From assembly GCA_004294265.1 (NCBI GenBank), contig REAG01000119.1:1-46240 (forward strand): a DNA stretch of 46,240 nt. The letters run 5' to 3'. Position 1 is the first letter of the stretch. Every line of letters begins with the position of its first letter. Source of the stretch: Cytophagales bacterium. Lineage in GTDB: Bacteria; Bacteroidota; Bacteroidia; Cytophagales; UBA9547. Below are positions 1 through 46,240 of this stretch, one piece after another. The translations under genes and the position numbers were made by a program. The notes beneath the pieces were generated by a model. It did not search any database. It saw only the letters and a list, made by a program, of their open reading frames with translations, and was not told the DNA's origin.

Positions 1-339
1 TTAGGGATGTGGTTTTGAAATAAATATTTGTGTTTTAAATTTAAAATGTAGCTATGTGGGCTTTTCTAATTAAGAATACTCAAATCATTTTAACTCATCA
101 TAACTATTTTACTTCAATTTTAAAATTCGTTTAGATAGATAAATTTGCCTTTGATTAACAAAAGGAAATATGTAAAAACCTCAATTCAGATCAATTCTTA
201 ATATTTGGTAGGGTTAGGTTTAAAAATAATATAGTGCTTTTTAGAGTTTTCCTAAAATTATGAAATTTATAAATATATTTATTTTATGTTAACTTTCTTA
301 CTTAATCATTTTGATTTTAAAAATATTAAATTATAATTA

Positions 340-1389
340 ATGCATACATCTTTCAAAAAAATTATAAATTATAGTTTCATTTTGATGTTTTTTTATCAGA
401 TTTCAAAAGCACAAGATTTTAACTTTTCGCAATTTTATAATACTCCTATTATTTTAAATCCAGCCAATTCTGGGCGTATGGATAAAGACGTTAGAATTGG
501 ACTTATTCATAGAAGTGCTTTTAGTACTTATACTAATTCGGCTTTGATGGCGGATATGAATATTTATAATACACCACTTAAAACCGATATGATGGGCGTT
601 GGTTTGTTTGTTTTTAATGATCAACAAGGCAATGGACAAATTTCAAACAATGGTTTTATGCTTTCAGGTGCTGCTCATTATAGTTTAGACGAAGCAAAAA
701 AACACAGACTTTCTATCGGGATTCAAATTGGAATGTCTTTTGCAACCTTAAATTTGGCTGAAGCAAAATTCGCATCAGATTTTGACCAAACCACTAACCA
801 ATTCTCCACTTCAAGCTCAAATAATGGTTCTTACAACAATCCAGGATTAAAATCAAATGGCGGATTGATTTATCAATTAGTTTTAAATCGAAATTTGGAT
901 TTTACCGCAGGTGTAACGGCTTATAACTTAATTCCATCCAAACAAAATTTTGTTGTTAAAACCCAAAGCAATACCCCAATTCGTTTTGGATTTCAGTTAG
1001 GAATGAATTATATGATTAAAAATAAATTTCAAATTTCGCCTGCTGTAAATTTTATGAACCAATCTTCTACAAAAGATTTGATAATGGGCTCTAATTTTTC
1101 TTATTATTTTATTAACGATGTAAAAACCAATAAAAAGGCGGCTTTTACAGTAGGTGTTTGGCATCGTTTGCAAGATGCAATGATAGTTTATGTTGGCGGA
1201 AAATACAATAATTTTCAATTAGGGTTTTCTTACGACTTAACAGTGTCTTCTTTGGCAAAAGCAACTGGGAAAGCACCCGAGTTTGGACGCAATACTGGTA
1301 ATGGAGCTTGGGAGATTTCTCTTTTTTATTCAGGATTTCTAAATAGAGCCATTCCTGACAAAACAACAGTACCTTGTAGAACTTTTTAA
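340..1389 (+). CDS. PorP/SprF family type IX secretion system outer-membrane protein
   Basis: Signal peptide ending SKA|Q, then QDFNFSQFYNTPIILNPANSG (family N-terminal motif), beta-strand pattern, GFSYD and WEISL near the C-terminus. Confidence 0.9.
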   Translation: MHTSFKKIINYSFILMFFYQISKAQDFNFSQFYNTPIILNPANSGRMDKDVRIGLIHRSAFSTYTNSALMADMNIYNTPLKTDMMGVGLFVFNDQQGNGQISNNGFMLSGAAHYSLDEAKKHRLSIGIQIGMSFATLNLAEAKFASDFDQTTNQFSTSSSNNGSYNNPGLKSNGGLIYQLVLNRNLDFTAGVTAYNLIPSKQNFVVKTQSNTPIRFGFQLGMNYMIKNKFQISPAVNFMNQSSTKDLIMGSNFSYYFINDVKTNKKAAFTVGVWHRLQDAMIVYVGGKYNNFQLGFSYDLTVSSLAKATGKAPEFGRNTGNGAWEISLFYSGFLNRAIPDKTTVPCRTF

Positions 1390-1398
1390 GATTATATA

Positions 1399-3708
1399 AT
1401 GAATAAATATTGCAAAACCATACTTATTATTGTTACTTCTTCAGTTAGCATTTTTGCTCAATTGAGAGATATTTCCAAACTTTCTGACGAAAAAAAGCAT
1501 AAAGTTGCTCATAAATTATTAGAAATGAATAGCCCTTATAATTCTATTCCAATTTTAGAAGATTTATTAAAAAAAAATCCTGATTCAAAAAAATATATTT
1601 TCAAACTTGCCGAAGCCTATTTTAAATCACGAAATTATTTGAAAGCTGAAGAATTATATCCAAAATTAGGAGAAAATCCTTCTAAAAATGGAAAAGAAGG
1701 TAGTGTATCAGTAGCATCGTTTCATTATGCAGAATGTTTGAAGTATAATACCAAATATGAAAAAGCAAGAGAACAGTTTGAGAAATTTTCAACAAGTAAT
1801 TTTAGAGAATTAAAAGGTTCTAACCTCAAAGCATTAGCTAAAAATGAAGTTAAATCTTGCGAATACGCTCTTCAAGGCAAAACCAGCGATGTGGAAGTTG
1901 ATTTTTCGCATCTTGGAGATAATGTAAATTCAAATTATACTGATTTTGCTCCTACTTTAAAAGACGATAACACGCTTATATTTGCTTCTATACAAACCGA
2001 TTCAGTTGTTAGTATTCCTTTTGGAGAGTCTCATACGGAACACGTAAAACTTTTTGAAAGTGATTTTGACGGCACGGTTTGGGGCGATGCTAAACCTTTA
2101 AAATCTTTAAATTCTAAAAATGGACACACAGCAAACGGAAGTTTTTCGGCTGATAGAAAAAGATTTTACTTTAATATTTGTAAAAATAAAGTCGATAATA
2201 AAGTAGAATGTAAAATATATGTAACTAAACAAGACAGTTTAGGTGCGTTTTCAAAACCAGAAAAACTTACTGGTGGCATTAATGAAAACGGTTTTACAAG
2301 TACGCAACCTGTAGTTGGAACTAAATTTATAAAATCTAAAAAAAATGATAAATCTAAGGCAAAAGCTAATGAAACAAAAGAAGAAGTTTTGTTTTTTGTT
2401 TCGGATAGAAAAGGAACTTTGGGCGGGTTAGATATTTGGTATTCTACTATCAGCAATGAAGGCGAGATAGGAGAACCTGTTAATTGTGGTAAAAATATTA
2501 ATTCAATAAGAGATGAAATAACGCCTTATTATGATACGGACGGAGGTTTTCTGTATTTTAGTTCAAATTTCCATCCTGGTTTTGGTGGCTTTGATGTTTT
2601 TAAAAGTAAGGGTTGGAACACAAAGTGGAAAATTGCCGAAAACCTTAAAAAACCTGTAAATTCAAATTTCGATGAAACTTATTATACTTTGCTGCCCGAA
2701 AATAAATTAGAAGGATTTTTAGTTTCAAACCGAACAGGTGGTTATGGTTTGTTACATCCAAATTGTTGCGATGATATTTGGCAATTTAATTATAAAAAAC
2801 CAACTATATTACTTGTAAATGCTATTGACAGCCTTTCAAATGCTGAAATTTCGGATGTTTTACTTTTGCAATCTGCTAAATATGAGGTTTTTAATGATAG
2901 CAGTTCTAAGGATTCTGATGGTAATTTAGATTTTGATACATTGGCTATTTCTGATGACAAACATTTTCTCAAAGTAATAGGCGTAAAAGAAAATTTTGAA
3001 AATTATTACATTTTAGGTTCTAAAGAAAAAGTAAATATTTCAGTTATAAAAGAAGGCTATAATTATGCAAAATCGGTGGTTTACACAGATAGTATTTCTA
3101 TGCCAAAAAGTTTTAAAAGCGAAATTGGAACTGCATCAAGTGAAATTAATGCTAATATTATAAAAGTTAATATGCTTTTGACTCGTGGTAATAGAAAAAT
3201 GTTTGTGCCTCAACCTGAAATAATTGAGAAAAAAGATACTGTTAAAATAGCATCAACTTTGAAAGAGCAATTTACAAATGCCATTATTAACGAACCAAGA
3301 ACGGATGTTTATGTAGAGGATACAACTAAGAAAAAGGTAATTGAAGAAATTGATTTTACTGTCAACCTTACTTTTGAATATAAATCTATTGAGCTTACAG
3401 GAAAAAATAAACTTACTTTGGATAGTTTGGTGTCTATTATGACTAAAAATCCTAAAATTGCTTTATCCTTAACCACACATACCGATGGAATTGGTAGCGA
3501 AGCATATAATCAAGAATTATCTCAAAAAAGAGCTAATTTTATCGCTAATTATATCAATAAAAGCGGGATTCCAAGGCAAAGAATTGTTTCTTCAACTGGA
3601 GTAGGAGAGAGTAAACCATTGTTTTCGGAAACTACGCCAGAAGGCGAGGATGATATAGATGCTAGAGCAAAAAACAGGCGTACTGAAATTAGGTTTTTCA
3701 AAATGTGA
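1399..3708 (+). CDS. TPR + PD40 repeats + C-terminal OmpA domain protein (PorE-like)
   Basis: N-terminal TPR-like helices; PD40-type motifs (DFAPTL, FFVSDRKGTLGGLDIW, YFSSNFHPGFGGFDVF); OmpA_C motifs HTDGIGSEAYNQELSQKRA and NRRTEI; directly follows the PorP gene. Confidence 0.85.
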   Translation: MNKYCKTILIIVTSSVSIFAQLRDISKLSDEKKHKVAHKLLEMNSPYNSIPILEDLLKKNPDSKKYIFKLAEAYFKSRNYLKAEELYPKLGENPSKNGKEGSVSVASFHYAECLKYNTKYEKAREQFEKFSTSNFRELKGSNLKALAKNEVKSCEYALQGKTSDVEVDFSHLGDNVNSNYTDFAPTLKDDNTLIFASIQTDSVVSIPFGESHTEHVKLFESDFDGTVWGDAKPLKSLNSKNGHTANGSFSADRKRFYFNICKNKVDNKVECKIYVTKQDSLGAFSKPEKLTGGINENGFTSTQPVVGTKFIKSKKNDKSKAKANETKEEVLFFVSDRKGTLGGLDIWYSTISNEGEIGEPVNCGKNINSIRDEITPYYDTDGGFLYFSSNFHPGFGGFDVFKSKGWNTKWKIAENLKKPVNSNFDETYYTLLPENKLEGFLVSNRTGGYGLLHPNCCDDIWQFNYKKPTILLVNAIDSLSNAEISDVLLLQSAKYEVFNDSSSKDSDGNLDFDTLAISDDKHFLKVIGVKENFENYYILGSKEKVNISVIKEGYNYAKSVVYTDSISMPKSFKSEIGTASSEINANIIKVNMLLTRGNRKMFVPQPEIIEKKDTVKIASTLKEQFTNAIINEPRTDVYVEDTTKKKVIEEIDFTVNLTFEYKSIELTGKNKLTLDSLVSIMTKNPKIALSLTTHTDGIGSEAYNQELSQKRANFIANYINKSGIPRQRIVSSTGVGESKPLFSETTPEGEDDIDARAKNRRTEIRFFKM

Positions 3709-5021
3709 TATTAATTACTTGATTTAATATAAATGTTTTGTTTTTTTATATTATAACAGAATGTATAAAATAATAGCTTTGTTTTATTAAAATGATACCA
3801 AAATAACACCTCAATACTAATAAAGTCTATCTATTTGTATTCTGTAGTAGAGTAAATTAAATTAGTTTTTGTGGCTTTTAAAAATATAATTGTCCCTTTT
3901 TGGTGTTACCTAAAGATTATACTATATTTATTTTTTAGGTTAATGATTGTTATTTTCATAAACAAAATTGCTTCTATTTTTGAAGTTATGACCAATTAAT
4001 TCAATAGAATAACCTACATAGATACATATTATATAAATTACAATAAATAATTACAAATTCCTTTTAAACTTTTCCCCATTGAGGAAATAAGAAAGGGGTT
4101 TTCTAAAAATTTAATTGTAAATATTTAATGGACTCAATATAAAGGTAATATACAAATATTTATTTCATAACCTCAATACTACCTTTTCTTAGGGGGAAAC
4201 GAACTCAAAAAAAAGTGTTTTTTGAGTATTTGGTAATTAAATGTGCTATTCAATAATTCAAAATATGAGTAATAAATCGCATTATAATTGTCATTTTTTT
4301 AATACAAATTTTAAAAAATCATAATCCCATTTTTTCAAATTATCTCAAAGGTTTTTTATTTCTTTCATTAAAGTATCCAATTTAGTTTCTAATTTAGTTT
4401 CTAATTCTTTTAACTAACAAATCAGTCAATTATTCAATATCAACATGTGTGCCACAACTTAGATATAGTTTTTGATAATCAGTTCAATTTATTGTACTTT
4501 TTACAAAAAAGTAATATTTTATAAAAGGAACTCCTAAAAACAACAATTCCATTGAAGCCCTCCCACTTGGATTCTGCGGTTTCGTAACAGAAATTTGTTT
4601 GAGTGGGGTTTTTTAAAATAATATTGGGGTTTTTAGAGGTTCACTAAAATCTAAATAGAAAATATTTTAAACGTAACATATTTTTAATTTACAATAATAG
4701 AAAGTTGAATTTGAGATTCATAAGATTCATTTATGAACTCTTTAAGCCTCAATTTTAATAAACTCCTTCCACTTAGATTTTAGACATAGTAACTCAAAAT
4801 ACAATAAATTTTTAAAATCTTTGTTTTTTCTATTTTTTCAATAATTTAAGGTTTTTAACAATATAAAAATTTCAATATAAAAATATTGATTTGTGATATG
4901 TCAAATAGAAAACAGTAATTATATTTTTTTAGGCTTTTAAAAATAATATTGGGTTTTTAAATGTTCTTTTATTTAAATTCACTTTAAGAAAAATATGGTA
5001 TTGAAGTGTGTTTTTTTCAAA

Positions 5022-5062
5022 AAGATGTTTTTTTTAAAAATATTTTTTAAAAAAAACATCTT
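5022..5062. repeat. Perfect 19-bp inverted repeat with 3-nt loop
   Basis: AAGATGTTTTTTTTAAAAA-TAT-TTTTTAAAAAAAACATCTT read directly; function unknown. Confidence 0.8.
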
Positions 5063-5127
5063 AAATCCAACTTTTAAGCCCATTTTTATTTTTATTTTAA
5101 AATTTATTAAAAAGATTAGTAAATAGA

Positions 5128-5158
5128 TTTGTGAATGTTAAAAATCTTTGTACCTTTG
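5128..5158 (+). promoter_or_regulatory. Bacteroidota housekeeping promoter for the rplC operon
   Basis: TTTG (5128-5131), 19-nt spacer, TACCTTTG (5151-5158): matches the -33/-7 TTTG/TAnnTTTG consensus, 38 nt before the rplC ATG. Confidence 0.85.
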
Positions 5159-5196
5159 CAATCCGTTTTCAGAAACCGTGCTAAAAGCACAAAAAG

Positions 5197-5817
5197 ATGT
5201 TAGGTATAATAGGAAAAAAAATAGGAATGACAAGTTTTTACAACGCAGAGGATGCTAAGTCAATAGCATGTACTGTTGTTGAAGCTGGACCATGTGTAGT
5301 AACTCAAATCAAATCTAAAGATTCTGATGGTTATAATGCAATTCAAATGGGTTTCGGTAAAGCTAAAGAAAAAAACATGACCGCTCCTCTTAAAGGTCAT
5401 TTGAAAAAAGCAGATGCAACTTCTTCTACATTAGTAGAATTTAAAGATGTAAATGGTTCTTTCAAATTAGGTCAAGTATTATCTGTTACAGATGTATTTG
5501 TTGAGGGAGATTCATGCAAAGCTATTGGAACTTCTAAAGGTAAAGGTTTTCAAGGAGTTGTTAAAAGATATAATTTTGGTGGCGTTGGTGGTCAAACACA
5601 CGGTCAGCATAACAGATTGCGTCATCCAGGTTCGATTGGAGCTTGTTCTTTTCCATCTAGGGTTTTCCCAGGTATGAGAATGGGTGGTCGAATGGGTTCA
5701 GACAGAGTTAAGGTTCAAAACTTGAAAATAGTCAAAATATTTTCTGACAAAAATATTGTTTTGATAAGTGGCTCAATTCCAGGTTCTAATAATTCAATTG
5801 TTTATTTAGAAAAATAA
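5197..5817 (+). CDS. rplC: 50S ribosomal protein L3
   Basis: GIIGKKIGMT, SKGKGFQGVVKR, PGSIG motifs; operon position. Confidence 0.99.
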   Translation: MLGIIGKKIGMTSFYNAEDAKSIACTVVEAGPCVVTQIKSKDSDGYNAIQMGFGKAKEKNMTAPLKGHLKKADATSSTLVEFKDVNGSFKLGQVLSVTDVFVEGDSCKAIGTSKGKGFQGVVKRYNFGGVGGQTHGQHNRLRHPGSIGACSFPSRVFPGMRMGGRMGSDRVKVQNLKIVKIFSDKNIVLISGSIPGSNNSIVYLEK

Positions 5818-5818
5818 T

Positions 5819-6439
5819 ATGCAATTAAGCGTTTATAATTTACAAGGTAAAGATACAGGAAAGAAAGTTACACTTTCTGATGATGTATTTGCAATTCAAC
5901 CAAATGAACATACAGTTTATTTAGATGTTAAACAGTATTTGGCTAATCAACGTCAAGGTACACACAAAACTAAAGAACGATGGGAAGTTTCTTATTCAAC
6001 TAAAAAGTTGATGAAACAAAAAGGTACAGGCGGTGCAAGACATGGAAGTAGGAAAGCTAATATTTTTGTAGGTGGTGCTCGTACTTTCGGTCCACAACCA
6101 AGAGATTATTCATTTTCATTGAATAAAAAAGTTAAATCATTAGCAAGAAAATCAGTTCTTTCTTCCAAATTAAAAGATAATCTTTTGAAAGTTGTTGAAG
6201 ATTTTTCTTTTGATGCTCCTAAAACAAAAAGTTATACATCTTTTTTGACAGCCTTTCAATTAGAAAATAAAAAATCATTGCTTTTACTTGGTAATGCTAA
6301 CTTAAATGTTTCGCTCTCTGGTAGAAATATACCAAATGCGAAAGTTACTACAGCTTTGTCAGTAAATACTTATGATTTGATAAATAGTGATGTAGTATTG
6401 GTATCTGAATCGGCTATTAAAATTTTAAACGAGAAATAA
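5819..6439 (+). CDS. rplD: 50S ribosomal protein L4
   Basis: RQGTHKTK, QKGTGGARHGS motifs. Confidence 0.99.
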   Translation: MQLSVYNLQGKDTGKKVTLSDDVFAIQPNEHTVYLDVKQYLANQRQGTHKTKERWEVSYSTKKLMKQKGTGGARHGSRKANIFVGGARTFGPQPRDYSFSLNKKVKSLARKSVLSSKLKDNLLKVVEDFSFDAPKTKSYTSFLTAFQLENKKSLLLLGNANLNVSLSGRNIPNAKVTTALSVNTYDLINSDVVLVSESAIKILNEK

Positions 6440-6440
6440 A

Positions 6441-6728
6441 ATGGATATTTTAATAAAACCACTCGTAACTGAAAAAGTTAACGCCACAACAGAGAAAGGT
6501 ATTTACAGTTTTATAGTTGATAAATCAGCCAATAAAGTTGAAATAAAAAAAGCAATTGAGAAAACGTATAGTGTAAATGTTGAATCAGTAAATACACTAA
6601 TTACTTCTTCAAAGTCAAAAAGTAAATTCACTAAAAAAGGATTTACTCAAGGTAAAAGTAAACAAATAAAAAAGGCATTTATAAAAGTAGCTAAAGGCGA
6701 AGTTATAGATTTCTATTCAGGTATATAG
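6441..6728 (+). CDS. rplW: 50S ribosomal protein L23
   Basis: [19 protein letters not shown] motifs; synteny. Confidence 0.98.
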
Positions 6729-6730
6729 TT

Positions 6731-7555
6731 ATGGCAGTAAAAAAATTAAGACCTACTACACCAGGTCAAAGACATAGAATTGCACCAGTTTTTGATGAAA
6801 TAACTTCTTCAAAACCTGAAAAATCTTTGATGATTCCTATTTCCAAAACTGGAGGTAGAAATAGTCAAGGTCACATGACTGTAAGATATATAGGTGGTGG
6901 ACACAAAAAACAATATCGTATTATTGATTTTAATAGAGATAAGCATGGAATTGCTGCTACCGTTAAAACAATTGAATATGACCCAAATCGTACGGCAAGA
7001 ATAGCTTTATTGCAATATACGGATGGAGAAAAAAGATATATTTTAGCTCCAAAAGGATTAAAAGTTGGACAATCATTACTATCAGGTACTGGTTCTCCTC
7101 CCGAAGTAGGTAATGCATTAACATTATCTGAAATTCCTTTAGGTTCTCAAATTCACAATGTAGAGTTAAAACCAGGTAAAGGTGGAGCTTTGGTAAGAAG
7201 TGCAGGCGTTTCTGCTCAACTTTTAGCTAAAGATGGAAGATATGTTACTGTTAAATTGCCATCAGGTGAAATGAGATTAATTCTCTCTAATTGTATGGCA
7301 ACTGTTGGTTCGATTTCAAATGATGAACATATCAATTTGAAAGTTGGAAAAGCAGGTAGAAATAGATGGTTAGGTATTCGACCAAGAAATAGAGGTGTTG
7401 TAATGAATCCTGTTGATCATCCAATGGGTGGTGGTGAAGGTAGAGCTTCTGGAGGTCATCCACGTTCGAGAAATGGATTGTATGCTAAAGGTAAGAAAAC
7501 TCGAAATAGAAATAAGTACTCGTCAGATTTAATCATTAGCAGAAGAACTAAATAA
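6731..7555 (+). CDS. rplB: 50S ribosomal protein L2
   Basis: [26 protein letters not shown] motifs. Confidence 0.99.
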
Positions 7556-7821
7556 TGTCACGTTCACTAAAAAAAGGTCCTTATATTGATTTTAGATTAT
7601 CGAATAAGGTAGATAAATTGTCTCAATCAGGCAAAAAAACGGTTGTTAAAACTTGGTCTCGTAGATCAATGATTTCGCCCGATTTTGTAGGTCATACAAT
7701 AGCAGTACATAATGGTAATAAGTTTATTCCAGTATTTTGTACAGAAAATATGGTTGGTCATAAATTAGGTGAGTTTTCTCCTACCAGAAATTTTAGAGGT
7801 CACGCTGCTAAGAAAAAATAG
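7555..7821 (+). CDS. rpsS: 30S ribosomal protein S19
   Basis: [27 protein letters not shown] motifs. Confidence 0.99.
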
Positions 7822-7834
7822 ATAAGAAATAAAG

Positions 7835-8212
7835 ATGGAAGCAAAAGCTATATTAAAAAATGTTCCTACATCACCTCAGAAAATGAGGTTAGTAGTAGAT
7901 TTAGTGAGAGGAAAAAGTGTAAACTATTCTTTGGCAGTATTAAAATTTCAGTCAAAAGTAGGTGCAGCTTATCTTCATAAATTATTATTATCTGCAACCT
8001 CAAATTGGCAACAAGCAAATCCTGAATCAAGGATTGAAGAAGCTGATTTGTACATAAAAACTGTCTTTGTAGATGGTGGTCGTATGTTAAAAAGAATGAG
8101 ACCAGCTCCACAAGGAAGAGGTTACAGAGTAAGAAAAAGATCAAATCACATTACTTTAGTAGTGGATAGCAAAGTAAAAGCAGTTGTTGAAAATAATATA
8201 TCAGAAAATTAA
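7835..8212 (+). CDS. rplV: 50S ribosomal protein L22
   Basis: [29 protein letters not shown] motifs. Confidence 0.99.
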
Positions 8213-8221
8213 CATATAGAA

Positions 8222-9025
8222 ATGGGAACAAAAACCAACCCTGTAGGTATAAGATTAGGAGTAGTTAAAGGATGGGATTCTAATTGGTATGGAGGAAAAA
8301 CTTTTGCAGAAAAGTTAATTGAAGACGAAAAAATTAGAAGTTATATAAATCTTCGTATACCTAAAGCTGGTATTTCAAAAATCATAGTTGAACGTACTAT
8401 TAAAAGAATTATTTTAACAATCAATACTTCTAAACCTGGCGTAGTAATCGGAAAAGGTGGTGGAGAAGTTGATAAAGTAAAAGAAGAATTAAAGAAAATA
8501 ACTGATAAGGATGTTCAAATAAATATATTTGAAGTTAAACGTCCTGAGTTAGATGCTAAGTTAGTAGGCGAGTCTATTGCTCAGCAAATTCAAGGTCGTG
8601 TTTCTTACAAAAGAGCCATGAAACAAGCGATTTCTGCGGCAATGAGAGTTGGTTCGCAAGGAATAAAAATAAAAGTTTCTGGTCGTTTAGCAGGAGCTGA
8701 AATGGCAAGATCTGAATCATACAGAGAGGGAAGAGTACCATTACATACTTTAAGAGCAGATATTGATTATGCTATCAGCGAATCACTTACTGTTTATGGT
8801 AAAATTGGTATTAAAGTTTGGATATTCAAAGGTGAAGTTTTTGGAAAAAGAGATTTATCTCCAAATGCAGGAATGACAAGTACTGGTTCATCAGATAATC
8901 AAAATTCTCAAAGAAGAGATTCAAAATCAGATAGAGGTGATCGAAACGAAAGAGGAAACGTTAAAGGTGGAGATAGAAAACAAAGAAGCGAAAAACCTTC
9001 TGATCAACGTAGAAATAAAAGATAA
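8222..9025 (+). CDS. rpsC: 30S ribosomal protein S3
   Basis: [32 protein letters not shown] motifs; charged C-terminal tail. Confidence 0.99.
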
Positions 9026-9038
9026 TTGAATAACTATC

Positions 9039-9458
9039 ATGTTACAACCAAAGAAAACCACATTTAGAAAACAGCAAAAAGGTAGAATTAAAGGAATCGC
9101 TACTCGTGGTGCTGAAATTAATTTTGGAGAATTTGCTCTAAAAACTCTTGAACCAGGTTTTATTACTTCAAGGCAATTAGAAGCAGCTCGTGTTGCACTT
9201 TCTAGAGGCATGAAAAGAGAGGGTTCTATGTGGATAAGAATATTTCCTGATAAACCTATGACAAAAAAACCTGCAGAGGTTCGTATGGGAAAGGGTAAAG
9301 GAGCTCCTGAATATTGGGTAGCACCTATAAAACCTGGAAATATCATTTTTGAAGCTGGTGGTATTTCAAAGGAATTGGCTGATAGTGCTTTGAAATTAGC
9401 AGCACAAAAATTACCATTAAAAGTTAAATTTATTACAAAGTACGATTTCGTTGCTTAA
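9039..9458 (+). CDS. rplP: 50S ribosomal protein L16
   Basis: [22 protein letters not shown] motifs. Confidence 0.99.
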
Positions 9459-9462
9459 TAAC

Positions 9463-9654
9463 ATGAAATATAATGATATAGAAAAATTATCTGACTTAGA
9501 GTTGGGTAGTTCATTGATACAGGAAAAAGAGGTATTAACAAAATTGAAATTTGCACATGCAATTTCACCAATAGAAAATCCTATGAAGATATATTCAGCC
9601 CGTAAATTAGTTGCTCAGTTAAGTACAGAAATTTCAAAGAGATTAAATAAATAA
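9463..9654 (+). CDS. rpmC: 50S ribosomal protein L29
   Basis: [13 protein letters not shown] motif between rplP and rpsQ; ATG at 9463 preferred over the TTG at 9451, which overlaps rplP. Confidence 0.95.
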
Positions 9655-9658
9655 TATC

Positions 9659-9916
9659 ATGGAAGACAGAAATCTGAGAAAATTAAGAACTGGCAAAGTA
9701 GTAAGCAACAAAATGGAAAAGTCTGTTGTTGTTTCTATTGAACGTAAAATAAAGCATGGAAAGTACGGTAAATTTATTAAGCGTACAAAAAAATTAGTTG
9801 CTCATGATGAAAATAATGAGTGTGGAATAGGTGATACTGTTTCTGTAATGGAAACTCGTCCTTTGAGTAAGACAAAACGCTGGAGATTAATTCAAATAGT
9901 AGAAAAAGCTAAATAA
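9659..9916 (+). CDS. rpsQ: 30S ribosomal protein S17
   Basis: [27 protein letters not shown] motifs. Confidence 0.99.
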
Positions 9917-9918
9917 TA

Positions 9919-10287
9919 ATGATACAACAAGAATCTAGATTAAGTGTAGCTGATAATAGCGGAGCAAAAGAAGTACTATGTATCAGAGTATTGGGTGGTA
10001 CTAGAAAAAGATATGCTTCAATTGGAGATAAAATAGTTGTTACTGTTAAGTCCTCATTATCGTCAAGCAGTATGAAAAAAGGTACAGTTTCTAAAGCTGT
10101 TATTGTTCGTACTAAAAAAGAAATTCGTAGAAAAGATGGTACATACATTAGATTTGATGATAATGCTGCTGTATTGTTAAATGCTTCTGACGAACCTCGT
10201 GGAACAAGGATTTTCGGTCCAGTCGCACGTGAGTTAAGAGAAAAGCAGTTTATGAAAATTGTATCTTTAGCACCTGAAGTTCTTTAA
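9919..10287 (+). CDS. rplN: 50S ribosomal protein L14
   Basis: [28 protein letters not shown] motifs. Confidence 0.99.
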
Positions 10288-10297
10288 ATTTAATAAA

Positions 10298-10612
10298 ATG
10301 TCTAAGTTAAATATAAAAAAAGGCGATAAAGTAAAAGTTATTGCAGGAAATAGTAGAGGTAAAGTATCAGTAGTTACATCTGTATTACCTAATGAAAATA
10401 AGATTATTGTAGAAGGTGTTGGAGTAGTTTCAAAGCATAACAAGCCTACCTCAAATAATCCTAATGGAGAAATTGTAAAGAAAGAGATGCCTATTGACAT
10501 TAGTAATGTTATGTTGCTAGATCAAAAAGGTAATACTACTAGAATTGGTAGAAGAGAAAATAAAAACGGTGTAACCGAAAGATATAGTGTTAATACAGGT
10601 AATGTAATTTAA
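10298..10612 (+). CDS. rplX: 50S ribosomal protein L24
   Basis: KOW motif [12 protein letters not shown]; [10 protein letters not shown]. Confidence 0.98.
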
Positions 10613-10613
10613 G

Positions 10614-11168
10614 ATGGCTATTCCAAGATTTAAAGATTTATATTTAAAAAATGTTGTACCTGCTTTGCAAACAAAGTTTGGCTACAAATCAGTAATGCAA
10701 ATTCCAAAGCTATCTAAGATAGTATTAAATAAAGGTATAGGTGCAGCTGTTGCAGATAAAAAATTAGTTGATATTGGTGTTGATGAGTTAACTCAAATTA
10801 CTGGTCAAAAAGCAATAGCTACAAAATCTAAAAAAGCTATTTCCAATTTTAAATTACGAGAAGACTTACCAATTGGTGCTAAAGTTACTTTAAGAGGTGA
10901 TCGCATGTACGAGTTTATGGACCGTTTAACTACAATTTCATTACCACGTGTACGTGATTTTAAGGGAGTTAATGACAAAGGTTTTGACGGAAGAGGTAAC
11001 TATACTTTAGGAGTTAAAGAACAAATTATCTTTCCTGAAATCAGTATTGATAAAATTCAAAAAATATCAGGTATGGATATTACTTTCGTAACGTCTGCAA
11101 AAACAGATGAGGAAAGTTTAGAATTATTAAAATTATTTGGATTTCCATTTGCTAATCAAAAGAAATAA
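10614..11168 (+). CDS. rplE: 50S ribosomal protein L5
   Basis: [24 protein letters not shown] motifs. Confidence 0.99.
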
Positions 11169-11437
11169 TGGCTAAAGAATCAGTAAAAGCAAGACAATTA
11201 AAAAGAGAGGCAACTGTTGCTCGTTATGCAGCAAAAAGAAAGTCACTTAAAGAAGCTGGAGATTATTTAGCTTTAGATAAACTTCCTAAAAATGCTTCTC
11301 CTGTAAGACTTCACAATAGATGTAAGTTGACTGGTCGTCCTAAGGGATATATGAGAAAATTTGGAATATGTAGAAATCAATTTCGAGAAATGGCTTCTGC
11401 AGGAAAAATTCCAGGATTAATTAAAGCGAGTTGGTAA
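11168..11437 (+). CDS. rpsN: 30S ribosomal protein S14
   Basis: [22 protein letters not shown] motifs. Confidence 0.99.
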
Positions 11438-11461
11438 TATCAAAATTTGGGTTTATATTTG
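11431..11461 (+). promoter_or_regulatory. Probable internal promoter upstream of rpsH
   Basis: TTG (11431-11433), 20-nt spacer, TATATTTG (11454-11461), followed by CAACCC, similar to CAATCC after the rplC -7 box. Confidence 0.65.
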
Positions 11462-11485
11462 CAACCCTTTTAAAAATAACAAAAA

Positions 11486-11881
11486 ATGGATTCAATTGGA
11501 GATTTTCTCACAAGAATTAGAAATGCTTCTATGGCAAGCCATAGAGTGTTAGAAGTTCCTTCTTCTAAGTTAAAAAAAGAAATAGTTAAAGTACTTTTCG
11601 ATAAAGGATATATTCTTAATTATAAATTTGAAGAAGAGGATTCTAAACATCCTTCTATAAAAATTGCGTTAAAGTATAATAATTTTAACAAAAAGAATTC
11701 TATAACTTCTTTAGAAAGAATTTCTAAACCTGGTCTTAGAAAATATGTTCATTTTGAAAAGTTACCTCGTGTACTTAGCGGATTAGGAATTGCTGTAATG
11801 TCCACATCTAAAGGCGTGATGACAGATAAAGAAGCTAGAACATTAAAAATTGGTGGTGAGGTTTTATGTTATGTTTATTAA
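11486..11881 (+). CDS. rpsH: 30S ribosomal protein S8
   Basis: DFLTRIRNA, RISKPGLRKY, STSKGVMTD motifs. Confidence 0.99.
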   Translation: MDSIGDFLTRIRNASMASHRVLEVPSSKLKKEIVKVLFDKGYILNYKFEEEDSKHPSIKIALKYNNFNKKNSITSLERISKPGLRKYVHFEKLPRVLSGLGIAVMSTSKGVMTDKEARTLKIGGEVLCYVY

Positions 11882-11890
11882 TTTGATATT

Positions 11891-12448
11891 ATGTCTAGAA
11901 TTGGTAAAAAATCGATAATGCTTCCTGAAAAAGTGGAAGTTACGCTTGATAAAAGTAACTTGGTTACTGTAAAAGGACCAAAAGGTACTTTATTTCAAAA
12001 AGTTGATGCAGATATTTCTGTAAATATTGAAGGAAAGGATATTTCATTAACCCGTCCCACAGAGCAAAAAAGACACAAAGCTTTACATGGTTTGTATCGT
12101 TCTTTAATTGCAAACATGGTTGAAGGTGTAAGTAATGGATACAAAAAAGAAATCGAACTAGTTGGTGTTGGTTACAAAGCTACTAATCAAGGTAATTTAT
12201 TGGAATTAAGTTTAGGTTTTTCGCATGCTATTTTCTTTAATTTACCATCTGAATTGAAATTGACTACTATTACTGAAAAAGGTAAAAACCCTACTATTGT
12301 TTTAGAGGGAATTGATAAACAGCTTATAGGACAGGTTTCAGCTAAATTAAGATCTTTTAGAAAAGTTGAACCTTATAAAGGTAAAGGTGTTCGTTTTGTT
12401 GGTGAAATTGTAAGAAGAAAAGCTGGTAAAACTTCAGCAAAAAAATAA
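11891..12448 (+). CDS. rplF: 50S ribosomal protein L6
   Basis: MSRIGKK, VKGPKGTL, EPYKGKGVR motifs. Confidence 0.99.
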   Translation: MSRIGKKSIMLPEKVEVTLDKSNLVTVKGPKGTLFQKVDADISVNIEGKDISLTRPTEQKRHKALHGLYRSLIANMVEGVSNGYKKEIELVGVGYKATNQGNLLELSLGFSHAIFFNLPSELKLTTITEKGKNPTIVLEGIDKQLIGQVSAKLRSFRKVEPYKGKGVRFVGEIVRRKAGKTSAKK

Positions 12449-12453
12449 TAATC

Positions 12454-12804
12454 ATGTCAGTAAGTAAAGAAACAAGGAGATTAAAGATACGAACAAAAAT
12501 TCGTAGTAAAATTTCAGGTATTGCGTCAAAACCTCGTTTAGCAGTTTTTAGAAGTAATACTGCTATTTATGCTCAATTAATTGATGATTCTAAGGGTTTA
12601 ACATTGTTAAGTTCATCTTCTTCAAACTTAAAGTTAGAAAAAGGTTCTAAATTTGAAAAATCTAAAACAGTAGGTTTAGAATTAGCTAAATCAGCTATAA
12701 AAAGTGGTATCACTGAAGTTGTTTTTGATAGAGCTGGTTATTTATATCATGGTCGAGTAAAAGCTTTAGCAGAAGGTGCGAGAGAGGGAGGTTTAAAATT
12801 TTAA
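12454..12804 (+). CDS. rplR: 50S ribosomal protein L18
   Basis: PRLAVFRSN, VFDRAGYLYHGRVKALA motifs. Confidence 0.99.
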   Translation: MSVSKETRRLKIRTKIRSKISGIASKPRLAVFRSNTAIYAQLIDDSKGLTLLSSSSSNLKLEKGSKFEKSKTVGLELAKSAIKSGITEVVFDRAGYLYHGRVKALAEGAREGGLKF

Positions 12805-12807
12805 GTT

Positions 12808-13332
12808 ATGTTACAAGGAAATATATCAAAAGCTAAAGCATCTGATTCAGATTTAAAAGATCGTTTAGTTGCTGTTAATAGAGTTGCTAAAGTTGTTAAA
12901 GGTGGTAGAAGATTTAGTTTCTCTGCTATTGTAGTTGTAGGAGATGGAAATGGAGTTGTTGGATATGGGTTAGGTAAAGCTAACGAAATAACGGATGCTA
13001 TTACGAAAGGTATAGATGATGCAAAAAAGAATTTAATTAAAGTTCCTGTTCTTAAAGGAACAGTTCCTCATGAAAGTGAAGGAAACTTTAGTGGCGGTTT
13101 TGTTTTGTTAAAACCAGCTGCTGCTGGAACTGGTGTAATAGCAGGTGGAGCAATGCGTGCAGTTTTGGAAAGTGCTGGTATTAAAGATGTTTTAGCTAAA
13201 TCAAAGGGTTCTTCTAATCCACACAATGTGGTAAAAGCTACTTTTGATGCACTTTCTAGAATGAGAGATGCTTACACGGTTGCTAAACACAGAGGTATTT
13301 CAATGAAAAAAGTTTTTACAGGTCAACAATAA
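12808..13332 (+). CDS. rpsE: 30S ribosomal protein S5
   Basis: [22 protein letters not shown] motifs. Confidence 0.99.
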
Positions 13333-13334
13333 TC

Positions 13335-13508
13335 ATGGCAAAAATAGTTATAACTCAGGTTAGAGGAACAATTGACAGACCTTTTGATCAAAAGCGTACA
13401 TTAGTTGCTTTAGGTCTAGGAAAGTTACATAGCAAAGTTGAAGTTGAGGCTACTCCTCAGATTTTGGGTATGGTAAAAAAAGTAAATCATTTAGTTGCTG
13501 TAAAGTAA
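13335..13508 (+). CDS. rpmD: 50S ribosomal protein L30 (57 aa, below the ORF-track cutoff)
   Basis: Manual translation MAKIVITQVRGTIDRPFDQKRTLVALGLGKLHSKVEVEATPQILGMVKKVNHLVAVK, between rpsE and rplO. Confidence 0.97.
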   Translation: MAKIVITQVRGTIDRPFDQKRTLVALGLGKLHSKVEVEATPQILGMVKKVNHLVAVK

Positions 13509-13515
13509 TAATAAT

Positions 13516-13965
13516 ATGAAGTTAAGTAATTTAAGACCTGCTGAAGGTTCGGTTAAAACATCAAAAAGAATAGGACGAGGTCAAGGTTCTGGTAGAGGTG
13601 GTACTTCTACAAAAGGTCATAAAGGAGCTCAGTCTAGAACAGGATATAAAATAAAAATGGGTTTTGAAGGTGGGCAAATGCCTCTTCAAAGACGTATTCC
13701 TAAATTCGGATTTACAAATATTAATAAAATATATAGTAAAGCTATAAATTTAGATGTTTTACAAAATTTAGTTGATACTAAAAATATCTTTGATATTGAT
13801 TTTGATGTTTTATATACAAACGGATTAGTTTCAAAAAGTGATGTTGTTAAAGTTTTAGGTCGTGGTGAGCTAAAATCAAAAATTAATGTTAAGTTAAATT
13901 CATTTTCAAAAACTGCTTCTGATGCTATTACAAGCCTAGGCGGAACTTTTGAAATTGTTAAATAA
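13516..13965 (+). CDS. rplO: 50S ribosomal protein L15
   Basis: RIGRGQGSG, GFEGGQMPLQRRIPKFGF motifs. Confidence 0.99.
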   Translation: MKLSNLRPAEGSVKTSKRIGRGQGSGRGGTSTKGHKGAQSRTGYKIKMGFEGGQMPLQRRIPKFGFTNINKIYSKAINLDVLQNLVDTKNIFDIDFDVLYTNGLVSKSDVVKVLGRGELKSKINVKLNSFSKTASDAITSLGGTFEIVK

Positions 13966-13970
13966 ATATT

Positions 13971-15287
13971 ATGAAACGCCTAATAGATACATTTAATAAT
14001 ATTTTTGCTATAGAAGAACTAAAAAACCGTATAATAGCAACTTTGGGATTTTTACTTATCTTTAGGTTAGGATCTTATGTAGTTTTACCTGGATTAGATT
14101 CAACTAAATTAACTAAAAATACTGGTGGTATTTTAGGTCTTTTAGATACTATCTTAGGAGGTGCTTTTAGTAATGCGTCTGTTTTTGCTTTAGGTATTAT
14201 GCCCTATATATCTGCTTCAATTGTTTTACAACTTCTTACAATTGCAGTGCCATACTTTCAGAAAATGCAAAAGGAAGGTGAGTCTGGAAGAAAAAAAATA
14301 AACCAAATAACGAGAATACTTACTATTATAGTAACTTTTTTTCAATCTATAGGTTATGTATCTGCAACTATTCCTCAAGATGCTATATTAATCGATCCTT
14401 TTTTATTTAAAGCTTCTGCTATTTTAATTCTTATTTCAGGTACAATGTTTTGTATGTGGTTAGGTGAAAGAATTACCGACAGAGGTATAGGTAATGGAAT
14501 TTCAATGTTGATAATGGTTGGCATTATATCTCGTTTTCCTGGTGCTATTTATCAAGAAGCTGCTTCAAAAGGTATGTCTGGAGCTCTATTCTTTGTGGTT
14601 GAACTAGTAGCATTGTTTTTTGTTGTTATGGCTGTTATTATGCTTACTCAAGCTACAAGAAAAATACCAGTACAATATGCTAAGCAAGTTGTTGGAGGTC
14701 AAACTGTTGGTGGACAACGCCAATATATTCCCTTAAAGTTAAATACTTCAGGTGTAATGCCTATAATTTTTGCTCAATCACTCATGTTTTTACCTGCAAT
14801 GGTTGCTTCTATTTGGTCTGACTCAAGTGATTTAGCTAATAGTATTGGTACTACTTTTTCAAATTACACCTCATGGCAATATAATTTAGTTTTTGGTGTT
14901 TTGATTTTGTTATTTACATTTTTTTACACTGCTATTGCTGTTAATCCAATACAAATGGCTGAAGATATTAAAAGAAACAACGGTTTTGTTCCTGGTATAA
15001 AACCGGGTTCTCCAACGTCCGATTTTATTGATAATGTAATATCACGTATAACTTTACCTGGGGCATTATTTTTGGTTGCTATTGCTATATTACCTGCATT
15101 TGCTTCATTATTTGGCTTGACACGTGAGTTTTCTCAGTTTTTTGGAGGCACCTCATTGTTAATTATGGTGGGAGTTGTTTTAGATACACTTCAACAAGTA
15201 GAAAGTTATTTATTAATGAAAAGATACGATGGTTTAATGAAATCTGGTAGGGTTAAGGGTAGAGTAGAAACTGTTGATAATATTTAA
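13971..15287 (+). CDS. secY: Preprotein translocase subunit SecY
   Basis: SVFALGIMPYISASI, GIGNGIS, GVMPIIFA, FFGGTSLLI motifs; multiple TM segments. Confidence 0.99.
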   Translation: MKRLIDTFNNIFAIEELKNRIIATLGFLLIFRLGSYVVLPGLDSTKLTKNTGGILGLLDTILGGAFSNASVFALGIMPYISASIVLQLLTIAVPYFQKMQKEGESGRKKINQITRILTIIVTFFQSIGYVSATIPQDAILIDPFLFKASAILILISGTMFCMWLGERITDRGIGNGISMLIMVGIISRFPGAIYQEAASKGMSGALFFVVELVALFFVVMAVIMLTQATRKIPVQYAKQVVGGQTVGGQRQYIPLKLNTSGVMPIIFAQSLMFLPAMVASIWSDSSDLANSIGTTFSNYTSWQYNLVFGVLILLFTFFYTAIAVNPIQMAEDIKRNNGFVPGIKPGSPTSDFIDNVISRITLPGALFLVAIAILPAFASLFGLTREFSQFFGGTSLLIMVGVVLDTLQQVESYLLMKRYDGLMKSGRVKGRVETVDNI

Positions 15288-15295
15288 TTAAAATT

Positions 15296-16087
15296 ATGTT
15301 TTGGGAAAGATCCAAAATTTCATATAAATCAATAGAAGAAGTAAATCTTATAAGAGAGAGTGCTGATATATTGGGAAGAGTACATGGATTATTATCTAAA
15401 GAAATAAAAGAAGGTTTAACAACTATTAAATTAGATTCTTTAGCATATGATTTTATTATGGATAATAAATCTAAACCTAGTTTTCTAAAGTATAGAGATT
15501 TTCCTAATACATTGTGTGTTTCTGTTAATAATACAGTTGTACATGGTCTTCCTAGTAATTATGTTTTACAAGATGGAGATATTGTATCAATTGATTGTGG
15601 TGTATTAAAAAATGGTTTTCATGCAGACTCTGCATATACTTACAGAGTAGGTAATATTACTGAGGATGCAAAAAGGTTATTAAAAACGACTTATGATTCT
15701 TTGTATAAGGGTATTTCAGTATCCAAATCAGGACAAAGGGTTGGAGATATTGGTTTTACAGTTCAAAGTTATTGCGAAAACTTAGGTTATTCTGTAGTAA
15801 GAGAGTTGGTTGGTCATGGAGTTGGTGCATCTTTACACGAAGAACCTGAGGTTCCTAATTTTGGTCAAAGAGGTAAAGGACATAAATTAATTAAAGGTAT
15901 GGTTTTAGCGATAGAACCAATGATTAATTTAGGAAGAAAAGAAGTTTATCAAGAAAGCGATGGATGGACAGTGAATACAGTTGATGGAAAATTATCTGCT
16001 CATTTTGAACATACAGTTTTAATTACTGATAAAAATCCAGAAATATTAACGACATTTGAATATATATCAGAACATCAAAAAGTATAA
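15296..16087 (+). CDS. map: Methionine aminopeptidase type I
   Basis: VVHGLP, DIVSIDCG, GHGVG, AIEPM, SAHFEHT metal-binding motifs. Confidence 0.98.
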   Translation: MFWERSKISYKSIEEVNLIRESADILGRVHGLLSKEIKEGLTTIKLDSLAYDFIMDNKSKPSFLKYRDFPNTLCVSVNNTVVHGLPSNYVLQDGDIVSIDCGVLKNGFHADSAYTYRVGNITEDAKRLLKTTYDSLYKGISVSKSGQRVGDIGFTVQSYCENLGYSVVRELVGHGVGASLHEEPEVPNFGQRGKGHKLIKGMVLAIEPMINLGRKEVYQESDGWTVNTVDGKLSAHFEHTVLITDKNPEILTTFEYISEHQKV

Positions 16088-16306
16088 ATGGCTAAGCAAG
16101 GTTCTATTGAACAAGACGGTTTAATTACAGAAGCATTATCAAATGCTATGTTTAAAGTTGAATTACAAAATGGTCATGAAGTAATTTGTCATATTTCTGG
16201 AAAGATGAGGATGAATTATATTAAGATTTTACCAGGAGATAAAGTTAAAGTACAAATGTCTCCTTATGATTTATCAAAAGGAAGAATTACATTAAGATAT
16301 AAGTAG
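16088..16306 (+). CDS. infA: Translation initiation factor IF-1
   Basis: [29 protein letters not shown] motifs. Confidence 0.99.
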
Positions 16307-16311
16307 TTATT

Positions 16312-16428
16312 ATGAAAGTTAAAGCGTCAATTAAAAAAAGAAGTGTCGACTGCAAAATTATACGCAGAAAAGGCAAATTATTTGTAATTAATAAAAAGAA
16401 TCCACGTTACAAACAAAGACAAGGTTAA
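16312..16428 (+). CDS. rpmJ: 50S ribosomal protein L36 (38 aa, no zinc ribbon)
   Basis: Manual translation [38 protein letters not shown], between infA and rpsM. Confidence 0.97.
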
Positions 16429-16439
16429 TAAAAATCGAT

Positions 16440-16817
16440 ATGGCAAGGATAGCAGGTGTAGATATACCAGATAATAAACGAGGTGAAATTTCTCTTACAT
16501 ACATTTATGGTATAGGTAAGAGTTCTTCTCAACAAATTTTATCAAAGGCAGGTGTTTCTGTTGATAAAAAAGTTAAAGATTGGTCTGAAGAAGAAGCGAA
16601 TTCAATTCGTGGTATAATTTCAACGGATCATAAAACTGAAGGTGTATTAAAGTCAGAAATTCAACTTTCTATTAAAAGGTTAATGGATATTGGTTGTTAT
16701 CGTGGTTTAAGACATCGTAAAGGTTTACCTGTTAGAGGTCAAAGAACTAAAAATAATTCTCGTACAAGAAAAGGTAAGAGAAAAACAGTTGCTAACAAAA
16801 AGAAAGCCACTAAATAA
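16440..16817 (+). CDS. rpsM: 30S ribosomal protein S13
   Basis: [28 protein letters not shown] motifs. Confidence 0.99.
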
Positions 16818-16835
16818 TATATAATTATCAAAAAA

Positions 16836-17228
16836 ATGGCACAAAAGAAAAAAGATAAATCTAAGAAAAGAGTTGTAGTAGTAGAGCCAATTGGTGAAGT
16901 GCATATACAAGCAACTTTTAATAATATAATAATATCTATTACCAATTCTAATGGTCAAGTAATTTCTTGGGGTTCTGCTGGTAAAATGGGTTTTAAAGGT
17001 TCTAAAAAAAATACACCCTATGCGGCTCAATTAGCTGCATCAAGTGCAGCTCAGGTTGCTTTTGAATTAGGAATGCGTAAAGCAGTTGTATTTGTAAAAG
17101 GTCCTGGTTCTGGCAGAGAATCTGCCATTAGAACTATTCAAAATACTGGAATTGAAGTTACAACAATAAAAGATATTACTCCAATTCCTCATAATGGTTG
17201 TCGTCCACCAAAGAAGAGAAGAGTATAA
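16836..17228 (+). CDS. rpsK: 30S ribosomal protein S11
   Basis: [34 protein letters not shown] motifs. Confidence 0.99.
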
Positions 17229-17248
17229 TACTTTAATAAAAATTTAAA

Positions 17249-17854
17249 ATGGCAAGATATACAGGCCCTAAGGCAAAAATTTCAAGAAGATTTGGAGAAC
17301 CTATTTTAGGTCATAGCAAAGCTTTACAAAAAAAGAATTATGCACCTGGAATGCATGGTAAAGGTAAACGTGGAAAAAAATCTGAATATGCTGTTCAATT
17401 AGCTGAAAAACAAAAAGCTAAATATACTTACGGTTTACTTGAAAGACAATTCGCAAAAACTTTTGAATTAGCTGCAAGAAAGGATGGTATAACTGGTGAG
17501 AATTTATTAAAATTCTTAGAAGCAAGATTAGATAATACTGTTTATAGATTGGGAATTGCTCCAACTAGAAGAGCTGCTCGTCAATTAGTAGGTCATAATC
17601 ATATTTTAGTTAACGGAAGTTTAGTTAACATTCCATCTATGATTTTGAAAGCTGGAGATAGTATAGCTGTGAGAGAAAAATCTAAATCTTTAGAAACTAT
17701 TACTGCTTCATTATCAGCTAGAACATCTAAAAGATTTAATTGGCTTGAGTGGGATACGACTATGATGACAGGGAAAATTATTAACTATCCTGATCGTCAA
17801 TCAATTCCTGAAAATATCAACGAACAATTGATTGTTGAATTATATTCTAAATAA
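17249..17854 (+). CDS. rpsD: 30S ribosomal protein S4
   Basis: [28 protein letters not shown] motifs. Confidence 0.99.
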
Positions 17855-17878
17855 TACATTAATTATAACCATATACAA

Positions 17879-18871
17879 ATGTCTATATTAGCATTTCAAA
17901 TGCCTGACAAAGTTGTCATGGAAAAAGCCGATGACTTTAAAGGTTTCTTCGAATTCAAGCCATTAGAAAGAGGTTTTGGTGTAACTATCGGTAACGCTTT
18001 AAGACGAATTTTGCTTTCTTCTCTTGAAGGCTATGCAATTACATCCATTAAAATAAGTGGTGTTTTGCATGAATTTTCAACAATCGAAGGCGTAAAAGAG
18101 GATGTTAGTGAAATTATTTTAAATCTTAAAAAAGTAAGGTTTAAAAAAGTACCTGATGTTATGTTAGATAATCGGGTGTCATTATCTTGTAAGAATAAAG
18201 AGGTATTTACTGCTGGTATGCTTCAGGATTCTACTTCTTGTTTTCAAATATTAAATCCTGATTTTGTAATTTGCAATTTTGCCCCATCTACAAAGTTTGA
18301 GATTGAATTAACTGTTGAAAAAGGTAGAGGTTATGTTCCTTCAGAAGAGCATAAATTTACAGATCAAGTTCTAGGAGTTATCCCTATTGATTCGATTTTT
18401 ACGCCTATCAAGAATGTTAAATATACTATTGAAAATACTCGTGTAGAGCAAAAAACAGATTACGAGAAATTACTATTAGAGATTGATACTGATGGTTCTA
18501 TACATCCTGAAGAAGCTCTAAAAGGTGCAGCCTATATTCTTATTCAACATTTCATGTTGTTTTCTGATAAAACTATGACTTTTGAAAGTGTTAAAGCTGA
18601 AGAAGTTGAAACTGTTGATGAAGAGTATTTACATATGCGTAAATTATTGAAAACATCTTTAGCTGATTTAGATTTATCTGTTCGTGCTTATAATTGCTTA
18701 AAAGCGGCTGATGTTAAATCACTAGGTGATTTGGCTTCTTTAGATGTATCGGATATGATGAAATTTAGAAACTTTGGAAAAAAATCTTTAGCTGAATTGG
18801 AGCAATTAATGTCTGATAAAAATCTCCGCTTTGGAATGGATACTGTAAAATATAAATTAGACGAAGATTAA
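17879..18871 (+). CDS. rpoA: RNA polymerase subunit alpha
   Basis: [47 protein letters not shown] motifs. Confidence 0.99.
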
Positions 18872-18873
18872 TT

Positions 18874-19350
18874 ATGAGACACGGAAAAACTGACAACCAT
18901 TTAGGTAGAACTTCTCAACACCGTCAAGCGTTGTTGAAAAATATGGCTAGCTCGTTGATAATTCATAAAAGAATTGAAACAACTGTTGCTAAGGCTAAAG
19001 AATTAAAAAAATACGTAGAACCTCTTTTAACTAAATCTAAAGATGATACTACGCATTCTCGCAGAACTGTTTTTTCATATCTACAAAATAAAGATTCTAT
19101 AAAAGAACTTTATAATACAGTAGCTGAAAAGATAGCAAATCGTCCTGGTGGATATACTCGTATTATTAGACTTGGTAATCGTTTAGGTGATAATGCTGAT
19201 ATGTGTATTATGGAATTAGTAGATTTCAATTTGTTGTATAGTAACTCTAAAGAGGATGCTAAACCTAAAACAAGAAGAAGTCGAAAATCATCTGCTAAAA
19301 CTTCTGATGCTGTTGAACCAACATCTGATGATATTTCAAATAAAGAATAG
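18874..19350 (+). CDS. rplQ: 50S ribosomal protein L17
   Basis: [24 protein letters not shown] motifs. Confidence 0.99.
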
Positions 19351-19352
19351 TT

Positions 19353-19392
19353 ATAAAAAAACAGATTATTTTAAAATAATCTGTTTTTTTAT
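19353..19392. terminator. Probable bidirectional intrinsic terminator (perfect 40-bp palindrome)
   Basis: ATAAAAAAACAGATTATTTT|AAAATAATCTGTTTTTTTAT between convergent rplQ and the DinB gene; gives a U-tract on both strands. Confidence 0.8.
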
Positions 19393-19445
19393 GTTAATTA
19401 AAATATAAAATACTTTATTTTCTGGTTTTTTATTAAAAATATTTT

Positions 19446-19916
19446 TTACCAAAATTCAGGAAAAGTTCTACAATATTTTATATAATCAACTTTAGGAGCT
19501 TCTAATTTTAAGTCACTAATTTTGTAAGTTATTTGTCCTCTGTGATGTGCTGAATGATTTGCAATATGAATAAAAATATCAAATAATGTATTAAAGTATT
19601 TTTCTTCATTTGTAGTAATATATTCTATTTTATCTGTTAAATCTCTTGGTTTGATTTTAGATATATATTCTATATAAAATGATGAAATTTCATCATTCAT
19701 TTCTTTTAGTTTTGATGTGTTGTGAATATCCCAAATTTGGTAATTAAATTTCTTTTTTGGATAAAAACGAGCAAACCAAACGTATTGAGCATTCAAAATA
19801 TGACTTATGTTTTTATTTATACTGGCTTCAGTTATTTTATTCTTTTCAATTGCTTCTATTATGCTTTCATTTGCCCAATGATTGAAATTAAAAAGTCGAA
19901 TTAAATATTCTTTCAT
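19446..19916 (-). CDS. DinB family protein
   Basis: FNHWAN, SHILNAQYVW, HIANHSAHHRGQI histidine motifs. Confidence 0.9.
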   Translation of the reverse strand: MKEYLIRLFNFNHWANESIIEAIEKNKITEASINKNISHILNAQYVWFARFYPKKKFNYQIWDIHNTSKLKEMNDEISSFYIEYISKIKPRDLTDKIEYITTNEEKYFNTLFDIFIHIANHSAHHRGQITYKISDLKLEAPKVDYIKYCRTFPEFW

Positions 19917-19992
19917 TTTAGTATGTGTTTACTTGTGAGTTATATTTTTAAAAATATAATATTTTCTTATTTATAGTTAATTTATTAAATAT

Positions 19993-22023
19993 TTAGACTT
20001 TATTTTTTAATTCTAAAATTAAAGCTGTTCTATTTGTAAGGTATAAACTTAAAATATTATTTTCGCCCTGAAGTTGTGTAATATAATCCATTTTATTATC
20101 AATTCTATTTTGTCCGCCAAAATTTGCGGCATCTGAATTTAATATAATTTTATATACGCCACTTTGTGGAACTTTAAATCGATAATCAAATATAGAATTT
20201 AATGGATTAAAATTAAAAACAAATATTAAGTTATTTCTTTCAAAAATGATCACTTTATTATTTTCATCCATGTTTAATTGAGATGCAGGCAATGATTGTA
20301 TCATTTTTTTGTTTTGACAAAGATGTATCATATCTGCATCAAATTTATTTAAAAAACGATATTTTAATTTTTCATTATCAACCAAGCTCCATTGTCTGCG
20401 TGCATATTTATAACTCCAATTATTTCCTTCTCTTGGGAAATCTATCCATTCTGGATGCCCAAATTCATTTCCAATAAAATTCATGTAACCTTCACCTCCT
20501 AATGAAAGTGTAATTAAACGAATCATTTTGTGTAATGCCATGCCCCTTTCAATTACATAGTCTTTATCTTCTTCGTCCATGTGCCAATACATTTCTTTGT
20601 CCATGAGCCAAAAAGCGAGTGTTTTATCACCTACAAGTGCTTGGTCGTGCGATTCTGCATAGCAAATTGTCTTTTCTTTCCACCTTCTGTTCGTTAAAGT
20701 TGAGTATAATTCATGTATATTCCACTCTTCATCACGAGTATGTTTTAGTAATTTTATCCAAAAGTCAGGTATTCCCATCCCTAATCTATAATCAAATCCA
20801 AGTCCTCCATCATCTGGAGTTCTGCAACCTCCTGGCATTCCACTCATATCCTCGCCTACTGTAAAAGCACCTTTTTTAAGTGAATGTACCAAATCATTGG
20901 CAAGAGTTAGGTACGTTACTGCATCCCAATCGACTTGAGATTTGAAATATTTATCATAATGATCGAAGGCTTCGTAAATTCCGTGATGTTCATAAAGCAT
21001 GGATGTAACGCCATCAAATCTAAATCCATCAAAATGAAATTCTTCTATCCAATATTTGAGGTTAGAAAGTAAAAATTGCGTTACTTCCCATTTTCCATAG
21101 TTAAATAATCTTGAATCCCATTGGTCGTGGTAACCTTTTCCGCCTTCATGAAAATATTGATATTCGGTACCATCTAATTGATTTAATCCCTCATCAAAGT
21201 TTTTTACAGCATGAGAATGGACTATATCCATTATAATTGCAATTCCTAATTTATGAGCTTGATTGACTAAATATTTTAAGTCTTCAGGAGTTCCGAATCG
21301 TGAGCTTGGAGCAAAATAATTTGAAACATGGTATCCAAACGAACCATAATAAGGGTGTTCGGCAATTGCCATCAATTGTATGGTATTGTATCCAAGTTTA
21401 TGAATTCTTGGCAAAACTTTATCGGCAAATTCACTGTAAGTTCCAACATTTTCTTTTTCAAGCGACATTCCAATATGAGCTTCATAAATTAATGGCATTT
21501 TCCCTTGATTTACTTCAAATTCTTTGTCTTCCCACTTAAACTCAGTTTTAGGTGCCCAATGTTGTCCTGAGAAAACTTTCGTATTTTCATCTTGAAAAGC
21601 CCTTTTTATATAAGCTGGAATTCTATCATGGTTTCCATTACTCGATTTTATATGAACTTTTAAAAGACTTTCGTGTTTAAAGGTTGATGAATAATCTGAA
21701 TCTGAAAGAAATATTTCCCAAATACCAGACTCGTTTTTTGTCAAAGGATGTGTTTCTCGGTTCCAATTATTAAAATCTCCGATTAAATAAAGTGCATGAG
21801 CTCCTGAAGCCCATTCTCTATACCAAAATCCTTTTTTATTTTCATCATAATTTATTCCAAAATATTTATATGCATCTGCAAATTGACTTAAACTTCCAGC
21901 ATGATTTTCAAATTCTTTTTTCTTGTCTAAATATCTTTTTTTGCGATTTAAAATATCCTCTTCATAAGGCTCTAACCATGGATCGTCAATTATTAACTGT
22001 ATTTTTGAATTAGAGTTAGACAT
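19993..22023 (-). CDS. glgB: 1,4-alpha-glucan branching enzyme (GH13, eukaryote-like subfamily common in Bacteroidota)
   Basis: IYEAHIG, EHPYYGSFGYHV, DGFRFDGVTSM, GEDMSG, YAESHDQ, GNEFGHPEWIDFP motifs. Confidence 0.93.
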   Translation of the reverse strand: MSNSNSKIQLIIDDPWLEPYEEDILNRKKRYLDKKKEFENHAGSLSQFADAYKYFGINYDENKKGFWYREWASGAHALYLIGDFNNWNRETHPLTKNESGIWEIFLSDSDYSSTFKHESLLKVHIKSSNGNHDRIPAYIKRAFQDENTKVFSGQHWAPKTEFKWEDKEFEVNQGKMPLIYEAHIGMSLEKENVGTYSEFADKVLPRIHKLGYNTIQLMAIAEHPYYGSFGYHVSNYFAPSSRFGTPEDLKYLVNQAHKLGIAIIMDIVHSHAVKNFDEGLNQLDGTEYQYFHEGGKGYHDQWDSRLFNYGKWEVTQFLLSNLKYWIEEFHFDGFRFDGVTSMLYEHHGIYEAFDHYDKYFKSQVDWDAVTYLTLANDLVHSLKKGAFTVGEDMSGMPGGCRTPDDGGLGFDYRLGMGIPDFWIKLLKHTRDEEWNIHELYSTLTNRRWKEKTICYAESHDQALVGDKTLAFWLMDKEMYWHMDEEDKDYVIERGMALHKMIRLITLSLGGEGYMNFIGNEFGHPEWIDFPREGNNWSYKYARRQWSLVDNEKLKYRFLNKFDADMIHLCQNKKMIQSLPASQLNMDENNKVIIFERNNLIFVFNFNPLNSIFDYRFKVPQSGVYKIILNSDAANFGGQNRIDNKMDYITQLQGENNILSLYLTNRTALILELKNKV

Positions 22024-22126
22024 ATATTAATTTGTTTATTATTTTTATTTGTGTACGTTAATTTAAAATTTAAAGATGTTTTTAGAAGAACTATTTTTAA
22101 ATTTGTGAATTTATTTTAATTGCAAT

Positions 22127-22134
22127 CAAATATA
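22127..22134 (-). promoter_or_regulatory. Possible -7 promoter box for glgB
   Basis: TATATTTG on the minus strand about 100 nt upstream of the glgB start; the -33 match is only partial. Confidence 0.4.
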
Positions 22135-22260
22135 ACATAATTAGAATAGTATCAATCAATTTAATTTTATTTGAAAAAGAATTTTTGATTTTTTTTAAGA
22201 AAATTTTAATAAATTTCTTTAAAATTTTTATTTGTTCAATTATAAAGAAATTAGTTGTAT

Positions 22261-23136
22261 TTATTGACGTTCAAACCCTTTGGATACGAATTTTAATACG
22301 TCTGAAATATGGCTTTTCCAATATTGCCAGTTATGATAACCATCTCTTACTCTGTATTCGTGTGGGATTTCTCTTTCGTTGAGTGCAATATGCAAATAAG
22401 CATTTCCTAGAGTAACAAAATCTTTATCGCCACAATCAAAATACCATCGAACTTTATTTAAAGTATCACTTGGCATTGTCTTCATTAGATATATGACGTT
22501 ATATTTTTTAAAATAATCTAATATTTCTGAATCATTTTTTTTCCCTTTGGGCCAAAATGGTTGTTCGTAATTTTCGCCTCTTTCTTTCAAAACTTGTTGG
22601 TCTGTCCAAAAGGCAGCACTCAAACCAGCACAATAACCAAATAAATTCGGATTTTTGAGGCACATCATAAAAGCACCGTAACCACCCATAGATAGCCCTG
22701 AAATAGCTCTGAATTCTTTTTTTTCTCTAATTTTGAATTCTTTTTCAACAGTTGGCATAAACTCTTGCGTAAACATATCCATCCAACGAACTTTATTATC
22801 AAAACTATTTACATACCAATTTAATTCGCCATTTGGCATCACAATAATCATGGGTGTAATTTCTCCGTTTTTAATGGCATTATCTGCCGCTTTATTCACA
22901 CTTCCAAACTGAACCCATGCGGTTTCATCGTCTGAATATCCGTGAAGTAGGTATAAAACGGGATATTTTCTTGAATTATTTATATCATAATCGGGCGGTA
23001 AATAGATTGAATATCCTACATTTTTTCCAAGTATCTTACTCGAAAGTACTTTGCTTTCAATAACTTTTCCGTTCATTTGAGCAATAGATATAATTGAATA
23101 TAATGTTAAAAATAGTGTAATTTTAATTAATTTCAT
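22261..23136 (-). CDS. Exported alpha/beta-hydrolase esterase (CE1-like)
   Basis: Signal peptide ISIA|Q; YLPPDY, YPVLYLLHG, GLSMGG nucleophile elbow, DCGDKD, GYHNW. Confidence 0.9.
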   Translation of the reverse strand: MKLIKITLFLTLYSIISIAQMNGKVIESKVLSSKILGKNVGYSIYLPPDYDINNSRKYPVLYLLHGYSDDETAWVQFGSVNKAADNAIKNGEITPMIIVMPNGELNWYVNSFDNKVRWMDMFTQEFMPTVEKEFKIREKKEFRAISGLSMGGYGAFMMCLKNPNLFGYCAGLSAAFWTDQQVLKERGENYEQPFWPKGKKNDSEILDYFKKYNVIYLMKTMPSDTLNKVRWYFDCGDKDFVTLGNAYLHIALNEREIPHEYRVRDGYHNWQYWKSHISDVLKFVSKGFERQ

Positions 23137-24364
23137 GGATAGATATAGTTATTTTTTGGTAAGAAAGATTATTTATTTTATAAAAGAAGTAAAATATAAA
23201 TGCAGAAATTATCAAAGTATTAGCTCCTGAAATTATTATCAGTCCTATTTTCAAATTAGATGTTAAATATCCAATGATAATTCCTAATGATGTGCAAAAT
23301 AGTTGAAAAATATTAAAAAATAAACCTAACTTATTTATTTTTAAAATATCTACCAAATAACTAAACGGATTGTAAATCATACGAATTATAAAATAGGGCA
23401 TCAAAATCAGCACATAATTAGGTACTTTAGACCATTGAGAGCTTATTAATGGTAGTCCAAAAACAGAAAACATATATATTGAAATGCCAATAAGTATGGA
23501 TATTGAAGAAATTACTTTAAGATTTTTGTTTGAGTATTTTAATAAATCGTTAAAATTGTTTTCGCTGTAAAAAGTGGCAGCTTTTAAATGATAAACTTTA
23601 CTAAAAGTGCTAGATATAAATAAAATTCCAGCTCCTAAGAGTTTTGAAGCCATAAAATAAATGCCAGTTTGAAAGCTTGAAAAGTAAGTTAAAATTAATA
23701 TAGGGATTGAATTATAAGATAAAACATCTATTAATGTGGACGGAAAACCATACCTAAATAATAATTTATAGTTTTCATACATTTTTTTTATTTTAAAATT
23801 AAGTTTAAAATAATCTTTTTCTATAAAATAGCTTTGGCATAAAAACTGTGCAATCAAGGAAAGCAAATAGCCGATAACAAGTCCATTTTCGATTTCATAA
23901 ATTCCAAAAATATATTGTAAAATAAAAGTAGTAATAGAAATAAATCGCCCAATTACTACCCATTTATATTTGTTATTTTTTATAAAATAATATTCAAAAA
24001 TTTGATTGAAAGAAAAAATAATGACACCTAAAGGATAGATTATTAGATGTGTTTTTTGAGATAAAACACAAAAACTAAGTAAAATAACTGAAAATAATAC
24101 TATTAAAGTAAATACAGTTTGAAAAATTTCTTTGCTTTCATTTTTAGATTTTGCCAAAACGATGGCGTACTCAAAATGCAAAGTTGAAATAATTGAAAGT
24201 ATGGAAATCCAACTTAAAAACGAAGAAAATGTACCAAAATTTTCGGGATGATATATTTTAGCGAGATAAAAAGTAGCTAAAAAAGATATGGATTGTACGA
24301 GAATACTTGCTAATGAAAGTCCTCCTAATGTTTTGAAAGTACTTTTATTAACCATATTTTTCAT
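23123..24364 (-). CDS. Oligosaccharide flippase (Wzx-like) polysaccharide biosynthesis protein
   Basis: Many TM segments; YHPENFG and STLHFEYAIVL motifs typical of Wzx-like proteins; overlaps the asnB end. Confidence 0.8.
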   Translation of the reverse strand: MKNMVNKSTFKTLGGLSLASILVQSISFLATFYLAKIYHPENFGTFSSFLSWISILSIISTLHFEYAIVLAKSKNESKEIFQTVFTLIVLFSVILLSFCVLSQKTHLIIYPLGVIIFSFNQIFEYYFIKNNKYKWVVIGRFISITTFILQYIFGIYEIENGLVIGYLLSLIAQFLCQSYFIEKDYFKLNFKIKKMYENYKLLFRYGFPSTLIDVLSYNSIPILILTYFSSFQTGIYFMASKLLGAGILFISSTFSKVYHLKAATFYSENNFNDLLKYSNKNLKVISSISILIGISIYMFSVFGLPLISSQWSKVPNYVLILMPYFIIRMIYNPFSYLVDILKINKLGLFFNIFQLFCTSLGIIIGYLTSNLKIGLIIISGANTLIISAFIFYFFYKINNLSYQKITISIHEIN

Positions 24365-26180
24365 ACATTTTAGTAATACTCATTAAATTAAAAGTTGTTT
24401 TTAAATTTTTTAAAGATTCAAATTTTTTATTTATTTTAATATCAGCTTTTGTATATAATAATTTTGACATATAGTTTGAATTCAATCCTTTTTTGGGTAG
24501 CGCAAAAATTTCAGGTGCTAATTTTTGTTTTGCAAAATTCCTTAAATAAGGTTTTGTTTGGGATGAAATGCTATCAAAAATACTTTCAAAATGGAATAAT
24601 TCTTGCATAAAATGTCCTTCAATGAACGGAGAACGCATTTCTTGCGAAAATTTCATACTTGCATGATCGTTTCGTAAGGCATGATGACAACTAATATAAT
24701 AGTAAATATCAAACAGACTATATTGTTTGAGAATAGGTAAGTGTTTAAAATTTGGCATCATTTGCATTAATTTGTCAATCAAAAACTCAAAAGGGTGTTC
24801 CCAAGATTGACTTTCAGTTTCAAAAATCTTTTTTAAATCATCCCAATCGTACATACTTCGTTTCAAAAATGGAATTATTAAATATCCAAATTTATGAAAG
24901 TCGTTTATTTTATTTTTTTTATTAAATAAAAATGAAAAATTACTAATAATAGGGGTTATTTTAGATGCTAGTTTATAATTTTGTGCAGAGCTGTAATATT
25001 CGTAACCGCCAAATATTTCATCTAATCCTAAACCAGAAAATATTACTTTTGATTGAAGTTGAGAAGCTTTTTTTGATAAAAAATATGCGGGTTCTGGAGC
25101 TTCATTTGGTTGGTCCTCATAAGTGAGTAAAGTTTCCAAATCGAAATCTTCAAAATTAGTGGTTTCCAGTTTTAAACCTGCATAAATAGCATTGGTAAAT
25201 GCTGAATTTAATTCATTTTCTTTGTCATTCTTATCGCCAAGAGTAATGGCAATTATCTGATTATCAAACTTTTGTAAATAATAAGCCAATAATCCTGAGT
25301 CAATACCTCCGCTAAGCATGAGTGTTTTTTGAGGTGTACCTGTGAGGTGCGATTGAATGGTTTCTGAAATAATATTTTCAAAATTACTGGTATTTAATCG
25401 TTCTTTTTTTGCTTCATATTTCCAATTCCAAAAAGGTGTTATTTGGGTTTTAAAATTTCTAATATTAATATCAAGTTTATGTCCAGGTTCTAAACTTTTT
25501 ATATTTTTATAAATGGTTAAAGGTGATGGACAAGTACCTAAATACATGCTAAATGCCAATGCTTTTGAATCTAATATTCCTAAACCAGATTGGAGAGGAA
25601 ATAAACCTTTTATTTCTGATGAAAAAATGAATTTATTACCTAAAATAGCATAGAAAAATGGCTTTTGTCCTGTTGCATCTCGCCATGATTTGATATTTCC
25701 ATTTGAAATATCAAAAACTACAATCGAAAACATACCTTTTAAATGATTAATAAAGTCATCTCCTAAAATTAGATAAAGTTTAAAACCTAATTCTGTGTCG
25801 GTTTCCGATACAAACAAATCATTTTTAGAAAAGTATTTTTCTTTTAATAATTTATAGTTGTAAATCTCTCCAACCATCATAAATAGTATATTGGTTTGCG
25901 AGTCATAAAATGGTTGCATGCCATTATTTGATTCATCTACGATTGAAAGTCGTGAAAATCCAATCCAATTTTTTGATTCTCGATTGTGTTGATGATCAGG
26001 ATATTTACTTTTGGAAAATGCAGATGAAAGCTCTGTAGTTCTAAAAAAAGGTGTGTTGTTTTCTGAAATTCCTACTAATATTTGGTCATCTGGACCTCTG
26101 TGTTTAATTTCAGATAGTGACTTTTCAATAAACGAAAAATTTAAGGGTTCGATTGAGAAAACACCTGAGAATCCGCACAT
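24348..26180 (-). CDS. asnB: Asparagine synthase (glutamine-hydrolysing) family amidotransferase
   Basis: N-terminal MCG, HRGPD, RLSIVD, GEIYNY, FSSEIK, LSGGIDS, DEIFGGY motifs; probably acts on surface polysaccharide given its neighbour. Confidence 0.9.
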   Translation of the reverse strand: MCGFSGVFSIEPLNFSFIEKSLSEIKHRGPDDQILVGISENNTPFFRTTELSSAFSKSKYPDHQHNRESKNWIGFSRLSIVDESNNGMQPFYDSQTNILFMMVGEIYNYKLLKEKYFSKNDLFVSETDTELGFKLYLILGDDFINHLKGMFSIVVFDISNGNIKSWRDATGQKPFFYAILGNKFIFSSEIKGLFPLQSGLGILDSKALAFSMYLGTCPSPLTIYKNIKSLEPGHKLDINIRNFKTQITPFWNWKYEAKKERLNTSNFENIISETIQSHLTGTPQKTLMLSGGIDSGLLAYYLQKFDNQIIAITLGDKNDKENELNSAFTNAIYAGLKLETTNFEDFDLETLLTYEDQPNEAPEPAYFLSKKASQLQSKVIFSGLGLDEIFGGYEYYSSAQNYKLASKITPIISNFSFLFNKKNKINDFHKFGYLIIPFLKRSMYDWDDLKKIFETESQSWEHPFEFLIDKLMQMMPNFKHLPILKQYSLFDIYYYISCHHALRNDHASMKFSQEMRSPFIEGHFMQELFHFESIFDSISSQTKPYLRNFAKQKLAPEIFALPKKGLNSNYMSKLLYTKADIKINKKFESLKNLKTTFNLMSITKMYEKYG

Positions 26181-26713
26181 TTTGGTATTTTAATTATTAA
26201 AATATTAAAAATAGATTAATTTATTATATTTTTATACTGGAGTCCGACAATAAACTATTCTAATAACAACTCTAAGAATAGTAAATTTTTAAAAATATAG
26301 GTATAAATTATAAACACCTATACTTAATGTTTCGTTTTTATACAAAAATTAACATTATGTAGCAAATATCTAAAGAATTTAATTCTGCTGAACTAATTAT
26401 TGGATAATTATTTTTCATTTCGCTCTTGATATTTTTACAAAAGTATTTTTTCTTACATTATCTGGTATTGGGTTTTAAAAAATGACTTCAAAAGTTTATT
26501 TTATATTGAGTCCAATAATTATTTTCTATTAAATTTTAAGAAAGACCCTTCTTATTTACCCAAATGGTAAAAGTTATAAAGGAACTTGTAATTATTAATT
26601 AGACTTTATACATTTATTTGTTTATTGCTTTTTAAATTTCCATTTTTATCAATTTTAATTCAATTTTCTATCCTAAAAAAAAAAATGTAATTTAGCATCC
26701 AAATTATTTTATA

Positions 26714-29700
26714 ATGAGCGAATACAAACCACAAGAGATAGAGAAGAAATGGCAAAAAGTATGGAAGGATAACCAAACTTTCAAAACCGAATTTCCATCA
26801 AAAAAGCCTAAATATTATGTTTTAGATATGTTTCCCTATCCCTCAGGTGCAGGTTTGCATGTGGGGCATCCGCTTGGATATATCGCTACCGATATTGTAG
26901 CTCGTTATAAAAGACTCAAAGGATACAATGTACTTCATCCGATGGGATACGATTCTTTCGGTCTTCCTGCCGAACAGTATGCGGTGCAAACTGGGCAGCA
27001 TCCTGCTATCACTACCGAAAATAATATTGCTCGTTATCATGAGCAATTAGATAATATAGGATTCAGTTACGATTGGAGCCGAGAAGTTAGAACCTCAAAT
27101 CCTGATTTTTACAAATGGACACAATGGATTTTTGTCAAAATATTCAACTATTGGTACAATAAAGAAAGCGACAAAGCCGAACCTATCGAAATACTTTACC
27201 AAAAGTTTGCTGAAAATGGAAATGCAAAAGTAAAAGCCGTTTGTGATGAGGATATTAAATCCTTTACAGCTCAAGAATGGAATGCCTATTCAGAAGAACA
27301 AAAACATGAAATCTCGCTTAAATACAGATTAGCATATCTTTCTAATACTTTTGTGAATTGGTGTCCAGGTTTAGGTACTGTACTTGCCAATGAAGAAGTA
27401 AAAGATGGCGTTTCCGAACGTGGTGGATTTCCTGTCGAACGTAAAGAAATGGCTCAATGGAGTATGCGAATTACTGCCTATGCCGAACGTTTGTTGAGTG
27501 ATTTAGACGGCTTAGATTGGTCGGATTCTATCAAAGAACAACAACGCTATTGGATTGGAAAGTCAAAAGGATGTATGCTTACTTTTCAAATTGCAGATCT
27601 TTCAAGTTTTAAAAATTTGGAAGGTCTAAAAAACGCGACAGCAACTCCCCCTTCGGGGGGTGGGGGGCTTAGTGTTTTCACCACACGTGTAGATACGATA
27701 TATGGTGTAACCTATCTTACGCTTGCTCCAGAGCATGAATTGGTAGATAAAATCACTACGCCAGAGCAAAAAGCTAAGGTAGATGCTTATGTACATTATG
27801 CTAAAAATAAATCCGAATTAGATAGACAAGCCGATGTGAAAACTGTAACCGGAGAATTTACAGGTGCTTATGCCATCAATCCTTTGAACAATGCTTTGAT
27901 TCCTATTTGGATAGGCGAATATGTGTTGGCTGGCTATGGAACAGGAGCTGTAATGGCTGTACCAAGCTCTGATACTAGAGATTATGCTTTTGCCAAACAT
28001 TTCAATCTTCCTATTATTAATGTACAAGAAGGAGAAAAAACAGACATTACTAAAGAAGATTTTGACCCCAAAGCGGGCACAATGATAAATTCTGATTTCT
28101 TAAATGGAATGGATGTGAAATCTGCTCTTGAAGCCATGACCAAACGTGTAGAGGAACTTGGAGTGGGATATGGAAAAGTGAATTTTAAAATAAGAGATAG
28201 CATTTTTAGCCGTCAACGCTATTGGGGAGAACCTATTCCGGTCTATTTCAAAAATGGATTGCCTTACACTTTAGATGAGTCGCAGCTTCCGTTGGAATTA
28301 CCTAAAATAGATGAATATAAGCCAACTGCGAACGGAGAGCCTCCATTGGCTAGAGCGAAGAATTGGGTAGCCAGTTCCCCTCCCCTTGGGGAGGGGATAG
28401 GGGTGGGGTTAAATTCACAATTACAAAACGCAAATTTACCATCTTGGCAAACCACAGATGCTATTAAGTGGAAAGCTATTAAAGAAAAAGCAAGGGAATT
28501 GCGAAAAAATCAAACGGATGCCGAACAGACTTTGTGGTATGCTTTAAGAGGTGAGCAACTTGGTGTTAAGTTCAGACGTCAGCAGGTTATTGATGTGTTT
28601 ATTGCAGATTTTGTTAATTTGAATACTAAATTAATCATAGAAGTTGATGGAGGAATTCATCTCGATTCAGATGTAAAAAAATATGATGAATATCGTACCG
28701 AAGTTTTACGGAATTTGGGATATACGGTAGTTCGATTTACAAATGAAGAAGTAGAAAATGATCTTGATAGTGTTGTAGAAAAGATCAGAAGTAAAATTTC
28801 TGAGTTGCCCAAATTGAACCCAATTTTTGCAAATTCTCAAAAGATCCCACCCCTAACCCCTCCCCAAGGGGAGGGGAACTACCCCCTCGAAACCTCCACC
28901 ATGCCAGGTTGGGCAGGTTCTTCTTGGTATTTTTTAAGGTATATGGATGCCAAAAACGAATCTGAATTTGCTTCAAAGGATGCTTTAGACTATTGGCAAG
29001 ATGTAGATTTGTATTTGGGAGGAAGCGAACATGCCACAGGACATTTGCTTTATTCTCGTTTTTGGCATAAATTTTTATACGATTTAGGGTATGTAAAAAC
29101 CAAAGAATATGCTAAGAAACTGATTAATCAAGGGATGATTCAGGGTAGAAGCAATTTAGTTTATCGTATTAATGGAGAGAATAAATTCGTTTCTTTTGGT
29201 TTAAAAGCTAAATATGAAACAACTGAATTTAATGTTGATGTAAATATTGTAGAAAATGATATTCTTGATATTGAAAAATTCAAAAACTGGAGAGAAGACT
29301 TAAAAGATGCTCAGTTTATTCTTGAAGATAAAGAAGGTAAAGCCCTCTCCTTCGGGGAGGGTTTGGGTGGGGCTTACATTTGCGGACATCAAGTCGAAAA
29401 AATGTCTAAATCGTTGTATAACGTAGTCAATCCCGATGATGTAGTTTCAAAATATGGAGCAGATACTTTACGTATGTACGAAATGTTTTTGGGTCCACTC
29501 GAACTTTCAAAACCTTGGAGTACAATTAGCATCAGCGGAGTGAGTCGCTTTTTAAGAAATGTATGGAAAATGTTTTACGATGAAAGTGGCAAACTTTTGC
29601 TTACCGATGAAGCTCCAAACGACAAGGAATTAAAAGTATTACACAAAACCATCAAAAAAGTAGAAGAAGATATTGAGCGTTTTTCATTTAATACTTCGGT

Positions 29701-30082
29701 GAGTACTTTTATGGTATGTGTAAACGAACTTTCAGATTTGAAATGCCACAAAAGAACTATTTTGAGCGATTTTCTAATCATTCTAGCACCTTATGCCCCA
29801 CACATAGCCGAAGAATTGTGGGAAGCGATGGGCAACAAAAACGGAATTTCTTATGCTACATTCCCAAAATATGATGAAAAATATTTGGTAGAATCTAGTT
29901 TTGAATATCCAATTTCTATCAATGGAAAAGTACGTCATAAAATGAATTTCCCTGCCAATATGGACTTAAAAGAAGTTGAAAATCAGGCTTTAGCGAGTGC
30001 TGAAATCATCAAATGGCTCGAAGGAAAAGCTCCTAAAAAAGTAATTGTAGTTCCTAATAAAATTGTGAATGTGGTTTTGTAG
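26714..30082 (+). CDS. leuS: Leucine--tRNA ligase enlarged by an in-frame DUF559 domain and short palindromic inserts
   Basis: [14 protein letters not shown] (HIGH), FTTRVDT and [11 protein letters not shown] (editing domain), [22 protein letters not shown]; single open frame of 1122 aa. Confidence 0.97.
27595..27627. repeat. 33-nt REP-like palindrome in frame within leuS (encodes [11 protein letters not shown])
   Basis: AGATCTTTCAAGTTTT-A-AAAATTTGGAAGGTCT; 13 Watson-Crick and 3 G-T pairs. Confidence 0.8.
27645..27669. repeat. Short GC-rich hairpin with G tail in frame within leuS (encodes TPPSGGGGL)
   Basis: CTCCCCCTTCGGGGGGTGGGGGGCT, extreme GC outlier in an AT-rich window. Confidence 0.7.
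28373..28880 (+). mobile_element. Putative mobile cassette: DUF559 endonuclease domain between 35-bp inverted repeats, in frame in leuS
   Basis: Left arm 28373-28407 and right arm 28846-28880 are reverse complements at 34/35 nt; 28481-28786 encodes [40 protein letters not shown]...GY.V.RF.N; mobility is inferred. Confidence 0.75.
29342..29374. repeat. 33-nt hairpin with G tail in frame within leuS (encodes [11 protein letters not shown])
   Basis: GCCCTCTCC-TTC-GGGGAGGG-TTTGGGTGGGGCT; same layout as the DUF559-flanking arms. Confidence 0.8.
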
Positions 30083-30090
30083 AATGATTG

Positions 30091-30122
30091 TTTGTTATTT
30101 TTAATAGAAATAATTAAATTTG
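30091..30122 (+). promoter_or_regulatory. Bacteroidota promoter for the 30145 gene
   Basis: TTTG (30091-30094), 20-nt spacer, TAAATTTG (30115-30122). Confidence 0.7.
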
Positions 30123-30144
30123 AGTTTGAAAGTAAAAAAATATA

Positions 30145-30699
30145 ATGGCTGAATTAACTTACGAGGGTGTATTAGAACTTTTTGCTGAAACTAGCAGGAA
30201 AATGGCAGAAAGTGATAAAAAAATTGATAAAATAAATCGTGAACTCAGCAAAAAACTATCTGAGTTTGGAGATACTCTTGGTAGATTTGCAGAAGAGCAA
30301 GTACGAGCAGATATTTTAAATCGATTTGATAATTGGGGAATTCCTGTTCACTCAATTACAAACCATTTTGAACAGAGAGATATGCAAAATAATTTTGCCT
30401 ATGAAATTGATATTTTAATTTATAATTCAAAATATGTTGTTGCGATTGAAGTCAAAAATACATTAAAAAAAGATGACGTAGATTTACATTTGGAAAGGAT
30501 GAAAAAAATTCAAGCTATTCCGTTTCCAGATTCAAAAGGAAAAATTCTTTTGGCAGGCGTTGCAGGTATGATTGTGGGCAATGGCGTTGATCAATATGCT
30601 GAATCAAACGGACTTTTTGTCTTAAAACCAAGCGGAGAAACAATAAAAATAGCTAATAATAAAAAAACTTTCAAACCTAGAGAGTGGGAAGTAAAGTAA
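30145..30699 (+). CDS. Coiled-coil + PD-(D/E)XK nuclease-fold protein (DUF3782-like)
   Basis: Helical N-terminus, then LGRFAEE, EIDILI and AIEVK, an E..D..ExK pattern. Confidence 0.65.
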   Translation: MAELTYEGVLELFAETSRKMAESDKKIDKINRELSKKLSEFGDTLGRFAEEQVRADILNRFDNWGIPVHSITNHFEQRDMQNNFAYEIDILIYNSKYVVAIEVKNTLKKDDVDLHLERMKKIQAIPFPDSKGKILLAGVAGMIVGNGVDQYAESNGLFVLKPSGETIKIANNKKTFKPREWEVK

Positions 30700-30724
30700 T
30701 AAATATGTTTTTTTATTAAAAACA

Positions 30725-31870
30725 TTATAACCTCGCTTTATACTCCTCGTAACCAAAAGATTTGATAAGTTCAAAAGTATTATTTTCTTTCCAAATTCCA
30801 ATATTTGGCAAATTTACGCCATTAAAAGTAGTGGTTTTTACCATGGTGTAGTGCATCATATCTTCAAAAACGATGATATCGCCTTCTTTTAGAGGTTTTT
30901 TGAATGAATATGGTCCCATATAATCACCAGCAAGGCAGGTTAATCCACCCATTAAATACACATTTTCTCCTTTATTATTACTTTCTGCATCGGTTATTTT
31001 TGCTGTATAGGGCATTTCTATACAATCGGGCATGTGAGCTGAAACTGAACAATCCAAAATGGCAACTTCTTTTCCGCCACTTTCCACTACATCCAAAACT
31101 TTGGAAACCAAATAACCCGTTTGCCAGCCAAATGCTGAGCCTGGCTCTAAAATAATTTCTTTGATATTAGGATACTTTTTATAAACTGATTGTATAAACT
31201 CAATTAAATGATTGTGATCGTAGCCTTTTTTGGTCATTAAATGTCCGCCACCCATATTGAACCACGATATTTGAGTAAGTAAATGCGAAAAGTTTTTTTC
31301 AATTTCTAACCAAGTTCTTTCTAATGCATAACTGTCTTTTTCACATAAATTATGCATGTGTAAACCTTCAATTCCTTCAGGTAAGTTTTTGTCAAAATGT
31401 TGAATAGTTACACCCAATCTCGAACCAGGAATGCACGGATTGTAAAGATCAGTTTCTACTTCCGAATATTCAGGATTGATACGAATGGCACAAGATATTT
31501 TTTTGGTATTTTGCGATATTTTACCTTTAAATTTATTCCATTGAGCAATAGAATTAAATGTAATATGTCCACAATGTTGCATCATTTCTTCAAATTCTTT
31601 GTCGAGATAAGCTACATTATAGGCATGAACTTCTCCACCAAATTCCAATGCTCCTAAACGAGCTTCGTTGAGCGAACTTGCCGTAGTGCCAGGCACATAA
31701 TGCTTTACAAGTCCAAAAGAGCTATACATCGAAAATCCTTTGAGTGCTAAAATTATTTTTGCACCCGATTTTTGAGCAATCGATTGAATTAGTTCTAGGT
31801 TTTTTCTCAACAATTTTTCGTCTAACAAAAAGCAAGGCGAAGGAATGGTTTCAAAAGGAATTTTAGACAT
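30725..31870 (-). CDS. nspC: Carboxynorspermidine decarboxylase
   Basis: LALKGF, TASSLNEA, RINPEYS, YNPC..GSRLG, NMGGGH, HMPDCIEMPY, CLAGD, HYTMVKTTTFNG motifs. Confidence 0.95.
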   Translation of the reverse strand: MSKIPFETIPSPCFLLDEKLLRKNLELIQSIAQKSGAKIILALKGFSMYSSFGLVKHYVPGTTASSLNEARLGALEFGGEVHAYNVAYLDKEFEEMMQHCGHITFNSIAQWNKFKGKISQNTKKISCAIRINPEYSEVETDLYNPCIPGSRLGVTIQHFDKNLPEGIEGLHMHNLCEKDSYALERTWLEIEKNFSHLLTQISWFNMGGGHLMTKKGYDHNHLIEFIQSVYKKYPNIKEIILEPGSAFGWQTGYLVSKVLDVVESGGKEVAILDCSVSAHMPDCIEMPYTAKITDAESNNKGENVYLMGGLTCLAGDYMGPYSFKKPLKEGDIIVFEDMMHYTMVKTTTFNGVNLPNIGIWKENNTFELIKSFGYEEYKARL

Positions 31871-32056
31871 TTTTATCTTTAATTTATTAATGGTTTTAAA
31901 ACTTAATTTATAGAATATTTTGTTTTGGGTAATTTAAAATTGATTTTTGAAGGATAATGTAAATCGTAAGTTTAAATTCAATTGAAATTATATGATTTTT
32001 AAATATTTCGTAATATTCATTTTTTAAATATTTTATGGCATAACAAAACAGTTCAA

Positions 32057-32149
32057 TTAAAAACTTTTATTATTTAATGTTAGCAATGGAGCTTGCTTAA
32101 TTCTATTTATTACGAAATCTAAGTCTCGGATGTAAATGGTATTATAATT
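32057..32149 (-). pseudogene. Possible 3' remnant of an FkbM-like gene
   Basis: Startless frame ...NTIYIRDLDFVINRIKQAPLLTLNNKSF* resembles C-termini I recall from some FkbM proteins; unverified. Confidence 0.3.
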
Positions 32150-32150
32150 T

Positions 32151-32957
32151 TTAATTTTTTGCTCGACAAAAAATCATGTGTGGGATAAAACCCATTTCAT
32201 TTAATTCTATTTGATTTTTATACCACCGTTTTGGAATTGGAAAATCACCTACATAAGCAGCTTCATAATTATATTTCTCTAAAAATAATCCTGACGATAA
32301 AAAAGCCTCTTGACCATGTAATTCGAGCAATAATATAGGTTTTTTATTTTTAAAAAGTTTATCTCCATTTTGCAAAGCAAACACCTCTGCTGATTCCAAG
32401 TCGAATTTTATAAAATCAGGTTCTTTTGCAATTTTTAAAGTAATTATTTCATCAACCCCTTTACAATCAACCTCAATAACTTCAACTTCTGAGTCATATT
32501 TTTTACTAAAATCAAGTGGACCATTAGAACCACCCAAATTATTTACAAACTTAATTTTTGAATTTTCAGTTCCTATTGCAAGATTAATTATATTTACATT
32601 ATGCCAATTGTTTAATTGAGGCAATACCTTAACTGTATTATAATTTTTGATAGATGCCTCAAAAGTAAATATTTCGCCAGTTTCGCCTAAGCATTTTCTA
32701 AAAACCGATGTATAATAACCAATATACGCACCACCGTCCCACACTACCATTCCTGGTTTAATATATTTTGAAAAGTCAATCCTTTCAAAAATCCACTTAT
32801 CATAAGTCCCCAAAAAATATGAACCTTCAATTTTTAAATTAATTCTTAGTTTTGTACCTTTAGCCTGACCTGTTAATACATATAAATCAGAATACCCTTT
32901 TTTACTAGAAAGAATTTTAAATAAAATATTTTTTACTAGTTCTTTGATTTTTTTCAT
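32151..32957 (-). CDS. FkbM family SAM-dependent methyltransferase
   Basis: VWDGGAYIGYY, TFEAS, PDFIKFDLESAE motifs. Confidence 0.85.
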   Translation of the reverse strand: MKKIKELVKNILFKILSSKKGYSDLYVLTGQAKGTKLRINLKIEGSYFLGTYDKWIFERIDFSKYIKPGMVVWDGGAYIGYYTSVFRKCLGETGEIFTFEASIKNYNTVKVLPQLNNWHNVNIINLAIGTENSKIKFVNNLGGSNGPLDFSKKYDSEVEVIEVDCKGVDEIITLKIAKEPDFIKFDLESAEVFALQNGDKLFKNKKPILLLELHGQEAFLSSGLFLEKYNYEAAYVGDFPIPKRWYKNQIELNEMGFIPHMIFCRAKN

Positions 32958-32968
32958 GTTTGTGATAA

Positions 32969-34489
32969 TTAGATGTTTTTTTTAAAATAATTTACTAATC
33001 TACAACCAAATGCTAAAGCGGTTAAGGTTGGGTTTGAATGAGAACTTGTAGGGAAAACTGCTGTACTACAAACAAAAATATTATCAAAATCCCATAATTT
33101 AAGATTTGTATCAACTACACTATTTTCTGAGTGATTACCTAATTTAGCTCCACCAATATGATGATTCACCCCTGATAACAAATCGTTTATATGGTTCTCG
33201 CCTTCAATTTTTGAATGAATATTAACAATTCCTAAATTATTTTTTTTAAAATAATCTTGGATTGCTTTACACACGATAAATAAGGTTTTTTTACTTTGAG
33301 TTGAAATATCCCAGTGAATTAAAGCTTTACGTAGTGAATATTCGTCTAGTTCATTGGATAGAGAAATATAACTATTTTCGGACGCTTCTTGTTCCATCAT
33401 CAAAGTTAGCATGGCTTTAGCCTCTGGTTTATATAAAAATCCATGTCTAACTAAACTCAAGATGGTTTTACTAATAAATCTTAAGTTCAATAAAATGGAA
33501 GTTAATTTATTAAATTTAAAAGTTTTGAAAATTGATTTTATCTCAAGATAAGGATTAAATAGTTTGGAATTATATTTGAAAAGTAAACTAACAGAAGCAT
33601 TTAAAATTTCTTCTTTTTTTTGAAAATTTTCTGATAAACTTAATCTTAGTGAGTATTTACGGAAATTGAAAATATGGGTATTGAAAATTCGTTGAATATT
33701 ATATTTGTTTGTGGGTTCTAATTCTCCAAATTCAATACAGGGATGCTCCATAAAACATTTTCCAAGCCATTTGGATTTCGAAAGTTTAGAAAGTAGAAGT
33801 AATCGAACTGTTTCTATGCCTCCACAAGCTAAAATAAGTTTAACTAATGGCAATTCAAATTCTTGCTTTTTATCGTTTGATATTTTTATAGAAATAGCCT
33901 TTTTTTCGTAGTGAAAAATTGACAAAACATGTGCATTATAATAAACATCTACTTTTTTATCCAAATAGTTTTTGTATAATTTATAAAAATTAGGCTGTTT
34001 TGCCCATTTGGACACATGATAATCAAAGTCTTCACTTTTGTATTTATATTTTAACAAACCCAATTTTGAAAGCATATTATCATGATATCCCCAATTATCT
34101 ATCTTCATGAATTCATTTGCTTCATCATAATATTTTTCAATATCTTGATAATTAATATCCCATCCGCTATTTTCTAGCCAAGGTCTTGCTTGGAAATCAA
34201 AATCACTAAAAGGCAAAGATTGACCACCCCAAGCAATAGTAGTTCCACCAACGGCACGTTTTCTGCCCCAAACTGCCGTTTCTAAAATCTTATTTGTATG
34301 GACAACTTCATTCAGTTTTTGCTTTTTATCATTTTCATAAAAATTCCCACTTTCTAAAACGCATACACGATGACCTTCTTTGGAAAGTTTTACAGCTAAT
34401 AAAATCCCCATTGCTCCTGCTCCAATAATCGTAAAATCATAATCTGATTGAGGAAATTCTAATATGTTATTACAATTTATAAATGGCAT
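32969..34489 (-). CDS. GMC family FAD-dependent oxidoreductase
   Basis: IIGAGAMG, VGGTTIAWGG, LACGGIETVRLLL, FMEHP, HHIGG, VFPTSSHSNPTLT motifs. Confidence 0.9.
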   Translation of the reverse strand: MPFINCNNILEFPQSDYDFTIIGAGAMGILLAVKLSKEGHRVCVLESGNFYENDKKQKLNEVVHTNKILETAVWGRKRAVGGTTIAWGGQSLPFSDFDFQARPWLENSGWDINYQDIEKYYDEANEFMKIDNWGYHDNMLSKLGLLKYKYKSEDFDYHVSKWAKQPNFYKLYKNYLDKKVDVYYNAHVLSIFHYEKKAISIKISNDKKQEFELPLVKLILACGGIETVRLLLLSKLSKSKWLGKCFMEHPCIEFGELEPTNKYNIQRIFNTHIFNFRKYSLRLSLSENFQKKEEILNASVSLLFKYNSKLFNPYLEIKSIFKTFKFNKLTSILLNLRFISKTILSLVRHGFLYKPEAKAMLTLMMEQEASENSYISLSNELDEYSLRKALIHWDISTQSKKTLFIVCKAIQDYFKKNNLGIVNIHSKIEGENHINDLLSGVNHHIGGAKLGNHSENSVVDTNLKLWDFDNIFVCSTAVFPTSSHSNPTLTALAFGCRLVNYFKKNI

Positions 34490-34495
34490 TTTTGA

Positions 34496-35335
34496 CTATT
34501 TACAATAAAAATTAGACGCAAATTTTAGGTTATTAACTATATTAATACTATTAGTAGAAGAAAACAAGATTTTTGATTCTGGGAATTTCATTAAATGATT
34601 TGCAATTAAATAACCGCCTTTTTGGTTTTCAGCTATTGTGGGGAAAGTGTTTTTATTGAAATCTTTAAATATGCTATGATGTATATGTAATTTGGTTGGA
34701 TTAGATGAATATATACTGTCTGAATTTATTTGAAGGCTGTTTTCATATTGTAAAATGTCCCATTTTACTATTTCTTCTTTAGGAATTGATACTAAATTTT
34801 GATGACAAACCCCCATACCTAGTTTTTTAATTAGACCTTTTGCTTTCATATCAAATAAAAAATGATTAGCTTCTTCTGTTAAAAAATGAGGAGTTGCTTC
34901 ATGTAATAAATAATTGTCTATATAATCCGTTTGCAATCTTTTTAATGAATTATTAAAATCAAATTCTACTTGATTTTTAGAAATAGAGCGATAATTAACC
35001 TTTTTAAACTCTTGTAATTTATTTACAGAAGCATTACCTTTAGTTTTAATTTTCTTTTTTAAATAATTAAGAGGTAATGCCAATAAAGATGGCAAACTTG
35101 GCGAGTTTATTTCACCCAAACCAAATTTGGTAGTAATAGTAATATCTTCTCTCTTTTTATTTTTTAAAAACTTTCCAAGTATTATTTCAGAATACCCTTT
35201 TCCATAAATAGGTGCAGTATCAAAAAAAGCAATCCCATTTTCATAAACATTATTTAATACACTTAAAGCACTGTTTAAGCTGGGCATAATAGTTAAAGCA
35301 ACACATCCAAAACCAATTCTGTTTTCAATACTCAT
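34496..35335 (-). CDS. Aldo/keto reductase
   Basis: IGFGC, FDTAPIYGKGYSE, ITTKFG, SLKRLQTDYID..LLHE motifs. Confidence 0.9.
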   Translation of the reverse strand: MSIENRIGFGCVALTIMPSLNSALSVLNNVYENGIAFFDTAPIYGKGYSEIILGKFLKNKKREDITITTKFGLGEINSPSLPSLLALPLNYLKKKIKTKGNASVNKLQEFKKVNYRSISKNQVEFDFNNSLKRLQTDYIDNYLLHEATPHFLTEEANHFLFDMKAKGLIKKLGMGVCHQNLVSIPKEEIVKWDILQYENSLQINSDSIYSSNPTKLHIHHSIFKDFNKNTFPTIAENQKGGYLIANHLMKFPESKILFSSTNSINIVNNLKFASNFYCK

Positions 35336-35337
35336 TA

Positions 35338-35560
35338 TTATAAAGTTTTATTGATTATTTCTATTAACTTCTTACTTTCCAATTCCCAATTGTATTTTTC
35401 TTGTGCCAATCTCAAAGATTCTCTTTTACATGTATTTATAGAATCTTTATTGTTATAAAAATCATTTATTATTTCAACTAGTTTTTCAATATCTCCAATT
35501 GGAAATGACATATCTATGGAAGGATTTCCGATAAAAGTAGTTTTTATTCTGCTTTTTAAA
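35338..35560 (-). pseudogene. 3' remnant of a GT4 glycosyltransferase
   Basis: Frame with no credible gene start reading ...NPSIDMSFPIGDIEKLVEII...RESLRLAQEKYNWELESKKLIEIINKTL*, a typical GT-B C-terminus; the stop sits 2 nt before the next ATG; upstream limit approximate. Confidence 0.65.
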
Positions 35561-35571
35561 ATAGCTTATAG

Positions 35572-36684
35572 TTAAGACTTATAATTATCAAATAGTTCTA
35601 ATTCAACTTTTTTACTTAATGAAGTCATGTCTATGCTATTTAATGCAGCCTTGTGAGAAATATCAATTAATTCTGAATTAGATTTTTCATTACTACAATA
35701 TTTGATAATTAATTCTATAATCTCCTGTGGATTGTTTGAACTTATTAAACTCGTATCATTTAAAAATTCATAGCCTCTTAATCCTATTTTGGTGCTGATT
35801 ACGGGCAATCCAAAGGATAATGCGAAACCGAGTTTTGTGCTAACGCCTCTAGAATAGTAAAATAATAAGTTCAAAAAAGCAGACCAAGTTTTTACTTCAT
35901 TTATTACCTCATTGTCGGATAGATAGCCTTTGTAGTTTACAAAACTATATTTCGATGAAAAATATTGACCTTTAATAACTGGTTTGCCTATAAGACAAAA
36001 TTCTATGTTCGTATTTTTACTTGCTTCAATTGACTCACAAATTTTTTCTATGGCATCTTTGTTGGGCAAATGACTTAAATCCCCAATAAAACCTACCTTA
36101 TTTAATGATGGATTTGTATCAATAAAATTAGCTTCTATGGTTCGTGGTATATAAATAACTTTTTTTGCATTTATCCATTTTTCAATTTCTGCTTCTATTG
36201 GAGATACTGTAAAAACAAAATCTAAAAAGTTTTTTCTAGATTGTGATTCTTTTAACAAAATCGATCCCAATTTATATGCATGTAAAATATTACTAAAATT
36301 ATTTCTACTAATTTCATGAAGATAGTCTCCCGATTCATTGCCATGTGAGAGTAGTATGATTTTAAGAGTAGGAAACAATATCTTTAATCTTTGAGCTATT
36401 GGAATAAGATTGCTCATATTTAATGCGATCCAATCAATTTTATTTGAATTGATTTTTTGTATTATTTCATCAATATTACTATTATCATAGTGCAAATAGG
36501 CATCAATACCTAGTTTGATTTTTATTCTAGATAATAATGAAATTTCATTTTTTATTCCGATTACTTCTACGTTGAAAATTAAACATAAAAGTTTTAAATA
36601 ATCACTGGTACATAGTTTTACTCCACCGCTGAAATTAGAGTCTTCTAAAAAAAGTTTATCCGAAATAAATAATAAATTTTTCAA
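35572..36684 (-). CDS. Glycosyltransferase (GT4-like)
   Basis: TTG start; VGFIGDLSHLPN, GVSTKL, FGLPVIST..GLRG motifs. Confidence 0.8.
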   Translation of the reverse strand: MKNLLFISDKLFLEDSNFSGGVKLCTSDYLKLLCLIFNVEVIGIKNEISLLSRIKIKLGIDAYLHYDNSNIDEIIQKINSNKIDWIALNMSNLIPIAQRLKILFPTLKIILLSHGNESGDYLHEISRNNFSNILHAYKLGSILLKESQSRKNFLDFVFTVSPIEAEIEKWINAKKVIYIPRTIEANFIDTNPSLNKVGFIGDLSHLPNKDAIEKICESIEASKNTNIEFCLIGKPVIKGQYFSSKYSFVNYKGYLSDNEVINEVKTWSAFLNLLFYYSRGVSTKLGFALSFGLPVISTKIGLRGYEFLNDTSLISSNNPQEIIELIIKYCSNEKSNSELIDISHKAALNSIDMTSLSKKVELELFDNYKS

Positions 36685-36687
36685 TGA

Positions 36688-37215
36688 TTAAATAGTTAAG
36701 AATTGACGTGCAACAAAATCTATATTGAATTTATCACATACTATTTTTGTACAATTAGCTCGGTTTATTGATTTAATTAGAGAAATCAAATCTAAATTTC
36801 GCAAGGTAAATTTAGCCGCTTTTACAGCTATTGGACAAACGGAAAGGTTGTAGGTAATATATAAATCGACTTTGATATATTTTGTTTTATTTAGCATTTC
36901 CAAATATGCTCTACCTTTTGTAATTTCAATAACATTAAAGTCAAATACTTGCCATTTTGCTAAAATTGGAAAAAGTTTATATCTAATTCTAGTATAAAAA
37001 AACAACACTTTATTTTTGAATGGAGTCCCGCCTACTAAAATTGCTTTCCAATTGACTTTCTTAAAAAGAACAAAATCAGAATCGTAAGCCCATTTAATCC
37101 AAAAAGAATATATCACAAATACCTCATATCCTGAATTTGATAGTAAATCGGCTTCTTTTACTAATCTAGGATTAATAGAAGGTTGCCCAGAAGAAATGAG
37201 AACTATGGTTTTCAA
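36688..37215 (-). pseudogene. Internally deleted or chimeric glycosyltransferase (175 aa)
   Basis: GT4-type N-terminus (ISSGQPSINPRLVKEAD) joined near 36800 to a GT C-terminal helix; no nucleotide-sugar-binding domain. Confidence 0.65.
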
Positions 37216-37216
37216 A

Positions 37217-38230
37217 TTATTCTTTCAAATATTCATTTGTAGTTATTTCTAGACTAAATCTATTTTCAGCTGAAGTTCTACAATGGACTCTATTTATTTT
37301 GTTTATTTCAGATAAGACAGAAATTTCAAAGTTATTTTTATCAATAATTAAACCATTTACGCCATCTTCTACTACTTCTTTCACTGCACCTCTAGGAAAA
37401 CCCACAATTGGTGTTCCGCAAGCCAGTGCCTCAGCCATCACAATTCCGAAAGGTTCATCCCAATCTATCAACATAAGTAAAGCAACCGACTTTCCTAGTA
37501 ATTCATTTTTTTGACTATCATTAACCGAACCTATATAAATTATTTGATTGTTATCAATATAGGGTTTAATTTCAGTTTCAAAATACATTTTTTCATGCTC
37601 CAAATGACTGATATTTCCTGCAATAATTAATTTTCGATTTGTTTTTTTTGCAAAATTGATAGCATGATGACAGCCTTTGATTCTATCTAGTCTGCCCAAA
37701 AACACAAATGGGGCATCTTCTTCAACGTTTTCTACAAAAGTATATTGATTGATATCTACAAAATTATACACCGTATGCCAATTACCAACCAATCCTTCTT
37801 TTTTTGAGATATAATCACTGCAACCCGTAAAATACAAATTGCGATGGGGCAATTTATGAATCAATTGAATGTTTTTGACTGTAACCTCTCGTTGGTAACT
37901 CATATTTTTTTTTACTGATTTATTCAATATTGGAATTAAATAAACCAACCGTCCAAAAGAATGGACAACGTCATATTTACTATGATTTCTAACTAAAAAC
38001 CACCAAACAAATAGAATTTCTTTAGCTACTTGCCATTTAGATTTATTCAAATCATTCTTTCCAAACGTAATCGTTTTAGCATTGCAATAAGAATCAGGTC
38101 CAGCCAATAGTGTAACCTCATGATCTAAACGAGCATACTCATTTGCCAATTGATATACAATGCGTTCTATACCTCCATAATTTTGTGGAGGGACAGGAAT
38201 ACCAGGATCGTTGATGAGAAGGATTTTCAA
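37217..38230 (-). CDS. Glycosyltransferase family 4
   Basis: TTG start; PVPPQNYGGIER, FLGRL, WDEPFGIVMAEALACGTP motifs. Confidence 0.93.
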   Translation of the reverse strand: MKILLINDPGIPVPPQNYGGIERIVYQLANEYARLDHEVTLLAGPDSYCNAKTITFGKNDLNKSKWQVAKEILFVWWFLVRNHSKYDVVHSFGRLVYLIPILNKSVKKNMSYQREVTVKNIQLIHKLPHRNLYFTGCSDYISKKEGLVGNWHTVYNFVDINQYTFVENVEEDAPFVFLGRLDRIKGCHHAINFAKKTNRKLIIAGNISHLEHEKMYFETEIKPYIDNNQIIYIGSVNDSQKNELLGKSVALLMLIDWDEPFGIVMAEALACGTPIVGFPRGAVKEVVEDGVNGLIIDKNNFEISVLSEINKINRVHCRTSAENRFSLEITTNEYLKE

Positions 38231-38425
38231 TATTTTAATTTAAATATTATAATGTCTTTTGAATACATATAATTGAGATTTTCAATTTCTAAATTTAATT
38301 TTTGGTTACATTTTTTTTGTTTTATTTATGAATATTTAATATTGAAACTAAACAATTAATTGAAAATTATTATAATTTAATATTCGATTAGCTTTTTATA
38401 ACTTTCAAAATAATATAGACTCAAG

Positions 38426-39709
38426 CTACAAATGATTTTTAAGTTCTTTTTTGTGCCTATTAACTACAAATGAAGTGAAAAAAAACCAAGGTAAAATAAC
38501 AGGCATAAAATGACGCTGATAAGCAAATCCGATAATATGAAAACCCGAAAACGAAAGCAATGTAAATATCATAAATAGGGTAGCGAGCTTAAAATCTTTG
38601 TCAATTTTTAATCTAAAGAAATATAAATAGAAGCAATAGAAAATGGAAATTACAAATAGAAGCCTCAATATTAATAAAAATATGGAGTTTATGATTTCTA
38701 TCTTTTTACTATAAGCTACTTCGCCAAGTGGCCTGCCTGTATCCGAAAAATCTAAGAAAAAAACATAAGATTTAACTAAGGTCATCTTCACAAATTCTAA
38801 AGGATTATTTACAATATATTTTTTTGCACGTTCGGAAAGCTGATTTGAATATTGCCACTCATCTTTTACGGTGCTATCTACTGTTACTAAACCTAAATAA
38901 TCTAAATTATCTAAGTGGTATTGAGGATAGTAATTAAGCGTATGTTCATTGTTTCCTTTATAAAGATTCCATCCCTCCCAACTGGATTTTATAGTAAATC
39001 GACCAGATACTTGTTGGGTGAAAAATGCTATACCTAATACTGATGAAATAAGTATTAAAAGCATAATAACGCTGTGTTTGATGTTGCGAAATTTGATGTA
39101 CCAAAAGATAGCAAATACAAAAGGGAAATAAAGCATTGAGTGTTTAATCCACATGGTCATACAAAGCAATATAGTAATCGCAATAATTTTTAATGTAGAA
39201 AATGAGTAATCGCTAAATAAAAAACTCGCATACAAAAAAGCCATCAAAGGAATAAGATAGGGTTCTTCCATGCCAATTTCAACATAATTAAGTGCCCATC
39301 TAGGGGTAATAAGAATGAAAACAAAGATTATTGGAAACCAAACGGAATTTGTTTTCTTAAGTACTATTTTAAGAGATAGCCATATCAACAAAGAAGAAAG
39401 AATAATTTTTACTAGCGCAGCCCAAAACATAGGAATACCAATGTAATGGAATAAGTATAAGAAATAAGTGATGAGCGGGAGTCTATGAGCTGTAAAGCAA
39501 ATTTCAGGTGCATGTACACCACAAACTTGATATTGTCCATTTTCTGATAAAGAATTAATTAATACACCATATCCAAAACTTAGTGTATTTGTGCTTGTAA
39601 ATAAAGCATTTTGCCAAATTGACCATGAAAATAACAAAATGATTGAAAATGTAAAAAAAATCTTTTTTAAATGGTTTCTTACAAATTTCAAAATACTTTC
39701 TATTAACAT
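38426..39709 (-). CDS. Multi-pass membrane protein, possibly a GT-C/ArnT-like glycosyltransferase
   Basis: Many TM segments; TAHRLP, GMEE, GWNLYKGNN, QRHFMPV motifs. Confidence 0.55.
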   Translation of the reverse strand: MLIESILKFVRNHLKKIFFTFSIILLFSWSIWQNALFTSTNTLSFGYGVLINSLSENGQYQVCGVHAPEICFTAHRLPLITYFLYLFHYIGIPMFWAALVKIILSSLLIWLSLKIVLKKTNSVWFPIIFVFILITPRWALNYVEIGMEEPYLIPLMAFLYASFLFSDYSFSTLKIIAITILLCMTMWIKHSMLYFPFVFAIFWYIKFRNIKHSVIMLLILISSVLGIAFFTQQVSGRFTIKSSWEGWNLYKGNNEHTLNYYPQYHLDNLDYLGLVTVDSTVKDEWQYSNQLSERAKKYIVNNPLEFVKMTLVKSYVFFLDFSDTGRPLGEVAYSKKIEIINSIFLLILRLLFVISIFYCFYLYFFRLKIDKDFKLATLFMIFTLLSFSGFHIIGFAYQRHFMPVILPWFFFTSFVVNRHKKELKNHL

Positions 39710-39725
39710 AATGATTATTTAATTA

Positions 39726-40646
39726 TTATAAATTTTCTTCTAACATGGGCATCAAATATTTGACGAGCATTTTTTGGCCTTTTGCGTTAATGTGAATACC
39801 ATCTCTATAGCAATTGGTTGTAAATTTGCAATCTAATTCAAGCAAAATTGGTATATTTTTAGAGCGGGCAAATTGAATAATTTCTTGACCTTGTTGGTTG
39901 TAGTTGCCAACTTCTAATTCACTTTTTTCTGCATGTAAACAAATATAAAATGGCAAATTATTATCTTTTGAATATTGAAATAGCAAATTAAATCCTGTAT
40001 TAAATTTACTTTCATTCTCTTTTTTGTTAATACCCAATTCGTTTATCTTTTGATTTGTTACAGGTGCTGGAAAATAGTTTTTAATTCTTGGCATTAGATA
40101 TCTATCAAATAGCTCTACTATAGCTGAAGAGTATTGGATACTAGGAAAACTTTCATGCACATCAATTATTTTGTCAAAATTCATATTATCATAAGCATCG
40201 TGTGAGCTTACAAATAAAACAATTGCCTTTGCATTAAAATGACCATACTTTTTAATGTAGGCATAACAATTATCTGGTCCCCAACTACCCGCTGAAATAT
40301 TCAAAAATTGCACCTTTTTATTACTATTTTCAGAAAGTTTTTTTGATATGATTGTTGTAGCAAGTGAATCATGATCTGTTTGTGCTCCGCCATTGATAAT
40401 TGAATCTCCAAGACCCAAAAAAACTATAGATGTAGTATCTACGGTTTCACTTCTCATTGAAAATTCATTGTAATTTACATGATTTCTAAATCGGTATCTA
40501 TTTTGCATAGGTTGGGCTATATATTCAAAATCTGGATCTTCACGCATCAATATGGAATCGCAAAAACCCCAATATATTCTAAGATACAACTCTAATACGA
40601 ATAAAAAAAGAAGAAATAATGAGATTATTACAGTGTATTTTTTCAT
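39726..40646 (-). CDS. Membrane-anchored SGNH/GDSL hydrolase-like protein
   Basis: N-terminal TM segment; LGLGDS, NISAGSWG, DGIH catalytic motifs. Confidence 0.75.
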   Translation of the reverse strand: MKKYTVIISLFLLFLFVLELYLRIYWGFCDSILMREDPDFEYIAQPMQNRYRFRNHVNYNEFSMRSETVDTTSIVFLGLGDSIINGGAQTDHDSLATTIISKKLSENSNKKVQFLNISAGSWGPDNCYAYIKKYGHFNAKAIVLFVSSHDAYDNMNFDKIIDVHESFPSIQYSSAIVELFDRYLMPRIKNYFPAPVTNQKINELGINKKENESKFNTGFNLLFQYSKDNNLPFYICLHAEKSELEVGNYNQQGQEIIQFARSKNIPILLELDCKFTTNCYRDGIHINAKGQKMLVKYLMPMLEENL

Positions 40647-40817
40647 TTTTGAATTTTAAAATTATGTGAAATGATTTTTTTGTTAGTGCTCAATATGTTG
40701 TCTATTTTTTTGATATAACCCCAAAAAGCCAATTTTTGGGTTATGTTTTTTTGATATAGTCAATTTTGGGTTACGTTTTTTTTGTTTTATTTATGAATAT
40801 TAAAGTCAATATCATTT

Positions 40818-42158
40818 TTAGATATTGGCGTCTATGTATCTACTTAATTTTGAAACCAAATAAAAGGGAATATTTAAGAGTTTATATTCTTTACCAGCAA
40901 TAGTTTTGTGGGTTTCAATTTTAAGTTTGTTTGAGCTAACTCTTACGCCAATGTTGTGCGGAGCTTCATCAATAAAACTATGCAAAGACCTTAATCTGCC
41001 CGAAGCACCTAATTTCACTTCCACCGGAATTATAAATCCTTCATGCTCAAACAAATAATCTACTTCCGCATTTGAATCTTTGTTTTCTCGGGTCCAAAAT
41101 TTCAATTCGTCATAAGGCGAAAAACTGGGTGTTAATAATTCTTGCCCCACTATATGTTCGGCAACTTTGCCTTGATGCACCAACTCTATGGCTGTCGAGC
41201 GGATTAATTCTTTTTGAATACCCGCCATTTTATTAAATAAACCCGTATCTAAAAATTGCAATTTTGGCGATTTTTTAAAATCTGTTTGCAAAGGAAATTT
41301 GGTACTAAAGCAAGGATAAATAAGTTTTACTAACAATGCTTTTTCGAGTGTTCGCAGGGCTTCTCCTACTTCTCGGCTTCCATAATTTGAATTTCCAAAG
41401 TTTTGGAATTTTATTCTATTGCCCGTTTCAGTACCTATTGTTTTTAATATTTGTCTTAGAATTTGAACTTGAGCTGTATTTTTAGCATATTTTTCAAAAT
41501 CGTTTTGGTAAGAAATCAAAAGCGATTCGTATATTTTTTTAAGTATAGAAAGATTTTTGTGTGTGGCATACGATTGAACAACTTCGGGCATTCCGCCAAT
41601 GAGCGTGTAAGTATTGAATAGCGACATAAGTTTGTCGTGCGCATAGTCAGGAATTTCGTAATTTTTAAGAATTTCAAGCGATTGAGTTTCTCCTGTGGCA
41701 CCCAAAAATTCATCAAAAGAAACAGGACGAAGAATCATATATTCGACCCGACCTACAGGAACATTTGTGTTTTCGCTTAAAACAATTTCTAATAATGAAC
41801 CAGCCGCAACTACATGTATTTCCGGAAAATCTTCATAAAAATAGCGTAGCAAATTAATAGCATCCGGAACTTCTTGAATTTCATCTATGAAAATAAGCGT
41901 ATTTTGTCTTTTTTCAAAATTAGCTCCATGTAAATAGAAAATTCCTGTAACTAATGCTTGAATAGAAGAATGTTGATGAAATAAATCAGCATCTGCGGGT
42001 CTTTCTAAATTAAGGCTTATAAATTGAGCATAATTGTTGGAAAAATGATTGATAATGGTTGTTTTTCCTACTTGTCTTGCACCTCTTAAAATAAGTGGTT
42101 TTCGGTTGCTTCTGTTTTTCCAGTTTAAAAGTTCAGAATCAATATTGCGGTAATACAT
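40818..42158 (-). CDS. AAA+ ATPase with C-terminal DUF4143 domain (AAA_14/DUF4143 family)
   Basis: Walker A GARQVGKT, Walker B IFIDEIQ, AAGSLL, PVGRV, GGMPE, KLQFLDTGL; C-terminal EVDYL..IIPVEVK nuclease-like motif. Confidence 0.92.
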   Translation of the reverse strand: MYYRNIDSELLNWKNRSNRKPLILRGARQVGKTTIINHFSNNYAQFISLNLERPADADLFHQHSSIQALVTGIFYLHGANFEKRQNTLIFIDEIQEVPDAINLLRYFYEDFPEIHVVAAGSLLEIVLSENTNVPVGRVEYMILRPVSFDEFLGATGETQSLEILKNYEIPDYAHDKLMSLFNTYTLIGGMPEVVQSYATHKNLSILKKIYESLLISYQNDFEKYAKNTAQVQILRQILKTIGTETGNRIKFQNFGNSNYGSREVGEALRTLEKALLVKLIYPCFSTKFPLQTDFKKSPKLQFLDTGLFNKMAGIQKELIRSTAIELVHQGKVAEHIVGQELLTPSFSPYDELKFWTRENKDSNAEVDYLFEHEGFIIPVEVKLGASGRLRSLHSFIDEAPHNIGVRVSSNKLKIETHKTIAGKEYKLLNIPFYLVSKLSRYIDANI

Positions 42159-42194
42159 GGTTTTTATTGTGCCGTTATTTTCGTTTTAGATTTG

Positions 42195-42202
42195 CAAATA
42201 TA
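42195..42202 (-). promoter_or_regulatory. -7 promoter box of the ATPase gene
   Basis: TATATTTG(CA) on the minus strand 36 nt before the ATG; the expected -33 position falls in the first repeat of the array. Confidence 0.6.
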
Positions 42203-42208
42203 AACTAA

Positions 42209-42700
42209 TTTACACAAAGCGAATCATAATATTTAAAATATTTACACAAAGCGAACCATATTTTTATATTATTTTGTATCAAAGCTTACTATAATATTTA
42301 CATAAAGCGAACCTTATTTTTTCAATATTTTGTATTAAAGCGTACCATATTTATTTAAAATATTTACACAAAGCGTATCTTATTTTTTCTATATTTTGTA
42401 ATAAAGCGAACCATATTTTTATGTTATTTTGTATCAAAGCGTACTATAATATTTACACAAAGCGAACCTTATTTTTTCAATATTTTGTATTAAAGCGTAC
42501 CATATTTATTTAAAATATTTACACAAAGCGAACCATATTTTTATGTTATTTTGTATCAAAGCGAACCATGATATTTAATATATTTACACAAAGAGAACCT
42601 TATTTTTTCAATATTTTGTATTAAAGCGAATTATAATATTTAAAATATTTACACAAAGCGAACCATATTTTTTAAATATTTTGTATTAAAGCGTACCATA
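42209..42700. repeat. Non-coding tandem array of 16 degenerate repeats with near-33-bp period
   Basis: Core AAAGCGWACCWTA preceded by TTTACAC or TTTTGTATY; cores at 42216, 42248, 42281, 42304, 42337, 42370, 42403, 42436, 42459, 42492, 42525, 42558, 42590, 42623, 42655, 42688. Confidence 0.95.
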
Positions 42701-42717
42701 CTTATTTTTTAATATTA

Positions 42718-43098
42718 CTAATAAGCTACTGAAGCGGGGATATTTGGATGCAAAGGATTTGCAATTACAATTTGTTGGGCTGGATGCACCAAAATATCCA
42801 TATCTTCCATCGGAATAGCTCCCAATAAACATTGATTTCCTAAAACCATTGCACCTGTATAGCTAATTCTACCTTTCCAATCTACTTTTATTGGACCTAC
42901 ATAAGGAATTACTTGCGTTGAGCCATCTGCCAAAGTAACGGGTCTTTTTTCGGCAGTTTCTAGTTTGAGTTGAATACATTGCGTTTCGGTAATGCACAAA
43001 TGCAAAGCACCTGTATCCACCAAACTTAACACTTCTATTGACTCCATTTCAGGAAATCGTGGGTTTGAAAGTAGGATGGTTGTTTTTACTAAGCCCAT
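42718..43098 (-). CDS. Clan AA (retropepsin-like) aspartic protease
   Basis: MGLV..., LVDTGA catalytic motif, VTLADG, LLGAIPMEDMD. Confidence 0.88.
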   Translation of the reverse strand: MGLVKTTILLSNPRFPEMESIEVLSLVDTGALHLCITETQCIQLKLETAEKRPVTLADGSTQVIPYVGPIKVDWKGRISYTGAMVLGNQCLLGAIPMEDMDILVHPAQQIVIANPLHPNIPASVAY

Positions 43099-43135
43099 TT
43101 TTGAAATTGATTTGAGTATGAATATAGCTATTTTT

Positions 43136-44110
43136 TTATGGATATTTTATTTTTTTAGACAAAGCTATAAATGGTTTTTCAAAGAATTGATAAAATATAA
43201 CAGAAAAACCTACACAAAATACAATTGCAAATAATACAAAAAATGTTCTATAAAGTTCATCGTTTAAAAAACGAGTGCTTAAATTTATCAAACTTCCACC
43301 TATGGGAACATGAATGAGATAAAGTGAAAAGGATATTTTAGCAAAAAAATCAAATATTGAATTGGAGCAATTAAGAGTTGAAATTGTAATGCTAGTTAAA
43401 ATTCCAATTAAAGATATTAACCAGCCCGAGTAAAAATAAGTGAGTATTGACAAGATGAAAATTATGAAAATAAGCTCATTTAAGGTAATATTTTTTTTAA
43501 AATATAAGCACAATGCAATCCCCAATGAAAATAATGGGGCAAATTTGTGAATTAAATTTAATGAACTTAAATCTATAAAAATAAATCCATTGAATAAAAG
43601 TAAAAACAGGTAAATTGAGAATTTATTTTTAATAATTATTCCCCAAAATAATCCAATTAAAATATAAAATTGAAATTCAATGCCTAATGTCCAATAAACT
43701 ACATTTAAGTATTTTTGTCCATTAAAATTATTTAAGTAGGCAATGTGTCCTAATATATTTTTCCAAGAAAACTCAAAATCTACATGCCTTACCCAAGCTG
43801 ATGCACTAAAAATTATCAATCCTAAAATAATTGATATAATATAAGTTGGTTCTATTCTTATGACTCGCTTTTTAAAAAATGTAAAAATATCTTTATATGA
43901 ATAATTTTGTGGCATAGACCAACAAATTACAAAACCAGATAAAACAAAAAACATATCTAATCCAACGTATCCGTAGGAGGATATTTTATCTAAATAATTA
44001 TTTTGATTCAAATACTCGGAATTTCCGCAAGCGAGATGAAAAAAACAAACCATTAAGGCAGCTGAGCCACGGATAATATTTAGCTGTGGTAAATATTTAT
44101 TACCTATCAT
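43136..44110 (-). CDS. Acyltransferase family 3 (O-acyltransferase)
   Basis: IRGSAALMVCFFH, GLDMFFVLSGF, KRVIRIEP, WTLGIEFQFY, ISFSLYLIH; ATG at 44110 preferred (ATGA overlap with an upstream remnant), alternative start 44128. Confidence 0.9.
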   Translation of the reverse strand: MIGNKYLPQLNIIRGSAALMVCFFHLACGNSEYLNQNNYLDKISSYGYVGLDMFFVLSGFVICWSMPQNYSYKDIFTFFKKRVIRIEPTYIISIILGLIIFSASAWVRHVDFEFSWKNILGHIAYLNNFNGQKYLNVVYWTLGIEFQFYILIGLFWGIIIKNKFSIYLFLLLFNGFIFIDLSSLNLIHKFAPLFSLGIALCLYFKKNITLNELIFIIFILSILTYFYSGWLISLIGILTSITISTLNCSNSIFDFFAKISFSLYLIHVPIGGSLINLSTRFLNDELYRTFFVLFAIVFCVGFSVIFYQFFEKPFIALSKKIKYP

Positions 44111-44202
44111 ATCTTTTCTCGTATCCATTTAGCGGCTTTCCAACCCAAAAATTTTGATATAATTTTGGTTATTTTTCCAGAGGGAAATTCTAAGTTGTAA
44201 GA
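44107..44202 (-). pseudogene. 3' remnant of a GT2-like gene
   Basis: Startless frame SYNLEFPSGKITKIISKFLGWKAAKWIREKI* resembles the end of the 45876 protein (SDLKIKKGKVFNFVQSILGW). Confidence 0.5.
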
Positions 44203-45182
44203 TTACTTTTGTTATTTGGTTTGATTAAAAAATTCCATTCTTGCTCATAACGATTTAAAGCATTAAATAAATTTTTAATTATATGAAACCGTTTTATAAA
44301 AGTAAAAAAATATCTTAAAATATATTTATAAGGTGCTGTTTTGAACAATAATCTTGATTCGCTACAAACTAAAGATGCGTTTAAAAGGGATGTAGCCAAA
44401 AGAGGCTGTCCATTTTTAACATTTTGCCATAGTTTAATCGCTAAATCACGTTGGATTTCTTTTGAAGTTTGAGCGAAAACTGAAGCAATTAGTAAAGATT
44501 GATGAATAATCCATTTATCTTCATTTCCGCTTCTAAATGTTTGTATTGTTTGAGCATAATTTACTAAAGGGGAATGAATTAAGAGAATAGGATGCGGCAA
44601 AACTCTTTCTCTGTAGTGTTCTGTTATATCTATTGGTATGCTAGAGGGTGTTTTCCAGTTTTGAGCGTTTTTTGTTCTCCACACCATGGAACTATTACAA
44701 ACTTTGGCTTTTCCGCATTTATCTATCCAATCAAAGTTAAATAAAGAAGTCCCTTTAATTTCTTTCCAGATATTTTTGCCCGTATCTTCCCAAATATTAT
44801 TTTCCAATTCATTCCATAATTTTTCATTAGTAATTGAAATTTCCAATTTAGGATTACGCTCCATTTCGTAAATTACGGTTTGAAGGAAATCTTTTTCATA
44901 CCAATTATCATCTTCTAAAATACAAGCAAACTCTTCATCAAGTGTACTAAATGCATAATTGAAATTTCCTGTACCGCCTCTTTTTATGTATGGTAAATGT
45001 AAGATTATCCTATCATCGTTATATGAATGAATTAAATCTAATATTTCTTTATCCTCAATATCGTCATTGATTACTTCTACAATCCAATTCTTAAAAGTTT
45101 GGTTTACAACTGAATCTATCGCTCTTTTAAGTAAATGAGGTCGTTTGTAAGTAACGAGATGAACTCGTATTTTAGCTTTCAT
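44190..45182 (-). CDS. Glycosyltransferase family 2
   Basis: VTYKRP, AIDSVVNQT, VINDD, ILEDDN (DxD) motifs; ATG at 45182 (MKAKIRV) preferred over 45245, which overlaps the upstream gene deeply. Confidence 0.88.
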   Translation of the reverse strand: MKAKIRVHLVTYKRPHLLKRAIDSVVNQTFKNWIVEVINDDIEDKEILDLIHSYNDDRIILHLPYIKRGGTGNFNYAFSTLDEEFACILEDDNWYEKDFLQTVIYEMERNPKLEISITNEKLWNELENNIWEDTGKNIWKEIKGTSLFNFDWIDKCGKAKVCNSSMVWRTKNAQNWKTPSSIPIDITEHYRERVLPHPILLIHSPLVNYAQTIQTFRSGNEDKWIIHQSLLIASVFAQTSKEIQRDLAIKLWQNVKNGQPLLATSLLNASLVCSESRLLFKTAPYKYILRYFFTFIKRFHIIKNLFNALNRYEQEWNFLIKPNNKSNLTT

Positions 45183-45876
45183 TGAGTATAAATAAGGCGT
45201 TAAAATAAGATAATCGTGTAGGATTATGCCATACGACTTGATCATAGATTGCCGTTAAATTATATTCTAATGGCTCTAAAAAACTTTTTAATTCAATTAA
45301 ATTTGAATGAATTATATCTGTTTCATCTAATGTACATTCCAATAAAATAGCTTTTATTTTTTTATTTTTCAATAAATTAATTCCTCCTTCCAATACTGTT
45401 TTTTCGAAGCCTTCCACATCAATTTTAAGTAGATCTATTTTGTCTATTGATGTCTTAGTGAAAATATTATCTAACATTTCAACTGATATAGTCTCTGTAT
45501 TTTCTTTATTACCACTAACAGAATTTCTAAGGCTATTTGTTTGACTATCCTGCTCTAATTTTATTATCATTTCACCCTTAAAATTAGAAAGAGCACAGTT
45601 AAATAAATGGATATTTTTAAAGTTTCCGTATTTTTCATTAAGTATTTTATAATTTTTGCTTATCGGTTCAAATGCAAATACAACTAAAGAGTTAAGTTTA
45701 TTTTTAAACCCATCAATTGTCTCTCCTTTGTGAGCACCTACATCAATAATTGTCTTCAAATTAATTTTTAGTCTTTCATCAATATCGTAATAAATGTTAG
45801 TACCAACATTTAAACCTTTAAGTTTTCGCACAAACCAACCTTTAGTTTCTAAGAAGTTTTTAATCTGATTTTTCAT
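45172..45876 (-). CDS. FkbM family SAM-dependent methyltransferase
   Basis: IIDVGAHKG, AFEP, IDLLKIDVEGFE motifs. Confidence 0.92.
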   Translation of the reverse strand: MKNQIKNFLETKGWFVRKLKGLNVGTNIYYDIDERLKINLKTIIDVGAHKGETIDGFKNKLNSLVVFAFEPISKNYKILNEKYGNFKNIHLFNCALSNFKGEMIIKLEQDSQTNSLRNSVSGNKENTETISVEMLDNIFTKTSIDKIDLLKIDVEGFEKTVLEGGINLLKNKKIKAILLECTLDETDIIHSNLIELKSFLEPLEYNLTAIYDQVVWHNPTRLSYFNALFILNES

Positions 45877-46239
45877 TATTTATATTTTAATAATTTTAAC
45901 AATAAACTAGTGTTATACCATCCCAAAATAGACTGAACAAAATTAAATACCTTACCTTTTTTTATTTTTAAATCACTTCCGCCTAATTCTTTAATTTTAT
46001 TTTCAAGAGGCAAAATAAGGTCAGGATAAAAAACTTTGTGTTCATAAACTATGGTCATTAAGCAATTTGCAGAAATTCTTTTTGTTTCCTGATTATTTAA
46101 AACTTCAAGTAGATTGTTAGTAGCCAATTGGGCAGATAAAACTGCCGACTCAACTGCCTTTCTCGATTTTTGTCCTGATAGTGCGTTTGGCAAACCTGAT
46201 CGATAGTATAAAATTGACTTTTCAGAATGAATTATTTTT
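45876..46239 (-). CDS. C-terminal part of a probable GT2 glycosyltransferase (runs off the window)
   Basis: Frame stays open to the window edge: KIIHSEKSILYYRSGLPNALSGQKSRKA...; YYRSG...LS and the terminal LGW helix fit GT2 C-termini. Confidence 0.55.
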   Translation of the reverse strand, partial: KIIHSEKSILYYRSGLPNALSGQKSRKAVESAVLSAQLATNNLLEVLNNQETKRISANCLMTIVYEHKVFYPDLILPLENKIKELGGSDLKIKKGKVFNFVQSILGWYNTSLLLKLLKYK

Positions 46240-46240
46240 T

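Follow-up and report, generated by a model that had tools for sequence, protein, structure and literature searches.

An in-frame DUF559 nuclease cassette with palindromic arms in leuS of a Bacteroidota genome: member of a widespread family of inserts, apparently not described before

How does the only gene of a leucyl-tRNA synthetase come to carry a putative nuclease in its reading frame, enclosed by two palindromic repeats, and what kind of element is it? The gene is found in a stretch of 46,240 nt from a Cytophagales bacterium, the whole of which we call the window. The genome, a member of the Bacteroidota, is labelled G000; the other G numbers are related genomes, 41 of which were compared. 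Copies of LeuS are numbered L001–L005, and P0003, P0005 and similar numbers are proteins of other bacteria. The features of the gene are collected in Table 1.

We will start with the layout of the insert. leuS is the sole leucyl-tRNA synthetase gene found in G000: the remaining LeuS matches in this genome are paralogous synthetases. By comparison with empty alleles the insert extends approximately from 28,370 to 28,879, which corresponds to 170 codons, and no stop codon interrupts the frame. The original prediction described inverted, palindromic and translated arms around a complete DUF559 domain, with the LeuS sequence broken off on one side and resumed on the other; all of this is confirmed. 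The arms form a 35-nt inverted repeat, complementary in 34 of 35 positions (97%), with 438 nt in between. Each of them has an internal 9-bp hairpin, CCCCTCCCC-NN-GGGGAGGGG, after which come a spacer and GGGGTGGGG. The alignment score of the flanking repeat is 63, as compared with a maximum of 21 in 20 shuffles and with 16 when the flanks are displaced by 700 nt. The stretches of protein encoded by arms are rich in Pro and Gly and are low-confidence parts of the structure model of LeuS: the segments with pLDDT below 50 include residues 300–316, 557–583, 702–720 and 882–884. Residues 583–697 fold in this model as an alpha/beta domain.

Table 1. Features of leuS and of its inserts, with positions in the window
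Feature	Position	Strand	Description
leuS	26714..30082	+	Uninterrupted ORF of 1122 aa; three GC-rich inserts, all in frame; matched by the Pfam domains tRNA-synt_1, editing and anticodon-binding
Solo arm, type B (LeuS site 1)	27645..27667	+	CTCCCCC-TTC-GGGGGG-T-GGGGGG, in frame as TPPSGGGG; model segment 300-316
Left arm	28373..28408	+	Hairpin CCCCTCCCC-TT-GGGGAGGGG, then ATA and GGGGTGGGG; translated; low-confidence model segment 557-583
Nuclease ORF	28409..28845	+	Lacks a start or stop codon of its own; Pfam DUF559 core at 28478-28798 (LeuS aa 589-695)
Right arm	28846..28880	-	Reverse complement of the left arm (34/35); translated; low-confidence model segment 702-720
Solo arm, type A/C (LeuS site 3)	29342..29372	+	CCCTCTCC-TTCG-GGGAGGG-TTT-GGGTGGGG, in frame

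Pfam DUF559 (PF04480) matches the domain with E = 9.6e-34 and 116 bits, the cut-off being 20.6, and covers positions 3–108 of a profile of 109; in the scan of the whole genome the score is 121 bits. The only PDB hit is 3hrl_A, "Endonuclease-Like Protein" (E = 1.3e-17, query residues 36–135). A 20-residue N-terminal extension (WQTTxxxKWKxLKE) is common to the leuS nuclease and other embedded copies. In 24 embedded and stand-alone copies the invariant columns include T36, E39, W43, R57, Q58, D67, F68, E78, D80, G81, H84 and D93; we take the acidic and histidine residues of the pattern D...ExDGxxH...D to be the catalytic residues of the DUF559 active site. Judged by these matches, the insert is a member of the DUF559/Vsr-like PD-(D/E)XK nucleases, and we will call it a putative nuclease. 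Between G000 and G002 its dN/dS is 0.059, with 0.066 for the copy in metH; a copy in a restriction-modification gene has 0.057 (G004 against G028), and the host segments of LeuS have 0.012–0.05. These ratios indicate that the nuclease domain is under strong purifying selection, with its acidic and histidine residues kept. However, the cause of such selection may not be nuclease activity: an essential enzyme could simply require that whatever is inserted in it folds well.

Several known classes of inserts were considered and rejected. Inteins have Cys, Ser or Thr as first residue and His-Asn at the end, followed again by Cys, Ser or Thr, and they contain a Hint domain. The five LeuS inserts start with A, A, Y, Y and A, and they end (with the junction marked by a slash) as ...GEGN/Y, ...GEGK/Y, ...GEGS/F, ...GA/SY and ...VRHQ/Y: the junction residues are wrong for an intein, and with a limit of E ≤ 0.01 Pfam matches neither inteins nor Hint domains. 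A group I or group II intron, or any other known RNA, was discarded since the frame is open and nothing in Rfam attains the gathering score within 27,400–29,600, where the four weak matches are all to unrelated families. An IS or a MITE is rejected by the lack of a transposase domain in the insert and of a target-site duplication at its junctions. Nor is a RAYT involved: the flanked gene is DUF559, and the two Y1_Tnp-like matches of G000 (29.8 and 18.8 bits) are not beside GC-rich arms, one of them having an unrelated inverted repeat of its own. The absence of a transposase, of intein motifs and of a clear target-site duplication had already been noticed in the original prediction, and the Pfam scan and the junctions agree with it. 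The junctions of L001, L002, L003 and L005 have no direct repeat; L004 has a direct repeat of about 100 nt made of composite arms, host codons included. Since neither an intron nor an intein or Hint domain is found, the mature mRNA should retain the insert, as presumably does the protein. As this is the only leuS gene and no splicing element is found, LeuS is probably still functional and carries the whole insert, in translated form, as a passenger domain.

The LeuS of relatives demonstrates how the site is occupied. Site 2, a loop of LeuS which contains the nuclease in G000, is filled at the exact position in five cases and empty in 24 of the 29 compared. It is filled in G009 and empty in G017, which is of the same genus; the same is true for G014, as compared with its congeners G003 and G020. 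The cassette of ileS is present in G000 and absent from the congeners G001 and G002, and the same site is filled in four other genera. Thus a conserved gene has one site with patchy occupancy and empty alleles in close relatives, as is found with homing endonucleases. From these alleles the nuclease segment of leuS is an insertion with a patchy distribution, as the original prediction had supposed; a stable presence of DUF559 throughout the clade without repeats is contradicted by the data. We also looked for an empty-site leuS allele in four metagenome contig sets from one microbial-mat study, in which rare variants are dropped from the contigs, and found none; all four sets contain the leuS stretch, and three of them are probably its own source. 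In this material the contig joints with sides of 27–45 letters on or near arms derive from other arm copies, and the extra depth at four arm bins shows only that arms are repeated in the samples. These contigs weigh neither for nor against the explanation given below.

The position of the sites is also peculiar. The inserts at sites 1 and 2 of LeuS stop five residues before invariant residues, and at site 3 the distance is about 8–9 residues. The invariant residues are T323/T324/R325 at the first site, E726...M730 P731 G732 at the second and K896 M897 K899 at the third.

The tree of the nucleases clusters by site: there are 28 changes of label, as compared with a mean of 56.6 in shuffled trees, and this value was reached in none of 200 shuffles. 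Five nucleases of site 2 (L001, L002, L003, P0007 and P0008) form a clade with support 97. In the AU test the monophyly of the site-2 nucleases is not rejected (p = 0.384), so that the tree does not prove independent invasion at site 2, where one ancient insertion followed by several precise losses is possible. P0006 has sister copies of the nuclease at two different sites of one protein (support 96), which shows that switching of sites occurs. The DNA of leuS is 89–95% identical in G000 and G002, and the genes which are neighbours in the window are 67–86% identical, mostly 72–82%, and lie on other contigs (one 20-kb window was compared). With a dS of 0.35 the insert is similar to the flanking host segments (0.26–0.57), and the comparison indicates no recent invasion on the branch between G000 and G002. 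G001 has at the same junctions a nuclease which is only 47% identical and has other arms, in a LeuS which is 91% identical. Identical valS sites in three congeners are occupied by different arm types. The identity of leuS as compared with its neighbours, the divergent nuclease of G001 and these valS arms speak for lateral behaviour. Even where two copies occupy one and the same site, their arms may differ in orientation, number and type; tandem, direct and inverted arrangements are all found.

Arms are also found without a nuclease. The original prediction had pointed to one of them, at 29342; it is real, and it lies about eight codons upstream of KMSKS. The type B element at site 1 had been overlooked; the pattern of this type is CCCCC-TTC-GGGGG-N-GGGGGG. 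Other bacteria have a full DUF559 cassette at site 1 (P0005, P0003, P0011 and P0091) and at site 3 (P0005). In ValS, sites V1 and V2 present a similar situation: solo or doublet elements are found where other bacteria have the full cassette, in agreement with the suggestion that solo arms are leftovers. In the whole of G000 we have found 34 strict three-part elements, including the six arms that belong to the cassettes, and 26 matches to the arm pattern, as compared with three nucleases; the three-part motif scan is conservative and misses the arms of type C. Of the 34 elements, 23 are in frame inside long ORFs, spread over 11 ORFs, and the other 11 are outside long ORFs. Each of the three nucleases has its own arm type; for the two types that were censused, A and B, additional copies are found elsewhere in G000. 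Five doublets have their tails outward and spacers of 15–108 nt, which is the geometry of the metH cassette. The leuS cassette has its tails inward, whereas the majority of cassettes have them outward, a difference which no model explains as yet. In the predicted RNA fold the two leuS arms pair at long range and enclose the insert (z = -7.4), but any inverted repeat of 35 nt should do so, and the pairing does not argue for excision. The stability of a single-arm hairpin is no higher than that of shuffled sequences with the same composition.

The same architecture is found in many other genes. All three DUF559 copies of G000 (in leuS, ileS and metH) are inserted in frame and have GC-rich hairpin arms on both sides, and other Bacteroidota have it in these three genes and in valS, a helicase, restriction-modification and other genes. 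The 41 related genomes contain 37 copies, and for 22 of these the surrounding open frame is 288 aa or longer. DUF559 was matched in 105 of 201 Bacteroidota genomes sampled across the phylum, where about 37 of the 150 copies listed belong to open frames of 400 aa or more. There are 184 longer proteins which match at E ≤ 1e-10; the best 120 of them comprise LeuS (65), MetH (40), IleS (2), ValS (2) and others (11). The suggestion that fusions of DUF559 with synthetases may already be in databases turns out to be right: they are present, annotated simply as synthetases. Cultured carriers among the long matches are Taibaiella soli (LeuS, P0091) and Dysgonomonas sp. 25 (ValS, P0071).

The association with arms extends beyond leuS, and the possibility that DUF559 genes and repeats are unrelated is contradicted. 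A flanking inverted-repeat score of at least 36 is found in 21 of 33 DUF559 copies and in none of 28 displaced controls. For 20 embedded copies across the phylum the score is at least 36 in seven; on a rough reading, about 15 are above the maximum of their own 20 shuffles. Stand-alone DUF559 genes likewise sit between inverted hairpin arms. The number of repeats follows the presence of DUF559, a relation which the original prediction had proposed to check: the median is 6 arms in 19 genomes with DUF559 and 0 in 22 without it (Mann-Whitney p = 7e-6, with related genomes that are not independent). Most genomes without DUF559 have 0–1 pattern matches, the exceptions being G012 (4) and G038 (5). 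At the other end we find G026, with 92 matches, many of them paired, and a stand-alone DUF559 with that arm type. The leuS cassette is one of a widespread family of inserts, which are probably selfish. The family is apparently undescribed: in a literature search which covered few subscription journals, neither DUF559 cassettes with palindromic arms nor DUF559 inserts in frame turned up.

We can now return to the question of what the cassette is. It consists of an ORF of about 145 codons, without start or stop, for a PD-(D/E)XK protein of the Vsr/DUF559 type, bracketed by GC-rich palindromic arms. From the sequence comparisons we think it rather probable that it is a selfish homing-endonuclease-like element, carried as a translated passenger domain and decaying to its arms. 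The putative nuclease would cut alleles which lack the insert, or sites near a conserved motif; the break would then be mended by recombinational repair, through which the cassette is copied into the site. This is homing, to which an occasional move to a new site would be added. The arms would act as flexible linkers free of stops, and might provide short homology or structure for the repair. Loss of the nuclease would leave doublets and later solo arms, of which 27645 and 29342 would be examples. The solo arms in intergenic regions are not accounted for by homing alone.

The cassette may be compared with several known systems. In REP/REPIN systems a RAYT gene lies between inverted short palindromes, which are dispersed as singlets and doublets with an abundance tied to the enzyme. 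The cassettes resemble them: their enzyme gene is also found between inverted palindromic repeats, the same repeats are dispersed as singlets and doublets, and their abundance follows the enzyme. However, the enzyme is a PD-(D/E)XK nuclease and not an HUH Y1 transposase, and REPs are extragenic, whereas most elements described here are in frame in long ORFs. The optional GC clusters of yeast mitochondria, for example in var1, spread by gene conversion, and some of them are in frame in a protein gene. Like the arms, they are optional GC-rich palindromes in a very AT-rich genome, but they are organellar and much shorter, and no nuclease is encoded between them. We know of no nuclease gene associated with the Rickettsia palindromic elements, which belong to another phylum and have another sequence. 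Mobile restriction-modification units flanked by long inverted repeats are reported (PMC2853133). They are similar to the cassette in that genes with a restriction-endonuclease fold are bounded by inverted repeats, but they are whole gene units, not in-frame passengers, and have no family of short hairpin arms. Inteins are also in-frame inserts in host proteins (PMC2677866). The EDxHD homing endonucleases (I-Bth0305I), found in group I introns and inteins, are placed by a review table in a single PD-(D/E)XK clade with Vsr and DUF559 (PMC3424549; see also PMC9403480), and the kinship with them rests on this published grouping of DUF559, our own PDB search having matched 3hrl only. Like the leuS cassette, they are selfish nuclease genes with a patchy distribution in conserved sites of conserved genes. 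The cassette differs from EDxHD endonucleases of introns and inteins since it has no intron and no Hint domain; its palindromic arms and the dispersed copies without nuclease are not known from the latter.

A further proposal, which we make tentatively and by analogy, is that these cassettes are a distinct class of elements: a Vsr-like nuclease and its cognate arms would be an autonomous and non-autonomous pair, like RAYT and REPIN, which dwells in ORFs and remodels essential enzymes throughout the phylum. The arms would be free of stops in most frames and give Pro/Gly linkers in either orientation, and their GGAGG-rich runs would be tolerable to the ribosomes of Bacteroidia, which are blind to Shine-Dalgarno sequences. 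The arms may also be landing pads, so that the nuclease ORF could be copied into any matching doublet.

A full analogue of REP/RAYT, in which DUF559 cuts its own hairpin arms and mobilises them and itself by a process similar to transposition, in-frame survival being only a filter of selection, seems unlikely to us. It is favoured by the inverted arms around DUF559 genes, stand-alone ones included, by arm counts that track DUF559 across the 41 genomes, by the private arm types of the G000 nucleases with their extra copies, by arm types common to nuclease clades, by the doublets, which resemble REPINs, by the abundance in G026 and by the sister copies of P0006. However, we know of no strand-transfer or ligation chemistry in a lone PD-(D/E)XK nuclease, and target-site duplications are not seen. 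The in-frame elements are concentrated in a few genes, at sites next to invariant motifs which are common to phyla-level relatives, and this suggests specificity for the target rather than for the arm. Arm type and orientation also differ at one site. Variable arms at the same site and sites upstream of invariant motifs fit homing, with the arms as linkers or homology, at least as well as transposition of the REP/RAYT kind. The original prediction, in which the nuclease spreads its own palindromic ends, is supported in part.

It is quite improbable that the palindromes are independent and mobile by themselves, through another enzyme, slippage or repair, at breaks or permissive loops, with DUF559 as caught cargo or as the maker of breaks. 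Arms do far outnumber nucleases in G000, they are present in G012 and G038 without DUF559, and their number and orientation around DUF559 are variable. On the other hand, we find no further enzyme that could be connected with the arms, the Y1_Tnp-like matches being without them; the association with DUF559 is strong and repeated across families of the phylum, and most genomes without DUF559 have hardly any matches.

Even less probable is a fixed, domesticated fusion, in which the DUF559 domain would serve LeuS or the cell and be inherited vertically, with the arms as low-complexity linkers. Purifying selection as strong as on the host, the joint divergence of insert and leuS between G000 and G002 and the monophyly not rejected at site 2 agree with it. 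Against it are the absence of the insert in most relatives, congeners of carriers included, and the same cassette in the unrelated MetH, IleS, ValS, helicases and restriction-modification enzymes; furthermore the arms are repeats at the DNA level which are also intergenic, and G001 combines a very different nuclease and other arms with a similar LeuS. A phase-variation module in which the segment flips by programmed inversion through the 35-nt inverted repeat is hardly credible: "DUF559 domain-containing protein" is enriched among predicted inversion targets in a survey of bacteria (odds ratio 14.3; PMC9881135), but this is more simply explained by the inverted arms which flank DUF559 genes, flipping would break the only leuS, the ORF list of 25,000–32,000 has no invertase and the four contig sets have no inverted form.

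If the homing explanation is true, there would be a third route, besides introns and inteins, by which a nuclease gene can live inside an essential gene and spare its host: in frame, with its own flexible linkers, carried as an extra domain. It would provide a testable function for DUF559, a family little mentioned in the literature searched, and explain why many synthetases, methionine synthases and restriction-modification enzymes in databases are too long and strangely annotated. LeuS, IleS, ValS and MetH would be seen to have sites where insertion is naturally permitted, and compact putative nucleases of about 115 aa would be on offer, possibly with long, site-specific targets. Since cultured carriers can be named, these claims would be directly testable.

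The original prediction placed a DUF559 nuclease between inverted repeats, in frame inside leuS, and this arrangement is real: the two 35-nt repeats are 97% complementary and lie 438 nt apart; their score is 63, as against 21 at most for shuffled flanks and 16 for flanks displaced by 700 nt. Pfam finds full-length DUF559 at LeuS residues 589–695 (E 9.6e-34), with ordinary LeuS domains on either side. Each repeat, which we call an arm, has three parts: a 9-bp GC hairpin (CCCCTCCCC NN GGGGAGGGG), a 3-nt spacer and a G-rich tail (GGGGTGGGG). A nuclease ORF between two arms is called here a cassette, an arm pair lacking the nuclease a doublet. The solo arm named there, at 29342, is likewise real. 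Type A arms, such as that at 28373–28408, have a purine strand with four G4 runs, 1–3 nt apart, and in their G tail the 3' half of the stem recurs as a mirror repeat. As a sequence, GGGGAGGGG-ATA-GGGGTGGGG fits the G-quadruplex consensus.

Positions of elements, host genes and related features in the genome of the window (G000), its contigs (C) and its relative G001
Feature	Sequence	Position	Description
leuS	window	26714..30082	one uninterrupted ORF, 1122 aa; contains both arms
Arms of the leuS cassette	window	28373-28407 and 28846-28880	inverted repeat
Third element	window	27645-27667	in leuS; another arm type; absent from the original prediction
Solo arm	window	29342	
Variable stretch	window	29114-29413 (leuS nt 2401-2700)	leucine-specific domain
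ileS cassette	C74		1385-aa open frame; gene by Pfam
metH cassette	C326	ORF 889-5820 (locus L039)	1644-aa open frame; gene by Pfam
Doublet with common interior	C98	12494-12630	
Doublet with common interior	G001, loci L071/L072	valS site V1	
Solo arms, in frame	C52, C108, C117, C145		four large restriction-modification/methylase ORFs (N6_N4_Mtase, type ISP, Eco57I/MmeI-like)
Y1_Tnp-like ORF	C164	1700-2400	RAYT/IS200-type; internal TGA; 29.8 bits
pLDDT below 50	LeuS protein	38-46, 49-51, 79-86	N-terminal catalytic region
pLDDT below 50	LeuS protein	300-316, 557-583, 702-720, 882-884	the four arm-encoded stretches

We have compared 41 genomes (G000 and 40 relatives), in which 29 LeuS sequences cover the site. 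The cassette is an insertion: empty alleles are found in 24 of them and read ...NWKY(KG)xYxxELSTMPGW...; the other five have a DUF559 cassette at the exact position. The carriers are G000, G001 and G002, which form one genus, together with G009 and G014; congeners of the last two (G017 for G009, G003 and G020 for G014) are empty. The tails point inward at the DNA level in G000, G002 and G009. In G001 they point outward and the left arm is tandemly duplicated; the cassette of G014 has a composite arm on each side, directly repeated over about 100 nt. The nucleases of G001 and G000 are only 47% identical, as against 91% for the N-terminal half of LeuS; despite this divergence they have common junctions, TGGGTAGCC at the left and TACCCCCTCGAAACCTCCACC at the right. 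The ileS cassette is missing in G001 and G002, and the same ileS site is filled in G009, G011, G014 and G016.

The assembly of G000 (3.4 Mb, 383 contigs) has 29.8% G+C, so that GC-rich 20–35-mers are conspicuous; its nearest named database proteins come from Bacteroidota MAGs. A tblastn search with the insert found only three DUF559 copies. The other two, in ileS and metH, are likewise embedded in frame in long ORFs and bracketed by GC-rich hairpin arms in inverted orientation. The arm type differs for each copy (CCCCTCTCC in ileS, CCCCC-TTCG-GGGGG in metH, CCCCTCCCC in leuS). A conservative scan detected 34 three-part elements, 23 of them in frame within 11 ORFs that are 300 aa or longer: four in ValS, three each in LeuS and MetH, two in IleS, the rest in PurL, a FAD-oxidase/Fe-S protein, one NMT1-like protein and four restriction-modification or methylase genes. 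Relatives have full cassettes in such enzymes as well (loci L058 and L060). Five pairs of arms are doublets with tails outward and spacers of 15–108 nt, arranged like the metH cassette without its nuclease. Certain doublets have a common internal sequence (..GCTTACGC..AAATGCGACAGCA..) across genomes and sites, which points to a defined non-autonomous element rather than to random remnants. MetH also has solo arms beside its cassette. An extra AT-rich insert of about 230 aa (residues ~1210–1435) divides its activation domain (Met_synt_B12 profile 1–78, then 80–273) and matches no Pfam family.

The sites are close to invariant motifs. In public LeuS sequences there are at least three, near residues 316, 558 and 880 in G000 numbering. 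G000 has its full cassette at site 2 and solo arms at sites 1 and 3, where the database proteins P0005, P0003, P0011 and P0091 have full cassettes at one or the other. Similarly, the ValS solo arm and doublet sites of G000 (residues ~216 and 490–515) are DUF559 sites in P0071 and P0006. At the same valS sites three congeners differ in arm type, or have a doublet versus a solo arm, so these sites turn over. When columns are scored over 32 LeuS sequences, the insert ends about 5 residues ahead of invariant T323 T324 R325 at site 1, 5 residues ahead of E726 and T729–G732 at site 2, and about 8–9 residues ahead of K896 M897 K899 (KMSKS) at site 3. The metH cassette ends just ahead of the GDVHDIG B12-binding motif. 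Positions beside conserved motifs are typical of homing elements; a pure tolerance filter would not predict them.

Nineteen of the 41 genomes contain PF04480 matches, 37 in all. The open frame around the match is 288 aa or longer in 22 cases and 111–181 aa in 14; the remaining match is a fragment. The proposed association of DUF559 genes with inverted repeats holds: a score of at least 36 is reached by 21 of 33 copies with usable flanks versus none of 28 displaced controls, the highest shuffle score being at most 32. Arms, up to 132 nt long, flank stand-alone genes too. In a wider sample of the phylum DUF559 is present in 105 of 201 genomes, with about 37 open frames of at least 400 aa among the 150 matches listed. 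The strict score is reached by 7 of 20 embedded copies fetched from it; a rough count puts about 15 above all 20 of their own shuffles, and nearly all lie between peptides rich in Pro and Gly, for example PLSLGEGQGVRS. A search for longer database proteins gave 184 with E<=1e-10 among 496 candidates; the best 120 are LeuS (65), MetH (40), IleS (2), ValS (2) and 11 others, including RecG- and Lhr-type helicases, DegT aminotransferases, HsdM, type ISP enzymes and RNase H. Their database names are plain, for instance 'leucine--tRNA ligase [Taibaiella soli]' or 'valine--tRNA ligase [Dysgonomonas sp. 25]'. The literature that we searched gave no description of arm-flanked, in-frame DUF559 cassettes; the nearest trace is a survey reporting DUF559 proteins as enriched among genes with inverted repeats (PMC9881135).

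Arm number also follows nuclease presence, as had been anticipated. The pattern CCCTCC-N2-10-GGAGGG, which represents one arm class only (0–3 matches per genome for the reversed control), has a median of 6 matches in the 19 genomes with DUF559 and 0 in the 22 without it; at least four are found in 13/19 and 2/22 respectively. Mann-Whitney p-values are 7e-6, and 4e-5 without the genus of the window, values which overstate the case since relatives are not independent. G026, of the same order, has 92 matches, most of those listed with a 3-nt loop (ACG/CGT) and often paired 60–330 nt apart, like REPIN doublets; its stand-alone DUF559 (C18, locus L068) has this abundant arm type upstream.

A nuclease tree of 80 rows and 117 columns was built by a quick method and is therefore weakly resolved. 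The embedded copies come together in a single large group (support 89, not starred), and two stand-alone clades lie apart from it. Site labels change 28 times on the tree, as against a shuffled mean of 56.6, and are thus clustered; none of 200 shuffles reaches 28. The nuclease of the window falls in a starred clade (97) of site-2 LeuS copies with G002, G009, P0007 and P0008, outside which lie G001 and G014; a single clade for all ten site-2 copies is not rejected by the AU test (p 0.384). In P0006 the two copies, at different sites of a single protein, are sisters (96), and in P0004 and P0005 such copies are close together, which indicates that new sites are colonised.

The nuclease core differs between G000 and G002 by 25 synonymous and 7 non-synonymous changes (dN/dS 0.059); the ratio is 0.066 for the metH copy, 0.057 for a restriction-modification-gene copy (G004 vs G028) and 0.012–0.05 for host LeuS segments. 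Among 24 copies T36, E39, W43, R57, Q58, D67, F68, E78, D80, G81, H84, D93, L100, G104 and F110 are invariant. Among solved structures 3hrl, an 'endonuclease-like protein', is the nearest in sequence (E 1.3e-17).

The leuS DNA of G000 and G002 is 89–95% identical over most of its length. Other segments of the window match either congener at 66–86%, mostly 72–82%, on other contigs; ileS, which lies elsewhere in G000, matches at 72–77%. In this single window the values would fit a lateral exchange of the leuS allele that bears the insert. The dS of the insert (0.35) is similar to that of its flanks, so the cassette would be older than the proposed exchange. The stretch at 29114–29413, the leucine-specific domain, is only 53–63% identical between G000 and G002; it is highly variable among relatives, with unrelated inserts. 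Genes flanking leuS (window 18001–38000) map to different contigs in G001 and G002: either leuS has different neighbours in all three genomes or its true neighbourhood is hidden by assembly fragmentation.

We found no second leuS in G000, nor any intein or intron signature at the insert in Pfam and Rfam, so translation of the insert is most probable. When the whole LeuS was modelled with AlphaFold2 (32-row alignment), the mean pLDDT was 75.9 and seven segments fell below 50; residues 583–697 are modelled as a helix-strand domain. Whichever way they are oriented, runs of C and of G would read as Pro- and Gly-rich peptides with few stops, and the arms may thus serve as built-in linkers. Their GGAGG motifs could be harmless, because Bacteroidia ribosomes are reportedly blind to Shine-Dalgarno sequences (PMC10798248, PMC13000453).

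As regards insertion and repeat association, the original interpretation is largely borne out by the comparison. The main rival for how the elements spread is arm-directed transposition of the REP/RAYT kind. Two Y1-transposase-like matches of G000 have no GC-rich arms beside them; the ORF in C164 lies between its own inverted repeat, GCGCAGCGATTGTCGAAC / GTTCGACAATCGCTGCGC, unrelated to those arms. Judged from the sequences, a homing-like cycle is favoured: the cassette would invade conserved sites, be translated as a passenger domain of its host protein, and then decay into doublets and solo arms.
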